Notes under the pieces: model-generated
Seen by the model: only the letters and a program-made list of their open reading frames with translations
Database searches by the model: none
Told to the model about the DNA's origin: nothing
Made by a program: the position numbers and the translations under genes
Shown here: piece by piece, positions 1 through 64,000 of the stretch
How the letters are laid out: every line of letters starts with the position of its first letter
Position numbering within the stretch: the stretch's first letter is position 1
Assembly (NCBI GenBank): GCA_964429215.1
Contig: CAYSAY010000004.1
Span: forward strand, 8,421 to 72,420
Direction of reading: 5' to 3'
Source: an uncultured Gammaproteobacteria bacterium
GTDB lineage: Bacteria > Patescibacteriota > Microgenomatia > UBA8517
Length of the DNA stretch: 64,000 bases

Positions 1-1
1 T

Positions 2-202
2 ATGGTTGAAAAAAGAAGTTTATTAAGTAAAGAAGAATATCTAAAAAAATGTATTAAATGTCTAGAAGATTGGCCTCTTAAATATATACTTAACGGTTTA
101 GGTGAACTTGTTGACAACAAAACAAAGGATTGGATTAAAAAAAGTTTAATTAAAGATACGATTTTTTTATTGAAACTTCAGCAAGCCGAATTCAAGGATT
201 GA
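2..202 (+). CDS. C-terminal fragment of a hypothetical protein (5-prime end outside window)
   Basis: Open frame reaching the left window edge; no recognisable motif. Confidence 0.25.
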   Translation: MVEKRSLLSKEEYLKKCIKCLEDWPLKYILNGLGELVDNKTKDWIKKSLIKDTIFLLKLQQAEFKD

Positions 203-686
203 GGACTGAAGAACTAGAGTTTGATGAATCGGGATTAATTTTAGGTAAAACGACACTATTTTTTTGTGGTGGTATTAAAAAATTTGCAATTCCTGCAAAT
301 ATGTAAAAAATCATAGGGATTACAAGCATTGCTCCTCCATAAGAAATAGCCAGAGTCCAAAGAAGGGGAGTAATTGTTGCTCCGGTTGCAAGTTGTTGAA
401 ATGCATAAATCTCTGCAATAAAGGTTAAAAATGAGGATATACCTAACTTTACAAAATATTGCCTTTCCATTACAGATAAAATTAAAGTAACAGATAACAT
501 AATTGCAACAGAACGTACAATAACTGCAACAAATGTCATCGGGTAAAGCGCAAAATAAGTTTTATCTAAAAAGGTAAGTGGACTAAATATGCCAGTTAAA
601 CTTAGCTTGCCTGCGAAGTAGTCCAAAATATAGGCAAGTAAAAAGAGTAATGCACAAATTACAAATGTTATTTCCTTTTTAATCAT
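192..686 (-). CDS. polytopic membrane protein, unknown function
   Basis: 164-aa ORF made almost entirely of hydrophobic helices. Confidence 0.4.
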   Translation of the reverse strand: MIKKEITFVICALLFLLAYILDYFAGKLSLTGIFSPLTFLDKTYFALYPMTFVAVIVRSVAIMLSVTLILSVMERQYFVKLGISSFLTFIAEIYAFQQLATGATITPLLWTLAISYGGAMLVIPMIFYIFAGIANFLIPPQKNSVVLPKINPDSSNSSSSVLNP

Positions 687-766
687 ATTGTTAGATTCAA
701 TATATATTATGTATAGAACTTTGTCTACTTGACAAATACTATACTAAAAGATATACTTTCAGTATA

Positions 767-1987
767 ATGCGGTTATATAAAAGGAAGGTCTTTAATAAAA
801 TCGAGCCATATATAGGGGATGAAACTGTAATTGTGCTTCATGGTGCTAGACAGGTGGGTAAAACTCACATTTTGTATTATTTGCGTGAGTGGCTAAACAA
901 AAGAGACAAAAAGAATTTTTACTATGATCTTGAATACCCTGAATTATTAGAGTTTTTTAATAAGGGGGTAGATTCACTGATCTCTAAAATTACTGATGAG
1001 GGATATCAAAAAGGCGAAGAATGTTACGTAATGATAGACGAGATACAGTATTTAGATAATCCGAGTTCATTTTTAAAAATTATTGCTGATCATCATAAAA
1101 ATATTCACCTTATTGTTTCTGGTTCATCAACTTTTGAAATAAAATCGAAATTTAAAAATTCATTAGCGGGTAGAACCGTTTCATTCGAAGTCTATCCACT
1201 AGATTTCGAAGAATACATAGAGTTTATTGACGAAAATATAAAAATATCAGATTCGTTGTCTGAAATTACTATAGAAAAATTAAAAGGTTTGTATCTTAAA
1301 TTTATAAAATATGGTGGATATCCTAAAGTTGTGCTTGAAAATAATGAAGAGAAGAAAAAACAGCTATTAGTTCAGTTAATTGATACATATATAAGAAAAG
1401 ACATAAAAGATCTTGCAAATATTAGCGATATTAGAAAATTTAACAATATGTTAAAGGTTTTAGCTTCACAATCGGGGCAATTACTTGATATGCAGTCGTT
1501 ATCTCGTGAAATTGAAATATCTTTAATTACGCTCAAGAAATATATTTCAATACTGGAAGAAACTTATGTTATTAAACTTGTTTCACCATATAGTAAGAGT
1601 GCGAGTGTGGAAATAACTAAAAGTCCAAAGATATTTTTTTACGACAGTGGTCTGCAGTCTATTTTATGGCTGAATAACTTTCAAGATGTTGTGTTGGGTT
1701 CTGTTTTTGAAACAAATATTTTTGGAGAATTGACAAAAGTATTTGACAGACGTGATATAGCATTTTGGAGAACTAAAACTCACATGGAAATTGATTTTGT
1801 AATTGAAAAAAATATAGACCCATATTTACCAATCGAAGTAAAATTAAATTTTGGCAATTTTAATCAAAGAGCTATAAATACTTTCAATAAAAAATATAAG
1901 TTAAATAATTGGAAATTAATTGGATTAAATGGTCAGAAAACGAATAATAATTATATTTTTCCATGGGAGATTAATAAGCTGGTATAA
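767..1987 (+). CDS. AAA+ ATPase (AAA_14 / DUF4143 family ATP-binding protein)
   Basis: Walker A GARQVGKT, Walker B VMIDEIQY, length and C-terminal region typical of the DUF4143 ATPase family. Confidence 0.8.
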   Translation: MRLYKRKVFNKIEPYIGDETVIVLHGARQVGKTHILYYLREWLNKRDKKNFYYDLEYPELLEFFNKGVDSLISKITDEGYQKGEECYVMIDEIQYLDNPSSFLKIIADHHKNIHLIVSGSSTFEIKSKFKNSLAGRTVSFEVYPLDFEEYIEFIDENIKISDSLSEITIEKLKGLYLKFIKYGGYPKVVLENNEEKKKQLLVQLIDTYIRKDIKDLANISDIRKFNNMLKVLASQSGQLLDMQSLSREIEISLITLKKYISILEETYVIKLVSPYSKSASVEITKSPKIFFYDSGLQSILWLNNFQDVVLGSVFETNIFGELTKVFDRRDIAFWRTKTHMEIDFVIEKNIDPYLPIEVKLNFGNFNQRAINTFNKKYKLNNWKLIGLNGQKTNNNYIFPWEINKLV

Positions 1988-2002
1988 TTAAATTATGTAT
2001 AT

Positions 2003-2824
2003 TTGGCAGGTTGGAATTTTGGCATTACCTCAGCAATTGAAGGAGCTCCTAATATCTCACTTGGTGTAGTTTTGGGGAGTAATATTGCAAACACTGCCTT
2101 AATTGTAGGTTTAGTTGCCTTAATAATAGACAAAATAAATGTTCATGGAGATTATTTGAAGCGTGATGTCTTTGTTGCTTTAGTAGCTGGACTTTTACCT
2201 CTTGGATTAATGGCAGATGGAATTTTAGGTCGCGTAGATGGATTAATTCTTCTTTTTGGGTATGCAACCTACACTGCAGGTTTTTTCAAAGAAAAGTTTT
2301 CAGAAATTACCAATGAACATGATAGAGAAAGCTTTTATTACAAATTTTTACGGGAAATGAACCATATTAATTTTGATGTTACTAAAGAATATGCAAAGTT
2401 ATTCATAAGCCTTGCTTTAATGCTTTTTTCTTCACAGATGATAATTAGTGCATCTCAAGAGTTGGCAGTAGCAATTGGTATCCCTATCTTTGTGGTTGGA
2501 TTGATAATTTTAGCGATAGGGACATCTCTTCCTGAACTTGTATTTTCACTAAAAAGTATAAAAGGGGGAGAGCCAAAAATGTTTTTTGGCAATTTATTAG
2601 GTTCAACTATTGCTAACTCAACATTAATCGTAGGACTAACTACTGTCATTCATCCAATTGAAATAACTTCATTTGCTGACTATAGAAACGCAATCATTGC
2701 TTTTGTGGTTATCTTTTTAACTTTCTGAGTATTCATTAGAACCAAACACAGATTAGATAGGCTAGAGGGCTTAGTTTTAGTAATAATGTACTTAATTTTT
2801 GTCGTGATTGAATTCGAGTTTTAG
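2003..2824 (+). pseudogene. CaCA-family Na+/Ca2+ exchanger remnant (N-terminally truncated, TTG start, in-frame TGA at 2726-2728)
   Basis: Alpha-repeat signatures GITSAIEGAPNISLGVVLGSNIANT and GTSLPELVFS...GNLLGSTIANSTLIVGL. The frame continues after the TGA as VFIRTKHRLDRLEGLVLVIMYLIFVVIEF, which resembles the normal exchanger C-terminus. The first TM helix is missing. Confidence 0.5.
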
Positions 2825-5428
2825 TTAAGCAGTAGTATCTTCAATTAACGCAACTGTCGTTGTATAACCAGTTGAAGTTAAAGTACCAACAGTTGATGCT
2901 GGATAATATTTAGTAAATCCATCTGAAGATTTTCTAACCCTTATATATATCCCTACATTACCTGAATATTCCACATATTCAGTAGCTATACCACTAGCGT
3001 TAGTATCCTCATTCATAAGTTGCACATCTGTATCGTCCCTATAAACTGCAGTTTGTGCATTTACAATTATATTATTATTTTTATCAACAACAGTAATAGT
3101 TACAGGTACAATCTCCAAAGGATACAAATTATCAGTTTGAGAGGCGAGAGTAGAGGTTGTTGCAATTCTTATATAGGTTAGTAAATTTGTTGTCGAAGTT
3201 GTTGCACAAACTATCCTGTATTTTAATTTAAATCCTGTTGAAGCAGATATTGTTTCACCTGATAAATTTGTAGCAGTTAAATCTTTCCATGTTCCACCAT
3301 AACCACCACCTGTATCAATTTGATAATAAATATTATGGTTGCCCCATGTTGGGCCCGATGAATAGGTGACATTTGTTCCTGTAACAATTGGTGCAGTGTT
3401 TGTCAGGGCTGTACATCCTTTAACAAAATATCCTTGTTCAATTATAATTTCATCGTTTATGTTTGGCATATATAAATTTCCTGCAGAAGTAAAAACAGGA
3501 TTACCAGCTACATAAGTAACTAAACTTGTTGTTTCTGTTGTGGGCTCATTCATTGAAAGAACTACTCGCCCAGCGGTATCAGAGGTAAATGCATCCCAAA
3601 AATGAGTTCCATAGACAGATACTTGTCCTGTTGTTGTATTTGTTCCACCACAGTTTTTAATAACAGAGTTTAAATCTGCTACTGTTATGGTGTCTCCCAT
3701 GTCACCATAAACATGTTCATAGGTCATATTTTTGTCAGAGTTAATTGTGGAAATTGCGCCTGTTCTTGTTGGTGTCATATAAATTCTTTGAAGTTTAACT
3801 GTGTCGTTATTTCCTGCTGAAACAAAAATATATGCAGGGTTGTTTGCTGATCCACCCGATAGAGCTGTTGTCCTGCTACCAACGTTTCTAAGTTTAATGT
3901 TTGACGATTGTCCAACATTAAATATTCCTAGGTACGGATGCACATTTGCAATTGTACCTAAAAGCCCAAAAGTTACCCCATCAACTAAAATATTGTCAGA
4001 TGAAGCTAGTATGTAAATTGTATAAATTCCAGTTGTATTTGTGGTACTAACATATCTGTCACAATGGTCGAAGTCGTTTATTGTACAGTCAAATGATGAG
4101 GTGATTTGGAGCGAGGAGTTAAAGGAATAACAGTTATTTAAAGTAATATTACGAGATTGGGTAATCTGAAAACTCATTCCTGTTGATCTCGCAAAAGTGA
4201 TAATTCCACTTTTAGTGTTACTAACTGTAATATCTTTACAATATAAAATTTCAAAAGCATGATCTGTTGTACCTGCTGAAAATCTTTGGAAATCACAATT
4301 TGCTATTGTTCCTCCGGCGAAACAAGAAGTTGCGTTAAAGGTTCGTTGGTCGATTGACTGTGATGTTGAAGTCCCAAAATTATTAATATCTAAAGCAGTT
4401 GCCACCTCAGATAATAACAAATAATCAAAAGTGGAGGAGTTATGCGTACGAATCAAGTATGGCTGGACAAAGCTTAAATACCAATCTGTTGCAAAATATT
4501 CCATATCAATAGCACCGGCTGATGTTGTGACAAAGTCTGGTCTTGTTCCAGCTGTTGCACTTGGAATAGTATTTGTTGCCCTAGCTGCTGTTGTGCATTG
4601 TCTGCCTAAAATGTTTGGTATTCTTACCTTACATCCCGATGCTGGTACATATCCAACTGTCGTTGTTCCATTATGCCCGATTCTAATATTTCCATTTGTT
4701 TCCATGCAGACAAACTTACTTCTTGCATCAGTTCCTAAATTTGTGGTTGTCATTCCACCTGCATATAATGATGGATAATATTCATAAACATTACTACCAG
4801 AAGATGTTTCAATCCAAACACCTGGAACATAGGCAGTAGAACTGCCGTTTGTAGGGATTTGGATAAGTTGGTTTGCAGCACCTGATGTATTAGAAAGATA
4901 GAACCAAGTCCCTCTTGTTTGGAATTTTCCCAACCTCGGGACAGTTATAGCAATCGATTGATCATGAACGACTTCAATCCAACCAGCAACATCAGCCCCA
5001 CCTGCAGTAGCAGCACCAGCACCACTAAATGTTAAAGCTCCAGCACTAAATGTACCACCTGTGACTTCTCTGAGCTTTATAAACCCTGTAGCCCCAATTG
5101 TTGCAGATGGGGTAGCAGTTAAATTTGACCAAAAACCTAAAAAGTAACCTGAAACACCACCCTGACTAACTGTATCTCCTATTGCAGGTGTTCCGCTTCC
5201 ACCTGTAATTGCAAGCCATCGCACACTTGTTGCATCTATATAATATCCTCCACCTAAAGTTGCAGAAATAGTAACAGCACCCAAGCTACCTGTCATTGAA
5301 GCAGGAGAGTTCGCATGCCATCTTGTGTCCGTCCTGACTGTTAGGACCCCACCGTTACATGTCCATGTTTCGCCGGCAGTTCTTGCCGTGCCTCCATCCA
5401 AGAAAGTATCTGTAGTTATTGTGGCCAT
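2825..5428 (-). CDS. 867-aa Thr/Gly/Ser-rich beta-helix-like fibre protein; no signal peptide
   Basis: Composition and repeated short beta-strand motifs. The C-terminal ~80 aa (VQLMNEDT...YIRVRKSS.G.TKY.P.ST.GT.TSTGY) is paralogous to the C-terminus of the 1492-aa protein. Confidence 0.55.
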   Translation of the reverse strand: MATITTDTFLDGGTARTAGETWTCNGGVLTVRTDTRWHANSPASMTGSLGAVTISATLGGGYYIDATSVRWLAITGGSGTPAIGDTVSQGGVSGYFLGFWSNLTATPSATIGATGFIKLREVTGGTFSAGALTFSGAGAATAGGADVAGWIEVVHDQSIAITVPRLGKFQTRGTWFYLSNTSGAANQLIQIPTNGSSTAYVPGVWIETSSGSNVYEYYPSLYAGGMTTTNLGTDARSKFVCMETNGNIRIGHNGTTTVGYVPASGCKVRIPNILGRQCTTAARATNTIPSATAGTRPDFVTTSAGAIDMEYFATDWYLSFVQPYLIRTHNSSTFDYLLLSEVATALDINNFGTSTSQSIDQRTFNATSCFAGGTIANCDFQRFSAGTTDHAFEILYCKDITVSNTKSGIITFARSTGMSFQITQSRNITLNNCYSFNSSLQITSSFDCTINDFDHCDRYVSTTNTTGIYTIYILASSDNILVDGVTFGLLGTIANVHPYLGIFNVGQSSNIKLRNVGSRTTALSGGSANNPAYIFVSAGNNDTVKLQRIYMTPTRTGAISTINSDKNMTYEHVYGDMGDTITVADLNSVIKNCGGTNTTTGQVSVYGTHFWDAFTSDTAGRVVLSMNEPTTETTSLVTYVAGNPVFTSAGNLYMPNINDEIIIEQGYFVKGCTALTNTAPIVTGTNVTYSSGPTWGNHNIYYQIDTGGGYGGTWKDLTATNLSGETISASTGFKLKYRIVCATTSTTNLLTYIRIATTSTLASQTDNLYPLEIVPVTITVVDKNNNIIVNAQTAVYRDDTDVQLMNEDTNASGIATEYVEYSGNVGIYIRVRKSSDGFTKYYPASTVGTLTSTGYTTTVALIEDTTA

Positions 5429-5448
5429 ATTCCTATTTCATTAAAGCA

Positions 5449-5808
5449 TTAGCTTTTGATATTTCTAACTGCTTTTTTAACAAGTTCGTCTAAGTCTAAT
5501 TCGCTTTTGACAATGTATTCAATAGCTCCAATATGCATCTCTTCATCATTGGGTAAGTTTGATGCAACAATTACAGGAATTGTATTCACTCTCTCGTCTG
5601 ATTTAACTTTTCTTAAAAACTCATAGCCATCAATACCAGGAAGTAAAATGTCTAAAATTATTACATTTGGAATCCATTTTTTAAGAAGTTCTAAACCTTC
5701 CTCTGCAGTTCTGACTGCTCTGACTGTAAATTTATATTCTTCAAATTTATATAGCATTGCCTTTGATATAAATTTGTCATCCTCTATAATTAAAACCTTT
5801 TTTTTCAT
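5449..5808 (-). CDS. response regulator, receiver domain only (CheY-like)
   Basis: KVLIIEDD ... ILDILLPGIDG ... receiver-domain motifs; 119 aa with no output domain. Confidence 0.85.
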   Translation of the reverse strand: MKKKVLIIEDDKFISKAMLYKFEEYKFTVRAVRTAEEGLELLKKWIPNVIILDILLPGIDGYEFLRKVKSDERVNTIPVIVASNLPNDEEMHIGAIEYIVKSELDLDELVKKAVRNIKS

Positions 5809-5820
5809 ATGATTAATAAT

Positions 5821-7443
5821 TTATAATAATGGAATTTGAAAGGAAACGGAAGCACCTTTCTTAACTTCATTAAATTTTATATTGCCACCATGAGCTTTAA
5901 TTATTAATTTACAAAGATAAAGCCCAAGTCCAGCGCCTTCAGTATCTTTAATTTTGGAATTTGTTGCCCTTGAAAACTTTTGAAAAAGAGAACCTAATTC
6001 GTTTTTAGGAATACCAATTCCATTATCAGTAATTTTTACTGAAAAATATTTACCTTGTTTAACAAAATCTATGTTTATTATGCTGTTTTGGTGACTGTAT
6101 TTAAATGAGTTATGCAAAAGGTTTAGCATTACCTGTCTCATTAGTTTTTGATCAACTAATACTTTTGAAGGAAAATTACTAGAAACATTTATCATACATT
6201 TTATTTTCTTATTTCTAAAATTTGTTTTAATTTCCTTGATAACACTATTGGTAATCACTATCATTGAAGTTGGTGACGGGTTAATAGGTAAACTGTTTGA
6301 TTCTAGTTTTGAGATACTAAGAAGTGTGCCTATTAATTCAATCATTCTTTTTGCAGATAGGTGAGTATCTTTTAATATTCTTTCTTGTTTTTTTGTTAAA
6401 CTGCCAGCAGACTTAGATAGTAAGATTTCACTAAACCACTTAATTGCTGTAACAGGGGTTCTAATTTGATGTGAAGCCAGAGAAATAAAATCCCTTTTGA
6501 GACTCTCAAGCTCGTTTATTTTTTTGACAGCTTTACCAATTAGAATATTACCTATATTTATTCCCACCCATATTGATATTGTTGCTGTAACAATAAATAA
6601 AATAATACTCATTTTTAAATCACCCAGATAGCTTTTTAGGATAGTTGACTTTTCTTGCCCCACTATTACATATGGTCCACCGTCTGATGTCTCAATCTTT
6701 TTATAATAATATATTCTTAAAATACCATCTGTTCCTGCAGTTTCAAAAACACCTTCGTTGCTAGTTAATTTAACCGAAAGTTGGTCATTAGAAAAGTTTT
6801 TACCTACCCATTTTTCAGGTTCGGGGTTTCGAGTTAGAATTGTTCCAGACCTATCAACTATAAAAACTGTCATTTTTTCGTCGATACCAATATCAGAAAC
6901 TAAATTATTAAGCCAACTAAGATTTAAAGTCGCATATATAATACCTGTAGAAGAGATAGGATAACCAAAATTTATACTGGATTGGTTTGTAATTTTACTT
7001 ATGACATATTCACCGATTGTAAATGAATTTGTTTTTAAAGTTTGGTTAAAAAAATATCGATCAGATAAATTTACTTGACTCTGAGGTGTTATGGCAGAGC
7101 ATTTAACATTTCCCTGTAAGTCTACAACTCCAAAGTTTCCATATCGCTGATATTTTTTGAGTAAATCAGACAGGTAATTAGAACACAATTTTGGAGTTTG
7201 GCGTATCTCAGGAGAGATAGAAAGTGATATTAAAAGCTGTCTTACTCCTTCAACTATCTGTTCGTTTTCTGAAGCTACTAAATAAGTAACATTTTTAAGT
7301 TGATTTACCTTAATTTCCTGTAACCTATTAAATTGCAGATTAAATATATAGGTCAATAAAATTATAAAAGGTATCAAGATTGATAATGTTAGTAAGACAA
7401 TTCGAAGCCGTATGTTTGATAAATCAGTTTTATTTATCTCCAT
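5821..7443 (-). CDS. sensor histidine kinase with periplasmic sensor domain
   Basis: TM helix, ~250-aa extracytoplasmic domain, second TM, H-box FISLASHQIRTPVTAI, G-box GLGLYLCKLIIKAHGG. Confidence 0.85.
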   Translation of the reverse strand: MEINKTDLSNIRLRIVLLTLSILIPFIILLTYIFNLQFNRLQEIKVNQLKNVTYLVASENEQIVEGVRQLLISLSISPEIRQTPKLCSNYLSDLLKKYQRYGNFGVVDLQGNVKCSAITPQSQVNLSDRYFFNQTLKTNSFTIGEYVISKITNQSSINFGYPISSTGIIYATLNLSWLNNLVSDIGIDEKMTVFIVDRSGTILTRNPEPEKWVGKNFSNDQLSVKLTSNEGVFETAGTDGILRIYYYKKIETSDGGPYVIVGQEKSTILKSYLGDLKMSIILFIVTATISIWVGINIGNILIGKAVKKINELESLKRDFISLASHQIRTPVTAIKWFSEILLSKSAGSLTKKQERILKDTHLSAKRMIELIGTLLSISKLESNSLPINPSPTSMIVITNSVIKEIKTNFRNKKIKCMINVSSNFPSKVLVDQKLMRQVMLNLLHNSFKYSHQNSIINIDFVKQGKYFSVKITDNGIGIPKNELGSLFQKFSRATNSKIKDTEGAGLGLYLCKLIIKAHGGNIKFNEVKKGASVSFQIPLL

Positions 7444-7448
7444 TTTGT

Positions 7449-10400
7449 TTAGGCTATAGTATCAGATGGTAAGGTTACAGTAAGTGAATAACCAGTTGAA
7501 GTAATTGTTCCAGTTGTAGAAACTGGAATATATTTTGTTTCTCCTGTTGACGACTTTCTTATTCTTACATAAATTGGGGTACTTACTGTGTAATTAAAAC
7601 TTTGTGTTGCAACACCATTTGAGGCTGTTCCTGTTGTTCCGCCTCCAACACCTGTTGAGGTAAAAGCAACACCTACAGTATTACTTGCAGCTCCGATTAA
7701 AGTAAAATCAGTATCCCCAACATTTACAATTGTATATTTAACTCCGATAACAAATGCTCCTGTTGTTACTGTTTGGGTATCCTCATTCATGAGTTCTACA
7801 TCATCACTTGTTCTGAAGATTGCAACTTGGGCAGTTGGTACAGGGTTTGTACTGGCATCAATTACTGTTACAGTTAGGTTAACAGAATTATTAACAATAG
7901 TCGATGAACCGTTCGACTCTCTGATTGTTGGGACGTCACCACCGTTTGAAACATTAATTGTTATAGCCCCTCCTGAAGCGTTATAGACATCTGCTTTGGC
8001 AGAATATATATAGTGGGTTTCTGAACCTGTTGAAGTTAAATCAACCTTCGGAGTACCTGCAATGGCAAAAGCTTTTGTAGTATGGAATGAAAGCGATGTT
8101 GTTGTCTGAGCGTTTATATAGTACATTGTTCCATCTGTTAACCCCATTGTGACAGAACCTCCTTGATCTTGATAATAAATTGCATCACCGGAAGCATATC
8201 CATGAATTGCGTCAACTGTCACAATATCTGTTCCCGAAACTACTCCAGTCCCAGTATTAAAACTTCTTTTGGCAACTCCACCTCCAGAAAATTGATGATT
8301 ACTAAATGTATAAGTTCCTGTTGCCGATATCCTAATTGAATGTCCAATGTCGCCATCGTGATTGTTTATAAAAGTTAAGTTAGTTAGCCCGTCACCTTCA
8401 GCTGCAGAAGTTATGGCAACCGCTCCTTGATTTGTAGTTGCTCTGGTATCGCGGATGGTTGAAGATGTTATATCTGCACCATTTAATACAATTTCTGAGC
8501 AATTATTAAAGATAAGTGTAGTAAATGTATAAACAGATCTTAAAGTAACTGTTGCACCTACAATAGTGGATCCTGAAAAGTCCCATGTTGCAGACGCTGA
8601 GGCACTAGCATTAAATCTCCAGTAGTAAGGAGTTCCACCAGTAAACAAACAGCTAGTAAATTTAATTGTATCTCCCGATTGACCGTTAAAATCAAAACCT
8701 ACTTGGTCATCATCAACATGCCACTGGGTAGTTTGTGAGGATGAACTTGCGCGAGTAGGGAATTGAAAACCTTTTAGATCACAAATAATATGTAAATCGT
8801 CTCCACCGCCAAATTGTGTTGGATGCCAAATATCTGCAACATCACCATTAACATCCCAAATAGGAAATAGATTTGTTCCATTAACTAAAGCTGCAGCAGC
8901 CTGCTGAAATGTAAGCGGGGAAGCAGAAGTTCCACCAGCTAATATTTGATTACCGGATTTTATTAAAAGTGACCAAGCACAGACAGTCGCTCCGAACGGA
9001 GCAGAGGCTGTTCCTAAAAATGTATCGACACCTTGTGCGCTAAGTGCTCCATGTTTTGCCCAAGCGGTATTTATGGTTTGGGTTGGTTGAATTGCAATTA
9101 CTTTTCTTTTAGCGCTATTTTGGTCGGCCGCATCTTTTGCTCCACATATCCAAGTTTTTCTTGGATTATCTGTTGTAAATATTGTTTTTATTTCAAGTCC
9201 ACAAACACCCCACTGTGCAGATGTTATAGTATCTCCCGGAGTTCTATCTTGTGTTAAGTTTTGGAAACCAGTGTGCATGGCCTGAGCTGGTGTTGCAGCA
9301 GTAGTGTCTGAAAGTTCTGTATAACCTGCAAGTGGCGCTCCAGCATTTGCAGCTCCTACACCGACAGTATAAAAAGAAGCATTATAGGCCGATCCATAAG
9401 CTGCCAGAGTAGTTAAAGGTTGTGCCGAATTACCTGTTGCCACTGTTTGTTGAACCATACCATCGCTTGTTGTTGTATCTACATTATTAAATTCACTTAG
9501 TGACCAAACTGCACCTGTTTGTGTTGTGCCCCCAAAAGCAATATCAAGCGTCCCTGTATAATCGGCGCCGGGTACACAACTCCAAACTGAAACACGATTT
9601 AAGTTGGTATTAAATAAAGTGGTTGAACGGCTGGTAAATGTTGGAGCTCCACCGCCAGTTGCTGTGATCGCGCTGACTGCCGTTGCAGATGTTCCGTGCG
9701 AATTTTCAACAGACATTAAGTATAATTTTCCTGCTTTCATTACTGCAGAGGCAGTTGTATAGCTAGTTGCATCAGTTGATGATGAGTTGGCGAGGATATG
9801 ACGGGGTGTAATACCTGGATTCATAAGTGTGATAGCAGTACCTTTATGCAAATCGTAAAATCCCAAATCGATGAAATCTCGAGGAAGCTGTAATAATAAT
9901 GATGTTAATAAATACCCACTTGACCAGTCGGGAATACCTAAAGTTCTAAGTGAATCATTTAACGAAACAGAGGCAACAAATTCACCACCAGTGTGTTGAA
10001 GAAGGTTGTTGGCTGTACCTGCAACAGGTATTGCTTGGTAAGATAAATGATAAGGATTAAGACCTGAGTCGGCAAGCCCAGTTGAAGCTCCTCTTAAAAG
10101 TGATCTTCCATCTTTAAGTGATTGGTCGAGAATTGGAGCATTGGTTGTCCAAGTAGCAGTAACCCTGCGTCTTATATAGTAGTAACTTGTGCCTTCACTG
10201 TTAATTGCTGTTGTCGCCCAATCTGTTGGTGGAGTAAAAGTAATATGCCCTTGTCCTGTTACTTGCCAAAGGGCAGTCCAGCTGGCAACATTAGGACGTA
10301 CTACAACTGTTAAAGTCGTCCATGCACCATTCCAATATTCCCATACACCTGTTGGTGTACCTCCGGATGTACCTGCACGAGAAATATCAAAACAAGCTGA

Positions 10401-19691: not shown

Positions 19692-20713
19692 TGAACAAAA
19701 CAATTAAAATTTTATTGATTTTAGCTTTAATTCTTGTTTCCGCTGGTTCTTTGTGGACTCTAAAAAACAAAGTAAGTTCGGATGAAAAATATTCTGGTTC
19801 TATTCAAGAGTTTAACCTTAAACTTAAATGGCTGCATCAAGCGCAGTTTGCAGGAAATTATGTAGCAGTTGAGAAAGGATACTATAAAGAGGAAGGACTC
19901 AAAATTAATATTTTCCCTTTTAGTTTTGATGATCCAACAATCAAATCTGTTTCAGAAGGACGTGATATCTTTGGAATTACAGGTGCAGATGAATTGGTTT
20001 TAGCTAGGGCTAATGGAGTACCCATAAAAGCAATAGCAGTCATTTATAAAATAAATCCAGTTGCTGCATACTCACTACCTAATAGCGGTATTACAAAACC
20101 ACAAGATTTTATTGGTAAAACTGTAGGCATTGAAAGAGCTGGTGACGGAACTGAAATAAATATTGGAATTTTGTACCATGCTATGCTTGAAAAACTTGAT
20201 ATTGATAATAGTAAAATAAATGAAGTAACTATTGGTTATGATGCTAAAGAACTTCTCTCGGGCAAGACTGATGTCTCAACAGGTTATATTATAAATGAAC
20301 CAAATGAAGTTAGAGAAAAAATAGGGAGTGTAAATACAATTCTTATGGCAGACTACGGAGTTAATATGTATGCTGATGTTCTTTTTGCAACTGAGGATAC
20401 TATTAAAAACAAACCTGACATAGTTGAGCGTTTTTTACGCGCCACACTTAAGGGTTGGCAGTATGCGATAGAACACGAAGATGAAGCGGTTAATATGACC
20501 TTAAAGTATTCTAAGGATAGTAATAAAAAACATCAGGCATATATGTTAAAGGCTTCTGTCCCACTTATCCATACAGGTAATTCAAAGCTGGGTTGGATGG
20601 AGGGTAAACAATGGGAGCAACTACATAAAATATTACTTGATCAGAAAATATTAACTAAACCAATTGATATTGATAAAGCATATACGATGCAGTTTTTAGA
20701 AAAAATATATTAA
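19691..20713 (+). CDS. NMT1/THI5-like periplasmic substrate-binding protein
   Basis: Signal peptide; LKWLHQAQFAGNYVAVEKGYYKEEGL signature; start overlaps the upstream stop (ATAATGA). Confidence 0.65.
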   Translation: MNKTIKILLILALILVSAGSLWTLKNKVSSDEKYSGSIQEFNLKLKWLHQAQFAGNYVAVEKGYYKEEGLKINIFPFSFDDPTIKSVSEGRDIFGITGADELVLARANGVPIKAIAVIYKINPVAAYSLPNSGITKPQDFIGKTVGIERAGDGTEINIGILYHAMLEKLDIDNSKINEVTIGYDAKELLSGKTDVSTGYIINEPNEVREKIGSVNTILMADYGVNMYADVLFATEDTIKNKPDIVERFLRATLKGWQYAIEHEDEAVNMTLKYSKDSNKKHQAYMLKASVPLIHTGNSKLGWMEGKQWEQLHKILLDQKILTKPIDIDKAYTMQFLEKIY

Positions 20714-20714
20714 T

Positions 20715-23045
20715 ATGAGGCTGGCAAATAAGTTAGTAATTTTGGTTGAGTCTATTGTTGTGGTGGCTATAATTATAGGCGGTATCTCGACCTTTATAAT
20801 TTCAAGAAAAGTACTGATTGATAAAACTAAACAGCAACTAACTAGCATTTCTGTTTTAAAGGAAAACAATATAAAACGGTTTATTGAAGAAATAAAAGTA
20901 GAAATTGAATATTTAACAATTAATCCTAAAAGTAATAGTTTGTTTGTTAAATATATAAATTCAAACGGCCTAGATTATAGAGAAGAAGCATTTGACATAG
21001 TTCTTGATATTGTTAAACATAAAAAAATACTCCACAGTGTTTACTTAACTGATAATGAGGGTCGTGTGTTACTTTCTACACATTCTGAAGATGTAGGTAA
21101 GTTTAAATCAAATGAAGAATTTTTTGTAAATGGTAAAAAAAATACATATTTACAAAATTTTTATTTTGACACAACTATTAATAAAACTGCAATTTTAGTT
21201 TCTGTCCCAATATTAGACTCAGATGGAAACTTTTTAGGTGTGGTTGCCGGCAGAGTTAACACAGAAGAAATAAGTAATTTAATGACAGAAAGATCAGGTT
21301 TGGGAAAAAGCGGTGAAACTTTTTTAGTAAATTCATCTAATGTAGTAGTTACTGATTTACTGAAAGATCCAGATGCAGCTCTTAAAAAGACAATATTTTT
21401 ACCTCAAATAACGGAATGTCTTAGTGGTAAATCAAATTTTGAAGGTAGAATTGATTATACTAATGACAAAGTTTTAGGATATTGGTATTGGTTTCCCGAA
21501 TTAAATTCATGCCTAGTTTCAAAAATTGATAGTTCTGAAGCTTTTCTAGAGCTTAGGCAGGTTGTCTACATGCTATTAGTCACAGCTGGAATAATTGCAT
21601 TGTTGGTTGGTTTTATGGGTTATATGGTAGGTAAATTCATTGCTGCGCCTATTGTAGAAATGAGAAATGTAGCTAATCAAATTGAAAAGGGTAATTTGTC
21701 TGCTAGAACAAACATAAAATCAGGCGACGAAATCGGAGAATTATCAAATTCCTTAAATGATATGGCAGTTAATTTGGAATCATTATATTCTGGACTTGAA
21801 AAAAAGGTTGAGGATCGAACCAATGAGATTAATTCAAAATTGTTATTAATTGAAGATCAAAATAAAAATCTTGCTGAAAATAAATCAGCTATGCTTAATT
21901 TATTAGAAGACGCAAAAAAACTTGAAGATGAATTAAAAGCCGAGAAATTATCAGTTGAAAAGAAAGTTGATGAAAGGACAAAAGAAGTTGGCGAGGGAAA
22001 AGCAAAATTATTAGCTGCTATTGAGGCGCTTTCTAAAGCTTTTGTAATGATTGATTTAAATGGTGGAATAGTTTTGGTAAATGAAAATTTGAATAAAATA
22101 TTTAATACTGAAAAACAAAATTGGATGCTTTCTGATATTCAGGAGCAATTGGGAACAAGTTTTGATTTTGTTAAGGCGTATAAAAAAAATATTATAGAGA
22201 AGAAAAAGATAATTTATGACGATATCGCTTTTGGTTCAAGGGTTCTGCAAATTCGTTTTAGTCCTGTCTTTAGTGATAGAACAGGTGAAAAAATAATTTC
22301 AGGAATTTTAGCCATAATAGGTGATTTAACTGATGAAAAAGTGCTAGAAAGATCTAAAGATGAGTTTTTCTCAATTGCTAGCCATGAGCTTAGAACTCCA
22401 CTTACAGCAATTCGTGGCAACACCTCAATGATACTTGATTATTATAAAGAACAAGTTAAAGATCCAGATTTAAATCAAATGGTTACAGATACACATGATG
22501 CAAGCATTAGGCTTATAGGGATTGTTAATGACTTTTTAGACCTCTCACGGCTAGAACAAAAAAGAATGGAATACAAAAAGAGTGAATTCAAAATACTTGA
22601 TGTTGTACTTTCGGTGATTAAAGAATTAAAGGTGTCTGCTGAAGAGAAAGGTGTTAAATTGAATACTGATGTTGATAAAGATGTAAAGGTTAATGCAGAT
22701 CCTGATAAAGTTAAGCAAATACTATTTAACATCATTGGTAATTCATTAAAATTCACAGAAAAAGGAAGTGTGAATATTTCATCTTCTGTTGAAGACAATA
22801 AAATTAAAATTAGTGTTACAGATACAGGTGTTGGTATATCAAAAGAGAGCCAATCCTTATTGTTCAGGAAGTTTCAGCAGGCTGGAAAGTCCACAATTAC
22901 TAGAGATGGCGCCAAAGGCACTGGCCTTGGTTTGTACATCTCAAAATTGATGATAGAGGGTATGGGAGGACAAATTGCACTAGAGAGTTCAGTTGAGGGT
23001 AAAGGTTCAGTATTTACATTTACATTGCCGGTGGCAATCAATTAG
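20715..23045 (+). CDS. sensor histidine kinase (TM, Cache-like, TM, HAMP, coiled coil, PAS, HisKA, HATPase)
   Basis: H-box FFSIASHELRTPLTAIRGN, G-boxes GTGLGLYISKLMIEGMGGQI; periplasmic domain between two TM helices. Confidence 0.85.
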   Translation: MRLANKLVILVESIVVVAIIIGGISTFIISRKVLIDKTKQQLTSISVLKENNIKRFIEEIKVEIEYLTINPKSNSLFVKYINSNGLDYREEAFDIVLDIVKHKKILHSVYLTDNEGRVLLSTHSEDVGKFKSNEEFFVNGKKNTYLQNFYFDTTINKTAILVSVPILDSDGNFLGVVAGRVNTEEISNLMTERSGLGKSGETFLVNSSNVVVTDLLKDPDAALKKTIFLPQITECLSGKSNFEGRIDYTNDKVLGYWYWFPELNSCLVSKIDSSEAFLELRQVVYMLLVTAGIIALLVGFMGYMVGKFIAAPIVEMRNVANQIEKGNLSARTNIKSGDEIGELSNSLNDMAVNLESLYSGLEKKVEDRTNEINSKLLLIEDQNKNLAENKSAMLNLLEDAKKLEDELKAEKLSVEKKVDERTKEVGEGKAKLLAAIEALSKAFVMIDLNGGIVLVNENLNKIFNTEKQNWMLSDIQEQLGTSFDFVKAYKKNIIEKKKIIYDDIAFGSRVLQIRFSPVFSDRTGEKIISGILAIIGDLTDEKVLERSKDEFFSIASHELRTPLTAIRGNTSMILDYYKEQVKDPDLNQMVTDTHDASIRLIGIVNDFLDLSRLEQKRMEYKKSEFKILDVVLSVIKELKVSAEEKGVKLNTDVDKDVKVNADPDKVKQILFNIIGNSLKFTEKGSVNISSSVEDNKIKISVTDTGVGISKESQSLLFRKFQQAGKSTITRDGAKGTGLGLYISKLMIEGMGGQIALESSVEGKGSVFTFTLPVAIN

Positions 23046-23155
23046 TTAATAATGAATAGTGAATAGTTAATAATTGGAACATAACAAAAACTAAGAATTA
23101 ATAATGAATAAGCAAAGCTTGCCACTTCGTGGTAGTGAAGAGTTAATAATTTGAA
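23041..23155. repeat. left flank of four-helix-bundle gene: direct copies of AGTTAATAAT(T)
   Basis: Copies at 23043, 23065, 23097 (variant) and 23141; inverted copies are in the right flank at 23504..23545. Confidence 0.5.
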
Positions 23156-23503
23156 ATGATAACAATACAGGATAGATCGTTTAAGTTTGGAGTTGAGATT
23201 GTTAAATTAACATTTTTATTACCCAAATCTCCAGCTGGATATGCATTGGCCAGTCAAATTGTTCGGTCTGGCACTTCGATTGGTGCAAATATTGAAGAAG
23301 CTCAAGGCGCTTCATCAAAGAAGGATTTTGTAAATAAGATGCAAATTTCACTCAAGGAAGCTCGAGAAACTTACTTTTGGCTAAAAATATTAAGAGAATC
23401 TAAATTGGTCCAGTTGGAAAATATAAGCTACTTATTGCAAGAGTGTGAAGAAGTGGTTAAAATCTTAATAACAATAGTCAAAAATTCAAAACTTAATAAA
23501 TAA
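23156..23503 (+). CDS. four-helix-bundle protein (23S rRNA intervening-sequence protein family, TIGR02436-like)
   Basis: FKFGVEIVKLTFLLP...SGTSIGANIEEAQGASSKKDFVNKMQISLKEARETYFWLKI is the typical family signature. Confidence 0.8.
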   Translation: MITIQDRSFKFGVEIVKLTFLLPKSPAGYALASQIVRSGTSIGANIEEAQGASSKKDFVNKMQISLKEARETYFWLKILRESKLVQLENISYLLQECEEVVKILITIVKNSKLNK

Positions 23504-23545
23504 TTTTTGTTTTAATTATTAACTATTAATTATTAACTATTAATT
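23504..23545. repeat. right flank: tandem AATTATTAACT(A) copies, the reverse complement of the left-flank AGTTAATAATT
   Basis: ttaattattaactattaattattaactattaattatg read directly from sequence. Confidence 0.5.
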
Positions 23546-23947
23546 ATGTCAACCAAAGTATTAATTGTTGAGGATGACCCATTGATGAGTCGGATGTATC
23601 AAAAGATATTCACTTTTGAAGGATATGAAGTTGTCATGGCTGGAAACGGCGAAGATGGCTTGGAAAAAGCAAAGAAAGACACCCCAACTATAATTCTTCT
23701 TGATGTCATGATGCCTAAGATGAACGGTTTGGAGATGTTGGAGAAATTAAAACTTGATCCAAAAAGTAAATCCATTCCCGTTATTATGCTCACTAATTTA
23801 GCAGGAGAAAAGGATGCAGAAAATGCATTGTCTAAAGGAGCTGTAAAGTATATTGTAAAGTCTGAATATGAACCCAAACAAGTTGTTGATATGGTCAAAG
23901 AAATTTTGGCAGGTTATACCAGAGATTTAGTTCCAGAAGCAAAATAA
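23546..23947 (+). CDS. response regulator, receiver domain only
   Basis: KVLIVEDDPLM...ILLDVMMPKMNG...; 133 aa with no output domain. Confidence 0.85.
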   Translation: MSTKVLIVEDDPLMSRMYQKIFTFEGYEVVMAGNGEDGLEKAKKDTPTIILLDVMMPKMNGLEMLEKLKLDPKSKSIPVIMLTNLAGEKDAENALSKGAVKYIVKSEYEPKQVVDMVKEILAGYTRDLVPEAK

Positions 23948-23957
23948 ACAACCTCTT

Positions 23958-24575
23958 TTAAAAAATATCGTTGAAGTAGCCATACGTTAGACTTGCTCTA
24001 TTTGGCCAGCCAGTTGTTACGTTAGTAAAGTCTGTAGTGCCTTTTGCATACCTATATGCTCCAGTTGATAACTCTTTTTGTATAAACCAAGCACCATCTT
24101 TATTTACAAAACCATAGTAGACATCAACTCCTGCATCATCAACTTCGGTAATGTTGTAGCCGTCAGTTGGCTTTTTCTCGGCTGGGTCAATTTGCACACC
24201 TGCCAAGTTTTTAACTGCTACAGTTCCTGGTCCTGGCATGCTTCCAAAGAATGCAGCTTCTGTACTTTTGGTAAAAATTGTCATTAAGAAGAGCGATCCT
24301 CCAGCAGCACCAATTAATTTCAAAAATTTTCTGCGCTCAGGATCATAATCTTTATTTTTTACTTTATTTAAGCTATCAGGAATTATATCTAATACTGGGT
24401 CAATTACAACTTTTGCCTGCCTTTTCTTAGGTAGTATTAACATCCCAAAATAGAAGGCGATAGGGAAGAAAATGACGGCACTTATTAACTCTGGATAGCT
24501 TTTTGTATCTAAAAATCCAGCAACAGTCATAAATGTTGTCAGTAGAAATGAATATAAAACAATTAGACCCTTCAT
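23958..24575 (-). CDS. membrane protein with internal twin-arginine-like motif (ERRKFLKLIGAAGGSLF) and C-terminal extracytoplasmic domain
   Basis: Two N-terminal TM helices, then RRKFLK followed by a hydrophobic stretch. Confidence 0.4.
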   Translation of the reverse strand: MKGLIVLYSFLLTTFMTVAGFLDTKSYPELISAVIFFPIAFYFGMLILPKKRQAKVVIDPVLDIIPDSLNKVKNKDYDPERRKFLKLIGAAGGSLFLMTIFTKSTEAAFFGSMPGPGTVAVKNLAGVQIDPAEKKPTDGYNITEVDDAGVDVYYGFVNKDGAWFIQKELSTGAYRYAKGTTDFTNVTTGWPNRASLTYGYFNDIF

Positions 24576-24808
24576 ATAATTTTAGTTAATGTATATAGAA
24601 TTAATATTACTAATATTCCAAGGTAAACTAAAGCAGATTTTTTATGTGTTGTTAGCTGAAAGTCATCAGAGTTTGTAAATAGTTCTGCTAAAAAGTAGGC
24701 GGGGATTGGGAGAAAGAAAAAACCCAAATACGGTGCAGTTGTGGTTGTGGTCAAAAATATAAAAGTTGAAAGCCCTGCCAGTATTATGACAAATAGTTTG
24801 TTGATCAT
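24572..24808 (-). CDS. small two-TM membrane protein
   Basis: Hydrophobic 78-aa ORF; 4-bp overlaps with both neighbours. Confidence 0.3.
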   Translation of the reverse strand: MINKLFVIILAGLSTFIFLTTTTTAPYLGFFFLPIPAYFLAELFTNSDDFQLTTHKKSALVYLGILVILILYTLTKII

Positions 24809-25086
24809 GGTGTAGGTGTCGTTTCTATTAATCCTGTAACGTCTAACGCTTCTCTTAGGGCTCTAATCTCTGCTTTAATTAACGTCAAGTCAGATTGAAT
24901 AGTAGCGGGGGTTGTAGGAACAGTTACGGGTGACGGGTTACCTGCCTGCGCAGGCAGGCGAGTTACGGGTTGCGGGACAGATATTGCAACAGGATTACTT
25001 ACTTTAGATAAAATATATAAATTAAAGCCTAGATTAATTAGGCATAGAAAGAAGATAATAACTAAGACTCTGGCGTACTTTTCCAT
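24805..25086 (-). CDS. small TM protein with Pro/Thr-rich tail
   Basis: N-terminal TM helix, PVTVPTTPATIQ tail, overlap-coupled with neighbours. Confidence 0.3.
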   Translation of the reverse strand: MEKYARVLVIIFFLCLINLGFNLYILSKVSNPVAISVPQPVTRLPAQAGNPSPVTVPTTPATIQSDLTLIKAEIRALREALDVTGLIETTPTP

Positions 25087-25105
25087 GGTTATAATAATAT
25101 TAACA

Positions 25106-27022
25106 CTATTCCTGTGGGATTTGAACTTGAGGATCTATGACTGGCTCTGCAGGTTGTGCTGGTGGGGTAGTTAATTCCTCTGTTGGTGCTGGTAATGTTT
25201 CTTCTTCAGTTGGCTTCTCAACTACTTTCTCATCCATTTTCTCAAGTTCTGACTTTGCAAGTTCGTAATCTTTTGAATCTTTTTCAACCAATTGCAATAC
25301 TAAGGTCATTTGTGCTTTTGCCTTATCTATTTCATTGTTATTTTTATAGGCCATGGCTAAATTATAATGTGAATTAGCAAAATCAGGTTTAGCGAGGACT
25401 GCCAGTTCAAATATCTTAATTGCATCTGAATATTTTTGTTCAGCAAAGTAAATTCCACCTAGTTTTATCCTCAAGATTGGATTAATTGGTTCCAAAAAAA
25501 TTGCTTGACCATAACTTTCGACAGCAAAGGTATTCGCATCTTTTGCGAAAGACGAAATGTTACTGTATATATCGCCAAGAGCCTCCCAGTTTGATGATTT
25601 TCTAGGATTTACTGAAACGCCTGCTTTTCCTTCTCTTATTGCTTGCTGAATAAGTTCTGCAATTGTTCTTTTGTCCTCATCTGTAATATCTGCTTTTTTG
25701 GCTAAATTTGTAGCTATTGCAATGTTTATTTCAGCAGAAGCCTTATGATATCTGTCTATGTAAGGGTTTATGGCGATTGCCTTATTTAAATTGTCATAAG
25801 CCTTCACGCCATCATTTGCAGAAATAGCTTTTAAGGCCACACCGTATATATATTCTGAATAAAATGCCTTGTAGCCAAAAAATATTCCTAATACTATAAA
25901 TGCAATGAGCGGTATAGAAAGTAAAATTATAGGTAACTTTGAAGAAAAACGACCAAAGCTCATATGAGTACTGTTATTTAAGGAGATTAATATAAATATG
26001 ATTGGTAATGTAACAGATGGAATAGGTAAGAGTATTGATATCAGGCTAAGGGCGACCACTCCGTAGTAAACATTATTTTGTTTATTATCTTTACTTAATG
26101 ATTTAACTAATATAATTACAAAGACTACAAGGCCTAGAAGTCCCACTTCAGAAAGAATTGTAAATAAATTATTAGAAGATACAATGAATTTATTGTTCCA
26201 GTTTGGAGTGTTGTTAAATTCAATTGGCCTTAATTTACTAAATCCTTCATTAAAATTTGATGGACCAAAACCAAGTAATGGGCTTTGTTTAATTGTGTCA
26301 ATCGCAATTGACCAACCAGTTTTGATTGATGGTAATTTTAATGACGTTTCTTTGCCCGGAAGAAGTGCAAAAATATTAAATCCAAGTGCTACTAAAATAA
26401 CTAAACTTGAAGCTCCATAAATCGCTTTTTGAGTTAGGTTTGAAACCTTAAGAGTTTTATTTATTGATACTGAAACTATTGTGACAAAAAATACTATAGT
26501 GCTCAGTAAATTGCCGAATATTTGGAAATTTTTTGGGACTACCCCAAAGAATGAAAATAACTGTACCAAAGACGCAGTAATTGCGGACATGATTAAAGTA
26601 TTTTCCACAATGGCTTTATCTTTATTGTCTAGTTGGTTAGTAAAGAAGTAGAGAATTGCCCCAAAAATTACAAATGCAGAAGCTCCGGGTAAAAATAAAG
26701 AATCATATTTATTTGGGGAGATAAAGATACTTGATAATATATAGGCTAGGGTAAATAAAAGTACGTAAAAATCAAGTTTTCCTACCTTAAACTCAAAACC
26801 TCCGTCAGTAAAATACTTAACTATTTTAATTACTGCCATTAAGATAACAGAAACTGATAGTAACAATAATTTTCCTGTTTCAAATGGATTATTAAAGACT
26901 GGTAAGAGGAACAGGGGGAATAAAAATATAGTCCCAAATAACAAATATTTATCAATTAGTTTTAATAATTTAATTAGCTTCATTGTGTGTTTAAGTTTTA
27001 CAAATTTTTTGATTCTTGTCAA
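25106..27022 (-). CDS. large polytopic membrane protein with C-terminal TPR repeats and Pro-rich tail (O-antigen ligase / O-oligosaccharyltransferase-like architecture suspected)
   Basis: About ten or more TM helices and a large loop, followed by TPR-like repeats (AIAINPYIDRYHKASAEINIAIATNLAKK, YNLAMAYKNNNEIDKAKAQ). Confidence 0.45.
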   Translation of the reverse strand: MTRIKKFVKLKHTMKLIKLLKLIDKYLLFGTIFLFPLFLLPVFNNPFETGKLLLLSVSVILMAVIKIVKYFTDGGFEFKVGKLDFYVLLFTLAYILSSIFISPNKYDSLFLPGASAFVIFGAILYFFTNQLDNKDKAIVENTLIMSAITASLVQLFSFFGVVPKNFQIFGNLLSTIVFFVTIVSVSINKTLKVSNLTQKAIYGASSLVILVALGFNIFALLPGKETSLKLPSIKTGWSIAIDTIKQSPLLGFGPSNFNEGFSKLRPIEFNNTPNWNNKFIVSSNNLFTILSEVGLLGLVVFVIILVKSLSKDNKQNNVYYGVVALSLISILLPIPSVTLPIIFILISLNNSTHMSFGRFSSKLPIILLSIPLIAFIVLGIFFGYKAFYSEYIYGVALKAISANDGVKAYDNLNKAIAINPYIDRYHKASAEINIAIATNLAKKADITDEDKRTIAELIQQAIREGKAGVSVNPRKSSNWEALGDIYSNISSFAKDANTFAVESYGQAIFLEPINPILRIKLGGIYFAEQKYSDAIKIFELAVLAKPDFANSHYNLAMAYKNNNEIDKAKAQMTLVLQLVEKDSKDYELAKSELEKMDEKVVEKPTEEETLPAPTEELTTPPAQPAEPVIDPQVQIPQE

Positions 27023-27086
27023 TACTATCTATTTCAAAATGTATATAAAGATATCTTTTGATATACTAATATAACTTTTAATATTT

Positions 27087-30000
27087 CTAATTTAGATCAA
27101 TAATCCACCAGTTAAATTCAACATCGGTATCAATTGCTTCATTAAAACCAATTGTAAATTCGTTTAAATCTTTTGATTTGACATACAAAACTTTATTTTG
27201 GGTTGATGATACTGGCGTTACATATATCAAAGAATTAGTTTTTACTTTATTGTTTATAATTTTTAATTCAGTTGTGTTTGCTGTCAAAATTGCAGTTCCT
27301 GCAATTGAATTCGAATTTATTTGACCTTCAATAATTGTTGCAGATTCTGTTGCAATATCTGTAGTATTACTTCCAATAATTAAATTACCAAGAACCTTCA
27401 GATTGCCGGCAACCTCAAGGTTTCCTGTAAACAATGCGTTTCCGTCTGTGTCAATTTTGATTTTTCCAGCCATAATTTCAATTGGTGCTATTGCCAAAGA
27501 TTGGATGGATAAGGTGCCATCAATTGAGTCAAGCGATTTTGCAGTTAAGTTTTCTGCAACGAATAGGGAAGTGACAGTTGCATTTCCTGTTACAAAAAGA
27601 TTACTTGCGATAACGTCTGATATAGTTGCTGATGATGTTGCAGTATCAGTTGACCAATTAATTGCTTCTGCAAATAATGCTTGGTTGCCTTCAACTTCAG
27701 CCAAAAGTGCTTCAATCTCATCAAGTCTTTCAGACTCTATTTGATTTGCATATAATGTTCCAGAAATTGTTGCATCACCTGCAAATTCTGCATTTCCAGC
27801 TCCATCAATTACTGCAACTTCCTCATTATTATCTCCTTTTATAACAAGTTTTGAAGCAGTTTGGCTGTCATCAGGTTGCAAATCAATTATTAAATCAGTG
27901 TTAGCAATAGGGGAGATGATTTCAGATGTTTTCATACTTTCTATTTTTCGGTCTAATTCTTGAATTGCTCCAGCGAGTACGGCGGTTAATTTGCTGTAAT
28001 CTAGATTTTTATAACCTGCGGTGTCTGTGATGACAAGCTCTGGGAAAATCTGTTCGACATCTTGGGCAAGGAAACCAAGTGAGTTAGCGTCCCCTGTATT
28101 GTATTCGCCGTTCCAGGTGAAGCGAACGGGTTTGAGTTGTTGCACTAGTTCTAGATTGTCGGTAATGGAGGTAATATTTGTTTTTAAACGCGCATCTGAG
28201 AGGGCGGCAGTATTGTCGGTACAGGCCTCGTCGGCATTTAAGTCTAGACAAACATTACCCTTAACATCAAATAACCTGTCGGGAGTGGTGTCGCCTACAC
28301 CGACGTTGCCGGCATTAGGGTTGAGAGCGATATCTCGATAGGCAGTGCCAGGCTTCATTGCCTGAATCCAAGAATAATCCCCATCATGTACTCCAAAGAA
28401 AAGTGACTCGTCAGTGGACGTACCAGTGCCAGTGGTAAGACCCAACATACTAGACCCATTATATACAGAGGATGATCCGGTGATCTGCAATTTTGAACCA
28501 GGAGAAGTAACTCCGATGCCGACGTTGCCCCTCAGGGCTGTGGTCCCAATGCTCGTATTACCTAGTACGACCGTGTTTGTCCCAAGACCGGTGGCGTTGT
28601 AACCAATCACAATTTCGTTGGTATCGCCGTTTGCCAATGCTTTTGTCGAGTTACCAAGATATAGACTTGTATTGCTAGTCTGGTTGGCAGTTGCTCCACC
28701 TGAGATATATCTTCCAGCGTTTACACCGATTGCGTCGTTATAATAGCCAGTAGTGATGTTATAGAGAGCGTTTAGTCCTATAGCAGTGTTTTGATAACCA
28801 GTTGTATTTGATAGAAGAGTATTTATCCCTACTGCGGTGTTGTGCCAGCCAGTATTTACACTCAGAGCGTTTAAGCCTAAAGCAGTTGTACCAGGATCTA
28901 TAATCCCTGCTCTTGTTGTGCCATTGTAGATGACACCACCTGTCGTGTTGACTCTAGGCTCTTTGACACCTAGAGAGGCATCGGCAATATTATCGGTATA
29001 GGTAGTAGTGGTGTTGTCTGCAATAGTGGCTACCAATGCCAAAAGACTATTTAAGCCTCCTGCCGTAGATCGATATATCTTTCTAGATGTGACTGATGTA
29101 TCTGCTGAAACAGGAATAGCTGATAAATTGACCTGCTGATTGACAGGACTGACTACTGATGAGACTATGCCGCTTTCGGTTTCTCCGACAGCTGTGACAA
29201 AGGAGATGCGGTAGTAATAGGCTCCGTTAAGGTTGCCCGCCGTCGCATTGACGGCAACCGTAGGCGCTCCAGGGGCATCGACTTGATCGAAGCGTAGATG
29301 ACCATTTTTGAGATTGAGCTTTTGAGTAGGAGTTGTTGTCCCGATGCCGACGTTGCCAGAGTTGTTTATAGTCATTCTGTAGGATGGGGTAAATGTATTT
29401 CCGATAGCAGTAGTACTGTCAGTATGAAACGATATCGCGCCTCCTGATTGCCAGATGCCTGAGGCACCTCCAGCAGCTCTGAATGTCCACGCATTGGCGT
29501 CGGTAATAGCAGTTCCAGTATATTCAGCTCCTCCGGAAATCAAAGCTTGACCTCCGCCATCTGAAGTGAGATAGAGGCCTTCATTAGTTGTACTTTGTCT
29601 TAAGTTAAACCCAGATTTATTTGCAGCATTTGCTACTGTAACGAGCTGATCTGGAGCTGTTATCCCGATGCCGACGTTGCCAGAGGTAGGGGCCAAAAGT
29701 ATGTTGTTAAAGCCTGTCTGATTACCTTGGATTGATAAAGCACCAGTCGCACTAATTCTAGTAAAATCAAAACCACTTGTATCGCTAGCATTACTAAGTC
29801 TGAGAATGATTGCATCACTAGTAACTTGAGAAACAACGAGTTTACCACCCGGTGCAGTCGTTCCAATACCGACATTGCCAGTGGAATCAATCCTCATCCT
29901 TTCGTTTGTAGCGGAATTTCCTGTGCCAAAACGAATATCACCTGAATATCCAGATGTGCCACTTGTTCCGAACTCTATCCAAGATAAGTTGTTATATCCA

Positions 30001-33000
30001 TTATCTATTGCATACGAACCAGAGGCAATAGAAGAGTTTAATCTAATACCAGTATAACTCCAATCTGCAGAGGCTGAATTTTTCGAAGATGTCATGGTCA
30101 ATCCACGCCAAAGATTACTACCACCCTCTTTGTACTCGAATTTATCTAAGAAGCTATGGCTAGAATAGGTAGTACTGTTTGGTGCAGTAAAACCTTGAAG
30201 ATGGAGATTGGCGGCTGGAGCTGTGACTCCTATTCCAACATAACCTAAATCAGTCCCCGCACCACCTTTGATTGTCATCCTTGTAGCATTAGTATCACCG
30301 GTTGAGACCGTGACATCGTCTGTAGATGTGCCACCAGCCAGTACTAATCCTCCACCAGTTGAGTTAACTGTGTACGAACCAGTTCCTATACTAGTATTTG
30401 TGTAGTTGCCGACCGATACATGTTGCAAGGTAATTCCATCAGTTCTACCTGCGCCAACTAATCTAAAATCATCATCTCCAACCACATCTAATTGATAATT
30501 AGGTAAATTTGTTCCAACGCCAACTCTGCCTGCGTTTGTAATAACAAACTTTGGTGTACCTGAAGCACTGGCTGTAAACAAATCTCCCGCTTTGGTTTGG
30601 TTTACTATTAATGCAGCGTGACCTACATTTCCACCTGCGGGATTTTCTATTACCCAGTTTGTTGCTGTTAAATAATTAGCAAGTGTCGTTGGTGTTGCTG
30701 AAAATGTAATTGTAGATGCCCCCGCTGAATTTGCCAGAATTCCACCATCCATAAAGAGTGTGCCATCAATCTCGAGATCTTGTAATAATAAGTCGTTTGA
30801 TGCACTAATGTTTCCACCATGCGCTGTAGTTGCGATTCCTAACCTTGAATAAGTAGCGGCAGTTGTACCTCCAACTTGAAGAACTCCAGATATAGCTAAA
30901 TCATCACTTATATCAACTTCATCAGTTCCATCAGAAATAGCACCTCCTGAAAATGTTAAATTCCCAGCATTAATAACTGCTGAATTACCTAGATCTATTC
31001 CTGCAGTTGTAAATGTTCCTGAAAGAACTATACCTTTGTTTATAGTTCCTGTTGTATCAGCAATATCTATTCCATTTGTGATATTTCCTACAGTGTTTGA
31101 AATGTGTATTGCGTCCGTTATTCCTGAGTTTCCTGCACTATCAATTAACAATGCATCAGTTACTGCAGTTGTTCCTCCTACTGTTGTATCTAATTGTTGT
31201 AGTTTAAGTAGACTTTCAGTTGCAGTATCAGTAAATAATCCAACCACAGCATTATTAATTACTAAACCATTTTGATTAGTAGCAGATCCACCATTGTTAT
31301 TTATATTAAAAGTAAATGCATCAAGTGCTCCTGTTGGTGTCCATCCAAAGGTTGTTGGATTCACTCCCATTGCTAGAGTTAAAGAGGTGGATGGAGCTGT
31401 TAATTGATCCCATCTTAAAGCAGAGGCTGTAATCCCAACAGTACATGTCAATGTTCCTGTTGCATTAGCCACAGTACAACCAGTACTTCCAGATCCACCA
31501 CCTATTAAAATATCACCAGTTGCAGTTCCATTTAAGTTGAGTGCTCCTGAACCTTTTCCATCGATGGACATTGCGACATTTGTATCGGATCCAAATGCGG
31601 TTTGAGCAACTGTATTACCAGTTGCAGATGGCGTAAAAGTAAATCCGTTAGCTGCTGTTCCCGAAACTCTGGCTAAATTAAATACAGGTATACCTGACTG
31701 GGATGCTGTTAATATATTTTGGTTACCAGTTTCGTTGAAGATGGCAAGAGCTTTACCTGTTGAAATACCGTTGACATGTAGTTTGGATGTCGGACCTGTT
31801 GTCCCAATTCCTACATAACCATTATATTGGATAGTCAATCTTGCATCAGAAACATCTGCGTTTGACGAATCACCAGTACCATCAACAGTAAGGTGAAGAC
31901 TGCCTAGTCCAAAACCAACCGCCGTGTTTTCGAATATAATTCCTGCCTTTGCATAAGAATCTGAGGGTTGGGCCAAAGTTCTAAATCTCATACCTACAGC
32001 AGTTCCTGATCCTCCTGCATTTGCGGGGTTATCAAGTGTTAAGGCGTTGACAAACGCAGTCGTTGCTGGTGTTGAAACATGTAATGGTGATGCAGAGATT
32101 CTACTACCAATACCAACCCTACCAAGTGTTAATTCTGAAACTCCAAGTGTCGATGGGTAGGCTATTGTCCCTGTTGTTCCTGTGTCTAAATATGGTGTTG
32201 CAGTATCTGACCAGTATTGGTCTTGTGCTGCTGTTGATCTTCCATATATTCTATATGCGGTGAAGCCTGTTATGTCTGTCCATGCGACGGAGCAAGATCC
32301 TGTAGATCCAGTTGTAACTGTGCTAGAAGTTTCTGATGAAGCAATTGATTCAAGACCATTTCCGTCTGTGTAACTTACTTTATAATAATATGTACCTGCA
32401 ACAAGTGTTCCTCCTGTATCGGAACATGTAGCTACAACACCTGTAGGGGCTACAAGAGTACGAAGATAAGCACCACCTCCAGTGATTTGTAATGATGAAG
32501 ATGGAGTGGTTGTTCCAATTCCAACATTAGCACCTGAAAAATAAAACGCGTCGCTTGTGTTAAAACCAAATGTTCCTGCATCTGAATCTGTGGCTTCAAA
32601 GTTAAGTGTTGGATTGGCAGATTGATCACCGCCAAATAAAAATGTTCCTAAAGATTCATCAATAGAAAATATGGAGGCGGCAAGTGTTGTGCCACCTATG
32701 GCAAAGTCATTTGTTGTCGTCGTTGGTGATATTACTGCTGATGCAAGTGACCAGATTGAAGATCCTCCACCCGTCGTTATCGCAGCGTCTAAATCATCTA
32801 GAACATCCTGAACAGTAGTTGAAGCACTATTATCAAATTCGTCGAATGCACCGATTAAAGATGCTCCAGATGTGATATTGGTTGACCCAACATCGTTTAA
32901 GCCAATTGCTCCAATCGTTAAATCTGTGCCTGTTGCCAAGGTAAGACCTCCACCTGATGTAAAATCAGTGCCTGCGGCACCAATATTTGTAATAATTGAG

Positions 33001-34820
33001 TTTCCAGCATCTATTCCAGCAGTTGTAAATGTTCCAGAAAGTACAATACCTTTATCAATTGTTCCAGTAGTATCAGCAATATCAATTGCATTTGTAATAT
33101 TTCCTACGGTATTTGAAATATGAATTGCGTCCGTTATTCCAGAATTTCCTGCAGAATCAATTAATAATGCGTCTGTAACAGCAGTTGTACCAGTTCCTGT
33201 AGTGTCTAATTGTTGAAGTTTAAGTAATGATTCAGTAGCAACATCAGTAAATGCTCCTACAACTGCATTATTTATCACAAGTCCATTTTGTGCTGTTGTA
33301 GATCCACCATTATTGTTTACATTCATTGTAAATGCATCTAATGCTCCTGTTGGTGTCCATCCAAAGGTTGTTGGATTCACTCCCATTGCTAGAGTTAAAG
33401 CCCCATCAGGAGCCGTCAAGGCATTCCATTTTGATGTAGTAGCAAAAGTAGAGAAGTCAGTTACACAGTTTGTTTCTCCATCTCCTGTACAGAATTTTCC
33501 AGCTTCTACCGTGTCATCTGTTACTGCATTATTGTAAAGTGAGATTCCTGATGAAACATATAAATCTGCTCCAACTGTGGTAAGTCCTGTTGAATCAACT
33601 GAAAATTTGGAAGTAGGGGAAACACCACTTAAAAAATTAATAAAATTATAACCACTGGCTGCACTTGCAACTGTTCCAGAATAAAGAGAACCAGAAGTTA
33701 TGTTTGCATTAGTTGCATTTACGAATCCATTTGCAGATAGCCCAGGAGCTGCACCTTCAAAAGTTAAATCGAGTGTTCCAACACCATCTGGATTAATTGT
33801 TACCACACCATTACTTGTGTTTGGTGTGCTGATTGTCATTGCTAAGCCTTCAACTGCAAAAGTTCCAGAAGTTGATTGTAATTTTGGAGATGCGTTAGCA
33901 AGAACAAGTGTTCCTGAAGAATTTATGTAAGGTATTGTAGAAGTTCCTGTACCTGCTGGGAAGCCTTGAAGTGTTTCAGAGTTTAAAGCATAGGCAACTG
34001 TAGCAATCTGTATCCTAGGGGTCGCTTCTGCATCAGCCGCAACTGTAACTCCTACCCAGACTGCAGAGTTTTCAGAGAATACTGATGAAGCAATTTCAGC
34101 TCCACAGCTAGAACCTAAAAGAGTTGAAAATATTCCATCTTGATCAGGTGTTATGGAACAAGTTCCAGAGTTCCAAAGAGTAGTTCCACCTGAACTTGCA
34201 TCATATAACCTAAAAACTACGTTTGTGGCAGTTGTAATTGGGTTACCAACATTACTTGTCAGTCTTCCTTGAAAAGATAAAAATCTATTAGGTCTGGTTA
34301 ATGCTGCAGGGAAAGCAAGTGATCTATCAGCTGAATAAAAGACTTGATCATAGAAGGCATAACCAGATACTGAAGTGAATAGGATTAATATAGCTATGTG
34401 AATGTAAGTAGCCAAAGGATATGAGTGATATTTTTTGTACCAGTTTGGTCTTGTAAAGAACACTTTGAACAAAGCATTTTTAATTTTTGGTTTAGTCTCA
34501 AATTTTGCCAAAATTCTATCTTGCCATGACTTAATTATCTTCTTGTAGCTAGAAACGTTTTCAACACCTTCCATAAAGTTGTGTCCCATAAAGCTTGAAT
34601 AGCTACGAAGTGTAGAAAGCCTTCTGTTAAGTGTGGAAAGTGGGGTAGTTAATTTCTCAGTCTCAATATATTCTGTAACTAAGCTTCTGTCGATCTTTCT
34701 ATCCTTTGAAAAGTGTAAGAAATTGACGATATCAGACTTGTAATACTTCAAAGACTTCTGTGAAACACCACGAAGACTTAAATATTTCAAAAACTCTTCA
34801 ATTTTGTTTGTGGCAGTCAT
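27087..34820 (-). CDS. 2577-aa giant protein: N-terminal integrase-type SAM-like domain, one TM helix, huge Thr/Gly/Ala-rich fibre region with GNVGIGTTxPxxKL tail-fibre repeats, Peptidase_S74 intramolecular chaperone domain, ~290-aa C-terminal extension
   Basis: N-terminus IEEFLKYLSLRGVSQKSLKYYKSDIVNFLHFS...LSTLNRRLSTLRSYSSFM resembles the XerD N-terminal SAM-like fold. TM helix is YPLATYIHIAILILFTSVSGYAFY. Chaperone domain is LSDARLKTNITSITDNLELVQQLKPVRFTWNGEYNTGDANSLGFLAQDVEQIFPELVITDTAGYKNLDYSKLTAVLAGAIQELDRKIE. Confidence 0.75.
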   Translation of the reverse strand: MTATNKIEEFLKYLSLRGVSQKSLKYYKSDIVNFLHFSKDRKIDRSLVTEYIETEKLTTPLSTLNRRLSTLRSYSSFMGHNFMEGVENVSSYKKIIKSWQDRILAKFETKPKIKNALFKVFFTRPNWYKKYHSYPLATYIHIAILILFTSVSGYAFYDQVFYSADRSLAFPAALTRPNRFLSFQGRLTSNVGNPITTATNVVFRLYDASSGGTTLWNSGTCSITPDQDGIFSTLLGSSCGAEIASSVFSENSAVWVGVTVAADAEATPRIQIATVAYALNSETLQGFPAGTGTSTIPYINSSGTLVLANASPKLQSTSGTFAVEGLAMTISTPNTSNGVVTINPDGVGTLDLTFEGAAPGLSANGFVNATNANITSGSLYSGTVASAASGYNFINFLSGVSPTSKFSVDSTGLTTVGADLYVSSGISLYNNAVTDDTVEAGKFCTGDGETNCVTDFSTFATTSKWNALTAPDGALTLAMGVNPTTFGWTPTGALDAFTMNVNNNGGSTTAQNGLVINNAVVGAFTDVATESLLKLQQLDTTGTGTTAVTDALLIDSAGNSGITDAIHISNTVGNITNAIDIADTTGTIDKGIVLSGTFTTAGIDAGNSIITNIGAAGTDFTSGGGLTLATGTDLTIGAIGLNDVGSTNITSGASLIGAFDEFDNSASTTVQDVLDDLDAAITTGGGSSIWSLASAVISPTTTTNDFAIGGTTLAASIFSIDESLGTFLFGGDQSANPTLNFEATDSDAGTFGFNTSDAFYFSGANVGIGTTTPSSSLQITGGGAYLRTLVAPTGVVATCSDTGGTLVAGTYYYKVSYTDGNGLESIASSETSSTVTTGSTGSCSVAWTDITGFTAYRIYGRSTAAQDQYWSDTATPYLDTGTTGTIAYPSTLGVSELTLGRVGIGSRISASPLHVSTPATTAFVNALTLDNPANAGGSGTAVGMRFRTLAQPSDSYAKAGIIFENTAVGFGLGSLHLTVDGTGDSSNADVSDARLTIQYNGYVGIGTTGPTSKLHVNGISTGKALAIFNETGNQNILTASQSGIPVFNLARVSGTAANGFTFTPSATGNTVAQTAFGSDTNVAMSIDGKGSGALNLNGTATGDILIGGGSGSTGCTVANATGTLTCTVGITASALRWDQLTAPSTSLTLAMGVNPTTFGWTPTGALDAFTFNINNNGGSATNQNGLVINNAVVGLFTDTATESLLKLQQLDTTVGGTTAVTDALLIDSAGNSGITDAIHISNTVGNITNGIDIADTTGTINKGIVLSGTFTTAGIDLGNSAVINAGNLTFSGGAISDGTDEVDISDDLAISGVLQVGGTTAATYSRLGIATTAHGGNISASNDLLLQDLEIDGTLFMDGGILANSAGASTITFSATPTTLANYLTATNWVIENPAGGNVGHAALIVNQTKAGDLFTASASGTPKFVITNAGRVGVGTNLPNYQLDVVGDDDFRLVGAGRTDGITLQHVSVGNYTNTSIGTGSYTVNSTGGGLVLAGGTSTDDVTVSTGDTNATRMTIKGGAGTDLGYVGIGVTAPAANLHLQGFTAPNSTTYSSHSFLDKFEYKEGGSNLWRGLTMTSSKNSASADWSYTGIRLNSSIASGSYAIDNGYNNLSWIEFGTSGTSGYSGDIRFGTGNSATNERMRIDSTGNVGIGTTAPGGKLVVSQVTSDAIILRLSNASDTSGFDFTRISATGALSIQGNQTGFNNILLAPTSGNVGIGITAPDQLVTVANAANKSGFNLRQSTTNEGLYLTSDGGGQALISGGAEYTGTAITDANAWTFRAAGGASGIWQSGGAISFHTDSTTAIGNTFTPSYRMTINNSGNVGIGTTTPTQKLNLKNGHLRFDQVDAPGAPTVAVNATAGNLNGAYYYRISFVTAVGETESGIVSSVVSPVNQQVNLSAIPVSADTSVTSRKIYRSTAGGLNSLLALVATIADNTTTTYTDNIADASLGVKEPRVNTTGGVIYNGTTRAGIIDPGTTALGLNALSVNTGWHNTAVGINTLLSNTTGYQNTAIGLNALYNITTGYYNDAIGVNAGRYISGGATANQTSNTSLYLGNSTKALANGDTNEIVIGYNATGLGTNTVVLGNTSIGTTALRGNVGIGVTSPGSKLQITGSSSVYNGSSMLGLTTGTGTSTDESLFFGVHDGDYSWIQAMKPGTAYRDIALNPNAGNVGVGDTTPDRLFDVKGNVCLDLNADEACTDNTAALSDARLKTNITSITDNLELVQQLKPVRFTWNGEYNTGDANSLGFLAQDVEQIFPELVITDTAGYKNLDYSKLTAVLAGAIQELDRKIESMKTSEIISPIANTDLIIDLQPDDSQTASKLVIKGDNNEEVAVIDGAGNAEFAGDATISGTLYANQIESERLDEIEALLAEVEGNQALFAEAINWSTDTATSSATISDVIASNLFVTGNATVTSLFVAENLTAKSLDSIDGTLSIQSLAIAPIEIMAGKIKIDTDGNALFTGNLEVAGNLKVLGNLIIGSNTTDIATESATIIEGQINSNSIAGTAILTANTTELKIINNKVKTNSLIYVTPVSSTQNKVLYVKSKDLNEFTIGFNEAIDTDVEFNWWIIDLN
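30930..31420 (-). repeat. internal long direct repeat, copy B, of the giant gene
   Basis: Near-identical DNA to 32940..33430 at a constant 2010-bp offset; encodes RWDQLTAPSTSLTLAMGVNPTTFGWTPTGALDAFTFNINNNGG... Confidence 0.7.
32940..33430 (-). repeat. internal long direct repeat, copy A, of the giant gene
   Basis: e.g. ggtgtccatccaaaggttgttggattcactcccattgctagagttaaag is present in both copies. Confidence 0.7.
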
Positions 34821-35210
34821 TTTCCGCGTTCTTTTCTTTAGCCTCGAATTATATACATTATACCGAGGTATACTAATATTAATATATACATGGGGTATGT
34901 CAACCCCGATTTAATCGGGGTCAAGAGGCTAAATAAATTTATTGTAAATAATTACAAATACATAGTTTCACACAACTTATAACAAAATTACCGCAAGCTA
35001 ATTTATCGACTTAAATATATCAGACAGTACCAAGTACATAGTGCATAGTACAAAGATAATCATCTATAGGTTGTAAATTTACGTGCCTGAGCTCTCAAAA
35101 AATCACAAATGCGGTAATTTGCGGAGAATAAAAATGGCGTTTATTAATTACTTCAAGAGTGCGGAAATCATTTTTTAACTGAAGAATATGAGGAATATAA
35201 TGTAGGTGAT

Positions 35211-35254
35211 ATAAAGGTCAGACCTTTATATAGTGCTTCAGAAGGTCTGACCTT
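35211..35254. promoter_or_regulatory. two related palindromes ATAAAGGTC-A-GACCTTTAT (35211..35229) and AAGGTC-T-GACCTT (35242..35254), upstream of gene 35384
   Basis: Read directly; shared half-site AAGGTC/GACCTT. Confidence 0.4.
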
Positions 35255-35383
35255 TGTAATTAAATTTGAATATAAATTATTAACTATGAGTAATTTTTGA
35301 TTCGTAAGTTAGCAATTAAAAAGTTTCGGTGCCAGGCTTATTTTACTATTGTTTTGTCCCAAATTTATGAGTATATTTAATAC

Positions 35384-35830
35384 ATGGAGCACGAAGAAGT
35401 AAAAAAAGAGAAAAATTACATTTGGCCTGTAGTAATTATACTAATACTACTACTTATCATGGGTCTCGTCATCTATTATCTGAAGTTTGCTGTTTTTTTA
35501 ACTCCTAAGGCAGATACTCCAAATTTAACTAACTCAATTTCGGTAAATAATTCATATATTTTTGCATCGCCCGTACGAGCAAGTGTTGATGGAGATTTAA
35601 TTAGAGTTACAGTATTTTTACTAGATGAAACAGGTTATGGTGTATTTGATAAAGAAGTTAAATTATCTAATAGTAATAGCTCAATTGTGGTTAATAATGT
35701 TCAAAGTTTGACTGACGATACTGGTAAAGCGATTTTTGACATTTCAGGAAAAAGTGCAGGAACGTATTTTCTTGAAGCTACAGTTGAAAATATAACACTT
35801 CCTCAAAGAGTTAAGATGGTTTTTTACTAG
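35384..35830 (+). CDS. membrane-anchored protein with Ig-like extracellular domain
   Basis: N-terminal TM helix, beta-rich C-terminal domain. Confidence 0.4.
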   Translation: MEHEEVKKEKNYIWPVVIILILLLIMGLVIYYLKFAVFLTPKADTPNLTNSISVNNSYIFASPVRASVDGDLIRVTVFLLDETGYGVFDKEVKLSNSNSSIVVNNVQSLTDDTGKAIFDISGKSAGTYFLEATVENITLPQRVKMVFY

Positions 35831-35831
35831 T

Positions 35832-36809
35832 ATGTTTAATTTACTTGCAGAAGTTGATGTCACAGCACAGATCGGTGCTGTAGTAGGGCCTACAGCTACC
35901 CCGACTGGGTCGGGGCAAGCAGCAACTCCGATACCAACATCAATCCCAACATTTAAACCTGTTTTTACACCTATTCCAACATTTACCCCGATTCAATCGG
36001 GGCCAACAATAGTTCCAGAAAAGCAGTTCAGAAAAGGATCATTTGCAATATATGGTTATGGCCCTGTTAATTCTGAAGTTAATTTAAATGGAATTGGGGT
36101 ATCTGCCAAAACAACTAGTGATAGCCAAGGATTTTTTGTGTTTAGCCCAATTTACTCTACATCTGCATTTTATCCTGAGCTTTGTATCCAAGCAGTTGAT
36201 AAGGATAAAAAAACAACTCAGCCTTCTTGCATTCCTGCTTTTCCTGCTACAAATAAACTTCCTTCTGTCGTTGGTCCTGTACTTCTTTCTCCTACCATAT
36301 CGCTTAGCAACAACAAAGTAGTTGTAGGAAGTAGTGCACATGCTTCAGGCATGACAATTCCAAATGCAGAAGTAGATATATATATAGCCAAAAAGGATCA
36401 AAGGCTATCACTTGTCAAGACTGCCAATGCCTATTACATACCAACAATAAAAACAAAGTCAAACGATGAAGGTCAATTTGAAATTAGTTTGCCAACAGGG
36501 GAGATATCAGGGGCAAATTTTCAGGCAGAATATAAAATTTTCGTTTCTAATAAATATGGTGAGGACTTGTCTTCAAAAAGTAACACCTTAAGTTTTGCTG
36601 TTATAACCTCTGCAAAGTCACTACTAGAAAGAATAATAGAATACTTAATAGCAAATAAAATAAGAGTGGTAGTGTTACTTGAGGCAATGGTAGCTATAAT
36701 TCTTGGTTTGATGGCCTTAAAATCAACTACACATCGCCACAAAAAGCATTCTGAAAAGGATTATGACGAAGTTGAATCTCATTTGGAGCAGTTAAAAAAA
36801 TTATCTTGA
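35832..36809 (+). CDS. Pro/Thr-rich surface protein with C-terminal TM anchor and basic tail
   Basis: ATPTGSGQAATPIPTSIPTFKPVFTPIPTFTPIQ low-complexity region; C-terminal RVVVLLEAMVAIILGLMALK then HRHKKH. Confidence 0.4.
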   Translation: MFNLLAEVDVTAQIGAVVGPTATPTGSGQAATPIPTSIPTFKPVFTPIPTFTPIQSGPTIVPEKQFRKGSFAIYGYGPVNSEVNLNGIGVSAKTTSDSQGFFVFSPIYSTSAFYPELCIQAVDKDKKTTQPSCIPAFPATNKLPSVVGPVLLSPTISLSNNKVVVGSSAHASGMTIPNAEVDIYIAKKDQRLSLVKTANAYYIPTIKTKSNDEGQFEISLPTGEISGANFQAEYKIFVSNKYGEDLSSKSNTLSFAVITSAKSLLERIIEYLIANKIRVVVLLEAMVAIILGLMALKSTTHRHKKHSEKDYDEVESHLEQLKKLS

Positions 36810-37177
36810 AGACTTTGGATAACCTTTTCTTGTGTTGTCTACAAAAATAATAATAGCGACTGCCAATAACACATAATATGTGTATGGGCTATTGATAATT
36901 GATACTATAAATTGTGTCATTTTTTTATTTTGGCAAACCGCATTAAAATAAGCAACAAAATCGCAAAAATAATTCCAAGTATTGTAGCTAAATTGTAAAT
37001 ATCTATTTTTTCCATATATCTATAAATCTCTTGCTAATTTTAATGATATCACGAAAAATATTAATCCATTTAGAACACCTGCAAATGATTTAATTGAATA
37101 ATCTGAATTCGATATAAAGGCAAACACTAGCCAGGCAATAGAGAAGTTGGATGAAAATTCCGAAACTAGTTTCCTTG

Positions 37178-38182
37178 TTACTTAGGTAAATTATCTTTGA
37201 ATTTATTCTTTAGGGCTTCAAGCTCTGAGATTTCTTCTTCAAGTTTTTCTTCAAGTACAACTTGTCTTGCTTTAACCTTTTGTGAGATTAAGAATGCTAC
37301 AAACCCTATGATTAATATTGTAAATATTACAAGTAAGATTACAGTTACAGGAACTATCCAAATAAATCTTGTTTCAGTTAGTGCTTTGCCACTCTCACCA
37401 TAGTTTGCAGTTAATTCAACAGCATATTTACCAAACATCCATTGTTTACCTATTTTTGATTCATAAGCTCTCTTTGCACTAGGGAAAATGTTGTAGTCAT
37501 CAATTGTAACTCTTGAAACTTCTTTACCCATCCAGTCAGTTAGAGTAATTTGACCCTTAGGATTTATGTGGTAACCACCTTGATTTAAGATATCAAAGCT
37601 AACTTTAACTGGTCCGAATTCAAGGAAACTTGGAACTTTAAATTTGTCTATAAATGCGTATTCAACTACTGGTCCATTAACTCTAATGCTCAAAAGTCCA
37701 ACTATTCTAGGTGCTACTGCAGTCTGGCTTCCATCAGCATCTGCTGTCTGTGATAGTTGCCCTGTTTGTTCGAATATAATTGCTACATATTTTCCACCCG
37801 GTTTTGCGTCATTAGGAACTTTAACTTTAAAATTTACCTTTAAAACGTCACCTGATGCAATTGATGCACGGTCATAAGGTAATTCCACCCAATCGTTTGG
37901 TTGGTCTTCAAGTAGGATAGGCGAGCCATCATTTCCTGTAACTATAAAATCAACAGCTTTAATATTTCCTGAAATTGGTGAAATTGATTCGTTAAAAAAC
38001 TTAATCTGTAAATTCTCAGACTTTCCTGGGTCAATAGCTACTGTTTGTCTTGCTGGTGCTACAACTAAAGGAATTCTTGCCTGGGCAAGAGATTCCTTAG
38101 TTAATAATGAAAAGTTAATAGTTAATAATGCAAACACGAAAACTGCAATTGCAATTGTTTTATTGTTTTTTAATTTTTTCAT
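37178..38182 (-). CDS. cell-surface protein: signal peptide, beta-rich ectodomain, C-terminal TM anchor and cytoplasmic coiled coil
   Basis: N-terminal signal, C-terminal WIVPVTVILLVIFTILIIGFVAFLI, then charged coiled coil. Confidence 0.5.
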   Translation of the reverse strand: MKKLKNNKTIAIAVFVFALLTINFSLLTKESLAQARIPLVVAPARQTVAIDPGKSENLQIKFFNESISPISGNIKAVDFIVTGNDGSPILLEDQPNDWVELPYDRASIASGDVLKVNFKVKVPNDAKPGGKYVAIIFEQTGQLSQTADADGSQTAVAPRIVGLLSIRVNGPVVEYAFIDKFKVPSFLEFGPVKVSFDILNQGGYHINPKGQITLTDWMGKEVSRVTIDDYNIFPSAKRAYESKIGKQWMFGKYAVELTANYGESGKALTETRFIWIVPVTVILLVIFTILIIGFVAFLISQKVKARQVVLEEKLEEEISELEALKNKFKDNLPK

Positions 38183-38229
38183 AATTTTTAATTCTTAACT
38201 ATTAATTCTTAATTCTTAATTACCTTCGT

Positions 38230-39723
38230 TTAGAAGGTAGGAACAGCTGTATATTTAACCTTATTAAAGTAAAATCCTGCTGGCTGTGTTGCTGTAATAT
38301 CTATTCTATAACAAACATAGGCACTTGATGAGTCAACTGGTCCTGCATTTGTCATCAAATGTGCGGTTGATGCAGCTCTATCTTCTGATGCCTCTTGGTC
38401 CGCAAATTGCTTAGCATTAAATGTTCCTGCGCTAGTATTGTATTCAAATATGCCATCAGTACCTGTTACGTTTTGCAATGAATATCCAAGTCCTGGGAAT
38501 GATGTAGGGTCTGAACCCCAGTCTCTTAATGTTTGGTGAGTACAGCCAGTTCCGTCACATACAGTGTCTTGAATACAATCTACAGATTCTCCAGCTCCTG
38601 CACCAGTACATGCAACGCCATCTTTACCCATCTGATCGTTTTCTTCTGCGTACACCTTGTATCCTGCTGTTGAATTAGTTGAAACTGTTAGTTGGTGATT
38701 TGTGTTATGAGTTGCCGCTAAATATGTTGATGATAATGTACCCCAGGCAACAGATGTCGCGGTAGTATCAGGTGAACTCGCGGTTCTTGTTATTCCGCAA
38801 TATGAACCAGAATCAGCAGAAATTCCTGCAATTGTAAATGATAATGTTTCATCAACTGTTGCAGAGATCAATACTCCTTCAATAGGGGAAACTACGACAT
38901 CTGATTGGTCAAGTGTATTATCTCCACCATCTCTTGACTTAATATTTATCTGATACGAATCTGCTTGGCCTTGAGTATGGGTTGTAAGCGGTGCAGGATT
39001 AATTAAACCTGGTGCTGAATCAATTGTAATTGTTAGTGTGGTTCCTGCTGCGCAAGTCGTAGTTGCTCTATTGATTTGTAATAAGTGATCAGTTGATGCG
39101 GTTCCTGCAGTTAACGATGCAACTGTCCAGTTAACATCAGTACAACCTGTAATTGTGATATCAGAGGTTGTCATAGGACCAATATCAAATCCGTTTGTAG
39201 CTTTTGTTGCTGCAGTATCTGGAATACCATCGTTTGTTTTTCCAGTTACGTCAACCGCAGGTATTGTAATTAACAAGTCCCCGTTTGCTGGAATTACTGA
39301 AGTTGTTACAAATGAGAGAATTAAACTTCCTGATTGTGTTGCAACTACGTAATCTGTTGCTAATAATGTGGAAGATAGAGCCGTTGACATATTAAAAGTA
39401 TTTGCCCCAATGATGTTTGCGACAGAATAGTTCACGTTTCCGTTACATCCGTTTTCAGTTGCGTTAGGAAAACAAACTGTGTCTTTTGGAAAGAGGTGAT
39501 TGGTATTATTGTCTGCATTTCCTGAAGCATCAGTTGTAACTGTTGAGGAACCAGAAGTTCCTGAAGCTACACCACCTTTATAAGAAAATCTTGCATTTGA
39601 TAAGGTTGCAGAAGCAGAAGTAAAGTTTGCTGAATAAGTTTTTTTGGAAGGTAGTACAAAACGATACACAAGACCACAAAACACTAAAATTAAAGCAAAA
39701 GTAAGTATTTTGTTTTTGGTCAT
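38230..39723 (-). CDS. secreted Thr-rich protein, C-terminal domain paralogous to the 241-aa protein
   Basis: Signal peptide; C-terminus ...KQFADQEASEDRAAS...YRIDITATQPAGFYFNKVKYTAVPTF, compare ...RQFADRSNTES...YKVNIGTGQPSGVYQNVITFIAIPSY. Confidence 0.5.
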   Translation of the reverse strand: MTKNKILTFALILVFCGLVYRFVLPSKKTYSANFTSASATLSNARFSYKGGVASGTSGSSTVTTDASGNADNNTNHLFPKDTVCFPNATENGCNGNVNYSVANIIGANTFNMSTALSSTLLATDYVVATQSGSLILSFVTTSVIPANGDLLITIPAVDVTGKTNDGIPDTAATKATNGFDIGPMTTSDITITGCTDVNWTVASLTAGTASTDHLLQINRATTTCAAGTTLTITIDSAPGLINPAPLTTHTQGQADSYQINIKSRDGGDNTLDQSDVVVSPIEGVLISATVDETLSFTIAGISADSGSYCGITRTASSPDTTATSVAWGTLSSTYLAATHNTNHQLTVSTNSTAGYKVYAEENDQMGKDGVACTGAGAGESVDCIQDTVCDGTGCTHQTLRDWGSDPTSFPGLGYSLQNVTGTDGIFEYNTSAGTFNAKQFADQEASEDRAASTAHLMTNAGPVDSSSAYVCYRIDITATQPAGFYFNKVKYTAVPTF

Positions 39724-40655
39724 TTTTTTAAGATTGGTAATTTAAATATCCTACGATATCTAAATGTTGTCAATAGGAATATAAGTATCGCAACTAACAT
39801 AAATGGAAAAACGTAAGTCACAGTTTCTGCTTTATAAATTTTAGTATCATCATCCATCTGAAATTCTAATTTATGGGTAATTTTACCTAAAAATATGTTA
39901 TGAGTTGCTTTGCATTCATCTAAGTTTTCATCTTTCAAACATAATAAATTTCTGTTTGATCCTGAAAGAATATTTAAGTTTGCAAGCTTTAAAGTTTCAT
40001 CACCAGAAATAATTTTGCCATTAGGTTTCCAAAATGAATTTCCATTGTTTCTTAAAACAAGGGTATAGGGTATAGGGTTTAGGAAGGAGTCGATGAGTTT
40101 AGGAGCTGTAAATTCAATAATTTCAGCAGATTTTTTAGGGTTACCATCTTTTGAAACTGTAACCAGTATGTTTGAACCTATTATAGTTTTATAAAAAGTA
40201 CTTGCCTGACCCAAAACATCTGTAGGGACTGTTGTCTCAATTATTAAAGTCAAAAAATGATCGGTTTCTTCAGTGCCTTCCGGTGGATTTATGGTTACTG
40301 TAAAATCAGTTCTGTTTCCGTTTTTAAGAGAGAAAGCATCTTGATTGAATTTAACCCAATCTGGAGCCACTTCGTCAGTAAGTTCAACTGTACCATCAGT
40401 TGAATCTGGGATAAAGTATAAAATTTTTGGAATTAAAATTACATCCCCACCATCGTTTGTTATAGTAAATACTTGTTTAATCTCTTTACCAGGAGCAATC
40501 ATAACCTCAAAAAGGGGAGGGGTGATAGAAAGATTTATTGCTTGAGCGCTAACTGTTTTAGGGTATAGGGTGTAGGGTATAGCGTATAAACAGGACAATA
40601 ATACAAATATTTTTATCAATCTAAACCCTAAACCCTTTTCCTTGTAGTTTTTCAT
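39720..40655 (-). CDS. cell-surface protein with signal peptide and C-terminal TM anchor
   Basis: N-terminal signal; C-terminal FPFMLVAILIFLLTTF followed by RYRRIFK. Confidence 0.5.
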   Translation of the reverse strand: MKNYKEKGLGFRLIKIFVLLSCLYAIPYTLYPKTVSAQAINLSITPPLFEVMIAPGKEIKQVFTITNDGGDVILIPKILYFIPDSTDGTVELTDEVAPDWVKFNQDAFSLKNGNRTDFTVTINPPEGTEETDHFLTLIIETTVPTDVLGQASTFYKTIIGSNILVTVSKDGNPKKSAEIIEFTAPKLIDSFLNPIPYTLVLRNNGNSFWKPNGKIISGDETLKLANLNILSGSNRNLLCLKDENLDECKATHNIFLGKITHKLEFQMDDDTKIYKAETVTYVFPFMLVAILIFLLTTFRYRRIFKLPILKK

Positions 40656-40656
40656 A

Positions 40657-41382
40657 TTAATAAGATGGTATTGCTATAAAAGTAATCACATTTTGATAAA
40701 CTCCACTAGGTTGTCCAGTTCCGATATTCACTTTATAAGTAATAGTAGCAGTTCTACTTCTTCCTACATTTCCAGAAGTCATAATTGTTGCAGGGCTTTC
40801 TGTGTTACTCCTATCAGCAAACTGCCTGTAATATGTTGAGTTGGTAAAGTCTGTAGATACATCATCCCCAGTCATGTTAAATCCAAACCCGTATTTGGCT
40901 GAAGATGTCCAGACTGCAGCTGCAGTCTCAGAGCAAGTAGTATCACAAAGAGTATCAATAATAGTTCCTGATCCTGTCCTTGTTTTTAATGGATTATTTT
41001 CAGAAGCTTTTACAGAATATCCTCCAGCTCCACCAGCAGAAACAACTATAGTTGAGGTTGTTGTAACTGGTGTATTTGGAGATAAAGTTCCAAAGTTCTT
41101 TTGAATGTCACTTATTGAAAATGAAAATGGAATAATCGAATTTATGTATTGGAAACCTGCCTTAACTCTGTATCCTGTCGATGAATATTCTCCCGGTCCT
41201 GTTTGTCCTAGCGTCGTATTTAATCTGTAATTAGAGGAAGTTGGAATCCCTGCACCAGAGTTAAAATTAGGAAATATAATACGGTAGTTTGCGGACTCAA
41301 CTCTTTCCTGTGCGTAGACAGAAAAAGTACTAAGAACTAAGTACAAAGTACTTAGAAAAAGAATTTTAAGATTTTTTCTCAT
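40657..41382 (-). CDS. secreted protein sharing its C-terminal domain with the 497-aa protein
   Basis: Signal peptide plus paralogous C-terminal ~60 aa. Confidence 0.5.
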   Translation of the reverse strand: MRKNLKILFLSTLYLVLSTFSVYAQERVESANYRIIFPNFNSGAGIPTSSNYRLNTTLGQTGPGEYSSTGYRVKAGFQYINSIIPFSFSISDIQKNFGTLSPNTPVTTTSTIVVSAGGAGGYSVKASENNPLKTRTGSGTIIDTLCDTTCSETAAAVWTSSAKYGFGFNMTGDDVSTDFTNSTYYRQFADRSNTESPATIMTSGNVGRSRTATITYKVNIGTGQPSGVYQNVITFIAIPSY

Positions 41383-41704
41383 TTTCTAATACCTCAATTT
41401 GGCTTTCCAATACTTTTTCTTCTGTTTTTAGTTCTTTAATTACTTCCTCTGCCTTAACTTTCTTTACCTCTAATAGTCGAATTCGATGAAAAAGAAATGC
41501 TATTAAAGCTAATGAAATTAAAAAATAAACAATAATTAAAAATGAATAGTCAAATACTTCAACCCATGTAATTACAAATATCGTAGTAACAATTACGGTA
41601 GCAAGGTCAATCCACTTTCGAACCTTAATATAAATTTCATTCTTTTTAAATACAAAATGAGCTGAAGTATAAAGAATAATAATAATTGCAAGTATATAGA
41701 GCAT
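41366..41704 (-). CDS. small membrane protein with C-terminal coiled coil
   Basis: Two TM helices, EEVIKELKTEEKVLESQIEVLENEKK. Confidence 0.4.
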   Translation of the reverse strand: MLYILAIIIILYTSAHFVFKKNEIYIKVRKWIDLATVIVTTIFVITWVEVFDYSFLIIVYFLISLALIAFLFHRIRLLEVKKVKAEEVIKELKTEEKVLESQIEVLENEKKS

Positions 41705-41741
41705 ATTTTCAGTTTAGTCAAAAAGAGGTAGAATATCAAAT

Positions 41742-44219
41742 ATGATATACAACCACAAAACAGTTGAAAAGAAGTGGCAAGAAAAGTGGGAGAAGGATGG
41801 ACTCTATACCCCAGATATAAAAAATACCAAGTCAAAAGACACTTTCTACAACTTATGGATGTTTCCATATCCTTCTGCAGAAGGTCTACATGCAGGTCAC
41901 GCCTTTGCCTCAACAGGAAGTGATATCTATGGAAGATTTATGAGAATGAATGGTAAAACAGTCTTTCAGCCTATTGGCTATGATTCATTTGGGATACACA
42001 GCGAAAACTATGCAATTAAAATTGGAGAAAACCCCCACGAAGTAGTGAAAAGAACAACTGCAAACTATGAATTACAAATGAGAGCCTTGGGTCATGGCTA
42101 TGACTGGACTAGAACAGTGACCACTTCTGATAGTAATTATTATAGATGGACACAGTGGCTGTTTGTCGAAATGTATAAGGCTGGTCTTGCCTACAGGAAA
42201 AATGCAGAAGTAAACTTTTGCCCTAGTTGTAAAACAGTTCTTGCTGATGAGCAAGTAATGACCCCAAAGCAAGCAGGTAAAGAGCCAAAAGACAAAGACG
42301 GAAATATTGTTCCAGATAGTGATGAGCTAAAAGTCTGCGAGAGATGTGGAACAATTGCAGAAAAAAGAAACTTGGATCAATGGTTTTTCAAAATTACAGA
42401 TTATGCAGACAGGTTGTTATCAGGACTTAATGAAATTGATTGGAGTCCAAGAGTTGCCATGGCGCAAAAAGAGTGGATAGGTAAAAAAGAAGGTGTAAAA
42501 ATAAATCATAAGGTAAAAGATTTGGACATAACGTTAACTGCATTCAGTGCATATCCGGCATGGCTTTTTGCAGACACCTTTTTGGTAGTTGCCCCAGAAC
42601 ATCCAATTGTTTCTGAGTTGGTAAGAGGTACTAAGTTTCAGATTGATGTAGAAAAATTTGTTGAAAATTTCAAAAAAAACAAAAACAGTAGGGGTAGTAA
42701 ATTGGACGATAAAGAAGGAATTTTTACAGGTAGGTTTGTAATAGATCCATTTAATGGAATAGAAATGCCAGTATATCTTGCAAACTTTGCATTAATGGGT
42801 TTTGGAACGGGTATTATAAGATGTTCTGCACATGACCCTAGAGATTATGAATTTGCAAAGAAATACGATATTGAGTTAAAAGAAATAGTTGAAAGAACTG
42901 ATCCAGAATTACCTGTTAACGCACACACTAATGAGGGAAACCTAAAAGATTCAGGTCTTTTTACGAATAAATCAATAACTCCAAAGTTAATTTCTGAAAT
43001 GCTTGATTGGATTGAGAATCAAAAAATAGGTGAAAGAAATACAAATTATCATCTTCGTGATTGGTTAGTCAGTCGTCAAAGATACTGGGGTCCACCAATC
43101 CCAATGATTAATTGTTCTAAATGTGGCTGGCAAGTAGAAGAAAATTTACCAGTTTTATTACCTGATATAAAAGACTATCAACCTGAAGGAAATGGTAGAG
43201 GTCCTTTGGCGAATCATCCAGAGTTTTTTGAGGTCAAATGTCCAAGTTGTGGAGGTGATGCAAAAAGGGAAACTGATGTAATGGATACATTTGTTGATTC
43301 AAGCTGGTATTTCTTGCGTTATCCATCGGTAGATTTGGACAATAACGCCTTCGATAAAGAAATTAGCAAAAATTGGCTTCCAGTTGATTTATATTTTGGA
43401 GGCGCAGAACATTCCGTACTTCATTTAATGTATGCAAGGTTTGTAAATATGGTTATGAAGGATAGGGGATATCTGGATCATGATGAACCATTTCCAAAGT
43501 TTTTTGCTCATGGTCTGATGATTAAAGATGGAGCAAAAATGAGTAAAAGTAGAGGTAATGTAATAAATCCCGACCAGTATGTAGAAAAGTATGGGTCTGA
43601 TACATTAAGACTATATGTGATGTTCATGGGACCTATGGATGGATATCCAGATTTTAGGGATTCAGGCATAGAAGGAATGAGCAAATTTATTAAAAGAATA
43701 TTGAATTTGTTTGATAAGCAAAGCTTGCCACTTCGTGGTAAAAAACCTACCAAAGATGATTTGCTAAGTAAGATGCATTTGACTATCAAAGCAGTAACAG
43801 ATGATATCAAGCAATTTAAGTACAATACATCGATTGCTAAAATCATGGAATTTGTTAATGAGCTTACTAAGTACAAAGTACTAAGTACTAAGTACTTGGC
43901 TGTGCTTACACAACTATTAGCCCCATTTGCACCTCATATTGCAGAAGAGCTTTGGAGTGAAGTATTAAAGCAAAAGGGATCAGTCCACCTTTCGTCTTGG
44001 CCAGAATATGATGAAAAATACTTAAAGAGCGAAACGATAACAATAGCAATTCAAGTAAATGGAAAGTTAAGATCAACAGTTACAGTTAGTAACAACGCTG
44101 ACAAAGAAAGTATTATTAGCCTTGCAAAATCTGATGAAAAAATGAAAACATGGATTGAAGGTAATGAAATTAAAAAAGAAATCTTCGTTGCTGGAAAATT
44201 AGTTAACTTTGTAATATAA
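41742..44219 (+). CDS. leuS: leucyl-tRNA synthetase
   Basis: HAGHAFASTGSDIYGRF (HIGH-type), KMSKSRGN, editing-domain and anticodon-binding regions (LAPFAPHIAEELW). Confidence 0.95.
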   Translation: MIYNHKTVEKKWQEKWEKDGLYTPDIKNTKSKDTFYNLWMFPYPSAEGLHAGHAFASTGSDIYGRFMRMNGKTVFQPIGYDSFGIHSENYAIKIGENPHEVVKRTTANYELQMRALGHGYDWTRTVTTSDSNYYRWTQWLFVEMYKAGLAYRKNAEVNFCPSCKTVLADEQVMTPKQAGKEPKDKDGNIVPDSDELKVCERCGTIAEKRNLDQWFFKITDYADRLLSGLNEIDWSPRVAMAQKEWIGKKEGVKINHKVKDLDITLTAFSAYPAWLFADTFLVVAPEHPIVSELVRGTKFQIDVEKFVENFKKNKNSRGSKLDDKEGIFTGRFVIDPFNGIEMPVYLANFALMGFGTGIIRCSAHDPRDYEFAKKYDIELKEIVERTDPELPVNAHTNEGNLKDSGLFTNKSITPKLISEMLDWIENQKIGERNTNYHLRDWLVSRQRYWGPPIPMINCSKCGWQVEENLPVLLPDIKDYQPEGNGRGPLANHPEFFEVKCPSCGGDAKRETDVMDTFVDSSWYFLRYPSVDLDNNAFDKEISKNWLPVDLYFGGAEHSVLHLMYARFVNMVMKDRGYLDHDEPFPKFFAHGLMIKDGAKMSKSRGNVINPDQYVEKYGSDTLRLYVMFMGPMDGYPDFRDSGIEGMSKFIKRILNLFDKQSLPLRGKKPTKDDLLSKMHLTIKAVTDDIKQFKYNTSIAKIMEFVNELTKYKVLSTKYLAVLTQLLAPFAPHIAEELWSEVLKQKGSVHLSSWPEYDEKYLKSETITIAIQVNGKLRSTVTVSNNADKESIISLAKSDEKMKTWIEGNEIKKEIFVAGKLVNFVI

Positions 44220-44226
44220 CTATTTT

Positions 44227-44853
44227 GTGGAGGATTTTATTCAAAAAAATCAAAAGCTTTTAATTTTTATTCTTCTAGGGCTTATCTTAATCGGTTTTGG
44301 AGTACTGACTTATAAAATAAATATCTTTTCATCTGGAGATACTGTTGAGGTCTTAAATTCTACTACAGAAAGTCAGAACATATCTTCTGACGGCAATCAA
44401 GAAATTATTGTTGAGATTTCTGGAAGTGTTGAAAATCCAGGGGTCTACAAATTAAAACTAGGGGACAGAATCGATGACCTTTTAGTAATTTCTGGTGGAC
44501 TTTCGTTAAATGCTGATAGGGACTGGGTTACAAAAAATGTTAATAGGGCAGCCAAATTAATTGACGGTCAAAAGTACTACATATATCACTCGGGAGAAAT
44601 AACTGCTAAAGACAATGGGGGTATCAAACTAGATCAGGGTGTTTTAGGGTCTAAAACACAAGACACTAAAGGTTTGGTAAATATTAACACAGGAAGCCAG
44701 TCAGAATTGGAAAAACTAGTAGGAATTGGCCCTGTTTACGCCCTAAACATAATTGAACACAGACCTTACTCAAACACAGAAGAGTTGCTTACAAAAGATA
44801 TTTTAAATAAAAATGTCTACGAAAAAATTAAAAATTCCATTACAGCAAATTAG
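44227..44853 (+). CDS. comEA: competence protein ComEA (helix-hairpin-helix DNA-binding)
   Basis: N-terminal TM helix, C-terminal INTGSQSELEKLVGIGPVYALNIIEHRP HhH motif. Confidence 0.85.
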   Translation: MEDFIQKNQKLLIFILLGLILIGFGVLTYKINIFSSGDTVEVLNSTTESQNISSDGNQEIIVEISGSVENPGVYKLKLGDRIDDLLVISGGLSLNADRDWVTKNVNRAAKLIDGQKYYIYHSGEITAKDNGGIKLDQGVLGSKTQDTKGLVNINTGSQSELEKLVGIGPVYALNIIEHRPYSNTEELLTKDILNKNVYEKIKNSITAN

Positions 44854-45898
44854 TTTCCTTTTAATAATTCTTTTAATTTTTGTAAGATATTATTCAACTA
44901 GACCTATTTTTAAAAATGGAGATTTAGTAAAAATTACATCAAAAGTTTACAACGAACCACTTGTTTTTGACAAACAACAATATTTTAAAATCCAGAGTTT
45001 AAAAGTATATCTTCCAAAATATCCAACAGTTAATTACGGCGATATAGTAGTTATTACAGGAACTATAAGTGGAGATAAATTAGTAAGTCCCAAACTTTTA
45101 GAAATCAAAGAGACAAGTAATGTTTTCTACAAAATGCGGCAAAAATTAATCTTCTTTTATAAGTCCAATCTGCCTGAACCAATGGCAAGTTTGGTAGCAG
45201 GTATAGTAATAGGCTCAAAAAACATGCCAGAAGAATTCTGGGATAAATTAAAAGCAACAGGAACAGCCCATGTTGTGGTTGCTTCGGGTACTAACGTCTC
45301 ATTACTTGCAGGATTCTTAATTTCTAGCCTCACAATTTTTCTTTCCCGCAAATATGCGGTTTTCATAGCGATTGCGGGAATCGGAATTTATGTAATTATT
45401 TCGGGTTTTGACGCCCCAATCGTGCGTGCTGGAATAATGGGTTGCATTTTATTTTTAGGTCAAGAAAAGGGAAGACTAATAAATACTTGGAGAATTCTGA
45501 TTTACTCTGCACTTATAATGCTTCTTGTAAAACCAGTTTGGATTACAGATCTTGGCTTCATTCTGTCATTTGTGGCAACTATTTCTTTACTTATTTTTCA
45601 AAAACCAATTGATTCAAGGCTAAAATTCGTTCCAAACATCTTAAGGGAGGGATTGTCGACTTCACTTGCTGCACAAATTGGGGTTGCTCCAATTATTTTT
45701 GTCACTTTTGGCAAGTTTAATATACTTTCGCCAATAATTAATGCCCTTATACTGTGGACGGTTTCCTTTATAATGATTCTGGGTGCATTAAGTGGGGTAA
45801 TAGGTTTAATCGTGCCTATATTTGGTAAAATGATGCTATATGTTTTATATCCTTTGCTTTGGTACTTCGTAAACATAGTAGGAATTTTCAATTTTTAA
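44813..45898 (+). CDS. comEC: ComEC/Rec2 N-terminal plus competence channel domain (split gene, part 1)
   Basis: MASLVAGIVIGSKNMPEEFWDKLKATGTAHVVVASGTNVSLLAGFL competence-domain signature; polytopic. Confidence 0.75.
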   Translation: MSTKKLKIPLQQISFLLIILLIFVRYYSTRPIFKNGDLVKITSKVYNEPLVFDKQQYFKIQSLKVYLPKYPTVNYGDIVVITGTISGDKLVSPKLLEIKETSNVFYKMRQKLIFFYKSNLPEPMASLVAGIVIGSKNMPEEFWDKLKATGTAHVVVASGTNVSLLAGFLISSLTIFLSRKYAVFIAIAGIGIYVIISGFDAPIVRAGIMGCILFLGQEKGRLINTWRILIYSALIMLLVKPVWITDLGFILSFVATISLLIFQKPIDSRLKFVPNILREGLSTSLAAQIGVAPIIFVTFGKFNILSPIINALILWTVSFIMILGALSGVIGLIVPIFGKMMLYVLYPLLWYFVNIVGIFNF

Positions 45899-45979
45899 TT
45901 TGCAATTTTCATTCAATTTTCATTTGACCATTGTTTCATTGTAAATTCATTGTAAATTGGAAATTGATAACTGTAAATT

Positions 45980-46819
45980 ATGCGACGAATAATAGGTTTA
46001 TTAACCCTCATTACTATAACAGTATGGATTAGTGTTTTTACTATCGATAGTGATCTTCATGTAATAGCCTGTGATGTCGGTCAAGGTGATGCAATCTTGA
46101 TACAAAAATCAACTACACAAGTTTTAATTGATGGCGGACCAAACAATTCTGTGGTAAATTGTTTAGGAAAGTACATGCCGTACTGGGACAGGACTATAGA
46201 ACTTGTAATTTTGACTCATCCTCAGGCCGATCACCACGAAGGCTTAATAGATGTCTTTAAAAGCTATAAAGTAGCTAATTTTGGACAATACAACACTAAT
46301 TCTAGCAATCAAGGGTATTCAGTGCTAAGAAACTTGGTGGGGGGTACCACCACGCATGGTATACACCTTACTAAGGGTACTAACCTTAGGCTTGGTATGA
46401 TGCAGTTAGATATACTCTGGCCAAATGAAAATAGTGATCTAACAAACATTGAATCTAAGAGCCATAATGTAAACGACGATGGTGTAGTAGTTAAGCTTAA
46501 ATACGCACAGTTTAGTGCATTATTCACAGCAGATGTCGAAAATGAAGTCTCCGATGAACTTTCAACCCTGAGCGAAGTCGAAGGGCTTAACTATATCAAA
46601 GTGAATCACCATGGTTCAAGGAACGGAATGTCTGAAAAGCTTCTGTCTGCTGTTGAGCCTAAAGTTGCCATAATCAGTAACGCCAAAAAAAATAGCTATG
46701 GACATCCACATCAAGAGATATTAAATTTACTGGATAAATATAAAGTTAAAGTTTTAAGGACTGATGAAATTGGAAATGTTGAAATAATTACAAATGGAGA
46801 GAATTTTTGGTTAAAATAA
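45980..46819 (+). CDS. ComEC metallo-beta-lactamase domain encoded as a separate ORF (split gene, part 2)
   Basis: N-terminal TM helix, ACDVGQGDAILIQ, HPQADHHEGL, VNHHGS metal-binding motifs. Confidence 0.75.
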   Translation: MRRIIGLLTLITITVWISVFTIDSDLHVIACDVGQGDAILIQKSTTQVLIDGGPNNSVVNCLGKYMPYWDRTIELVILTHPQADHHEGLIDVFKSYKVANFGQYNTNSSNQGYSVLRNLVGGTTTHGIHLTKGTNLRLGMMQLDILWPNENSDLTNIESKSHNVNDDGVVVKLKYAQFSALFTADVENEVSDELSTLSEVEGLNYIKVNHHGSRNGMSEKLLSAVEPKVAIISNAKKNSYGHPHQEILNLLDKYKVKVLRTDEIGNVEIITNGENFWLK

Positions 46820-46826
46820 ATAAATT

Positions 46827-47933
46827 ATGGAAGTATCAGCAGTTGAAAATATAAAAACTATACCAACAAGATCACGACCAAAAGTTGATTTTATAGTTGC
46901 TCCAGCACCAGCTGAAGTAAAAGGAAGAAACAAAGAAAAATACGAAGATATTTATACTGTTAAACTAGAGGTGAAAGATAATCCAGATAATTTAAGAAAA
47001 TTACAAGAGGAAACAAATTTAGAAAACTTTAGAGTTGATGCTATTTTATCAAATCAAAATGAGCTTGAAGTTGGCCAAACTCTAGAAGATAAGCTTAACA
47101 ATGCTTCCCAAGTTTATATAGTACGAGGAGGATGGTGTTCAGATAAAGAAACCCTGCTTCAGCTTGCAAATGATATCTTAAAAGTTGATTCAAACGGTGT
47201 CGTCTTGATGCTAGATCACCCAGGGCAAAGCAAAAGCGGTTTTATAGACTCTGCAAACATTGAAATAACTGATGAAATGGCGAGTCTTGAGTTTTTGAAT
47301 AGCTCAGTAAGCAAGGGAATGGACATGTTGGGAGTAAGTAGAGAAAATTTACTTGAAAAAGGCAAAAAAGTTGTTGAAATTTATCATTCAAGATCTGCTG
47401 CGGCAGGATTACTGCAAGTCTCGGACAATCCAGATGTAAAACAACTATTTTTGGCACCAGTTTTTGGTCATGAAGGGATAAAGCCAACTATCGCGAAGCG
47501 TTTGTTACCAGCAATTACGCTCTTGGGGAAAGTTATTTATAATAAAATACCAGTTTTAAGTGAATCAATAGCTGACCCAATAAGGAATTTGTTAATTGCT
47601 GCATATTCAGGTAAAGAACATAAAGAAATACTACCTCTATACGAATTTGTTTTTAGGTACACAGATAAAAGAGTACTTGCCAAATTTTTTTACAATTTGA
47701 CACAAGTTAAAATGGAGGAATTTCAAAAAGACATCTTTGATCCTAAAAGACACAGAGTAGTAGTCTATGGAAATGATATGTTTGTAGATTCAGTTGGAAT
47801 GAAAGATGAGCTACAAAGAACAATGGGCGAGAAAGCATTTAAAGAATGTGTTGAGGTTCAAGAAGGTGATCACCATGCCTTTTTAGATGTCCCAAAGGCT
47901 AATAAAGCAGCTGTCGATTTTGCCACAAGTTAA
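46827..47933 (+). CDS. hypothetical protein, possible alpha/beta-hydrolase fold
   Basis: HSRSAAAG nucleophile-elbow-like motif and C-terminal EGDHHAFLD; weak. Confidence 0.3.
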   Translation: MEVSAVENIKTIPTRSRPKVDFIVAPAPAEVKGRNKEKYEDIYTVKLEVKDNPDNLRKLQEETNLENFRVDAILSNQNELEVGQTLEDKLNNASQVYIVRGGWCSDKETLLQLANDILKVDSNGVVLMLDHPGQSKSGFIDSANIEITDEMASLEFLNSSVSKGMDMLGVSRENLLEKGKKVVEIYHSRSAAAGLLQVSDNPDVKQLFLAPVFGHEGIKPTIAKRLLPAITLLGKVIYNKIPVLSESIADPIRNLLIAAYSGKEHKEILPLYEFVFRYTDKRVLAKFFYNLTQVKMEEFQKDIFDPKRHRVVVYGNDMFVDSVGMKDELQRTMGEKAFKECVEVQEGDHHAFLDVPKANKAAVDFATS

Positions 47934-48562
47934 ATAAACAAAATTACGACTGAAGCGATCAAAAATAGTAGAGTTACATAAACAAATGGTTTTGAAATTT
48001 TTGTTAAATCAAATTTTTGTTCATTAACTAAGGGTAAACTTGTTTTGGTTGGCTTCCCCAAAATTTCTCCAAAAGTATTTCCTGAAAAACTTTGCGAAGT
48101 AGGATTTTGTGTTGTTGTGGCTGTTGATGTAGGTTCGGCTGTTGGAACCAAAGTTCCCAAAGCCGTAGCAGTCGGTTTTGCTGTCGCCGTTGCCTGCCCC
48201 GACTCAGTCGGGGTTGCAGTAGGAGTTTGGGTTGGAGCAACGCTAGTACAAAAAGGTGCAACTTTTGTATTGTTAAATTTTGATAAAACACTACCCACAA
48301 AATGCAAGTTAGGTATAATACTATCAACATTCATTCCGCAATCGTGACCTCTATGTGGTCTATTTCTAGTTCCCATTTCGTAGACATCATTTTGATAAAC
48401 ATAAAGACATCTTGGGTCTGCATCAATTTGCGATTGGTTCATACAAGGTTCATCTGCTGCTTTGGTAAAGATAAGAAGTGCAATAGATGTATTTGCAATA
48501 AAAAACAAAATAATTAAATGTATAAGATATTTTTTAAGTAGCTTTTTAAATGTTTTTTTCAT
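47930..48562 (-). CDS. membrane-anchored protein with Thr/Pro/Ala-rich low-complexity region
   Basis: N- and C-terminal hydrophobic helices, TQTPTATPTESGQATATAKPTATALG. Confidence 0.4.
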   Translation of the reverse strand: MKKTFKKLLKKYLIHLIILFFIANTSIALLIFTKAADEPCMNQSQIDADPRCLYVYQNDVYEMGTRNRPHRGHDCGMNVDSIIPNLHFVGSVLSKFNNTKVAPFCTSVAPTQTPTATPTESGQATATAKPTATALGTLVPTAEPTSTATTTQNPTSQSFSGNTFGEILGKPTKTSLPLVNEQKFDLTKISKPFVYVTLLFLIASVVILFI

Positions 48563-49818
48563 ATATAGTTAAATTCTTCAGTGTGGATTCGACCATTTTT
48601 AATACCAAGTTGTAAAAGTTGGGAACGAAGTGTGTTCATGAAGTTGATTGGTCCACAAATAAAAAATTCTGCTGAATCAAAGTTTTTTGAATTTTCCTTG
48701 ATGTAACTAGCCGTGATGTGTCCCATGTCTTTACTAAAAAACGGCTTTAAGTTTACATTTTTAACAGCAATTCCCAATTTTTCATTCTCATCTTTTAGAC
48801 AATTATATAAATCAATAGAAAAGTCATTTTCACTGGTTATTGCTTTTGACATTCCCACAAATGGTGTGATCCCAATTCCACCTGCAATCCAAACTTGATT
48901 TGGGTTAGGAAAGTAGTGGTATGAAAATCTGCCATACGCGCCTTCAATAAGTGCTGTTGATCCAACTTCTATGTCAGTTAATTTTTTTGTGTAATCTCCT
49001 TCAATTTTTGAAATAATTACCATTTTATTTGTGTCGCTACTAGCAATAGAAAAAGGATGGATTTCGTCTGTCACTTTTTCTGATTTAAAACTAATGAATA
49101 CAAATTGACCAGGGTAATACTCAATCTTTTTATTTACATCTGTGGGTAAAAGTGTGATTTCTACTACTTTTTCGTTTAATTTTCTGACAGTTGAAACGGT
49201 ATAGTTGTATCTTTTAACAAACAACTTAAAAAAGACTGTGCGGTATAAATAAGCAGATATTCCAGAAATGACGACAAACAACATATAAAACCAAAGAGGT
49301 TTAAAACTTGAGATTGTGGATGGTATTAAAAAGCTATGAAAAACTGCAATTAAAAAGACTAACCCTGTAAATTTATGTGACATTTTCCACAAATGGTAGG
49401 GAATTTTGGCAAATAAAGTTAAGATTAATAGTGCAGATATTGAGTAAAGTGAAATTAAGCCTAAATCTACAAAAAAATCTTTGCCTGGAATTATTAAATC
49501 AAGTGCGTAAGTAAAGCTAACTGTAATTCTTGATAAAAAGATTGAAATTGGGTGGATTATCATCAATAAAAATGCATATTTACCAATTTTATGATGTTCT
49601 TTGTAAACAATATTTAGGCCGTTGAAATAATTTTCAATAATTGCAAGCCTTGCTGACAAAAATAAGTTAATAGAATACATTGTAAGTCCCACAAGTCCTG
49701 TAATTTGGCCAATGGAAAGTAAGACTGAATAGAAATCGCTAAAATAGACAGAAATTGGTAAATGCGCAAAAATCCAAAGTAACACTGGAATAATAGAAAT
49801 TAAGGCAACAATGACCAT
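48559..49818 (-). CDS. ferric-reductase / NADPH-oxidase-like flavocytochrome (6-TM heme domain plus FAD plus NAD(P)H domains)
   Basis: Paired His in TM helices (HHKIGKYAFLLMIIHP, HLWKMSHKF...AVFH), FAD motif HPFSIASS, NAD motif IAGGIGITPF, CGP motif FFICGPINF. Confidence 0.75.
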   Translation of the reverse strand: MVIVALISIIPVLLWIFAHLPISVYFSDFYSVLLSIGQITGLVGLTMYSINLFLSARLAIIENYFNGLNIVYKEHHKIGKYAFLLMIIHPISIFLSRITVSFTYALDLIIPGKDFFVDLGLISLYSISALLILTLFAKIPYHLWKMSHKFTGLVFLIAVFHSFLIPSTISSFKPLWFYMLFVVISGISAYLYRTVFFKLFVKRYNYTVSTVRKLNEKVVEITLLPTDVNKKIEYYPGQFVFISFKSEKVTDEIHPFSIASSDTNKMVIISKIEGDYTKKLTDIEVGSTALIEGAYGRFSYHYFPNPNQVWIAGGIGITPFVGMSKAITSENDFSIDLYNCLKDENEKLGIAVKNVNLKPFFSKDMGHITASYIKENSKNFDSAEFFICGPINFMNTLRSQLLQLGIKNGRIHTEEFNYI

Positions 49819-49870
49819 ATATTAATAATAGCGTATTTTGATACATAATTTATATTAACTTTCCATAAAT

Positions 49871-49899
49871 ATTGATTAGTACAAAAATTTAATATAAAA
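49871..49899 (+). promoter_or_regulatory. promoter candidate: TTGATT (49871..49876), 17-bp spacer, TAAAAT (49894..49899)
   Basis: Hexamers read from sequence; positioned to drive the T-box leader. Confidence 0.4.
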
Positions 49900-49905
49900 T
49901 GTAAA

Positions 49906-50034
49906 AAGATAAGCGTTTGCATTAGGCTTAGGAACCTAAGAGCTTAGAGGTAATAAAGAGTTAAATGTAAGGGTGGTAACGTCGAAAGACCCCTTTGAGT
50001 ATCAATTAATTTTGATATCCAAAGGGGTTTTTTG
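49906..50034 (+). promoter_or_regulatory. T-box riboswitch leader (antiterminator/terminator) upstream of a small ORF and argS
   Basis: T-box sequence AAGGGUGGUAACGUCG (49969..49984). A1 helix AGGG(49970-73)/CCCU(49991-94) encloses the 7-nt bulge UGGUAAC. A2 hairpin is GUC-GAAA-GAC (49981..49990). Competing terminator follows at 49988..50034. Confidence 0.7.
49988..50034 (+). terminator. rho-independent terminator (T-box expression platform)
   Basis: GACCCCUUUG / loop / CAAAGGGGU stem followed by UUUUUUGUUUUU. Confidence 0.75.
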
Positions 50035-50050
50035 TTTTTGATAAAAATAT

Positions 50051-50278
50051 ATGAATATTAATGACGCAATAAAATTACTTAATAAATTAGCATTACCTAA
50101 TGATGCCAGTGCTGTCATGGAAGACCATCAGGGTGATTTTGTCTTGATTAACACAAAAGGTGAACTTGCCGATGATCAAGCCCAGAAAGAATTTGATGCG
50201 CTTGTTTTCAAAGCTGAACATCCACTTGCACCAAAAGGTTGGAGAAAATGGATATCAAAGAGAGGCAAAGAATTTTAA
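50051..50278 (+). CDS. small hypothetical protein (75 aa)
   Basis: ORF only; lies between the T-box terminator and argS. Confidence 0.3.
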   Translation: MNINDAIKLLNKLALPNDASAVMEDHQGDFVLINTKGELADDQAQKEFDALVFKAEHPLAPKGWRKWISKRGKEF

Positions 50279-50303
50279 TAATATAGTACAATAAATAAAT
50301 AAC

Positions 50304-51938
50304 ATGAATATTAAAAATAAAATTGCAAAAGTCTTAGAAGATGTCACCAGAATTAAAAATCCGAGTGTAGAGTTCACATCTGATGAAAAATTTGGCGACT
50401 ATTCATCCAATGTTGCCTTGAAAAATAAGGATCTGAACATTGATTCGATTGTGCAAAAAATCAATGAATTCAGTAATGATTTTACTGCAGAAAAATTGGG
50501 GAGATTTGTTAACTTTAGAGTTAAAAATGATGTACTAGTTGATAATTTGATGCAGATTGATAGTCAAAAAGAGAACTATGGAAAATCGGACTTTTTGAAA
50601 GGTAAAAAAATAATGTTTGAGTTTGCTCATCCAAATACTCACAAGGCATTCCATATTGGTCATTTGAGAAACATTACAACGGGAGAAGCATTATCAAGAA
50701 TGTATGAAGCAACTGGAACTAAGGTCGTTAGAGCAAATTATCAGGGTGACGTTGGACTGCATATTGCTAAAGCACTATATGGAATAGAAATAAAAGGTTT
50801 TGATGATCCAAAAGATATTAAAAAGAGAGCTGAATATTTAGGAAAAGTTTACGCAATTGGTGCAACAAAGTTTGAAGAGAGTGACATTGATAAAAATAAA
50901 GTCGCAGAAATTAATAAAAAAATATATGACAAGAGTGATGAAAAGATTACTAATTTATATAAAACAACAAGGCAATGGAGTCTAGACTATTTTGCGACAA
51001 TTTATGAAAGGGTCTATGTAAAGTTTGATAGGTTGTATTTTGAGAGTGAAACAGCTGAAAGTGGTAAGAAAATAGCATTAGAAGCACTTAAAAAAGGAAT
51101 TTTAGTAGAAAGTGATGGCGCTATTATTTTTGAAGGGACTAAATATGGGTTACACGACAGAGTTTTTATATCGAGTAAAGGTGTTCCTACATACGAGGCC
51201 AAAGATTTTGGGCTAGTTAAATTGCAACTTAAAGAATATAGCCCTGATAAAATAATACATGTTCTAGGACCCGAACAGCTTGGGTACACTTCAGTTATTT
51301 TTAAGGCACAGGAACTAGCAATTCCGGAAACAATTGGTAAGCAGTTACATCTTCCTTACGGTTGGGTAAAGCTTAAAGAGGGAAAAATGAGTTCGAGAAC
51401 GGGTAATGTTATTCTTGGTGAGTCCATACTTGATCAGGCAAAAGAAAATATATTAAAAAGTTACAAAATAGATGACGTAACTGCCGAAAAAATTGCAGTT
51501 GGTGCGGTGAAGTACTCGTTTTTAAAAAGCGGTTTAGGTCAAGAAATTGCATTTGATTTAAAAGAATCAATATCTTTAGAGGGTAATAGCGGACCATATT
51601 TGCAATACACAATTGCGCGTTGTAATAGTGTTGTTGCTCGTGGTAATGTTGTTAATCTAAACCTTGAACCTTTAACCCTAAACCCTGTGGAGTTATCAGT
51701 CTTGCGTAAATTATCCCTATTTGGTGAGATAATATCGACTGCAACAAAAAATTACTCACCAAACATTCTTTGCAATTATTTATATGAATTAGCCTCAAAA
51801 TATAATACTTTTTACAATGCTGAAAAGATTATTGGTGGAGAAAATGAGGAGTTTAAACTACTATTGACCAAATCAACTGCTCAAGTACTTAAAAATGGAC
51901 TTAATCTATTGGGAATTCAGTCTCCTGAGAAGATGTGA
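50304..51938 (+). CDS. argS: arginyl-tRNA synthetase
   Basis: HPNTHKAFHIGHLRN (HIGH), class I fold, C-terminal anticodon-binding domain, length 544 aa. Confidence 0.95.
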   Translation: MNIKNKIAKVLEDVTRIKNPSVEFTSDEKFGDYSSNVALKNKDLNIDSIVQKINEFSNDFTAEKLGRFVNFRVKNDVLVDNLMQIDSQKENYGKSDFLKGKKIMFEFAHPNTHKAFHIGHLRNITTGEALSRMYEATGTKVVRANYQGDVGLHIAKALYGIEIKGFDDPKDIKKRAEYLGKVYAIGATKFEESDIDKNKVAEINKKIYDKSDEKITNLYKTTRQWSLDYFATIYERVYVKFDRLYFESETAESGKKIALEALKKGILVESDGAIIFEGTKYGLHDRVFISSKGVPTYEAKDFGLVKLQLKEYSPDKIIHVLGPEQLGYTSVIFKAQELAIPETIGKQLHLPYGWVKLKEGKMSSRTGNVILGESILDQAKENILKSYKIDDVTAEKIAVGAVKYSFLKSGLGQEIAFDLKESISLEGNSGPYLQYTIARCNSVVARGNVVNLNLEPLTLNPVELSVLRKLSLFGEIISTATKNYSPNILCNYLYELASKYNTFYNAEKIIGGENEEFKLLLTKSTAQVLKNGLNLLGIQSPEKM

Positions 51939-52475
51939 TTAATTTTTAGGAATTATAGTTTCTCCAACTCTATCAACAACCCTTTGAAGTGGGTTAGTGT
52001 GTCTATTTTCAAGTTGCTCTGCAAGCTTTCTTTCTAAATATGAAACTTCAATAACTTTAAGCATTTCTTCAAGATCAGCATCATTTAGTTTAATTCCTTG
52101 TTTTTCTGCAATCTTGGTTAAAATCTGCAATATTTTTGTAATTTCTCGTTCTGATGTAATATTCACTTGCATATCAATCTCTTCTCGAAGATTACTAATA
52201 AAGCTTTGTCTGTTCTGACTCATAAGAACAATAAGAGTAAGTATGATTGCTTCCAAAGACACAATTGTTGTCATAAGAGGAAATGGAAAGGGATCAAGGA
52301 CTGGAAGCCCAGGAATTTTACCCATATTCATCATTATCCAAAATATAAAAAATAAAGTATTAAAAGTTAAAAAGGGGATACTGCCAAATAACGATGTCAA
52401 ATCATCTGCCAAGCGCACTGACCAAGATCTTTTTCTTAGTTCTTTGGCTTCAAATGACTGTATGATTTTGGACAT
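51939..52475 (-). CDS. DUF1003-family membrane protein (start taken at internal Met MSKIIQ; ORF extends to 52577)
   Basis: RKRSWSVRLADDLTSLFGSIPFLTFNTLFFIFWIMMN...DPFPFPLMTTIVSLEAIILTLIVLMSQNRQ matches the DUF1003 pattern. Confidence 0.6.
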   Translation of the reverse strand: MSKIIQSFEAKELRKRSWSVRLADDLTSLFGSIPFLTFNTLFFIFWIMMNMGKIPGLPVLDPFPFPLMTTIVSLEAIILTLIVLMSQNRQSFISNLREEIDMQVNITSEREITKILQILTKIAEKQGIKLNDADLEEMLKVIEVSYLERKLAEQLENRHTNPLQRVVDRVGETIIPKN

Positions 52476-52512
52476 AAGTAGTATATGGTATTTAGTATAT
52501 AGTATATAGGGA
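52476..52512. repeat. left inverted-repeat arm (GTAGTATATGGTATTTAGTATATAGTATATAGGGAGG) flanking the second four-helix-bundle gene
   Basis: The reverse complement of 52887..52925 reads GTATGTAGTATATAGTATATGGTACATAGGGGGAAC. Confidence 0.5.
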
Positions 52513-52532
52513 GGACAAAACAATAATACAAA

Positions 52533-52886
52533 ATGATAACGAAATTTACAGACTTGATTGCATGGAAAGAGGCACATAAATTAGTTTTAATGTCATATAA
52601 ATATTTGAATAAATTTCCAAAAAATGAAACATTTGCGCTATGTGATCAAATAAGAAGGTGTTCAGTTTCGATTAGTGCAAATATTGCAGAAGGATTTTCA
52701 AGACATGGTAAAAAAGAAAAGTCACAATTTTATTTTATTTCAAAAGGTTCATTAACTGAACTTGAGAATCATTTTTTAATTGCAAAAGATTTAGATTATA
52801 TTGATATTACAGAACTTAGAAACATGCAGGAACAAATGGAGCACGTTGGCAGGCTATTGACAGGATTAGTTCGTTCGGCAATTTAG
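52533..52886 (+). CDS. four-helix-bundle protein (TIGR02436-like), second copy
   Basis: IAWKEAHKLVLMSYKYLNKFPKNETFALCDQIRRCSVSISANIAEGFSRHGKKEKSQFYFISKGSLTE family signature. Confidence 0.8.
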   Translation: MITKFTDLIAWKEAHKLVLMSYKYLNKFPKNETFALCDQIRRCSVSISANIAEGFSRHGKKEKSQFYFISKGSLTELENHFLIAKDLDYIDITELRNMQEQMEHVGRLLTGLVRSAI

Positions 52887-52925
52887 CAGTTCCCCCTATG
52901 TACCATATACTATATACTACATACT
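52887..52925. repeat. right inverted-repeat arm of the four-helix-bundle cassette
   Basis: gcagttccccctatgtaccatatactatatactacatact, reverse-complementary to the left arm. Confidence 0.5.
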
Positions 52926-52934
52926 GTTTATACA

Positions 52935-54215
52935 ATGAATTATCATAAATCTATACTTAGTAACGGTCTTCGAGTAATCACAATTCCAATGCCTTCCCTT
53001 GAATCTGTAACAGTATCGGTGTGGATGAAAACAGGTTCAAGAAATGAAAATAAAAATAATAATGGGGTAAGTCACTTTTTGGAACATATGTTTTTTAAAG
53101 GAACAATTAATCGTCCAACTGCCAAACAAATTGCAGAAGAAATTGACCAAATCGGAGGGGTCCAAAATGCGGGAACTTCAAAAGAATATACAGAATATTA
53201 CATCAAGTGTCGTGCAGATAAAATTGAGATAGCATTTGATCTGCTCTCTGATATGACCCTAAATTCTCTTCTTGATGCCAAAGAAATAGAAAGAGAAAAG
53301 GGGACAATAATTGAAGAAATTAGAATGTATGAAGATACTCCAATGATGAATATCGGGGAAGTGTTTGAAGGTTTAATTTACGAGAATTCGCCACTCGGAA
53401 TGGACATTGCAGGTACAGAACAAACTGTTCAAGGAATGAAAAGAAGTGACTTCCTAAGTTATAGAAAATCATATTATGTACCAGAAAATATGATCATTAC
53501 TGTGGCTGGTGGAGTAACTGAAAAAGTATCAGTACACTTAGCTGAAAAATACTTTTCAAAACTTAAAAATCAAAATTCAAAAGAATTAGACTTTAAACCA
53601 GTATTTGAAAATAAACAGAACGCAACAAAAATAAAGTTGCATAACAAAAAGAAAGAGCAAACTCATGTCATTTTAGGTTTCCTTGCAGATGGTAAAAATT
53701 ACAAATTTAAATATGCTCAGACTCTACTTGCCACAGTTTTAGGTGGGGGAATGAGTTCCAGAATGTTTACAGAGGTAAGTGAAAGAAGAGGTTTGGCATA
53801 TTCAATTAGAACATCAATGGATAGATACACTGATTGCGGATACATGGGAACATATGCCGGTCTTGATACTAAAAGAGCAGAGGAAGCAGTTAAAGTAATG
53901 CTTGATGAACATTACAAAATCACCGATCACCGTTCACAGATCACAGTTCACGAGTTGGCCAAATCCAAGGAGTTCTTAAAGGGTCATTTAGCCTTGGCTT
54001 TAGAAGATACCAGTGATGTATCGGGCTTTTTTGGAGATCAAGAACTATTTAGTCAAAAAGTTTTGACACCTGAAGAAGTGTTTAAATTAATTGACAAAGT
54101 AAACATGGACGAAGTAAATTTCGAGGCAAAAAGATTGTTTGTTCCAGAACGCCTAAACCTTGCAATTATTGGACCATATGAAAACGATGAAAAATTTAAG
54201 AAAATTTTAAAATAA
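52935..54215 (+). CDS. M16-family zinc peptidase (insulinase/pitrilysin-like)
   Basis: HFLEHMFFKGT inverted zincin motif HxxEH, downstream Glu region, ~420-aa two-domain length. Confidence 0.85.
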   Translation: MNYHKSILSNGLRVITIPMPSLESVTVSVWMKTGSRNENKNNNGVSHFLEHMFFKGTINRPTAKQIAEEIDQIGGVQNAGTSKEYTEYYIKCRADKIEIAFDLLSDMTLNSLLDAKEIEREKGTIIEEIRMYEDTPMMNIGEVFEGLIYENSPLGMDIAGTEQTVQGMKRSDFLSYRKSYYVPENMIITVAGGVTEKVSVHLAEKYFSKLKNQNSKELDFKPVFENKQNATKIKLHNKKKEQTHVILGFLADGKNYKFKYAQTLLATVLGGGMSSRMFTEVSERRGLAYSIRTSMDRYTDCGYMGTYAGLDTKRAEEAVKVMLDEHYKITDHRSQITVHELAKSKEFLKGHLALALEDTSDVSGFFGDQELFSQKVLTPEEVFKLIDKVNMDEVNFEAKRLFVPERLNLAIIGPYENDEKFKKILK

Positions 54216-54217
54216 AT

Positions 54218-55195
54218 TCAACTAAACTTCTTTTTAATAATTTCCACGGCTTCATCAGTATCAATGTGTTCCAATTCATTATGGAGTTCTTTGTCTGTTA
54301 ACACTTTTCGTACATTTTCAGAAGATACACCGGCTGATAATAATCTTTCAGCAAGTTTTGCTTCACCTTTTAAGAAATCTATTGCAAATGGAACATGTAA
54401 GAAATTATCTATCTCAAATAGTGCTTCAGTTGGCCCTGCAGATAAATGCATTATGTTATTTTCAATCCCAACTTTTTTAAATCCATAATCACTAGATTTT
54501 GCAAAAATTGAACCACGGATAGAGTCGGGGAGTGCCTTTTCAGGAAATGTGCTTCCTAGCATCTCATCACGAAGTTTTGCCCATGGAGTGTCTGAAGTAA
54601 CAAGCATGACACCAAGATTCCTGTCAGATTCGGTGTAGTGAGCTAATTGATGTGGGTGGAAGCCGTCAACGACTACCGTTTCTTCACCATTAATTGTCAT
54701 TGTCCTAACATAGAAACCACTTTTAACCTTTTCAGACTTTGTTTCAAGCCAGTAATTGTCAAAATCATATGTATTTTTTACTCCTGCTATCTCAAAGGCT
54801 TCATGACCACCCAAAATCTTAGTGTTTTTATTTGTAATTCCAAGTGTTTTAAATACCAAATCTTTTTCTTCATCAGATAGTATTTTGGATGCGTTTTTTG
54901 AAAGAGTGTTAATTACGCCATAATGCCTGTCCATTATTTGAAACTTGCCTACTGCAGATCCAGGAAATAGGGCAGTACCGTCTACCGTTACTTCATACTT
55001 TTCAAGTTTTTCAAAAACAAGCTTCATTATTTTTTCTATTTGTTCAGGTTTTTTATCTAGGAATACTTCAGGTTTAAAAAATGCCAAAAGCTGATTCTTT
55101 TTGTTAGTTTTAAGCTTGAAGTCCGTTAGAATAGTGGGATTTATTTTGTCTTTCCCTAGTGAATTAACAAACGAATCAATTATTTTCCTGCTCAT
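54218..55195 (-). CDS. hypothetical protein with distant nucleoside-diphosphate-kinase-like features
   Basis: FFKPEVF...DRHYGV and NNIMHLSAGPTEA loosely resemble NDK motifs; weak. Confidence 0.25.
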   Translation of the reverse strand: MSRKIIDSFVNSLGKDKINPTILTDFKLKTNKKNQLLAFFKPEVFLDKKPEQIEKIMKLVFEKLEKYEVTVDGTALFPGSAVGKFQIMDRHYGVINTLSKNASKILSDEEKDLVFKTLGITNKNTKILGGHEAFEIAGVKNTYDFDNYWLETKSEKVKSGFYVRTMTINGEETVVVDGFHPHQLAHYTESDRNLGVMLVTSDTPWAKLRDEMLGSTFPEKALPDSIRGSIFAKSSDYGFKKVGIENNIMHLSAGPTEALFEIDNFLHVPFAIDFLKGEAKLAERLLSAGVSSENVRKVLTDKELHNELEHIDTDEAVEIIKKKFS

Positions 55196-55239
55196 ACAGT
55201 TATTTTAACAGAAAAAAATAATTTTACAGCGGACAAGGA

Positions 55240-55467
55240 TCAGCTTTCTACTTTTGCATCAATTTCATTTTTAATATCTGTTGGCATACTTGGCTCACAA
55301 CCATTACCTCGATATGGACAACCACCACAAACAAACAATAATATAGGTGCTGCAGGCACTCCTGAATTCTCCATAATTATTCCTTGTCTACCTTGTCCTG
55401 TAATACTGAAACCCATTTTTAAAAGCGGACATTTTTCTTCAAAATTGCTGCAATTTATTTTTTCCAT
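55240..55467 (-). CDS. small Cys-rich protein (CGGCPYRGNGCEP)
   Basis: 75-aa ORF with clustered cysteines, possible metal-binding ribbon. Confidence 0.3.
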   Translation of the reverse strand: MEKINCSNFEEKCPLLKMGFSITGQGRQGIIMENSGVPAAPILLFVCGGCPYRGNGCEPSMPTDIKNEIDAKVES

Positions 55468-55508
55468 GGAGGAATTATACAGATAATTTGGTCATAATTG
55501 TATTATGC

Positions 55509-55538
55509 TTGACAAGTTGTATACAGTTTAATTATAAT
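55509..55538 (+). promoter_or_regulatory. promoter: TTGACA (55509..55514), 18-bp spacer, TATAAT (55533..55538) for the abiE operon; likely near-leaderless
   Basis: Consensus hexamers read directly; ATG at 55547. Confidence 0.55.
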
Positions 55539-55546
55539 ATACAAAA

Positions 55547-56086
55547 ATGTATATCATGAAAAAACTTAAATCATTATTTCAATCAGAACAGAAATTATTT
55601 CATACGCAAGACTTAGCTTTAATTTTAGGAATAACTAATAGGCATAATTTAAGGATGACTATTTCTCGATACATTAAAAATGGTTATTTACAACCAATAT
55701 ACAGGGGGTTATATTCGACTGTTCCCATAGATGATTTAGAGAAGTTTCAATTAGGAATGTCTTTGATTCATAAATATTGTTATGTAAGTTTAGGATCTAT
55801 CTTTGAAATTCATGGCGTAATTAATCAAAAAGTTTATTCCGTGAATTTCGTTTCGTCAGTTTCCAAGAAAATTGAATTTGATGGCAAATTATTTGTTTAT
55901 CGACAAATGAATCCACAATTTTTACTTAACGCTGAAGGAATAACATTGGAAAATGGAATATATAAAGCAAGTTTGGAAAGAGCTGTTGCAGACAGCCAGT
56001 ATTTTAATTTAAGTACTTATTTTGATAGTCCAGATCTGATAAATTGGGATAGAGTAGCAGAAATAAAAGCAATAATAGGCTATTAA
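55547..56086 (+). CDS. AbiEi-family antitoxin / transcriptional regulator (type IV TA)
   Basis: N-terminal wHTH region with FHTQDLALILGI...RYIKNGYLQPIYRGLYS typical of AbiEi; upstream partner of AbiEii. Confidence 0.7.
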   Translation: MYIMKKLKSLFQSEQKLFHTQDLALILGITNRHNLRMTISRYIKNGYLQPIYRGLYSTVPIDDLEKFQLGMSLIHKYCYVSLGSIFEIHGVINQKVYSVNFVSSVSKKIEFDGKLFVYRQMNPQFLLNAEGITLENGIYKASLERAVADSQYFNLSTYFDSPDLINWDRVAEIKAIIGY

Positions 56087-56091
56087 AAAAT

Positions 56092-56814
56092 ATGATATCA
56101 GATAAAAAAACAGATATATTACACAAATTTCAGTTGCAACAGCTATTAACAGCCGTTGTAGATGACCAATATATATCGCAACATGTTTGTTTTAAAGGTG
56201 GAACTTGTGCTGAAATGTCAGGATTTTTGGATAGGTTTTCAGTTGATTTAGACTTTGATCTCATTGATAGTATTGACGAAAAATTATTTAGATCTCGTGT
56301 TAGTAAAATTGCCACAAAACTAGGTTTAATTGATGATAATAAAAACACAATATCACTTTTTTTTAATTTCAAATACAAATCCGTTGCCAACCAGAGAAAC
56401 AAAATTAAATTTAGTTTTTTTCAAAATTTGGTAATTTCAAACGATTATGAAGCTAGATTTTTACCTGAAATAAATAGAACTGTAATGTGCCAAACCATTG
56501 AAACCATGTTTGCTAATAAACTAGTAACAGTAATAGATAGATATAACAGGCACAAAGAGGTGGAAGGTCGTGATATTTACGATATTCATTATTTTTTCTC
56601 ACAAGGTTATAAATATAAAGAAGAAATAATCAAAGAAAGAACTGGACTTGAAGTTTCTGTATACTTTAAAAAATTAATTGATTTCATAAATATTAAAGTG
56701 ACCCAAAAAATGATTGATGAAGATTTAAATATGCTTTTACCTTTAGAAAAGTTTAATAAAATAAGAAAAATATTAAAACAAGAAACTCTCCTGTATCTTA
56801 GAAATTGTATCTAG
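56092..56814 (+). CDS. AbiEii/AbiGii-family nucleotidyltransferase toxin (DUF1814)
   Basis: CFKGGTCAEMSGFLDRFSVDLDFDL matches the FKGGTAL...RfSeDlDf signature. Confidence 0.8.
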   Translation: MISDKKTDILHKFQLQQLLTAVVDDQYISQHVCFKGGTCAEMSGFLDRFSVDLDFDLIDSIDEKLFRSRVSKIATKLGLIDDNKNTISLFFNFKYKSVANQRNKIKFSFFQNLVISNDYEARFLPEINRTVMCQTIETMFANKLVTVIDRYNRHKEVEGRDIYDIHYFFSQGYKYKEEIIKERTGLEVSVYFKKLIDFINIKVTQKMIDEDLNMLLPLEKFNKIRKILKQETLLYLRNCI

Positions 56815-56886
56815 TCGGAATGCTGGGAATTGAACCCAGTGTCTCTTCGTCCCGAACGAAGCGTGATACCGATTCACTACATTCCG
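56815..56886 (-). tRNA. tRNA-Pro (anticodon CGG)
   Basis: Reverse complement folds as acceptor CGGAATG/CATTCCG, D-arm GTGA-ATCGGTA-TCAC, anticodon stem CTTCG/CGAAG with loop TTCGGGA, T-arm CTGGG-TTCAATT-CCCAG, discriminator A; CCA not encoded. Confidence 0.8.
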
Positions 56887-56962
56887 AAGCGATGCGAGGA
56901 ATGCAAGCTATGCTTACAGTCCCTGCTAATAGTGGACATTAGTATTCTACCAAATCTGAAGC

Positions 56963-57457
56963 TTAGTTACTCAAATCAACTTTTACTCGTACATCAAGCC
57001 TGGAGTTTGGATCATTCATCCAAATTGTAGTAGGTGATATTTTATAAATTCTATATTTTTTACCCTTTAAAACCATAGATTTAATAAAATTAGTAGCAAC
57101 TTTAGTGTTAATCCCACCATATGGATACTTTCTTAAGGCATAAATTTTAGACACTCTTATAGATTCCTTTAAATTTAAAACTTCTGAATTAGCCTCAATT
57201 TGTAAACCTACGCCTTCACCCCATTTTTGCCTTGAATCAAATATTGCACAGGCAACTTTGTTATTAGTACTTAAGTTTGAGCAGTGTCTTGATGTTGGCA
57301 TGGATACAAAATAAATGTTCCAATTTTCATCATAACAATAGACAACAGGGGAGATCCAAGGAACCCCTTTTTTATCAGCACTGGCAATTGTTACATATTG
57401 ATTCTTTTCAACAATCTTCCTTGCCAGTTTATTTAAATCGCTAATTTGTTTTGTCAT
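56963..57457 (-). CDS. pyridoxamine 5-prime-phosphate oxidase-like FMN-binding family protein
   Basis: YVTIASADKKGVPWISPVVYCYDENWNIYFVS pattern of the PNPOx-like split-barrel family. Confidence 0.65.
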   Translation of the reverse strand: MTKQISDLNKLARKIVEKNQYVTIASADKKGVPWISPVVYCYDENWNIYFVSMPTSRHCSNLSTNNKVACAIFDSRQKWGEGVGLQIEANSEVLNLKESIRVSKIYALRKYPYGGINTKVATNFIKSMVLKGKKYRIYKISPTTIWMNDPNSRLDVRVKVDLSN

Positions 57458-57498
57458 GGAGGTACTTTATTTTATTTAGCTGAAAGTGTAAAATTGTT

Positions 57499-58344
57499 GT
57501 GCAAAATATGAACAAACAAGAAAAAATTATTAGTGAATTTTTAATGCAGCTTGGTTATGCAGTTGAAGCAATAGAAATTTATTTGGCCTTAATAAAAAAT
57601 GGACCATCAACACTACTTAAAATTGCAAAAAGTTGTGGTGTAGAACGCACAAAACTATATAGAACTGTAGACAAGCTAATAGAAAGTGGAATTCTAGAAG
57701 AAGTTCCAGAATATAAAAGGAGGACTGTCAAAGCTGTTGATATTAATACAATTGAAGGACTAGTTAGAGAAAAAGAATTAGAAGCACTAAACTTAAAGTC
57801 ATCACTTTCTCTGTTTACGTCCACTGTTCAGGAATATTCAAAAGATGATACACCAAAAGTAAATGTTGTCTATTACAAAGGTCAAGAGGGGTTAAAACAA
57901 ATGATATGGCATATTACAAATTGCAAAGGTTTATACAGAACCTATTCCTACCGTTTTTGGAATGATATTGCAGGGGATAAATTTACTTTAGAAATTAATA
58001 AAGAAATGCTAGCGAAAAAATTTAAAGTTCATGATTTATATTCAGATCAGTATTTAAAATATAAAGAAAATTGGATGAAAACAAAAGGTAAAAAACCGGC
58101 AGGGGACTGGAGTTTTTGGGATGCTAGGTTTATTTCAGAAAAAATAGTAAAAATTAACCAAAATATAGATATCTATAATGATATTGTGGCTTATTCATAC
58201 TGGGATGGAACAGATATGTTTGGCGTAGAAATTCAAAACCAAAGGGTCGCGGATATGCAAAAGCAAATTCATGATACATTGTGGAAGCTAAGTAAAAGAG
58301 TCAATCACTTTGACTGGGCCAACCCAAAGTGGGTGAAAAGATAA
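57499..58344 (+). CDS. TrmB-family HTH transcriptional regulator
   Basis: N-terminal EAIEIYLALIKNGPSTLLKIAKSCGVERTKLYRTVDKLIESGIL wHTH; C-terminal TrmB-like domain. Confidence 0.6.
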   Translation: MQNMNKQEKIISEFLMQLGYAVEAIEIYLALIKNGPSTLLKIAKSCGVERTKLYRTVDKLIESGILEEVPEYKRRTVKAVDINTIEGLVREKELEALNLKSSLSLFTSTVQEYSKDDTPKVNVVYYKGQEGLKQMIWHITNCKGLYRTYSYRFWNDIAGDKFTLEINKEMLAKKFKVHDLYSDQYLKYKENWMKTKGKKPAGDWSFWDARFISEKIVKINQNIDIYNDIVAYSYWDGTDMFGVEIQNQRVADMQKQIHDTLWKLSKRVNHFDWANPKWVKR

Positions 58345-58354
58345 CTTTTTTTTG

Positions 58355-58426
58355 TGTCCTCGTTCAGAATCGGACTGAAATCTAGGGATTAGGAATCCCT
58401 CGTTCTATCCATTGAACTACGAGGAC
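58355..58426 (-). tRNA. tRNA-Arg (anticodon CCU), with atypical T-loop
   Basis: Reverse complement folds as acceptor GTCCTCG/CGAGGAC, U8 A9, D-arm GTTC-AATGGATA-GAAC, anticodon stem AGGGA/TCCCT with loop TTCCTAA, 4-nt variable loop, T-arm TTCAG-TCCGATT-CTGAA (C at position 55), discriminator A. The opposite strand fails at the T-arm/acceptor junction. Confidence 0.55.
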
Positions 58427-58443
58427 ATAGATCTACGAGTTCA

Positions 58444-59586
58444 TTATTTAATGCTTAATGAATATAAATTTGGGGCTGATGAATCAGACCCTAAATTAGT
58501 CAAGATTAAAAGTTTACTTGCATTAACAAATGGGTATGCATGTGGGGCAATGTAATTACCAGAAAATACTGTTTGTCTGTTTGTCCCATCATAGTCCATA
58601 ATTACGATTTTTCCCTCATCTGGGTATACCAAATGTCTTGAAGTAGGTAACCAATAAAGGGATCTTCCATTGTCCAATACCTCAAAATTCTTATCTTCTT
58701 TGATATCGTAAATATAGGTTTTACCTACTTTGATAGCCCTAGATTCTAGTTGTGTAGAACTGCCCGGAAGTTTAGAAATTAGGTCTGGTTTTAATGTCGC
58801 CTCAGAACTTGCAGTGTACATTACCATGTTGTCATCAGGCGAAAATATATAGTTTTTAGTTTTATTTTTTAATATTAAAGATAATTCGTCAGGTACATAT
58901 TTAAACTGTGCCTCATCTCTTGTTTTCTTTTCAAGTTGCCATTCCTTCTGTATTTCAGGAAGTTTTGTTGTGATGTTAGTCATTTCCGATTGTGAATTAA
59001 GTTGGTTTGAATCAAGTAAAAAGTTACCAGTTTTAGTGGTAAGCAATATCTGTCTTGAGTTTGGTGAAAAGATATAACTTGCCTCAGTATCAGTTATTAC
59101 TGCAATCTTCTTAGGTTCATTAGGGAACCCAATTGGAAGAGTAGAAACAGACATTACCCATAAACCCTCATCGTTTGTGTATGCAATCCTACTAAAGTCA
59201 GAAGAAGCTACTGGGTTTTTAACTCCACTATATGTAACAGGCGACAATGCTGGAGCGACTTTGAAAAGTTGTGCAGTTACTTGTGTTACTTCTTCCTTTT
59301 TAATAGTCAATCTTTTTTTCCAAGATAAATAGCCGTCCTTTTTAATTTCAACATCATAAGTATTTGGCGCCAACTTCAAATTAGTATTAGTTGCTCCTTT
59401 TAAACTGTTGTTTACAACAATTGAAGCACCATCAGGGTCTGATTTAGCAACCAATATGCCGTTTTCTAAAAACTTAAATGTACCTGTATCAAACTGGTAC
59501 CCTCTAGCTATCAGTGCTACAAAATAACCTACAATTCCCACAACTGCAAAGGTTGAAAATAAAACAAACACTCTTAGTTTAGTCAT
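58444..59586 (-). CDS. membrane-anchored PEGA-domain protein with beta-propeller-like region
   Basis: N-terminal TM helix, PEGA-like DPDGASIVVNNSLKGATNTNLKLAPNTYDVEIKKDGY, then a beta-rich repeat region. Confidence 0.55.
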   Translation of the reverse strand: MTKLRVFVLFSTFAVVGIVGYFVALIARGYQFDTGTFKFLENGILVAKSDPDGASIVVNNSLKGATNTNLKLAPNTYDVEIKKDGYLSWKKRLTIKKEEVTQVTAQLFKVAPALSPVTYSGVKNPVASSDFSRIAYTNDEGLWVMSVSTLPIGFPNEPKKIAVITDTEASYIFSPNSRQILLTTKTGNFLLDSNQLNSQSEMTNITTKLPEIQKEWQLEKKTRDEAQFKYVPDELSLILKNKTKNYIFSPDDNMVMYTASSEATLKPDLISKLPGSSTQLESRAIKVGKTYIYDIKEDKNFEVLDNGRSLYWLPTSRHLVYPDEGKIVIMDYDGTNRQTVFSGNYIAPHAYPFVNASKLLILTNLGSDSSAPNLYSLSIK

Positions 59587-59618
59587 ATGAAGAATTATAC
59601 TATATAATTAGCTTAAAT

Positions 59619-60671
59619 ATGTTTAACAGGAAAAAAATCGCAATTGATTTAGGAACTGCAAACACTCTTGTTTGGGTTGCAGGGCAAGGTTTAGTAGCAA
59701 ACGAGCCAACAGTTGTAGCAACATCAGTTGATGATAATAAAATCGTAGCCGTCGGAATTGAGGCTAAAAAAATGTTAGGCAGAACTCCAGAAGCATTACT
59801 TGCCAACAGGCCAATGAGAGATGGGGTTATTGCAGATTATTCAGCTACTGAAGCCATGCTTAGATATTTCATATCTAAAGCTCTTGGTGTCGCCGGTGAA
59901 GCCGGTCTTGTGAAGTCTCTTTCCCGATTTTCCTCTTTTCTTCTCCGTCCTGATGTTATGGTTTGTGTCCCAGCAGGTTGCACTCAAGTTGAAAGGCGAG
60001 CAGCCTTAGATGCAACACTTAGTGCAGGCGCAGCACATGCCTATTTAATTGATGAGCCATTAGCAGCAGCAATTGGTGCAGGCATACCTGTTTCAGCTCC
60101 ATCTGGGCATATGATAGTAGATAGTGGTGGAGGGTCAACTGAGGCAGCAGTAATTTCACTTGGTGGTGTAGTTGTGCATAAATCTACACGTACAGCTGGT
60201 ACAAAAATCGATGAAGCAATAATTGCCTTTATGAAGAAGAAGCACAATTTGGTAATAGGCGATACCACAGCAGAGGATATAAAAATAAAGATAGGGTCTG
60301 CAATAAAGTTACCAAAAGAAGAGAAGCTTGAGATATCAGGCCGCGATCTTGTTTTTGGTCTACCAAGAACTGTAACTATTACATCAACTGACGTGACTAC
60401 AGCAATTAAACCAGTACTAATGTTAATGATTGGTGCAGTTAAGGCTGTACTTGAAGATACCCCTCCAGAACTTGCTGCAGATATTATCGATAAGGGAATA
60501 ATTATGAGTGGAGGAACTTCCAGTTTAAGAAATTTGAATAAACTTCTAACAGAAGAAACAGGTGTTCCTGCCCATGTCGCAGATGAACCATTGCTTTGTG
60601 TTGTTCGTGGTACAGGTTTGGTACTTGAAAACATTGAGTTATGGAAGAGAAGTGTCACAACTAAAGGGTAA
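59619..60671 (+). CDS. mreB: rod-shape-determining protein MreB
   Basis: IAIDLGTANTLVW phosphate-1 motif, actin-fold motifs throughout, 350 aa. Confidence 0.95.
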   Translation: MFNRKKIAIDLGTANTLVWVAGQGLVANEPTVVATSVDDNKIVAVGIEAKKMLGRTPEALLANRPMRDGVIADYSATEAMLRYFISKALGVAGEAGLVKSLSRFSSFLLRPDVMVCVPAGCTQVERRAALDATLSAGAAHAYLIDEPLAAAIGAGIPVSAPSGHMIVDSGGGSTEAAVISLGGVVVHKSTRTAGTKIDEAIIAFMKKKHNLVIGDTTAEDIKIKIGSAIKLPKEEKLEISGRDLVFGLPRTVTITSTDVTTAIKPVLMLMIGAVKAVLEDTPPELAADIIDKGIIMSGGTSSLRNLNKLLTEETGVPAHVADEPLLCVVRGTGLVLENIELWKRSVTTKG

Positions 60672-60870
60672 AGTAGTATATAGGGAGTGGTATATAGTAT
60701 ATTGGAGTCAAAACAAAACGAATGTTAGCAACTTGAGGATAACTCCTTAAAAGTGAAGCTAAGAATTGAACTATATTTTTATACATTTGTGTTAGTAATT
60801 AAAAATTAATAACGACATTATATGTCTATAGTAATTCACAATATACTATATACTATATACAATATACTTT
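60672..60870. repeat. MITE-like element with terminal inverted repeats of the AGTATATAGTATATTG family
   Basis: Left agtagtatatagggagtggtatatagtatattgg; right cacaatatactatatactatatacaatatact (reverse complement agtatattgtatatagtatatagtatattgtg). Same repeat family as the flanks of the gene at 52533. Confidence 0.4.
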
Positions 60871-60993
60871 TTCTTTATGCGGAATAAATACGGTAAATTT
60901 TTAAGTAAAATATTAAAATAAATTATAAAATTGTTAGAAATATAACAAGTAAATTGAATTTAGATAGTTAAAATTTGAACTTAGTAATAAAAT

Positions 60994-61923
60994 ATGCCAA
61001 GTAATTATAAAACATTAGAGCGAAAAGAAGGCTATATCTTAGGAATCAAGATATCTATCACTTCAAAGAGGGAAGTGCTAGACTTTGTATCCTCTAGGCT
61101 CGACACTAAAGAAAAATTTTACATTGTCACACCAAATCCAGAGAATTTATTACTTGCTACAAAGGATTGGCTATTGGCAAAGGCTATAAGAAGATCCGAC
61201 TTTTCAGTGCCAGATGGTATTGGTTTGTCCCAAGCAAATAAATTTTTAAGTTTTAAAGAAAATAGAAACAATATTTTTAGGCCGGTAATACTAATGTGTC
61301 AAGGGCTTTTGGTTGGAGCATCAACTTTTATTAATAAAAGTTATTTAACCAAAGATCTAGAAGTTATAAAAGGGAGAGAATTATTCTTGGATATAATGAA
61401 TATCTTAAACCAGAAGAAATTAAGAGTTTATTTATTTGGTGGAGAGCATGGAGAGCAAGAAACTACACTTAAGGAATTACAAAAATTATATCCCAACATT
61501 ACTTACAAGACTAGTTATAAATTCCCACACTATGGAAAAAATGGACAACCTGTATCAGTAGGAGATAGAAAGATGCACAAAAATATAGTAGGATCCATCA
61601 AATTATTTGAGCCAGATTTCATATTTGTTGCGATGAACACACCAAAGCAAGAGAATTGGATATATAGAAACTTCTTCAGACTTACTAATGTAACAGGAGC
61701 TATGACCGTGGGAGGAACATATAACTACATTGCAGGTAATATGAAAACTCCACCAAAATGGGTAGAGAATATTGGTCTTGAGTGGCTTTATAGATTTATC
61801 CAAGAACCAAAAAGATTTAGAAGAATACTAAATGCAGTTATAATATTTCCTTGGAATGTTTTTAAGTATAAATTAAACCTACCAAACTACAGTAAGTTAC
61901 GTACGGCCGTCAAAGTTAAATAG
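60994..61923 (+). CDS. WecB/TagA/CpsF-family glycosyltransferase (GT26)
   Basis: FYIVTPNPENLLLATKD, VYLFGGEHGEQE, FIFVAMNTPKQENWI family pattern. Confidence 0.7.
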   Translation: MPSNYKTLERKEGYILGIKISITSKREVLDFVSSRLDTKEKFYIVTPNPENLLLATKDWLLAKAIRRSDFSVPDGIGLSQANKFLSFKENRNNIFRPVILMCQGLLVGASTFINKSYLTKDLEVIKGRELFLDIMNILNQKKLRVYLFGGEHGEQETTLKELQKLYPNITYKTSYKFPHYGKNGQPVSVGDRKMHKNIVGSIKLFEPDFIFVAMNTPKQENWIYRNFFRLTNVTGAMTVGGTYNYIAGNMKTPPKWVENIGLEWLYRFIQEPKRFRRILNAVIIFPWNVFKYKLNLPNYSKLRTAVKVK

Positions 61924-62409
61924 TTTGACAAAAGCCTTCTTTGCTCTATATATTTTACCTTCGACCGCACGGGGAGAGATCTTCATTACAACTGAAATCT
62001 CTTTATATGACAAATCGCGGTAGTATCTATACTGTAATAATTTCCTTTTATCCTCCGGTAATAGATCTAAAATTTCATTAACCTTTAATCGGAGCTCATC
62101 TAAGGCCATTTTTTCCTCTATTGGTATATCTTTTGATTCAATTTGAGAAAGCCACTTAAGAGTGGGTACAACTAGGTGAGACCGTTTATTAACCTGATCT
62201 CGGTAGTAATCTGCAATTTTATTTAGTGCTATTCGGCAGAGCCAAGTAAAAAAGGTAGATTTGTGTTCAAATTTTTTATATCCTTTCCATGCTGCCTCAA
62301 AAGTTTCAGTTACTATTAAGTCAGCTGCTTCTGGGTCACTTCCAATCTTTTTGAATACAAAGCGAGTAAGTGGGGACATAAATTGCTTGTAAAGCGACTC
62401 GAAATGCAT
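61897..62409 (-). CDS. ECF-type RNA polymerase sigma-70 family factor
   Basis: Region 2 FTWLCRIALNKIADYYR, region 4 LSYKEISVVMKISPRAVEGKIYRAKKAF. Confidence 0.8.
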   Translation of the reverse strand: MHFESLYKQFMSPLTRFVFKKIGSDPEAADLIVTETFEAAWKGYKKFEHKSTFFTWLCRIALNKIADYYRDQVNKRSHLVVPTLKWLSQIESKDIPIEEKMALDELRLKVNEILDLLPEDKRKLLQYRYYRDLSYKEISVVMKISPRAVEGKIYRAKKAFVKLFNFDGRT

Positions 62410-62472
62410 ATGTGTAGTATATCAAAATCCAGAGCGTGGGATTTTCAGATTTTAAAAGACTAACTAATTACC

Positions 62473-62685
62473 ATGACACGGTTTTTAACTAGAGGTATAG
62501 CATCAAAGGTAAATTTACCAAGACTGGATCTAGTTAAATTAAAAGATACTATTGAAGCTAGAATTGATGATATAATCGAATATCCAGGTAGTAAAAAAGG
62601 GGATTCAGGCATTTGGTATATGTCTGATTGGATTGACCATCAAGTTAAAAAAGCAGTTGAAGGTAAAAGTCGAGAAAGAAAATGA
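62473..62685 (+). CDS. small hypothetical protein
   Basis: ORF only. Confidence 0.25.
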   Translation: MTRFLTRGIASKVNLPRLDLVKLKDTIEARIDDIIEYPGSKKGDSGIWYMSDWIDHQVKKAVEGKSRERK

Positions 62686-62697
62686 TAATAATAAAAC

Positions 62698-62928
62698 ATG
62701 GGAATAGAAGTTAAAACTGATAATAATTCTGATGAAAGTGATGAAATTAAATTTTCTGACCTAGAACTTTTGGGACGTGGAAAAAGTCATCAACAGAAAG
62801 AATCTTCTCCTATAAGGCGAGCAATTGCCAGAGCGCTTCGAAAAAACAGAAAAGTAGGCCCCGATGATGGAGATACACTTGGTTTAAGTTCTGTCTTCAA
62901 AAATGATCCGTTTAAAAAAGAAGATTAA
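62698..62928 (+). CDS. small hypothetical charged protein
   Basis: ORF only. Confidence 0.25.
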   Translation: MGIEVKTDNNSDESDEIKFSDLELLGRGKSHQQKESSPIRRAIARALRKNRKVGPDDGDTLGLSSVFKNDPFKKED

Positions 62929-63803
62929 TATTCTCTTTCTAAAATGAAGTCGATTAGCTCGATGAGCTTTGATCTTGCGGGTTCATCTGATAAAAATTGC
63001 AACTCATTGTCAAATATTTTTCTTGCTAATTCTTTCTCATTTTCAGCTAGTTTTTTTGTAAACTCAACACCTTTATCTGTTGCTAAAGTGGATTTTCCTT
63101 CCTTTTTGTCTTGCTCCAAATCTAATATATCGTCAACTAGTTGAAAACATCTTCCTAAGTGCAAACCAAAGTCGGTCAATTTATCTAATTGTTCGCTAGT
63201 GGCACCAGCCAAAATAGCTCCTAATCTCATGGGTCCTGCTATTGAATAATATGCTGATTTGCTATCCGCTACAAAAAAGTACTGATCACTAGAAGTCTTT
63301 GTTTTTTTATTCGTCCATATTTGTTCAACAGCCTGTCCAAGTGTTGTACGTATCATTATTCTATAAAACTCGTCTACTATTTCAGAATTTTTACAGTCAA
63401 TAGTCATTTTCCACATTATGTTTTCAAGGGTATCACTGGCGTTAATTGCAAGTTCTGTTCCATAAATTTTGTGAAGTGTAGGGCCTCCTCTTCGTTCATC
63501 AGAATCGTCTTCAATATCATCAGAAATTAATATCCATTCTTCAGAAAGTTGCATTGCACCAGCTACATTTGTAGCTATTTTTGAATCAATTCCCATTGCG
63601 GTTGCAATTAGTATTACTAGTGTAGGTCGAAGGTATTTGCCTTTTCTCTCAGGATAAACTCTGTTTATTTTCCAAAATTCATCTGCCTCATTTTTAAATT
63701 GTGAGGGAATTTCAAACTGTTTGGGATATTTAGGATCCTCCAAATATTTTTCAATTACCGGCCAGACTAATTCCTTTGTTTCCTCAAGTGTTTGCTGTAT
63801 CAT
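62925..63803 (-). CDS. polyprenyl diphosphate synthase (trans-isoprenyl diphosphate synthase family)
   Basis: First Asp-rich motif LISDDIEDDSDERRG and second motif FQLVDDILD. Confidence 0.85.
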   Translation of the reverse strand: MIQQTLEETKELVWPVIEKYLEDPKYPKQFEIPSQFKNEADEFWKINRVYPERKGKYLRPTLVILIATAMGIDSKIATNVAGAMQLSEEWILISDDIEDDSDERRGGPTLHKIYGTELAINASDTLENIMWKMTIDCKNSEIVDEFYRIMIRTTLGQAVEQIWTNKKTKTSSDQYFFVADSKSAYYSIAGPMRLGAILAGATSEQLDKLTDFGLHLGRCFQLVDDILDLEQDKKEGKSTLATDKGVEFTKKLAENEKELARKIFDNELQFLSDEPARSKLIELIDFILEREY

Positions 63804-63806
63804 TAA

Positions 63807-63824
63807 TATGTATTATATAATACA
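63807..63824. promoter_or_regulatory. perfect 18-bp palindrome ATGTATTATATAATACAT in the divergent promoter region between the polyprenyl synthase and uppS
   Basis: Read directly; contains a TATATAAT -10-like core. Confidence 0.45.
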
Positions 63825-63829
63825 TTCTC

Positions 63830-64000
63830 AATGGCTAATACAATCACTCTTCCAAAGAATACCACGGTGCCTAACCATATTGCTATGATCCTAGATGGAA
63901 ACAGAAGATGGGCTAGAGCAAGAGGACTTAAACCATGGGAAGGCCACTACAATGGATATTTAGCAGTAGAAGCTCTTGCAAAAGCAGTCAGAAATTTGGG
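63830..64000 (+). CDS. uppS: undecaprenyl diphosphate synthase (cis-prenyltransferase), N-terminal part, continues beyond the window
   Basis: [18 protein letters not shown] signature. Confidence 0.85.

Follow-up and report, generated by a model that had tools for sequence, protein, structure and literature searches.

The WaaL/PglL superfamily, for which Pfam PF04932 (Wzy_C), CAZy GT121 and the GT-C-B fold serve here as the reference, includes the lipid-acceptor ligase WaaL and the protein O-oligosaccharyltransferase (O-OTase) PglL. The acceptor is activated by a His residue (WaaL H313/H338, PglL H349), or by Asp or Glu in sister families (PMC10920833, PMC3643930), and two Arg residues bind the diphosphate of the lipid carrier. 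Neisseria PglL is a polytopic protein whose catalytic loop and C-terminal domain both lie on the outer side, and pglL-like genes are usually adjacent to the gene of their protein target (PMC3643930). WsfB of Paenibacillus alvei and WsaB of Geobacillus stearothermophilus, both from monoderm bacteria, are predicted S-layer protein O-OTases. By their published description they combine Wzy_C with TPR: in WsfB the two form one polypeptide, whereas WsaB relies on the adjacent gene wsaA for the TPR. Both are encoded together with their target, a major surface protein, and their genes belong to full S-layer glycan biosynthesis clusters (PMC2943079). A C-terminal TPR motif is described for both WsfB and PglL (PMC2943079), which bears out the premise of the initial annotation of the present locus that TPR-bearing O-OTases exist. 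TPR domains also select the protein substrates of OGT and SPINDLY, cytoplasmic enzymes with unrelated GT-B catalytic domains that use nucleotide-sugar donors.

Here we describe a locus from an uncultivated ultrasmall bacterium, a Woesebacteria-like Patescibacterium, in which a Wzy_C-TPR protein is encoded downstream of a giant fibre protein. Our results indicate that the two are coupled; protein O-glycosylation, with catalysis, donor and acceptor as conjectural parts, is the likeliest mechanism, one we favour with slightly less than even confidence.

Gene organization of the locus

The window, i.e., the whole 64,000-nt stretch of DNA analysed, contains five co-oriented ORFs in a row at 23958-34820; these and all features given below lie on the minus strand. 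Judging by the many homologues that each has in Patescibacteria metagenomes, all five are real genes, as had been annotated initially. The fibre gene (27087..34820, 2577 aa) is followed by the Wzy_C-TPR gene (listed as 25106-27022, 638 aa, TTG start) and by genes for proteins of 93 aa (24805..25086), 78 aa (24572..24808) and 205 aa (23958..24575). A gap of 19 nt precedes the 93-aa gene, and the overlapping stop/start codons reported for the small genes were located as two ATGA sequences, at 24805-24808 (93-/78-aa genes) and at 24572-24575 (78-/205-aa genes).

The fibre gene is separated from its downstream neighbour by 103 nt of AT-rich sequence that contains a weak promoter-like site. Consensus scans, in which the total matches to terminators and promoters were not above shuffled expectation, gave no terminator in this gap. 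Upstream of the fibre gene, in the 560 nt before the divergently oriented neighbour, a promoter-like site, TTGACA-16/17-TAATAT, is predicted at a sensible position (34875..34903). From these scans, co-transcription of the fibre gene with the next gene is plausible.

The Wzy_C-TPR protein is a divergent WaaL/PglL-type protein

Since homologues and public gene calls begin 13 codons after TTG 27022, the Wzy_C-TPR protein probably starts at ATG 26983 and has 625 aa (25106..26983). The AlphaFold model has 11 TM helices and the hydropathy plot 10 peaks. By the positive-inside count as well as by the model, the TPR domain and the large loop face outwards. The TPR domain (aa 405-599, 25226..25810), predicted to lie outside the membrane, forms paired helices in the model, is the best-conserved part of the family and matches Pfam TPR_19, TPR_2 and TPR_11 at aa 520-590 (34.7, 31.6 and 29.6 bits, all above their own cut-offs); a disordered Pro/Glu/Thr tail follows (aa 601-638). 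Thus, the initial description of a 638-aa protein with about 10 TM helices and C-terminal TPRs stands for topology and repeats, and its length is to be shortened. In sequence the TPR domain is closest to the OGT/SPY superhelices, a likeness confined to the repeat.

An HMM search of the 638-aa ORF with Wzy_C, as suggested initially, gave 20.2 bits (E 5.6e-4, aa 108-302), below the gathering cut-off of 31.7, and NCBIfam gave no ligase match. PF04932 was found in 21 of 33 homologues at E <= 0.01 (best E 1.4e-11). Among solved structures, the membrane-domain profile matched best PDB 9rmk_A, "Oligosaccharyltransferase" (E 5.5e-6), whose R298, P313, G316, G318 and H349 agree with the published numbering of N. 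meningitidis PglL (PMC3643930). The two share a loop/helix framework, P-x-x-G-x-G ... N ... N-x-x-L-x-x-L-x-E-x-G-x-x-G, in which the middle Asn is PglL N335, G316/G318 align with the invariant G251/G253 and P313 aligns with P248. In contrast, the PglL-specific H400, E404 and P406 have no convincing counterparts in the 9rmk_A profile alignment, and Q178 and N180 fall beyond it.

The predicted fold is WaaL-like and polytopic, with a long extracytoplasmic loop bearing conserved residues. It shares the overall TM bundle and a long outer loop late in the sequence with WaaL of Cupriavidus metallidurans (PDB 7TPG/7TPJ; CAZy GT121), but sequence identity is 9%, with no sequence-level match, WaaL lacks a TPR domain and its triad of Arg-191, Arg-265 and His-313 is not recognisably kept. 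A Patescibacterium is expected to have no LPS, and lipid A-core, the acceptor of WaaL, is not expected in this lineage. The membrane domain alone retrieved 1510 cluster representatives; because nearly all are 600-700 aa long, the membrane-plus-TPR architecture is evidently conserved. On profile and model evidence, the 625-aa protein belongs to the WaaL/PglL (Wzy_C, GT-C-B fold) superfamily as a divergent representative.

The outer loop lacks the canonical catalytic His

The large outer loop (aa 220-284 in the numbering of the 638-aa ORF, 26171..26365) carries the conserved residues of the family: W237, D242, K245, G251-x-G253-P254, R/K265-P266, N270 and W275. Ser283 replaces the catalytic His (PglL H349, WaaL H338/H313) in the alignment, and this column holds S, N, T, Q, A or Y in the family, never His, Asp or Glu. 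The equivalent of PglL R298 (I233/K234) is not conserved, and R224 lies beyond the aligned stretch. Conserved basic residues in the outer regions are K51 (94%), K245 (91%), R/K265 (97%) and K/R278 (76%).

The giant fibre protein

The 2577-aa fibre is membrane-anchored in a predicted N-in type II orientation by its sole predicted TM helix, a single hydrophobic signal anchor (aa 136-154, 34359..34415). The N-terminal domain, predicted to be cytoplasmic (aa 7-77, 34590..34802), matches Phage_int_SAM_1 (PF02899, 33.2 bits vs. cut-off 22.3) and resembles the SAM-like core-binding domain of tyrosine recombinases; such a domain is kept, sometimes duplicated, in the partners at loci L001, L025, L028 and L045. 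An internal duplication of 155 aa, with copies 85% identical, occupies aa 460-614 (32979..33443) and aa 1132-1286 (30963..31427). The other Pfam match, to the intramolecular-chaperone domain Peptidase_S74 (PF13884, 61.2 bits vs. cut-off 22), covers aa 2208-2263 (28032..28199). It includes SDARLK at aa 2208, a motif of the form S-D-x-x-x-K, which we take to be the Ser-Lys dyad of endosialidase-type chaperone domains; match and motif together assign the fibre to Peptidase_S74, with self-cleavage putative. This domain is missing from some fibre orthologues, e.g., that of L001.

The fibre ends in a conserved C-terminal beta-sandwich of about 75 aa (CTD; aa 2500-2577, 27090..27323), which is common to all CTD-type partner proteins, from minimal forms of 161 aa to giants of more than 3200 aa. 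L001, L004, L018, L028, L045, L052 and other loci have a fibre orthologue encoded upstream of the Wzy_C-TPR gene. Earlier the fibre had been called extraordinarily Thr/Ser-rich, which overstates its composition: Ser and Thr make up 23.1%, vs. 15.5% in the rest of the window, and five other predicted surface proteins of the same window reach 23-26%. No Pro/Ala/Ser low-complexity linkers, i.e., acceptor stretches of PglL type, were found in the fibre.

Pairing with surface protein genes in related loci

The gene neighbourhood was compared in 37 non-redundant related loci, and in 30 of them a surface protein gene lies directly upstream on the same strand. The upstream gene encodes a membrane-anchored protein ending in the CTD of the fibre in 24 loci, other giant surface proteins in four (with 8x Laminin_G_3 in L027 and L031) and a type IV pilin-Laminin_G protein in two distant relatives (L043, L044). 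Gaps to the CTD-protein genes are as small as -2 to 9 nt, and the minimal partners (161-193 aa) are no more than a CTD joined to a TM helix through a Pro/Thr/Ser-rich linker. Across about 700 kb of related loci, every CTD protein found adjoins a Wzy_C-TPR gene. The pairing survives to 25-28% identity amid changing flanking genes, with mobile-looking genes inserted between the two in several relatives. Two loci (L008, L023) hold a cluster of four GT4 genes and a second, canonical Wzy_C gene, and L027 has a GT2-methyltransferase gene directly downstream. In the distant L014, L041 and L046, the Wzy_C-TPR gene is flanked by ftsW/rodA and rpoB and has no surface protein gene in its vicinity, which suggests a more general envelope role there.

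By analogy, this partner pairing is the pattern known for protein O-OTases, and the conserved neighbourhood supports a functional link between the Wzy_C-TPR protein and the surface protein encoded upstream. Unlike PglL, the partner here is an N-terminally anchored fibre and not a pilin, pilins being found only in L043 and L044. Unlike the wsfB and wsaB loci, the operon contains no initiating transferase, flippase, glycosyltransferase or other glycan-assembly genes.

Three small membrane proteins encoded downstream

The 93-aa protein, conserved only in close relatives, has an N-terminal TM helix, a Pro/Thr-rich linker and a C-terminal helix. The 78-aa protein has two TM helices and bears a weak resemblance to the two-TM module at the N terminus of the 205-aa protein (E 9e-4 vs. 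the 205-family profile). In the latter, two TM helices are followed by a cytoplasmic linker, RRKFLK with a third hydrophobic helix, and an outer beta-rich domain of about 100 aa. The 205-aa family is highly conserved and occurs downstream of the Wzy_C-TPR gene in L002, L004, L023, L025, L026, L031 and L052.

The twin-arginine-like RRKFLK motif noticed initially was located at aa 81-86 of the 205-aa protein (24318..24335), where NCBIfam TAT_signal (TIGR01409) scores 17.9 bits vs. a cut-off of 16.7. A Tat signal is defined by an N-terminal S/T-R-R-x-F-L-K ahead of a hydrophobic stretch, in a genome that also encodes Tat machinery; here the motif is internal, after two TM helices, and neither TatA nor TatC was found among the window ORFs scanned. 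On the contig of one relative (L052), three TatA genes and one TatC gene lie 8 kb away. Nothing identifies the three proteins as the export and glycosylation accessories that they had been taken for, or marks an export apparatus; they are conserved companions.

Discussion

Fold, topology, family size and conserved gene pairing are the observations on which a glycosylation reading of the locus builds; what follows on catalysis, donor, acceptor, co-transcription and the function of the TPR domain is the scheme that we infer. The fibre would be inserted into the membrane via its N-terminal signal anchor, and the TPR domain would catch the exported polypeptide or its C-terminal beta-sandwich, a logic akin to the selection of substrates by OGT and SPINDLY. 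A lipid-linked glycan, preassembled by genes elsewhere in the genome, could then be passed as its polyprenyl-diphosphate-linked form by the outer loop to hydroxyl side chains of the fibre. Genes for a WecG/TagA-type transferase and a polyprenyl synthase are present in the window, so the genome does have lipid-linked glycan chemistry. In the literature found, no glycoprotein has been demonstrated in these bacteria. The dedicated O-glycosylation module proposed at first is supported in part: the pairing with surface proteins speaks for it, and the replacement of His by Ser283, the loss of the R298 equivalent, the Wzy_C score below the cut-off, the ordinary Ser/Thr content of the fibre and the lack of glycan genes speak against it.

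The same fold would also suit a glycan ligase or polymerase whose acceptor is not a protein but, for instance, a surface polymer anchored to the wall or to lipid, with the TPR domain scaffolding polymer export or wall attachment. The genes would then be close to surface-protein genes only because envelope genes cluster. WaaL itself is a lipid-acceptor ligase, the His is likewise absent from the Wzy polymerases of this superfamily (PMC10920833), two loci lie within GT4 clusters and three between ftsW/rodA and rpoB, and the fibre CTD, lectin- or tailspike-like in appearance, could bind a polymer of this kind. However, L008 and L023 already have a canonical Wzy_C gene besides the TPR-bearing one, which is hence not the obvious candidate for a polymerase there, and a same-strand, often translationally coupled pairing with at least three unrelated surface architectures is hard to explain without a protein partner. 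We consider a non-protein acceptor unlikely. It is similarly doubtful that the protein is a catalytically dead WaaL-fold scaffold, which uses its TPR domain and outer loop to hold or assemble the anchored fibre, possibly with the 205-aa family, and transfers no glycan. Loss of the canonical His and one canonical Arg would fit this, as would the strong conservation of the TPR domain, the recurrence of the 205-aa family in seven loci downstream and the gaps of 1-9 nt to minimal partners, suggestive of stoichiometric co-production. Yet the invariant or near-invariant W237, D242, K245, G-x-G-P, R/K265, N270 and W275 are kept where WaaL and PglL bind substrate, partners as varied as CTD fibres, LamG giants and pilins fit an enzyme better than a specific structural partner, and some loci have a glycosyltransferase-cluster setting.

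That the genes are mere same-strand neighbours is very improbable: the 103-nt gap with its promoter-like site and the mobile-looking insertions would allow it, but the pairing persists amid changing neighbours, and no CTD protein found in the related loci stands apart from a Wzy_C-TPR gene. Glycosylation of the partner thus remains our preferred, tentative reading. As a more speculative variant, which we regard as rather improbable, the family may be a His-less branch of WaaL/PglL proteins with other chemistry or another acceptor, in which the TPR domain reads the CTD as a targeting tag and the enzyme decorates surface proteins or joins them to a lipid- or wall-linked glycan. If so, this widespread but uncharacterised Wzy_C-TPR family would represent a dedicated, tag-directed system of surface-protein maturation in bacteria that depend on cell-cell attachment.

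Gene organization of the fibre locus

As the initial annotation had described, five co-oriented minus-strand ORFs follow one another in 23958-34820. They encode the giant membrane-anchored fibre (27087-34820, 2577 aa), a polytopic membrane/TPR protein (25106-27022, 638 aa; the Wzy_C-TPR protein, with residues numbered on this ORF), two small membrane proteins (24805-25086, 93 aa, and 24572-24808, 78 aa) and a membrane protein with an RRKFLK motif (23958-24575, 205 aa). The genes for the 93-, 78- and 205-aa proteins are joined by ATGA stop/start overlaps, and the 93-aa gene is preceded by a 19-nt gap. The 638-aa ORF starts with TTG; an ATG located 13 codons further on, at 26983, gives a product of 625 aa and is the start used in homologues and in public gene calls for the identical protein. 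Counted from this ATG, 103 nt separate the fibre gene and the Wzy_C-TPR gene. Consensus scans, which overall did not exceed the expectation from shuffled sequences, put a TTGACA-16-TAATAT site ahead of the fibre gene; between the fibre and Wzy_C-TPR genes they detected nothing resembling a terminator. Judged from the sequence, a single operon for the five genes is plausible. The next gene after 23958 encodes a response regulator and is convergent. Homologues and the genes nearby assign the window to a Patescibacterium of Woesebacteria-like type. Divergent from the fibre gene, 35384-36809 (+) encodes a Big_1-domain membrane protein of 148 aa and a Pro/Thr-rich protein of 325 aa, and this pair is also kept in L001 and L004, two of the related loci (contigs around homologues of the Wzy_C-TPR gene).

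Fold and family of the Wzy_C-TPR protein

Clear TPR matches to Pfam were found at aa 520-590, and NCBIfam gave TPR-type matches only. The Wzy_C HMM search proposed in the initial annotation gave only a sub-threshold match for the protein itself (20.2 bits, below the 31.7 Pfam cut-off) but matches at E <= 0.01 in 21 of 33 homologues (83-24% identical; best 1.4e-11). The AlphaFold model (pLDDT 87.7, pTM 0.83) shows 11 TM helices, with a loop of 65 residues separating TM7 from TM8, and a TPR superhelix at aa 405-599 followed by a disordered Pro/Glu/Thr tail. The short loops carry nine Lys and Arg residues on the predicted inner side versus two on the outer, a distribution that assigns both the long loop and the TPR domain to the outer face.

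Because PDB searches with the whole protein or the whole alignment were swamped by TPR matches, the alignment was trimmed to the membrane domain. The resulting profile matched one solved chain significantly, 9rmk_A, named 'Oligosaccharyltransferase' (E 5.5e-6); its R298, P313, G316, G318 and H349 coincide exactly with the residues given for PglL of N. meningitidis (PMC3643930). With the membrane domain alone, 1510 cluster representatives were found at E <= 0.001 and 834 at 1e-10 among 1.84 billion proteins searched. Nearly all are 600-700 aa long; the family is large, and its membrane-plus-TPR architecture is fixed. We rejected an exosortase-type reading: the fold resembles that of WaaL, and a weak match to PrsT reflects TPR similarity only. 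For Patescibacteria, literature searches found neither a characterised O-oligosaccharyltransferase (O-OTase) nor a characterised Wzy_C protein bearing TPRs.

A non-canonical active site

In the WaaL/PglL superfamily two Arg residues bind the carrier diphosphate and one His activates the acceptor: R191, R265 and H313 in the WaaL structure 7TPG, R215, R288 and H338 in E. coli WaaL, and R224, R298 and H349 in PglL, with Asp or Glu at the His position in sister families (PMC10920833; PMC3643930). The H324A substitution inactivates PglS (PMC12800693). Two flanking motifs, P-x-x-G-x-G and N-x-x-L-x-x-L-x-E-x-G-x-x-G, anchored our alignment with PglL on either side. Ser283 of the Wzy_C-TPR protein aligns with PglL H349, a column occupied by S/N/T/Q/A/Y across the family, and the equivalent of R298 is not conserved. 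N270, aligned with PglL N335, is invariant, and the outer regions also conserve K51, D84, W237, D242, K245, G251-x-G253-P254, R/K265-P266, W275, K/R278 and E/D390. As read from these alignments, the active site of the family is clearly under selection but non-canonical.

Gene neighborhood in relatives

We collected 52 loci around homologues; the searches included one with an alignment of the closer homologues, the divergent membrane-domain alignment having no conserved stretch. Of the 52 loci, 37 are non-redundant with upstream sequence. In 24 of these 37 a protein ending in the conserved C-terminal beta-sandwich of the fibre (CTD) is encoded immediately upstream, in the same orientation. Other large surface proteins hold this position in four loci (those of L027 and L031 with eight Laminin_G_3 domains), and a type IV pilin fused to Laminin_G_3 does so in two (L043, L044). 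Four GT4 genes and a second, canonical Wzy_C gene form the upstream context in 2/37 (L008, L023); in three distant loci of the 37 the Wzy_C-TPR gene lies between ftsW/rodA and rpoB. The gap between partner gene and Wzy_C-TPR gene is often below 150 nt, with a minimum of -2 to 9 nt. That the fibre and Wzy_C-TPR genes are neighbors by mere coincidence is highly improbable. In L027, a GT2-methyltransferase gene lies directly downstream of the Wzy_C-TPR gene.

The smallest CTD partners (161-193 aa) consist of a TM helix, a Pro/Thr/Ser-rich linker and the CTD; those of middle size (269-380 aa) have one or more SAM-like domains, a TM helix and the CTD; the largest are giants of more than 3277 aa. 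The gene order LeuRS, ComEA, ComEC, MBL hydrolase, ArgRS and M16 peptidase (41742-54215 in the window) is conserved beside the partner pair in a 35%-identity relative (L002 and L025 compared), and the 269-aa protein of L002 is therefore the positional orthologue of the 2577-aa fibre. The arrangement resembles that of pglL-type genes, where, as here, a target-like surface protein lies upstream, sometimes a pilin and sometimes a glycan cluster. Among pglL-type genes, 21 of 31 adjoin pilin genes (PMC3643930), and both PglL and WsfB, a Gram-positive S-layer O-OTase, have been described as carrying TPR motifs (PMC2943079).

In L005, L022, L030, L032 and L045, the fibre and Wzy_C-TPR genes are separated by insertions of one to three genes. 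By sequence the inserted genes look mobile or defence-type, resembling the AAA_14/DUF4143 ATPase and AbiEi/AbiEii genes of the window and L001, and the gap between the two partners looks like a hotspot for insertions.

Architecture of the fibre

The fibre has only one hydrophobic helix (aa 136-154), and the remaining ~2400 residues are Thr/Ser/Gly/Ala-rich. Residues 7-77 (34590-34802) match in Pfam the SAM-like core-binding domain of tyrosine recombinases; this DNA-binding type of domain sits on the predicted cytoplasmic side, just ahead of the TM helix. Two copies occur in L001 and L025, three matching stretches in L028, and the domain is also present in L045. Literature searches found nothing on fibres anchored with SAM-like domains. 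A single-sequence search with the N-terminal 330 aa retrieved close orthologues only, and profiles were needed for distant ones; the C-terminal 378 aa matched mostly fragments and not full-length giants.

A 155-aa segment is duplicated at 85% aa identity (32979-33443 and 30963-31427), which was visible in self-BLAST only with filters off, default filters giving nothing; the duplication suggests recent internal expansion of the fibre. A Peptidase_S74 chaperone domain (28032-28199) retains its SDARLK Ser-Lys motif at aa 2208 and lies 370 residues ahead of the C-terminus. If it self-cleaves as in phage fibres, the CTD would come off the anchored shaft. Some orthologues (L001) lack Peptidase_S74 yet keep the C-terminal 290 aa. 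The CTD itself (last ~78 residues) is predicted as a seven-strand beta-sandwich (pLDDT 90-97). Within the window it is found in the fibre only, and the Wzy_C-TPR and 205-aa genes are present in one copy each.

Ser and Thr make up 23.1% of the fibre vs. 15.5% in the rest of the window. Yet five other predicted surface proteins of the window reach 23-26%, and the fibre has no Pro/Ala/Ser-type low-complexity stretches, so that calling it 'extraordinarily' Thr/Ser-rich, as was done initially, is not justified.

Small membrane proteins

The 93- and 78-aa proteins are conserved in close relatives only. The 205-aa protein is predicted to have two TM helices, a basic cytoplasmic linker, the RRKFLK motif, a third hydrophobic helix and an outer domain of ~100 aa. 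The family it belongs to is abundant, with 464 matches, and conserved to an unusual degree (typically 50-70% identical), more so than the neighboring Wzy_C-TPR protein, and members lie downstream of the Wzy_C-TPR gene in L002, L004, L023, L025, L026, L031 and L052, often as 2-3 paralogues. Apart from a Tat-signal match to the 205-aa protein, scoring just above the cut-off and with the motif internal, none of the three proteins has a Pfam, NCBIfam or other annotation, and nothing supports a role for them as export accessories. TatA and TatC are encoded 8 kb from the 205-aa relative on the L052 contig (18447-19666). A topology in which two Sec-inserted helices precede a twin-arginine helix and then a folded domain on the outside resembles the dual Sec/Tat insertion of actinobacterial Rieske proteins; the 205-aa protein may likewise be inserted by both Sec and Tat, which we regard as a lead, not a result.

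Other features of the window

Four secreted proteins without Pfam matches are clustered at 37178-41382 (-). Two are Ser/Thr-rich with similar C-termini (...ITFIAIPSY, ...VKYTAVPTF), and two combine a signal peptide with a charged tail and a TM helix at the C-terminus, a layout reminiscent of Gram-positive WxL-type surface loci. Large paralogous Thr/Gly-rich proteins of 867 and 1492 aa without signal peptide (2825-5428 and 7449-11927, -) have the common C-terminal sequence ...IR.RKSS.G.TKY.P.ST.GT.TSTGY... and adjoin a RhuM-family gene and a two-component system; they may be phage- or element-derived. Two genes for '23S rRNA intervening sequence' four-helix-bundle proteins lie at 23156-23503 and 52533-52886, and similar-looking small genes were seen by eye, from sequences only, near the Wzy_C-TPR gene in L031 and L046.

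Discussion

We tentatively favor, at somewhat under an even chance, a protein-directed glycan transferase of O-OTase type as the best single explanation for the Wzy_C-TPR protein, because of its fold, its topology, the family-level Wzy_C signal and the neighborhood pattern. The TPR domain would probably recruit the exported partner. Two further readings stay alive because the canonical His and Arg are missing, the Pfam score is sub-threshold and the operon contains no glycan genes: the protein could be a ligase or polymerase for a non-protein polymer, which is rather unlikely, or a non-catalytic scaffold, which we consider similarly doubtful. Within the window, just two glycan-related genes were detected, for a WecG/TagA-family glycosyltransferase and a polyprenyl synthase (60994-61923 and 62925-63803), ~26 kb from the operon. 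Of the glycosylation module first proposed, the fold assignment and the link to the fibre hold, but not the argument from Ser/Thr content, the export accessories or the assignment to the PglL family proper.

O-OTases encoded beside their targets are already known. New here are a very large Patescibacterial clade in which a TPR domain is fused on and the active site is non-canonical, and the pairing of this clade with a family of N-terminally anchored fibres whose defining feature is the conserved C-terminal sandwich. Bacteria of the Patescibacteria, or candidate phyla radiation, live attached to other cells, a contact presumably made through surface fibres and pili. Among the papers found, pilin glycosylation in these bacteria appears as a software prediction only, with no enzyme named. 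The missing canonical His raises a question of mechanism within the WaaL/PglL superfamily, and the 161-193-aa partners, with TM helix, linker and CTD, offer small natural test substrates. With its glycan-ligase fold and its position beside fibres, lectin-repeat giants and pilins, the Wzy_C-TPR family is a concrete candidate for surface-protein glycosylation in Patescibacteria.

Follow-up and report, generated by a model that had tools for sequence, protein, structure and literature searches.

A gene on the minus strand of the window (the whole 64,000-nucleotide stretch of DNA that we analysed) probably encodes a real and functional giant cell-surface fibre of a Woesebacteria-like CPR bacterium of the Microgenomatia. 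Judged from its sequence, the product would be a trimeric, membrane-anchored fibre for host adhesion. Four parts of the 2577-aa protein are recognisable: a core-binding (CB) domain, a signal-anchor helix, a Thr/Gly/Ala-rich body, and a Peptidase_S74 domain. A sequence-only reading of this DNA had named the same four parts, and HMM searches, a structural model, Foldseek, and hydropathy bore out each call. The gene and the parts of its protein are as follows.

27087..34820, minus strand: giant surface fibre ORF (type II, N-terminal anchor), with an ATG start and 2577 aa plus stop.
34587..34814, minus strand: cytoplasmic CB (SAM-like) domain of the tyrosine-recombinase type, aa 3-78 (Pfam, AlphaFold2, Foldseek).
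34419..34535, minus strand: conserved juxtamembrane segment, aa 96-134, including FFTRPNWYKKYH at aa 121-132 (phmmer, jackhmmer, alignment).
34347..34418, minus strand: single transmembrane signal-anchor helix, aa 135-158 (hydropathy, model, charge).
33381..34295, minus strand: conserved membrane-proximal extracellular domain, aa 176-480, the constant fibre base (family census, phmmer).
28200..33380, minus strand: hypervariable mosaic body, aa 481-2207, rich in Thr/Gly/Ala/Ser (repeats, MAT homology).
27930..28199, minus strand: Peptidase_S74 intramolecular chaperone/auto-processing domain, aa 2208-2297 (Pfam, PHROG, fold).
27090..27923, minus strand: conserved C-terminal module, aa 2300-2577, ending in a beta-sandwich of ~75 aa (IYVTP...FNWWII) (census, model).

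The N terminus carries a true CB fold. Pfam Phage_int_SAM_1 (PF02899) matched aa 7-77 with E=6.5e-8 when the whole protein was searched and 1e-9 when only its first 130 aa were (33-39 bits; cut-off, 22.3 bits). The NCBIfam XerA, XerD, and XerC models matched the giant fibre only over their first 80-100 positions and scored 19-29 bits versus cut-offs of 220-335. In an AlphaFold2 model of aa 1-175, residues 3-78 form a four-helix bundle with a pLDDT of ~90, and the top ~20 Foldseek matches of this model in the PDB were all tyrosine-recombinase CB domains, with a probability of 1.00 each for archaeal Xer (4a8e), lambda Int (1z19), VchIntIA (2a3v), and XerA (5hxy). The domain shares its four-helix fold and defining motifs with the tyrosine recombinases (XerA 5HXY/4A8E, XerC/XerD, lambda Int 1Z19, and VchIntIA 2A3V). 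Unlike those enzymes, it is followed by a juxtamembrane segment, a membrane helix, and a giant ectodomain instead of a catalytic domain, and within the family it occurs in tandem (1-2 or more copies) or split over two genes. A Pfam search found no PF00589 catalytic domain (R-K-H-R-H/W-Y active site) in the giant fibre, and PF00589 was also absent from all 120 relatives listed. Because this domain is lacking, the protein cannot recombine DNA, and the ORF is neither a recombinase nor a phage gene. The sequence evidence indicates that the CB domain, which is basic (pI 9.65), is an exapted module at the cytoplasmic end of a fibre anchor; "new class of fibre anchor," as the sequence-only reading had put it, is an apt description.

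The same N terminus is found on continuous ORFs of 1482-3104 aa in independent genomes of Woesebacteria and Microgenomates, the complete genome CP011214 among them, and it is kept in more than 170 homologues. For the CB codons, dN/dS is 0.13-0.17 (where dS was calculable), and across the CB, juxtamembrane, and base regions it is 0.10-0.26. Homologue conservation and the CB dN/dS both support translation of the giant fibre's N terminus, and they contradict the possibility, raised earlier, that the true start codon lies downstream of the membrane helix.

No stretch of the protein other than the helix at aa 135-158 is strongly hydrophobic, and in the AlphaFold2 model a helix spans residues 135-167. 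The 134 residues ahead of it hold 26 K+R versus 12 D+E (pI 9.96), whereas the ectodomain has a pI of 4.2. Because the helix stands alone, with a basic N-terminal side and an acidic ectodomain, we assign an N-in/C-out topology. A cleavable signal peptide is absent, and the CB domain and signal anchor stand in its place. The adjoining juxtamembrane motif was present in 130 of 150 phmmer matches and, by jackhmmer, in 172 of 179 long relatives. In the mechanism that we propose, the basic CB domain would be translated first and stay in the cytoplasm, and the helix would serve as an uncleaved signal anchor, so that the acidic 2400-aa remainder would be exported with its C terminus outermost.

The giant fibre belongs to a large core chromosomal family of Microgenomatia (Woesebacteria, Levybacteria). 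When the N-terminal 175 aa were used in a word-indexed search for homologues, only two short fragments were recovered, one of them on a frameshift-ridden contig (L001), and an exhaustive representative search was needed to reveal the family. That N-terminal stretch alone recovers 235 representatives at E<=1e-3, and the giant fibre has 311 full-length relatives. Among the 179 relatives of at least 1000 aa, the base domain is present in every one, one to two or more CB domains in 174, the C-terminal module in 162, and S74 in 45, which makes S74 an optional module. In these 174, the CB domain lies ahead of the juxtamembrane motif and helix, the domain order of the window's protein. CB copy number ranges from half a domain to two or more; one subfamily is split inside a CB domain, and in one the CB part is a separate small soluble protein with its gene immediately upstream. 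In the literature on integrase-type and S74 domains in CPR/Patescibacteria, we found no paper describing a fusion of CB domain and fibre. The earlier description of the architecture as undescribed thus holds for publications but not for databases, where hundreds of members are already public under automatic names such as "site-specific integrase," "XerD," or "Complement C1q protein."

Outside the membrane, the two ends of the protein are constant, and the middle is not. The base domain (aa 176-480) was matched by phmmer with E values down to 1e-176. The closest relatives are 91-94% identical over the first 420-500 aa, base domain included, and 60-76% identical at the C terminus; over the ~1600-aa middle, no collinear similarity to them was found. 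The body also holds a recent internal duplication, seen by segment-wise BLAST as aa 446-550 versus 1109-1222 (69% identical) and aa 501-577 versus 1173-1249 (91% identical). By eye in the translation, the duplicated stretch extends to ~aa 640 and 1310.

Between aa 900 and 2171, the body carries nine G[NYR]VG[IV]G motifs of the GNVGIGTTxPxxKL type. Residues 1764-1843 and 1418-1545 matched the Bdellovibrio MAT (mosaic adhesive trimer) fibres Bd2133 (8OND; E 6e-11 with a 501-aa query) and 8OJN (E 1e-5), and the alignment passes through the repeat itself (ERMRIDxxGNVGIGTTAPxxKL versus ERMRIDTSGNLGLGTAAPTSALHV). The MAT capping-loop motif has been defined as V-G-G/N-pi-x-x-P-x-x-x-L (PMC10769870), and the giant fibre has both nine copies of such a motif and significant alignments to 8OND and 8OJN. 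From these alignments, we conclude that the repeats are homologous to the capping-loop repeat of MAT fibres. MAT fibres form trimers on the cell surface, in which the N-terminal base is constant, the tips can be swapped, and the ending may or may not be S74; self-cleavage of S74 has been demonstrated for one of them, Bd3182 (PMC10769870).

The likeness to the MAT fibres of Bdellovibrio bacteriovorus (Bd2133 8OND, 8OJN/8ONB/8ONC, and Bd3182; Caulton et al. 2024, PMC10769870) extends beyond the homologous shaft unit. Both are bacterial rather than phage fibres with a constant cell-proximal base and swappable variable parts, both include S74-ending and non-S74 subfamilies, and MAT fibres also serve a bacterium that lives on other bacteria. 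[quoted passage not shown] Members of this family are also longer, at 1300-6200 aa versus ~1000 aa for MAT fibres, and the family is one gene in a fixed locus adjoining a pilus operon, whereas 21 MAT genes are present in B. bacteriovorus. In the proposed mechanism, the constant membrane-proximal domain (aa 176-480) would form the fibre base, and the mosaic Thr/Gly/Ala-rich middle would form a trimeric beta-helical shaft of the MAT type. Trimer-type and lectin modules occur in relatives (C1q names, Gp34_trimer, LamG, and H_lectin), and the S74, C1q, and Gp34_trimer modules of the family lend indirect support to trimeric assembly and surface exposure. The fibre is predicted to act as a host- or substrate-recognition adhesin whose specificity-determining middle is swapped between strains as a cassette. 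That role leaves a folded domain of DNA-binding type on the cytoplasmic side unexplained.

Near the C terminus, Peptidase_S74 (PF13884) matched aa 2208-2263 (E=1.1e-16; 61 bits versus a 22-bit cut-off). The predicted nucleophile, Ser2208, and base, Lys2213, lie within LSDARLK, and an SDxxxK-type motif is present in 45/45 S74 domains of the family. This region has a sequence match to the chaperone of phage S16 gp37 (6f45) and fold matches to the MyRF ICA (7dc3, the best), endoNF (3gw6), and 4uw8; matches to PHROG (long tail fibre) are confined to it. The HMM match, the SDxxxK Ser/Lys dyad, and the fold are thus shared with S74 fibres and spikes of phages (endosialidase K1F 3GW6, T5 pb1 4UW8, and S16 gp37 6F45). 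Unlike those proteins, the giant fibre is chromosomal, membrane anchored, and cellular, and its S74 domain is internal and optional in the family. S74 is terminal in MATs, whereas here it always starts 377-641 aa from the protein end, not at the C-terminal end itself, and is followed by the conserved module.

In the giant fibre, ~280-314 aa lie beyond the S74 domain. The sequence-only reading had put this tail at ~290 aa, to be removed if the domain self-cleaves; conservation of the module in 162/179 members, 117 of which have no S74, does not fit a disposable segment. Its last ~75 residues are modelled as a beta-sandwich (pLDDT ~80-89), and the remainder is of low confidence; the monomer AlphaFold model of the C-terminal 388 aa has a mean pLDDT of 52, too poor to classify the module outside S74 and these last residues. 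We propose that the conserved module and the S74 chaperone would nucleate trimer folding from the C-terminal end and that S74 probably cuts itself at Ser2208, which would shed the last ~370 aa and expose the tip of the shaft. Such a cut would discard the most conserved extracellular module, which sits uneasily with the retention of this module in members without S74.

The gene sits in a fixed order of leuS, a Pam-pilus-like operon, a divergent Big_1 gene, the giant gene, and a Wzy_C/TPR gene, syntenic in at least 17 genomes. Its neighbours in the window are as follows.

37178..41382, minus strand: Pam-pilus-like operon, upstream of the giant gene on the same strand (NCBIfam, synteny).
35384..36809, plus strand: divergent conserved gene pair encoding 148-aa and 325-aa proteins (Pfam Big_1, E 4e-9).
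34821..35170, minus strand: upstream control region, conserved at the DNA level (alignment of 10 loci, promoter scan).
25106..27022, minus strand: downstream gene for a polytopic membrane protein with Wzy_C (O-antigen ligase/O-oligosaccharyltransferase type) and TPR (Pfam).

The Pam-like operon encodes a 241-aa PamT-like protein (CPR_pilus_PamT E 1.5e-14, 54 bits versus a curated cut-off of 240), a 497-aa pilin-like protein (Pam_pilin_C E 1.3e-9, also below its curated cut-off), and two paralogous chaperone-like proteins of 311 and 334 aa with C-terminal membrane helices. It lies upstream in the same gene order at all related loci examined. A tail fibre-like protein consistently co-localised with the CPR-specific pam operon has been mentioned in a preprint, in one sentence that does not give its architecture; the word "integrase" is absent from that text (Troman et al. 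2026, 10.64898/2026.03.03.709456). The giant fibre gene shares this genomic context. The divergent pair, which adjoins the giant gene at every locus examined, encodes two proteins: one of 148 aa, with a Big_1 Ig-like domain and a membrane helix at its N terminus, and one of 325 aa, whose membrane helix is at the C terminus. The Wzy_C/TPR gene is directly downstream in L002, L003, L006-L008, L011, and L018-L021; in its product, Wzy_C is matched below the cut-off (E 5.6e-4, 20.2 bits versus 31.7), and TPR_19, TPR_2, TPR_11, and TPR_17 exceed theirs. The 64-bp gap between it and the giant gene holds no terminator-like site. Its product is a candidate partner by which the fibre is probably O-glycosylated, and gene order suggests that the fibre may work alongside the neighbouring Pam pilus. 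The window's two other large ORFs, 2825-5428 and 7449-11927, gave no Pfam or PHROG match.

These data leave little room for a prophage or phage-derived tail fibre gene, or for an accidental fusion with an integrase remnant (an assembly chimera or pseudogene), which we consider extremely improbable: S74 and fibre repeats are classically phage associated and automated annotations name relatives "site-specific integrase" or "XerD," but the locus is fixed between the leuS/pam-like operon and the Wzy_C/TPR gene in many genomes, phage genes do not adjoin it, no relative of the first 480 aa turned up among 50,697 phage records or in IMG/VR, the catalytic integrase domain is absent among the 120 relatives listed, and the ORFs are intact and under purifying selection. 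The earlier suggestion of a domesticated phage fibre thus gives way to the chromosomal Microgenomatia family, and the fusion is not a one-off.

What the CB domain does in the cytoplasm is a separate question. One possible answer, though a doubtful one, is that it is solely a structural or protein-interaction module with no nucleic-acid role: a plug that fixes the type II topology, a docking platform for Sec/SRP or for those Pam components with membrane helices, or an oligomerisation handle. Its plastic copy number, from half a domain to two or more, is consistent with this. In the subfamily split inside the domain, the halves may reassemble as a protein-protein tether, and the strict conservation of the juxtamembrane motif beside the CB domain suggests membrane-proximal assembly. 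However, the DNA-binding features of the CB fold are kept well enough to be detected by the Pfam and NCBIfam Xer models, and its basic surface residues are under purifying selection.

An unlikely alternative is that the fibre is also a membrane-tethered DNA-binding protein, whose CB domains, clustered by trimerisation, would bind DNA and either autoregulate the fibre/pilus locus or tether the chromosome. Its layout would resemble that of ToxR/CadC, which likewise have a cytoplasmic N-terminal domain of DNA-binding type, one helix, and an extracytoplasmic C-terminal part; the resemblance is of layout only, as the fold here is CB, not an OmpR-type winged helix as in ToxR/CadC or Ndt80 as in MYRF. 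Foldseek identifies a true CB fold, and the polar and basic residues K25, Y27, K28, S29, T63, R66, and S69 are invariant and lie mostly in model helices 2 and 4. Helices 2 and 4 are the DNA-contacting helices of CB domains such as those of Cre and lambda Int, which supports DNA binding. In addition, 99% of the family have a basic cytoplasmic part (median pI 9.8), the conserved gene cluster encodes no other domain of DNA-binding type, and the CB part is a separate small soluble protein in one subfamily. On the other hand, CB domains generally have weak affinity for DNA when separated from the catalytic domain, and any signal anchor would be expected to have basic residues on its cytoplasmic side.

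The candidate target would be the conserved TGCGGWAA sites that the gene carries in its promoter and 5' region. The control region holds a -35 element (TTGACA at 34898-34903), TAATAT/TATAAT elements, and four TGCGGWAA-type motifs, at 34821, 34988, 35111, and 35161. Over 14 loci, the upstream spacers (6.3 kb) contain 33 copies of TGCGGWAA, compared with 8 in 246 kb elsewhere, a 160-fold higher density, and the motif positions are conserved at about -8, -150, and -270 to -300 (the last inverted). Both the enrichment and the conserved positions favour DNA binding, and the cluster would allow an autoregulatory role of the CB domain, which is speculative. The motif could, however, belong to any regulator whose gene lies elsewhere, or it could be an element of the promoter or the RBS. 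Subfamilies whose CB domains share only ~33-40% identity all have the same motif, which leaves no signal of covariation. The promoter is flanked by TTAGCCTC and GAGGCTAA. We rejected the reading of TTAGCCTC...GAGGCTAA as an RNA stem because L002, L005, L006, and L010 carry changes that are not compensatory. At L018, the two arms are swapped in order.

In its most specific form, DNA binding would mean that CB domains have been exapted as membrane-tethered DNA binders, three or more per trimeric fibre, acting on candidate TGCGGWAA operators around the promoter and start codon and coupling the state or abundance of the fibre, together with the divergent pair that shares its control region, directly to transcription or to chromosome anchoring. 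We regard this model as rather improbable. Release as in MYRF, with S74-driven trimerisation and self-cleavage freeing a DNA-binding fragment as a transcription factor, has next to no likelihood. Like the giant fibre, MYRF does unite in one polypeptide a domain of DNA-binding type, one membrane helix, and an S74 domain, and 7dc3 is the best S74 fold match. However, MYRF has its S74/ICA between the DNA-binding domain and the helix, whereas the order here is CB (aa 3-78), helix (aa 135-158), ectodomain, and S74 (aa 2208-2297). The S74 domain is extracellular and ~2050 aa past the helix; therefore, cleavage at Ser2208 cannot release the CB domain. Besides, S74 is missing from the majority of the family.

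A large part of bacterial diversity belongs to CPR/Patescibacteria, which seem to live attached to other microbes and whose means of host recognition are, to our knowledge, poorly understood. With its constant ends, cassette-variable middle, homology to Bdellovibrio prey-recognition fibres, and place beside a Pam pilus operon, this fibre family is a concrete candidate for host recognition in CPR bacteria. It also means that a tyrosine recombinase's DNA-binding half can exist with no catalytic half attached, multiplied or even split between two genes, at the cytoplasmic end of a surface structure; neither the recombinase field nor the adhesin field would expect a recombinase part at that end of an adhesin. 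Hundreds of these fibre proteins are labelled "site-specific integrase" or "XerD," which inflates the counts of mobile-element genes in CPR genomes. If coupling of CB domains to operators were true, it would be a new class of one-component link between the inside and outside of the cell, built from a recombinase part in an ultrasmall cell.

The giant gene of the window encodes a MAT/S74-type bacterial fibre (MAT, mosaic adhesive trimer; S74, Peptidase_S74 intramolecular chaperone) whose cytoplasmic anchor module, derived from a recombinase, is unprecedented. The gene is intact:

27087-34820, minus strand: giant gene, ATG start, 2577 aa

The sequence-only reading had described a SAM-like N-terminus, a single transmembrane helix, tail-fibre-type repeats, and an S74 chaperone near the C-terminus, and all four were recovered where it had placed them. 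Pfam Phage_int_SAM_1, a core-binding (CB) domain of tyrosine recombinases, matched aa 7 to 77 above its gathering score (E 6.5e-8 with the whole protein, 1e-9 with the first 130 aa). The NCBIfam XerA, XerD, and XerC models aligned only over model positions 1 to 80-100, with 19 to 29 bits against cut-offs of 220 to 335. An AlphaFold2 model of aa 1 to 175, based on a 14-sequence alignment, contained a four-helix bundle at aa 3 to 78 (pLDDT ~90), and its best PDB matches were all tyrosine recombinase CB domains, each with probability 1.00 (archaeal Xer 4a8e, lambda Int 1z19, integron integrase 2a3v, and XerA 5hxy). We found no second CB-domain ORF within the 64-kb window. The helix, aa 135 to 158, is the only strongly hydrophobic stretch of the protein and is a long helix in the model. 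Because it is single, with a basic N-terminal side (26 K+R and 12 D+E in 134 residues, pI 9.96) and an acidic C-terminal side (2400 residues, pI 4.2), the topology is expected to be N-in/C-out with an uncleaved signal anchor. The repeat motif G[NYR]VG[IV]G occurs nine times within aa 900 to 2171. Peptidase_S74 matched aa 2208 to 2263 (Pfam E 1.1e-16), with a Ser2208/Lys2213 dyad inside LSDARLK; this region matched the phage S16 gp37 chaperone in sequence and the MyRF ICA domain, endosialidase chaperone, and T5 fibre chaperone in fold. The stretch noted after S74 also exists and is about 280 residues long.

A start codon beyond the helix had been named as one observation that would undo the fusion, and it is contradicted by related genomes. 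An exhaustive HMMER search with aa 1 to 175 returned 235 representatives at E<=1e-3, and the thirteen best (E<=1e-30) aligned from residue 1; eleven of these are 1294 to 3089 aa long, and two shorter entries are 366 and 671 aa. When one genome per species was scanned, assemblies of Woesebacteria and Microgenomates, among them the complete genome CP011214, proved to have the same N-terminus at the head of continuous ORFs of 1482 to 3104 aa. Between the window and these loci, dN/dS was 0.13 to 0.17 for the CB codons where dS was unsaturated and 0.10 to 0.26 for the juxtamembrane and base regions. About 50 nt 5' of the ATG there is a promoter-like site (TTGACA, 16-17 nt, TAATAT). The N-terminus is thus translated, and the CB-fibre fusion is genuine. 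A 110-aa "stand-alone" CB protein, P0002, is explained by its source, locus L001 (ERZ1286166 contig_361), a 185-kb contig. This contig carries the same locus with so many frameshifts that leuS and the giant gene appear as many small ORFs, and it is probably an uncorrected long-read assembly. Three further loci (L003, L009, and L016) come from records titled "uncultured Gammaproteobacteria bacterium" and hold a CPR-type giant gene, pam-like genes, or CPR-like leuS, which suggests that the bins are mislabelled or contaminated.

Local profile searches on 245 collected relatives gave a census of 179 proteins of at least 1000 aa. One or more CB domains precede the helix in 174 of the 179 (a single one in 75, two or more in 99), a juxtamembrane motif (consensus ~F-F/Y-x-R-P-x-W-Y-K-x-Y-H) is present in 172, and a membrane-proximal domain (window aa 176-480) is present in all 179. 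The C-terminal module (window aa 2300-2577) occurs in 162 members and S74 in 45. All 45 S74 carriers have the C-terminal module, with S74 starting 377 to 641 aa from the C-terminus, and 117 members without S74 retain it. The closest relatives share 91 to 94% identity with the window protein over the first 420 to 500 aa and 60 to 76% over the last 280 to 480 aa; no collinear similarity to them was found over the ~1600-aa middle. The fibre ends are constant, and the middle behaves as an exchangeable cassette. BLAST also revealed a recent internal duplication (aa 446-550 versus 1109-1222, 69% identity; aa 501-577 versus 1173-1249, 91%). The bodies of relatives hold LamG, H-type lectin, C1q-like, Gp34_trimer, or Hint modules. 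Four relatives (P0186, P0194, P0200, and P0240) carry Hint/intein-type domains (PF07591, PF01079, and PF14890) within the fibre body, which would give this scaffold a second type of self-processing module. That this is not a described architecture holds in that our literature search found no paper on a CB-helix-fibre protein, but GenBank has contained members, under names such as "Complement C1q protein," "site-specific integrase," and "site-specific recombinase XerD," ever since the GW2011 genomes of the 2015 era.

In a search against solved structures with a 501-aa query, shaft aa 1764 to 1843 resembled Bdellovibrio bacteriovorus Bd2133 (8OND; E 6e-11) and aa 1418 to 1545 a B. bacteriovorus "cell wall surface anchor family protein" (8OJN/8ONB/8ONC; E 1e-5). 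Both alignments pass exactly across the repeat motif of the sequence-only reading (ERMRIDSTGNVGIGTTAPGGKL versus ERMRIDTSGNLGLGTAAPTSALHV). These proteins are MAT fibres, predatory-bacterium surface trimers with a conserved cell-proximal N-terminal domain, swappable tips, and a common capping-loop motif, V-G-G/N-pi-x-x-P-x-x-x-L; 13 of 21 MAT genes have an S74 ending and 8 do not, and self-cleavage by S74 was demonstrated experimentally for Bd3182 (Caulton et al. 2024, PMC10769870). That paper makes no mention of CPR bacteria, integrase domains, or transmembrane anchors. The shaft homology therefore makes the body of the window protein a MAT-type bacterial fibre, and the protein would work like one. 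It differs from MAT fibres in that CB domain(s) and a signal anchor take the place of the signal peptide, S74 is internal, and the length is two to six times greater. The earlier suggestion of a domesticated phage fibre was abandoned, the body being no recent capture from a phage: PHROG families matched only the S74 region, and relatives of the N-terminal 480 aa were found neither in 50,697 phage records nor in IMG/VR. G+C within the giant gene is 0.40 to 0.46 against 0.31 to 0.34 in its flanks (window 28001-34000), which fits Thr/Gly/Ala-rich codon content and need not imply foreign origin. Two more large Thr/Gly/Ala-rich ORFs without signal peptides, 2825-5428 (minus strand, 867 aa) and 7449-11927 (minus strand, 1492 aa), sit in raised G+C (0.37 to 0.42 versus ~0.32) on either side of a histidine-kinase and receiver pair; neither had a PHROG match, and the 1492-aa ORF had no Pfam match.

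Locus order was constant in every related genome examined, including Levybacteria, a second subfamily, and a complete Patescibacteria genome: leuS, a small membrane protein, four or five secreted proteins, a divergent Big_1 gene (whose partner in the window is a 325-aa membrane protein), the giant gene, and a Wzy_C/TPR membrane protein. The neighbors in the window are as follows:

25106-27022, minus strand: Wzy_C-like and TPR polytopic membrane protein, directly 3' of the giant gene in most loci
37178-41382 and 41366-41704, minus strand: Pam-pilus-like operon (PamT-like, pilin-like, and two chaperone-like proteins)
40657-41382, minus strand: PamT-like 241-aa protein (NCBIfam CPR_pilus_PamT, full length, E 1.5e-14; Pam_pilin_C, E 1.3e-9; both under curated cut-offs)

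A 497-aa pilin-like protein has a C-terminus paralogous to the 241-aa protein, and the 311- and 334-aa chaperone-like proteins are mutual paralogues, each having a signal peptide and, at the C-terminus, a membrane helix. The pam operon encodes donor-strand-exchange pilins PamA/B/E/T and membrane-anchored chaperones PamC/D, is exclusive to CPR, is most prevalent in Saccharimonadia and Microgenomatia, and has "a tail fibre-like protein" central in its neighborhood network (2026 preprint 10.64898/2026.03.03.709456); the preprint neither describes that protein further nor contains the word integrase. By gene content, the window operon appears to match the pam operon, and the giant gene is very likely the Microgenomatia form of the "tail fibre-like protein." The orthologue of one Pam-like operon protein at locus L020 has a weak WxLIP_PGBD match, a hint that Pam-like loci may be akin to Gram-positive WxL loci. 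The Wzy_C/TPR protein belongs to the O-antigen-ligase/O-oligosaccharyltransferase superfamily by a sub-threshold Pfam match and is a candidate to glycosylate the Thr/Ser-rich fibre as its O-oligosaccharyltransferase. Given this neighbor, the Thr/Ser-rich ectodomain, and no terminator-like site found between the two genes, fibre O-glycosylation is a reasonable expectation.

The window protein lacks the recombinase catalytic domain (PF00589), so its CB domain is unable to recombine DNA; none of the 120 best full-length relatives had that domain either. A split subfamily bears on what it does instead. Three independent genomes encode, directly 5' of the giant gene, a 164- to 172-aa soluble protein with 1.5 CB domains, and the giant gene opens with the remaining half of the second:

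L018, 9493-10011: small CB gene; giant gene at 10001
L020, 2501-2995: small CB gene; giant gene at 3001
L021, 2495-2986: small CB gene; giant gene at 3001

The two genes are separated by 5 to 14 nt or overlap by 11 nt, and the giant gene has its own Shine-Dalgarno sequence, which in L018 is AAGGAG. The split CB may be a naturally divided domain that reassembles, and the arrangement argues that the CB module has to remain with the fibre and is probably in contact with it. A purely structural or docking role for the CB domain is a tentative reading, which we consider rather doubtful. Distinctly less probable is a ToxR-like membrane-tethered autoregulator, in which the CB domain would act on TGCGGWAA sites upstream. 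Consistent with it, the CB signature is kept, with invariant residues (including K25, Y27, K28, S29, D30, T63, R66, and S69) mostly in helices 2 and 4 of the model, which in Cre and lambda Int are the ones inserted into the major groove; a basic cytoplasmic part is shared by 99% of members; and the conserved gene cluster encodes no other DNA-binding-type domain. Furthermore, the 563-bp spacer 5' of the giant gene (34821-35383) is conserved at the DNA level though the proteins are only 40 to 70% identical between genomes. Its layout, TTAGCCTC-TTGACA...TATATTAATATTAGTATA...GTATAAT..TATAAT..GAGGCTAA, recurs upstream of the giant gene at L002-L012 and L018-L021, with TGCGGWAA at conserved positions (~-8, ~-150, and, inverted, ~-270 to -300). 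Across 14 loci, TGCGGWAA occurred 33 times in 6.3 kb of spacer versus 8 times in 246 kb elsewhere (160-fold denser), and four of the six GCGG[TA]AA matches in the window fall inside the spacer. The cluster is a candidate operator set, and a tethered autoregulator would be compatible with these spacer observations. A 21-bp insertion peculiar to the window, TTGACCCCGATTAAATCGGGG, lies at about 34904-34924 between TAGCCTC and the -35 TTGACA; its 17-bp palindrome and flanking duplicated TTGAC make it look like a tiny promoter insertion with a target-site duplication. A tyrosine recombinase identity fails on the absent catalytic domain, and a MYRF-like one on a domain order that prevents CB-domain release.

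From this anatomy and the MAT and S74 literature, we propose how the fibre would assemble. The CB domain would be synthesized first and remain intracellular, while helix aa 135 to 158 would direct the chain to the membrane and anchor it, the rest being exported past the membrane. Three chains would then be registered from the C-terminal end by the C-terminal module and the S74 chaperone and zip up into a beta-helical trimeric shaft atop the constant base domain. S74 probably cuts ahead of Ser2208. The C-terminal module, being kept in S74-less members, is most readily viewed as a folding nucleus or tip of general use. Where S74 is present, module and chaperone would come off together and leave the end of the shaft exposed, as has been proposed for Bd3182; of all the steps, this one is the least secure. 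The adhesin-fibre framework holds whether the CB domain is an autoregulator or a structural or docking module. The Pam-pilus-like operon extends the CPR-specific Pam system to the window's genome. For the fibre, a middle that is hypervariable and studded with lectin modules, together with a relationship to fibres used in prey recognition, points to adhesion to a host or substrate beside the Pam pilus.

Follow-up and report, generated by a model that had tools for sequence, protein, structure and literature searches.

Composition of the giant gene

The locus considered here raises the question of whether a GC-rich stretch inside a single very long gene was acquired from elsewhere or acquired its composition in place. 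The window, as the whole 64,000-nucleotide stretch of analysed DNA is called below, contains on its minus strand an open reading frame of 2577 aa (27087..34820). According to the ORF listing and domain search, its N-terminus consists of a Phage_int_SAM_1-like domain (aa 7-77) and one hydrophobic helix (aa 134-157), followed by a long Thr/Gly/Ala-rich stalk, a fibre cassette and a conserved tail. The product is probably a membrane-anchored surface protein of a Patescibacteria-type (CPR) bacterium, with a predicted cytoplasmic SAM-like N-terminal domain, one transmembrane helix and approximately 2400 extracellular residues. The placement in this group is based on the names of the sources from which its homologs come. 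The neighbouring genes encode a TPR/Wzy_C protein (downstream), Big_1 and MreB-size ORFs, a histidine kinase and an ArgRS-like ORF. Among those ORFs of the window that were scanned, none was noted as a phage gene, no mobility genes flank the atypical stretch, and rather than lying next to virion genes in a phage or prophage it is an in-frame 1.7-kb segment of a 7.7-kb cellular gene.

A two-change-point likelihood scan of third codon positions places the block of raised third-position GC at codons 1701-2282 (27975..29720, minus strand), which is nearly the interval 28000-29700 singled out in the preliminary description. Introducing these limits, with GC3 of 0.41 inside and 0.204 outside (0.20 for the remainder of the gene), raises the log-likelihood by 47.5. 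Within either pair of limits the GC content is approximately 46.7%, whereas the window averages 34.5% and the giant gene outside the block 38.6%; 28000-29700 is the most GC-rich coding stretch in the window. The block lies 6.3 SD above every other 582-codon coding window (z = 6.3), and the 46 other ORFs have GC3 values of 0.15-0.33. The 55-70% GC initially given for the interval applies to its peaks, such as the quoted 60-mer at 29221-29280 with 66.7% GC, but not to the block at large, where 4 of the 28 sixty-base lines have at least 55% GC and 300-base windows reach 43-49%.

Nearly all of the GC3 excess resides in C-ending codons. C3 is 0.30 in the block and 0.12-0.13 outside, while G3 is the same at 0.11, and the codons GGC, GCC, ACC, GTC, ATC, CTC and TTC are 2-4-fold more frequent; even the GxVGIG peptide is encoded with C-ending codons within the block and with A/T-ending codons outside. 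The RSCU correlation with the window's genes is 0.58 for the block, compared to 0.76-0.95 for pieces of equal size from elsewhere in the gene; the codon usage of the block differs significantly from that of the resident genome beyond its amino-acid content. The five modules of the block described below are all raised when taken one by one (GC3 0.34-0.44, P 5e-3 to 1e-7), and in the adjoining tail the value falls to 0.16. The 3′ composition break is sharp, whereas the 5′ edge is graded, with GC3 of 0.26-0.30 in the three fibre-like modules just upstream.

Modules, motifs and relatives of the block

The block corresponds to aa 1714-2292, which comprise five modules bounded by GNVGIG motifs with a Peptidase_S74 domain at the end, all encoded on the minus strand. 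Module M1 (aa 1714-1821, 29358..29681, GC3 0.34) begins at a GNVGIG motif, and it is here, at aa 1713, that homology to the phage-like proteins P0003 and P0004 begins. M2a (aa 1822-1978, 28887..29357, GC3 0.41) contains a "YYYRISF" beta-rich domain widespread in viral contigs, and M2b (aa 1979-2097, 28530..28886, GC3 0.39), with its NTAIG-type repeats, is the sub-domain most widely common to phyla and phages (50-72% identity). M3 (aa 2098-2170, 28311..28529, GC3 0.42) is flanked by two GNVG[IV]G motifs, and M4 (aa 2171-2292, 27945..28310, GC3 0.44, C3 0.37) is the S74 intramolecular-chaperone module, 81-83% identical to P0040 and P0042.

The S74 chaperone domain previously noted in the interval is clearly present: PF13884 (Peptidase_S74) matches aa 2208-2263 (window 28032-28199) with 61.2 bits (cut-off 22; E = 1.1e-16), and the alignment spans profile positions 1-57 of 58. 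The translation reads S2208-D-A-R-L-K2213 at 28182..28199 (minus strand), an SDxxxK catalytic motif, which in the cited passages of PMC10769870 is the S74 autoproteolysis motif with the serine as the nucleophile and the lysine five residues on. The domain is not at the extreme C-terminus, as 314 residues lie beyond it, and an internal S74 placement is seen in P0040 too. In characterised fibres the S74 domain drives trimerisation and then self-cleaves at the serine of SDxxxK; the giant protein may likewise form trimers, be cleaved at the S74 domain and have an adhesive role.

The 17-mer CCGATGCCGACGTTGCC at 29665..29681 (plus strand), the reverse complement of GGC AAC GTC GGC ATC GG, encodes the GNVGIG at aa 1714 and marks the 5′ edge of the cassette. 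The several GNVGIG repeats described earlier are found within the block as three exact copies of this sequence (28513-28529, 29341-29357 and 29665-29681, with a chance expectation of 0.01) and one copy with three mismatches (28294-28310), and another 3-mismatch copy is located just outside the block at 29863. In total, the window has nine G-x-V-G-[IV]-G motifs, of which the in-block copies run on with x-x-x-P, as in GNVGIGTTTPTQKL, GNVGIGITAP and GNVGIGVTSP. Upstream of the block, three fibre-like modules that are older and bounded by GxVG[IV]G motifs (aa 1431-1713, 29682..30530, minus strand) have a nearly native GC3 and distant homologs (27-31%), some of them S74-bearing.

In profile comparison the block matches 18 PHROG tail-fibre families, the best of which, phrog_5668 (E = 3e-15), covers aa 34-582 of the block, its alignment having reached position 1540 of the 1567 in the profile by the end of the block; in the same comparison there are no tail-fibre matches for aa 1-1700 or for the 295-aa tail. 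The initial label of a giant fibre gene is therefore too broad, as the whole gene is not of the phage fibre type when only the block and, before it, some diverged modules are fibre-like.

Alignments with homologs of the block have their ends at the motifs of aa 1714, 1822, 2098 and 2171 or near aa 2292, and the closest relatives, found in contexts of 44-55% GC, differ from one module to the next. P0004 and P0003 are 55-60% identical to the giant protein over aa 1713-2107/2131 and reside on phage-like contigs of 44-46% GC, L167 (P0004), which has HNH endonuclease and tail-fibre genes, and L168 (P0003), in which only the fibre gene has a PHROG match (phrog_4636, tail spike). These two contigs come from assemblies ERZ27247817 and ERZ27247837, accessions in the same series as those of contigs of the window organism (ERZ27247785, ERZ27247817). 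P0040, 81% identical over the S74 module, belongs to a genome of 55% GC. Neither a word-indexed protein search, with the block as query, nor scans of contigs from genomes, viruses and metagenomes revealed a donor or near-identical copy, the best matches having 55-83% protein and 65-72% DNA identity, and RSCU comparison with candidate source contigs singled out no donor. The codon usage of the block is closer to that of the host (r = 0.58) than to that of the nearest relatives (0.20-0.29).

Because module GC3 follows host GC3 in 133 relatives (r = 0.905, difference 0.001 +/- 0.106), the module family is not GC3-rich by nature. With amino-acid composition controlled, the mean C3 excess of the relatives is only +0.017, and among hosts with GC3 <0.30 an excess of at least +0.18 is found in only 1 of 54. 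The homologous genes of the four closest loci (L001, L002, L167 and L168) have GC3 values 0.13-0.25 above their neighbours, which could reflect an in-place process acting on a sub-clade rather than repeated transfer; among the relatives, the GC3 excess has a weak positive correlation with identity to the block (rho = 0.23).

The cassette is internal in the giant ORF and is followed by a conserved 285-aa C-terminal tail (aa 2293-2577, 27090..27944, minus strand) of native composition (GC3 0.16-0.22), which has 231 relatives in the metagenome scan. The 3′ composition break of the block coincides with the start of homology to this tail family. Two syntenic loci (L163 and L165) have both the tail and the downstream TPR/Wzy_C gene in common with the giant gene, and a third (L164) has the tail; the similarity of all three to the giant protein starts only at aa 2277-2301. 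Approximately 65 further tail-bearing loci likewise have only the C-terminal tail in common, with an SDxRxK motif upstream in one of them. The cassette is absent from all of these loci, which are not close relatives, as tail identity is only 35-64%. Upstream GC3 exceeds tail GC3 by 0.03 +/- 0.07 over 48 tail-bearing genes and by 0.22 in the giant ORF. The last ~80 aa are the only part of the tail with a confident prediction (monomer model), a tailspike-type beta-sandwich with marginal fold matches (E about 1e-3), and a PDB sequence search with the tail gave no match. In L164 the tail homolog adjoins an RT and an Avd-like gene. A diversity-generating retroelement was considered as a source of the block and rejected, as the template/variable repeat of L164 (1144-1256 vs 3191-3303) targets a different gene; in the window there is no match to an RT, though an Avd-like ORF is present at 23156-23503.

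Origin of the block

The block appears to be a horizontally acquired, partly ameliorated fibre cassette, a reading to which we assign a probability of roughly 0.7. The horizontally acquired or recombined module suggested in the preliminary description is favoured by tail-fibre homology that is confined to the block, by the coincidence of homology and composition breakpoints and by a module family that is not GC3-rich in other hosts. Its foreign-looking codons, together with a resemblance to phage tail fibres that sets it apart from the remainder of the protein, make it most likely that the block is a binding cassette which recombination has swapped into the gene. Residues 1714-2292 would then constitute a cassette with a phage-tail-fibre build, in which four short beta-helix/beta-sandwich modules, each opening with a GNVG[IV]G "capping-loop" motif, are followed by the Peptidase_S74 chaperone. 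We infer a transfer event directed into the giant gene, with the cassette most likely recombined in from a pool richer in C-ending codons, either phages or other bacteria with the same fibre family. The 5′ join would lie at or near a GNVGIG-coding motif and the 3′ join at the S74/tail junction, and the codon usage of the cassette would since have drifted only partly to the AT-rich usage of the host. Such a swap would alter binding at the fibre tip, for example to the surface of the host cell to which such bacteria attach. Counting against import are the outcome of the searches, which gave no donor, a codon usage nearer to that of the host than to that of the nearest relatives, the C-only excess, which a simple GC-richer donor genome does not predict, and the graded 5′ edge.

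It is conceivable, though rather doubtful, that hosts of both AT-rich and GC-rich composition conserve the nucleotides of a ~24-nt sequence coding for GNVGIGTT (consensus GGC AAC GTC GGC ATC GGN ACN AC), which would serve as a common linker for recombination or as a hot spot of gene conversion, and that the block arose recently by such an exchange, with a linker of this kind at its 5′ join. If this were true, the motif would be the place at which tail-fibre genes of phages and surface fibres of cells exchange modules, even between phyla.

A bias that arose in place, through selection that locally favours C-ending codons or through GC-biased gene conversion among recombination-prone repeats, would require no foreign origin, but we consider it unlikely. 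In its favour, the rise in C but not in G looks like codon preference, the four nearest relatives also exceed their neighbours in GC3, and whatever the host class, the codons of GNVGIG(TT) have a GC3 that is raised by 0.2-0.3. This last enrichment, however, is limited to 8 codons, and the block retains a GC3 of 0.39 even when its four 8-codon motif stretches are removed. Biased gene conversion should lift G3 along with C3, a net GC3 excess is not seen over the 133 relatives, and elsewhere in the mRNA of the giant gene the bias is missing, as in the GxVGIG paralogs and in a YYY-domain paralog at aa ~815-890. Furthermore, the raised GC3 ends exactly where homology to the tail family starts. The excess is also not simply a consequence of a Gly/Ala/Pro-rich protein segment, an explanation that can be regarded as refuted. 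While the whole gene, at 38.6% GC against 34.5% for the window, is indeed raised through GC1 and GC2, these stay flat along the giant gene and GC3 doubles in the block, where Gly+Ala+Pro (0.22-0.33) is no higher than in other parts of the stalk (0.22-0.32). A comparison of GC3 with other Gly/Ala-rich parts of the gene had been proposed at the outset as a way to overturn the notion of a foreign module; when carried out, it set the block apart from those parts. With the codon usage of the genome, the amino acids of the block would give 39.6% GC, compared to the 46.6% observed. As had been anticipated, composition explains only part of the shift: amino acids account for about 0.05 of the 0.12 GC excess (~40%) and codon choice for ~60%. 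The Gly/Ala/Thr-rich composition behind the former share is common to the rest of the giant gene, and other Gly/Ala/Thr-rich ORFs in the window (7449-11927, 2825-5428 and 38230-39723) have GC3 of 0.21-0.22.

An assembly chimera, in which the homologous segment of a GC-richer organism was joined in frame during metagenome assembly, would be suspected since the source is a metagenome-derived contig (113 kb) and contigs of the organism from other assemblies break beside the giant gene (L170 ends at 26990 and L171 at 25993). It is nevertheless very improbable: an independent single-run Logan contig, reached by exact look-up of a neighbouring 205-aa protein, is 100% identical over 7840 bases (window 23516-31355) and crosses both junctions. 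A chimera would also need two in-frame joins with the module order kept, the 5′ edge is graded rather than abrupt, and no long repeat that might mislead an assembler ties the block to the outside, where the motif copy differs at 3 of 17 bases. Constraint from an overlapping antisense gene or a structured RNA can practically be dismissed. An antisense ORF of 106 aa does exist at 28021-28341 on the plus strand, but it spans less than 20% of the block, its product is low-complexity and Ser/Leu-rich and its own GC3 of 0.49 is not host-like; as a gene it was rejected and judged a by-product of the sense-strand composition. As for structured RNA, Rfam gives only two tRNAs in the whole window.

Known fibre systems and biological meaning

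The closest comparison is offered by the mosaic adhesive trimer (MAT) fibres of Bdellovibrio bacteriovorus (Caulton et al. 2024, PMC10769870; PDB 8OND is Bd2133). As described in the cited passages, these are, as the giant protein appears to be, cellular non-phage surface fibres built of phage-like beta-helix modules with recurring capping-loop motifs; like it, they have one conserved end and another that is diversified, and many end in an S74 chaperone with SDxxxK, which the giant protein has too. Residues 63-143 of the block align to Bd2133 (E = 2e-7) over "...RMTI..sGNvGIGT..Pt.KL..." repeats, and the block motif resembles the MAT capping-loop consensus given there, V-G-G/N-pi-x-x-P-x-x-x-L, shifted by one residue. 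In contrast, the MAT proteins are described in those passages as ~1000 aa long with a signal peptide and a conserved ~130-aa N-terminal beta-rich domain, and compositional evidence for cassette import is not reported in them. The giant protein has 2577 aa, an integrase-SAM-like N-terminus with a transmembrane helix and an internal S74 domain with a conserved tail module after it.

Phage tail fibres and tailspikes usually have their Peptidase_S74 intramolecular chaperone at the C-terminus. The block resembles them in an S74 domain above the Pfam threshold, the Ser/Lys motif and the tail-fibre families matched upstream, one nearly over the whole block, but it resides in a cellular gene near housekeeping genes and its S74 domain is not terminal. 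Recombinational exchange of modules at conserved motifs is known from phage tail-fibre genes, as in the swapping of the distal fibre adhesins of T-even phages. Here, too, homology blocks are bounded by a short conserved motif and adjoining modules have different closest relatives, although here the motif is GNVGIG, a putative capping loop, the gene that would receive the modules is a giant cellular one, and the evidence comes from composition and comparison, not from experiment. Horizontally acquired DNA can form compositionally atypical genomic islands that ameliorate towards the host; the block likewise deviates from host codon usage and is intermediate between the host and the likely source, yet it is a sub-genic, in-frame piece of 1.7 kb and not a multi-gene island. 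The phage fibres and tailspikes named as S74-bearing in the cited passages of PMC10769870 include the K1F endosialidase and the T5 L-shaped tail fibre.

Mosaic fibre genes with compositional traces of transfer are already well known, and the giant gene is a new example of a known process. None of the papers searched contained "GNVGIG", and none among the matches listed combined Candidate Phyla Radiation, S74 and tail fiber. In mosaic genes of giant size, the sites of recombination can be located from breaks in third-position composition within the gene.

Bacteria of the ultra-small Patescibacteria (CPR) type are believed to spend their lives attached to other cells, and when it comes to recognising the host, their giant surface proteins are the leading candidates. 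The present results suggest that one such protein has, as its distal part, a swappable cassette of phage origin to which a conserved tail module is joined, and aa 1714-2292 are the region to examine for binding specificity. If true, CPR bacteria would take their binding modules from a pool that also serves phages and predators such as Bdellovibrio.

A block of raised third-position GC

The giant gene of the window (27087-34820, minus strand), a single ORF encoding a 2577-aa surface protein, wholly contains the interval 28000-29700, which the preliminary description had read as a horizontally acquired or recombined tail-fibre module. A two-change-point likelihood scan of third-position GC places the anomaly at codons 1701-2282 (27975-29720), nearly the same borders, with a GC3 of 0.41 inside against 0.204 outside and a log-likelihood gain of 47.5. 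The GC3 of the block lies 6.3 SD over all other 582-codon coding stretches in the window, and all 46 other ORFs range from 0.15 to 0.33. In the AT-rich window (34.5% GC overall) the block averages about 46.7% GC, with 43-49% in 300-base windows; the 55-70% GC initially ascribed to its lines holds for peaks such as the 60-mer at 29221-29280 (66.7%) but not as the norm, since 55% or more is reached in 4 of 28 sixty-base lines. The 3′ border is abrupt, the next 138 codons having a GC3 of 0.16, and the 5′ border is graded, with three older fibre-like modules upstream at 0.26-0.30 and the long Thr/Gly/Ala-rich stalk at 0.17-0.18. GC3 is also high (0.39) in the Phage_int_SAM_1-like region of the first 100 codons (34521-34820), which belongs to the top 1% of 100-codon windows (99th percentile 0.355).

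The shift is not a pure amino-acid effect. GC1 and GC2 are level along the whole giant gene, and the Gly+Ala+Pro fraction of the block is not above that of the stalk. Encoded with the codon preferences of the genome itself, the amino acids of the block would give 39.6% GC, compared with about 46.6% observed, whereas the same calculation for the rest of the gene gives 39.2% expected and 38.6% observed; relative to the window the excess is 0.12, of which about 0.05 is thus compositional and common to the whole gene and about 0.07 is codon choice, which agrees with the initial view that composition explains only part of the shift. The doubled GC3 is almost entirely due to C-ending codons (C3 0.30 versus 0.12, with G3 unaltered at 0.11 versus 0.12): their fractions in the block and in the window's other genes are 0.33 and 0.12 for GGC, 0.35 and 0.14 for GCC, 0.25 and 0.10 for ACC, 0.49 and 0.12 for GTC, 0.37 and 0.12 for ATC, 0.20 and 0.03 for CTC, and 0.46 and 0.14 for TTC. 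An internal control is provided by the GxVGIG peptide motif, of which the protein has nine copies; the four within the block are encoded as GGC AAC GTC GGC ATC GG or a near variant, and those outside it with A/T-ending codons. The GC3 of the block is thus unmatched by other Gly/Ala-rich parts of the gene, and the flat GC1 and GC2, the codon-level excess and the differently encoded motif copies leave the recombined-module reading standing.

Three other large minus-strand ORFs, at 7449-11927, 2825-5428 and 38230-39723, served as composition controls and combine a GC2 of 0.51-0.55 with a native GC3 of 0.21-0.22; a Pfam search found no domains in them, and they are probably further Thr/Gly/Ala-rich surface proteins. 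The opposite strand of the block has an ORF (28021-28341), seemingly a side effect of sense-strand composition.

Modules and homology joints

Pfam recognizes only two domains in the giant protein, a Phage_int_SAM_1-like region (aa 7-77) and a Peptidase_S74 domain (aa 2208-2263), the latter within the block as first described; a hydrophobic helix is located at aa 134-157. The S74 domain starts with S2208-D-A-R-L-K2213, which fits SDxxxK, the catalytic motif of S74 fibres according to PMC10769870. Of the 18 PHROGs families matched by the block, 12 fall into the tail category, and the alignment with one of the 18, phrog_5668, extends over block aa 34-582; neither the 1700 residues before the block nor the 295 behind it match any PHROG. 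In the PDB the sole sequence match is Bd2133 (8OND), one of the Bdellovibrio fibres known as 'mosaic adhesive trimers', over repeats with GNVGIG-type motifs; similar motifs are described in PMC10769870 as capping loops of beta-helix modules.

Among 259 retrieved homologs, match ends cluster at or near the motifs at 1431, 1648, 1714, 1822, 2098 and 2171, and further at aa ~1970-1980, ~2030 and about 2290-2300. By these clustered starts and stops the block is a chain of five modules, and GC3 is raised in each taken singly: M1 (residues 1714-1821, GC3 0.34), M2a (1822-1978, 0.41), M2b (1979-2097, 0.39), M3 (2098-2170, 0.42) and the S74-containing M4 (2171-2292, 0.44). The stalk has a duplication of its own, with 30993-31384 and 33009-33400 being 83% identical over 392 nt and encoding a repeated 'LTLAMGVNPTTFGWTPTGALDAF...' region.

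The conserved C-terminal tail behind the block (aa 2293-2577, 27090-27944) has a different distribution. In an indexed protein search aa 2283-2577 gave 19 hits versus more than 2000 for the block, and in a metagenome scan the tail alignment picked up 231 relatives. In three contigs with tail homologs (L163, L164 and L165) similarity to the window protein starts only at aa 2277-2301; in L163 and L165 the same TPR/Wzy_C gene follows as in the window, and in L164 the homolog adjoins a retroelement. Upstream of the tail lies a Laminin_G_3-containing giant protein without S74 in L163 and an intein-splicing (Hint) domain in the homolog P0122. In all of about 65 loci examined the tail match starts at aa 2275-2350, and at 2275-2302 except in five (L187, L215, L221, L227 and L248), most of which have few upstream codons only; an SDxRxK motif within 400 residues upstream is present in one of the ~65. 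With its constant joint and differing upstream sequences, the tail is thus a conserved C-terminal module attached to many different upstreams. For its last ~80 residues a small beta-sandwich is predicted with confidence, similar to tailspike C-terminal domains (7EEA, 7W1C), although these fold matches are marginal (E about 1e-3). From S74 to the C-terminus there are 314 residues, the tail being appended after S74.

In the window, GC3 collapses at the tail joint. For the 5′ border, the alignments of the two best block homologs, P0004 (60%) and P0003 (55%), begin at aa 1713, at a GNVGIG motif lying 13 codons away from the change point in GC3. The breakpoints of homology and of composition coincide.

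The retroelement of L164 was considered and rejected as an account of the block. Its diversity-generating-retroelement-like 113-nt repeat pair (1144-1256 and 3191-3303, 88% identity) lies beside the tail homolog, adjoins RVT_1 and Avd-like genes and seems directed at the C-terminal end of another gene, of 401 aa; tblastn with the L164 reverse transcriptase found no match in the window. A 115-aa ORF at 23156-23503 (plus strand) shares 33% identity with the 23S_rRNA_IVP (Avd-like) protein accompanying that reverse transcriptase.

Origin of the cassette

Fibre genes of mosaic build, and transfers that leave traces in composition, are already well known. The nearest relatives of the block all lie where GC is higher. 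P0004 and P0003, complete proteins with 474 and 731 aa, are encoded on compact contigs with 44-46% GC: on L167 (P0004) there are an HNH endonuclease and genes of the tail-fibre type, and L168 (P0003) has a PHROG match for the fibre gene only. Both fibre genes have the C-specific pattern of the block (C3 0.38-0.43, G3 0.09-0.11). The S74 module is 81-83% identical to the homologs P0040, from a 55% GC genome, and P0042, and in L001 and L002, two loci from Saccharibacteria with 61-65% identity, the match GC3 is 0.54-0.60. The source assemblies of L167 and L168 are ERZ27247817 and ERZ27247837, and contigs of the window organism are found in ERZ27247785 and ERZ27247817, so that L167 shares its assembly with one of the latter. 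DNA identity to the nearest relatives is at most 72%, and a donor-grade match is absent among them. In RSCU the block still resembles the host more closely (correlation 0.58) than it does the nearest relatives (0.20-0.29), which fits partial amelioration but is no proof of it.

An assembly chimera is unlikely, as a Logan contig from a single run (ERR3094302) is 100% identical to 23516-31355 and spans both joints. The serious rival is a process acting in place, either a selective preference for NNC codons or biased gene conversion, with which the confinement of the excess to C and the raised GC3 of the four nearest relatives over their neighbours would agree. However, the bias is absent from the rest of the same mRNA, paralogous modules included, it ends exactly at the homology joint, and the family-wide average excess is nil. 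In 133 loci with block relatives (62 genomic, 71 viral) module GC3 follows that of the surrounding ORFs (r = 0.905, difference 0.001 ± 0.106); for hosts with GC3 < 0.30 (n = 54) the SD is 0.073, and the +0.18 excess of the window is reached by one of the 54. With amino-acid content controlled, the family mean C3 excess is +0.017. Judging from these loci, the fibre-module family is not GC3-rich by nature. Across 48 tail-bearing genes, GC3 of the 580 upstream codons minus tail GC3 is +0.03 ± 0.07, against +0.22 in the window, a value equalled only by L188 and L189.

Two contigs of the same organism from two other ENA assemblies (L170 and L171, corresponding to 23830-26990 and 23529-25993) end just downstream or short of the giant gene, and these breaks may reflect strain variation or repeats within it.

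Possible function and the GNVGIG codons

By analogy with characterised families, the N-terminal helix would anchor the protein and the long fibre would project; the S74 domain would control the folding of the cassette into a trimeric beta-helix and would then cleave at S2208. Since S74 is internal and the tail lies behind it, cleavage would also free the 285-aa tail. Replacement of the cassette would alter the exposed binding surface. The block would work like phage S74 tail fibres and the Bdellovibrio MAT fibres, a likeness limited to the block, whereas the whole protein falls outside both families as defined because its N-terminus, size, internal S74 and cellular gene context differ.

A side observation concerns 197 unique GNVGIG-type sites from 37 loci in hosts with GC3 < 0.35. 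Their flanks have a third-position GC of 0.15-0.28; it climbs to 0.31-0.61 over exactly eight codons (G-N-V-G-I-G-T-T) and drops again behind them, and Pro (+9) and Leu (+13), conserved to the same degree, are free of any rise. Where the motif's amino acids recur in those ORFs, and at two other conserved motifs, there is little or no such excess; in loci L001-L168 the GC3 of the GNVGIG(TT) codons lies 0.2-0.3 above that of the motif's residues in other parts of each ORF, in all host GC classes. The commonest encoding, GGCAACGTCGGCATCGG, is the repeated 17-mer of the window (28513-28529, 29341-29357 and 29665-29681). As homology blocks stop at these motifs, the pattern suggests, purely as a hypothesis, a nucleotide-level constraint linked to recombination, and the GNVGIG(TT) stretch may be a recombination linker or a gene-conversion hot spot.

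Follow-up and report, generated by a model that had tools for sequence, protein, structure and literature searches.

An old domain duplicate, probably patched by gene conversion, within a putative giant fibre gene of a Microgenomates/Woesebacteria bacterium

The window, a 64-kb stretch of DNA, contains a giant open reading frame. This gene and its features are listed in Table 1. Orthologs of the encoded protein were found in Microgenomates/Woesebacteria MAGs. The closest relatives among GTDB species representatives and JGI metagenomes are 57-70% identical. No contig of the same species, in which a 2016-bp deletion variant could be sought, was found in either collection, and the exact protein sequence has no record among public assemblies. 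Chromosomal housekeeping genes (LeuRS, ArgRS, MreB and ComEC) make up the neighbourhood of the giant gene, with no phage genes around it. The adjacent Wzy_C/TPR gene is a conserved partner; in 12 related loci, a full-length homolog adjoins the fibre gene.

Table 1. Coordinates of the giant gene, its repeat copies and associated features in the window
Feature	Position	Strand	Basis
Giant ORF, 2577 aa, both repeat copies inside	27087..34820	-	ORF list; Pfam; orthologs in Microgenomates/Woesebacteria MAGs
Integrase SAM-like domain, N-terminal, aa 7-77	34590..34802	-	Pfam PF02899 (Phage_int_SAM_1), E=6.5e-8
Single hydrophobic segment, putative membrane anchor, about aa 137-160	34341..34412	-	Kyte-Doolittle scan
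Cys444-Cys452 pair, just upstream of copy A	33465..33491	-	Cysteine positions
Repeat copy A, aa 465-608, 432 bp	32997..33428	-	Ungapped register alignment and codon analysis; family HMM 177 bits
59 nt of copy A (aa 474-493, LTLAMGVNPTTFGWTPTGAL) perfectly matched in copy B; candidate conversion tract	33342..33400	-	Codon-column shuffles
Cys1115-Cys1126 pair, just upstream of copy B	31443..31478	-	Cysteine positions
Repeat copy B, aa 1137-1280, 432 bp, after copy A in the reading direction	30981..31412	-	Register alignment; family HMM 175 bits
Identical 59-nt tract in copy B	31326..31384	-	Codon-column shuffles
Fibre module aa 1418-1545, like crystallised part of Bdellovibrio MAT protein Bd3182	30186..30569	-	PDB 8OJN, E=1e-4 to 1e-5
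Fibre module aa 1764-1843, like Bdellovibrio MAT protein Bd2133	29292..29531	-	PDB 8OND, sequence search
Peptidase_S74 intramolecular chaperone/autoprotease, aa 2208-2263	28032..28199	-	Pfam PF13884, E=1.1e-16
Conserved C-terminal region after S74 domain, aa 2292-2577	27090..27947	-	Ortholog alignments
Wzy_C + TPR membrane protein gene, directly downstream of fibre gene	25106..27022	-	Pfam; locus comparison

In orthologs, the N-terminal ~425 and C-terminal ~290 residues are conserved, and the centre is shuffled. The N-terminal SAM-like domain stands without a recombinase catalytic domain; NCBIfam matches the Xer N-terminal part only. In the Kyte-Doolittle scan, 19-residue windows above 1.6 occur only at about aa 137-160. 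From its position ahead of this segment, the SAM-like domain would be cytoplasmic. After the membrane helix, aa ~180-300 form a conserved domain; N-terminal alignments that span it show 57-70% identity in orthologs. At the other end, orthologs L001, L003 and L005 match the region after the S74 domain at 52-58% identity; for L004, whose alignment is longer, the figure is 40%.

The gene had been read from its sequence as encoding a fibre. Peptidase_S74 and similarity to modules of the Bdellovibrio MAT proteins Bd2133 and Bd3182 bear this out. The SDxxxK motif of the S74 domain is SDARLK at aa 2208, and PHROG matches in this region are to tail fibres, including the long tail fibre distal subunit. 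Searching PDB with phmmer identified Bd2133 (8OND; E=2e-7 with the whole protein, E=4e-11 with the segment aa 1400-1860) and Bd3182 (8OJN; E=1e-5 with aa 1400-1860). Both alignments centre on the GNVGIGT module motif. The evidence supports a membrane-anchored, S74-type mosaic surface fibre of an ultra-small CPR Microgenomates/Woesebacteria bacterium. By homology, the protein would be a trimeric fibre of the MAT or phage tail-fibre type, exposed at the surface and perhaps with a binding function. It would be anchored by the one N-terminal membrane helix, with folding aided by the S74 chaperone.

Two copies of one domain, A and B, lie within the gene. Their spacing is 2016 bp, or 672 codons, and so in frame. 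The sequence-only reading had described near-identical units of ~490 bp (~170 aa) at an offset of 2010 bp. The direct repeat is real, and both strings quoted as recurring do so (at 31336/33352 and 31058/33074). The offset and unit length have to be corrected; the well-aligned unit is 432 bp, or 144 residues. Nor are the copies near-identical. They share 80.6% of nucleotides over 432 bp and 128 of 144 residues (89%), and the longest perfect run is 59 nt, followed by one of 17 nt. Consistent with this, a repeat search of the DNA returned 300 nt at 79% identity with a spacing of 2016, and blastn of the gene against itself aligned 30981-31384 with 32997-33400 (83% over 405 nt, E=8e-103). The self dot-plot proposed as a check gave a single continuous diagonal at offset 672 in the protein, confined to the domain. 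A tandem 2016-bp unit is ruled out, since this diagonal has no similarity beyond the domain.

Each copy follows a cysteine pair, and many family members likewise have a C-x(n)-C stretch of this kind ahead of the domain. No further diverged copy was found in the 2577-residue protein or in other ORFs of the window. Nor did hhalign detect remote homology between the domain and the protein's remaining modules (probability <1%).

The duplication had been proposed to be recent. Young copies from a tandem or segmental duplication, with little time to diverge, should have synonymous divergence near zero across the repeat. Instead, dS is 0.73, with 46 synonymous codon differences. The value of dN is 0.11, giving dN/dS of 0.15, and the differences per codon position number 19, 12 and 53. 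Hence, because dS is high and dN/dS low, we consider the duplication old and under purifying selection. In addition, the central part of copy B is nearer to another organism's copy (83%) than to copy A (75%). Therefore, the duplication predates that split. The perfect 59-nt tract would suit young copies, as would the fact that A and B are mutual best matches among the proteins of the library search (84% in an extended domain alignment, against at most 68% to any other of these proteins). Set against the synonymous divergence, the affinity of the centre of B and the diagonal that is blank outside the domain, a young duplicate is very improbable.

Age and selection leave the uneven distribution of identity to be considered. 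The 59-nt perfect run was reached in 14 of 20,000 codon-column shuffles, a chance P of about 7e-4 for a single locus examined after the fact. We also compared A and B with R1, a copy from a related metagenome organism. In nt 1-28, A is closer to R1 (75%) than to B (50%). A and B are then 100% identical over nt 29-87. In nt 88-260, B resembles R1 (83%) more than A (75%), and in nt 261-432 A and B are again closer (84%) than B and R1 (80%). The pattern departs from random order (runs test P=0.006, with one outgroup copy and 72 informative sites). A longer A/B/R1 alignment of 165 codons gave P=0.0015, and max-chi2 P<0.0005. Gene conversion predicts overlong identity tracts and outgroup relationships that shift along the sequence, and both were found.

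Purifying selection alone on an old duplicate, with tract and mosaic due to chance or uneven constraint, finds support in the strong constraint at the protein level (dN/dS 0.15). The family's best-conserved motif (LTLAMG..TTFGWTPTG) is encoded by the tract, whose third positions are also somewhat more conserved towards the L003 ortholog (60%) than those elsewhere (42%). However, constraint on the protein leaves two things unexplained: why all 20 third positions agree, and why A and B are more alike than B and R1 in one segment but less alike in the segment that follows. Overall, the tract is 75% identical to L003 DNA, so its identity between A and B is not a cross-species DNA constraint, as judged from these alignments. 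Selection on the mRNA, or chance, could in principle also produce it.

Homogenisation in the gene family is evident in the organism that R1 comes from (L020/L021), which is represented by contigs Ga0233425_10010378 and Ga0233425_10017157. Its two domain copies stand 978 bp apart. A stretch of 447 nt is 100% identical between them, and the first ~20 residues of the domain differ. Contigs L020 and L021 were joined on the strength of a 127-nt overlap at a repeat boundary; what is sure to lie in one molecule is the 127-134 nt duplicated within L021 itself. This perfect tract beside divergent domain starts also speaks against selection alone, which we think unlikely. The 59-nt tract, the A/B/relative mosaic and the relative's 447-nt tract together indicate patchy gene conversion. 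The ongoing conversion suggested earlier has support in this weaker, patchy form. That identical module copies coincide with a metagenome contig break matters for counting and comparing giant CPR genes.

The domain is rare. An exhaustive HMMER search of 1.84 billion proteins found it in 31 cluster representatives, and the family HMM placed 1-5 copies in each protein. Relatives were recovered by this exhaustive search; a word-indexed search returned nothing for the repeat unit and one weak match for the family alignment. No Pfam-A entry matched the unit at the gathering threshold (best E=0.34, far below the cut-off), and no sequence match was found in PDB. The AlphaFold monomer model is of moderate confidence (pLDDT 73.6, rising to 80-87 in the C-terminal half) and has almost no intrachain secondary structure. 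This would be compatible with an intertwined oligomer but is not proof of one. The model matched no fold in PDB or BFVD. A phage origin of the domain was dropped, given the absence of relatives in IMG/VR viral contigs and of fold matches in BFVD. The unit is thus a rare, unannotated module of ~140 residues in giant CPR fibres.

Orthologs of the giant gene carry 0, 1 or 2 copies of the domain at differing positions. Module number and position therefore vary even among close relatives, so that these fibres are remodelled by recombination. Copies A and B might have arrived separately, as cassettes shuffled in from paralogous or foreign fibre genes. The protein centre is indeed a mosaic that varies between orthologs, and the L020/L021 relative has no copy A and carries an additional copy beyond B. 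Moreover, in P0001, P0002, P0011 and P0012 the copies are nearer to those of other proteins than to each other. Conversely, the domain occurs in no other ORF of the window, and A and B overall share more nucleotides (80.6%) than either does with any other copy found (74-78%). Separate arrival is rather unlikely. It would bear on origin alone and could be combined with later conversion. Elsewhere in the family, within-protein copies are mutual nearest relatives in P0009, as in the window protein; the P0009 copies have a 235-nt core that is 85% identical in a background with dS of 1.2. The two copies in P0021 are 87% alike, but its copy 1 resembles the near-identical protein P0028 still more (98%).

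The 1492-residue gene of the window had been said to carry the same kind of repeat. A repeat is present at the expected coordinates (10473-11090 and 9183-9812; aa 280-485 and 706-915). The domain is another one, and its two copies agree at 63% in protein and DNA alike, with dS of 1.6; it has no significant similarity to the repeat of the giant gene. On sequence grounds, it is unrelated to that repeat and much older.

The pair had further been viewed as a substrate for in-frame deletion or expansion. The frame is right (2016 = 3 x 672), but at 81% identity with one perfect block of 59 nt the substrate is poor. The sequence-identity requirements of RecA-dependent deletion make frequent loss between such copies difficult. 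This bears on programmed variation, either by a diversity-generating retroelement (DGR) or by a contingency locus with frequent switching of fibre length. CPR genomes contain many DGRs aimed at surface proteins, and deletion between the in-frame copies would spare the anchor and the S74 end. However, the 84 mismatches fall on all bases, cover every one of the twelve substitution classes and are not adenine-specific (copy A has an A at 20 of them, copy B at 32), and Pfam scanning of the 37 ORFs in the window that reach 150 aa found no reverse transcriptase domain. The copies were therefore rejected as a DGR template/variable repeat pair. Programmed variation of either type is extremely improbable.

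We conclude that A and B are probably an old duplicate of a ~140-residue domain, kept alike by selection and by short patches of gene conversion. Both copies, each behind its cysteine pair, belong to the variable central stalk of what is probably a long surface fibre. Following an old duplication (dS about 0.7), similarity has been maintained mainly by purifying selection (dN/dS about 0.15), with later homogenisation of short tracts between the copies. The domain may be an interchangeable stalk or adhesive module. Recombination between homologous copies, by conversion, duplication or loss, would alter fibre length and modules over evolutionary time, and the A/B pair in the present genome is presumably a weak recombination substrate now. 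A bolder proposal is that the unit is a new adhesive domain with which CPR epibiont fibres bind their hosts. Recombination between intragenic copies would then regularly retune the reach and valency of an attachment fibre that is coupled across the membrane to the cytoplasmic SAM-like domain, which is of a DNA-binding type, so that the fibre might also serve as a contact sensor. We regard this as speculative and quite unlikely.

Surface proteins are well known to evolve by internal duplication of domains and patchy gene conversion, and the event is an ordinary one. The protein family itself is poorly described, and a literature search found nothing specific on CPR fibres with this architecture. 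The repeats of Alp/Rib family and Aap/SasG adhesins evolve in concert. They are usually tandem and numerous, with near-identical DNA and frequent length variants. The giant gene is like these in having whole-domain repeats in one surface protein, in variable copy number, that are more alike within than between genes. In contrast, it has two dispersed copies, 672 codons apart, with 81% DNA identity.

Phage tail fibres typically have a modular, recombining architecture. The S74 domain and PHROG matches liken the giant protein to phage tail fibres and tailspikes with an endosialidase-type C-terminal intramolecular chaperone (PF13884). Unlike those, the gene has its chromosomal housekeeping context, and the repeated domain has no relative in IMG/VR or BFVD.

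To our knowledge, there is essentially no established means of host attachment for Microgenomates/Woesebacteria. The closest parallel is the S74 subfamily of MAT fibres of Bdellovibrio bacteriovorus, which form an intertwined homotrimer on the cell surface (Caulton et al. 2024, PMC10769870). [quoted passage not shown] The giant protein is similar in its C-terminal Peptidase_S74 with SDxxxK (PF13884; SDARLK), and in repeated modules with a '...RMRI...GNVGIGT.AP..KL.V' signature that align to the crystallised Bd2133/Bd3182 segments (aa 1400-1860). Likewise, its ends are conserved and other parts are swapped among paralogs or orthologs. It differs in its CPR source, in being about 2.5 times longer and in having roughly 310 extra conserved residues after S74. 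An integrase SAM-like domain and a membrane helix stand where MAT proteins have a signal peptide, and the duplicated domain matches no solved structure, the six MAT structures included. The case puts on record, for Microgenomates/Woesebacteria, a giant S74-dependent fibre that is MAT/tail-fibre-like.

Three independent checks detected a repeat in the giant open reading frame (ORF), which encodes an S74-type mosaic fibre protein. A repeat search returned one long direct repeat (300 nt, 79% identity, start-to-start spacing 2016). Comparison of the gene with itself by blastn aligned 30981-31384 with 32997-33400 (83% over 405 nt, E=8e-103). The two strings cited by the sequence-only reading also recur, exactly at the 2016 offset. 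When the protein was dot-plotted against itself with BLOSUM62 scoring, a single strong diagonal emerged, offset by 672 aa, with nothing else on it. In the ungapped register, similarity spans Trp465-Ser608 and Trp1137-Ser1280, stopping sharply on both sides. Hence, the unit is 432 bp, or 144 aa, present as copies A and B. The duplication thus covers a single domain rather than a 2-kb stretch. The repeat reported by the sequence-only reading thus exists, but its offset (given as 2010 bp, measured as 2016 bp), length and identity were misjudged.

Copies A and B share 80.6% of bases over 432 nt and 128 of 144 residues. Differences at codon positions 1, 2 and 3 number 19, 12 and 53, respectively, and 46 codons differ only synonymously. 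The NG86 estimates were dN 0.11, dS 0.73 and dN/dS 0.15. These substitutions show that the duplication is old and that purifying selection acts on the copies; the descriptions "near-identical" and "recent duplication" therefore fail. A recent duplication as the origin of A and B is contradicted by dS, by the synonymous-only codons and by the outgroup comparison described below.

A metagenome scan recovered L020 and L021, two contigs from one sample (Ga0233425) that overlap by 127 identical bases. The joined product is a 2423-aa ortholog with two domain copies, R1 and R2, 978 bp apart. These share 447 nt at 100% identity, although the domains begin differently, over roughly their first 20 residues. 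This relative shows a very recent homogenisation or partial duplication, much larger than that between A and B. The contig break falls exactly at the end of the perfectly duplicated domain. Short-read assemblies will probably fragment or collapse giant CPR fibre genes that contain identical internal copies.

The longest perfect run shared by A and B is 59 nt (33342-33400 and 31326-31384; aa 474-493), and the runs that come next in length reach 17 nt. Just 14 of 20,000 codon-column shuffles matched it. Because this tract is 75% identical to the single domain copy of the ortholog in related locus L003, with third positions at 60%, it does not reflect cross-species DNA constraint. R1 was used as the outgroup for a segmental comparison of A and B (Table). 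The centre of B is nearer to R1, from another organism, than to A. Therefore, the A/B split predates the organism split. This agrees with synteny, since the same upstream module precedes both B and R1. Outside the centre, A and B have undergone homogenisation. Clustering of informative sites was significant by runs test in the 432-nt core (P=0.006) and in a longer alignment (P=0.0015; two-breakpoint max-chi2 permutation P<0.0005). Selection alone does not explain the likeness of A and B; it leaves unaccounted for both the segmental A/B/R1 pattern and the match at third positions within the 59-nt tract. These same two observations uphold the earlier suggestion of "ongoing gene conversion" in the form of patchy conversion. 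Possibly, A and B were acquired separately by shuffling with other fibre genes. This concerns the origin of the copies and is compatible with later conversion. Overall, the alignments support an old duplication on which short tracts of conversion were later superimposed. A DGR was excluded: A/B mismatches are not adenine-specific, and a Pfam scan of 37 window ORFs revealed no reverse transcriptase domain.

Table. Features of the giant fibre gene, its repeat and compared sequences
Feature	Position	Strand	Basis or detail
Giant ORF, 2577 aa	27087..34820	minus	ORF list
Copy A	32997-33428	minus	ungapped register, 432 bp / 144 aa
Copy B	30981-31412	minus	ungapped register, 432 bp / 144 aa
Integrase SAM-like domain (core-binding type)	aa 7-77		Pfam
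Hydrophobic segment, single	~aa 137-160		
Peptidase_S74	aa 2208-2263		Pfam
1492-aa ORF	7449-11927	minus	
Related fibre gene, 447-nt duplicated domain / contig ends	L020 8740-9186; L021 1-1105		
Segment	nt 1-28		A-B 50%, A-R1 75%, B-R1 43%
Segment	nt 29-87		A-B 100%, A-R1 71%, B-R1 71%
Segment	nt 88-260		A-B 75%, A-R1 75%, B-R1 83%
Segment	nt 261-432		A-B 84%, A-R1 75%, B-R1 80%

The copies had also been proposed as a substrate for in-frame deletion or expansion. Formally this holds, as the pair could support an in-frame deletion of 672 codons. However, the basis is poor: because identity is 81% with one 59-nt perfect block, this deletion should be rare in this genome.

For the 1492-aa gene, said to carry the same kind of repeat, the coordinates were confirmed (10473-11090 and 9183-9812; aa 280-485 vs 706-915). 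The likeness extends only to internal domain duplication. Its ~206-aa domain is a different one, with copies 63% identical in protein and DNA (dS 1.6; longest identical run 20 nt). The protein matched nothing in Pfam, NCBIfam or PHROG. A possible third copy at the N-terminus is very weak (25% over 136 aa). Among fetched loci, relatives cover the C-terminal ~190 aa only, in L006.

The domain of copies A and B belongs to no Pfam family, the best match having E=0.34, and PDB sequences gave no relative either. Exhaustive HMMER searching of 1.84 billion cluster representatives found relatives in 31 proteins only; those read were all long and rich in Thr, Gly and Asn. Copies were counted with a family HMM built from the domain hits. 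Proteins carry 1 to 5; the giant protein has exactly two and other window ORFs zero. A Cys-x(n)-Cys pair lies ahead of each window copy (Cys444/452 and Cys1115/1126), as in many family members. Intra-protein copies are mutual nearest relatives in the window protein and in P0009, and are not nearest relatives in P0001, P0002, P0011 and P0012. The two copies of P0021 are 87% alike; copy 1 is nearer (98%) to the near-identical protein P0028. In P0009 DNA, a 235-nt core is 85% identical against a background dS of 1.2. On the contig that encodes P0009, the fibre gene is directly preceded by a separate gene of 163 aa (L030 504-995), which weakly matches the integrase SAM-like domain. The P0009 fibre N-terminus has a SAM-like look, judged by eye only.

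The nearest genomic relatives are Woesebacteria/Microgenomates MAGs (Patescibacteria/CPR). The window is ordinary chromosome, encoding LeuRS, ArgRS, MreB, ComEA/ComEC, histidine kinases and two tRNAs. This otherwise housekeeping region also holds some small genes of defence or mobile type: an AbiEi antitoxin/AbiEii toxin pair adjoining tRNA-Pro(CGG) (55547-56886), a RhuM-family gene (11931-12941) and a Fic-domain gene (15194-16246). Across orthologs of the giant protein, the N-terminal ~425 aa are conserved at 57-70% identity. The C-terminal ~290 aa are 52-58% identical in L001, L003 and L005; L004 is 40% identical over a longer alignment. Between these ends the protein is a mosaic. L004 lacks the domain, L005 retains only its first 26 residues, L003 has one copy and L001 has two divergent copies. 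The L020+L021 relative has its two copies at other positions and no copy A. Directly downstream of the fibre gene, 25106-27022 (minus strand) encodes a membrane protein of 638 aa that combines Wzy_C (O-antigen ligase-like) and TPR domains. Full-length homologs (27-42% identity) adjoin the fibre gene in 12 related loci. The two genes form a conserved pair, and the membrane protein may serve to glycosylate or anchor the fibre, which is rich in Thr and Ser. An 867-aa ORF (2825-5428, minus strand) matched no family and has a full-length homolog (35% identity) near the L002 fibre gene; this neighbourhood may thus include a further large protein that is conserved.

Pfam identified two domains in the giant protein (Table). 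In NCBIfam, the N-terminus matched solely the N-terminal part of Xer recombinases, and therefore has no catalytic domain. The protein start (34341-34802, aa 7-160) comprises the SAM-like domain then one membrane helix, with no signal peptide. This arrangement is kept in orthologs P0004, P0005/L003, L004 and L005. Puzzlingly, a giant surface fibre would then carry a DNA-binding-type domain on what is presumed to be its cytoplasmic side. Shortly before the S74 region, a short run at 28683-28886 (aa 1979-2046) has a 17-residue periodicity, NTAxGxxAL..NTTGxx, and no Pfam match; it resembles repeats in the heads of trimeric autotransporter adhesins. SDARLK, the catalytic motif of S74, begins at aa 2208, and PHROG matches to the S74 region are tail-fibre proteins.

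Most likely, the giant protein is a membrane-anchored trimeric fibre with a stalk built from interchangeable modules. The duplicated domain would belong to these modules and serve either structure or adhesion. The gains, losses and homogenisation that relatives display would be accounted for by recombination between copies. The event is of an ordinary kind; the protein family and domain are poorly described, and interest is modest. In PDB sequence searches, the giant protein resembled two Bdellovibrio MAT proteins, Bd2133 (8OND; E=4e-11 when the segment alone was the query) and Bd3182 (8OJN; E=1e-5). Their crystallised fragments align on its recurring "...RMRI..GNVGIGT.AP..KL.V" module. MAT fibres are intertwined trimers with one end conserved for display and other parts exchanged, and one MAT subfamily has an S74 chaperone/protease with SDxxxK (PMC10769870).
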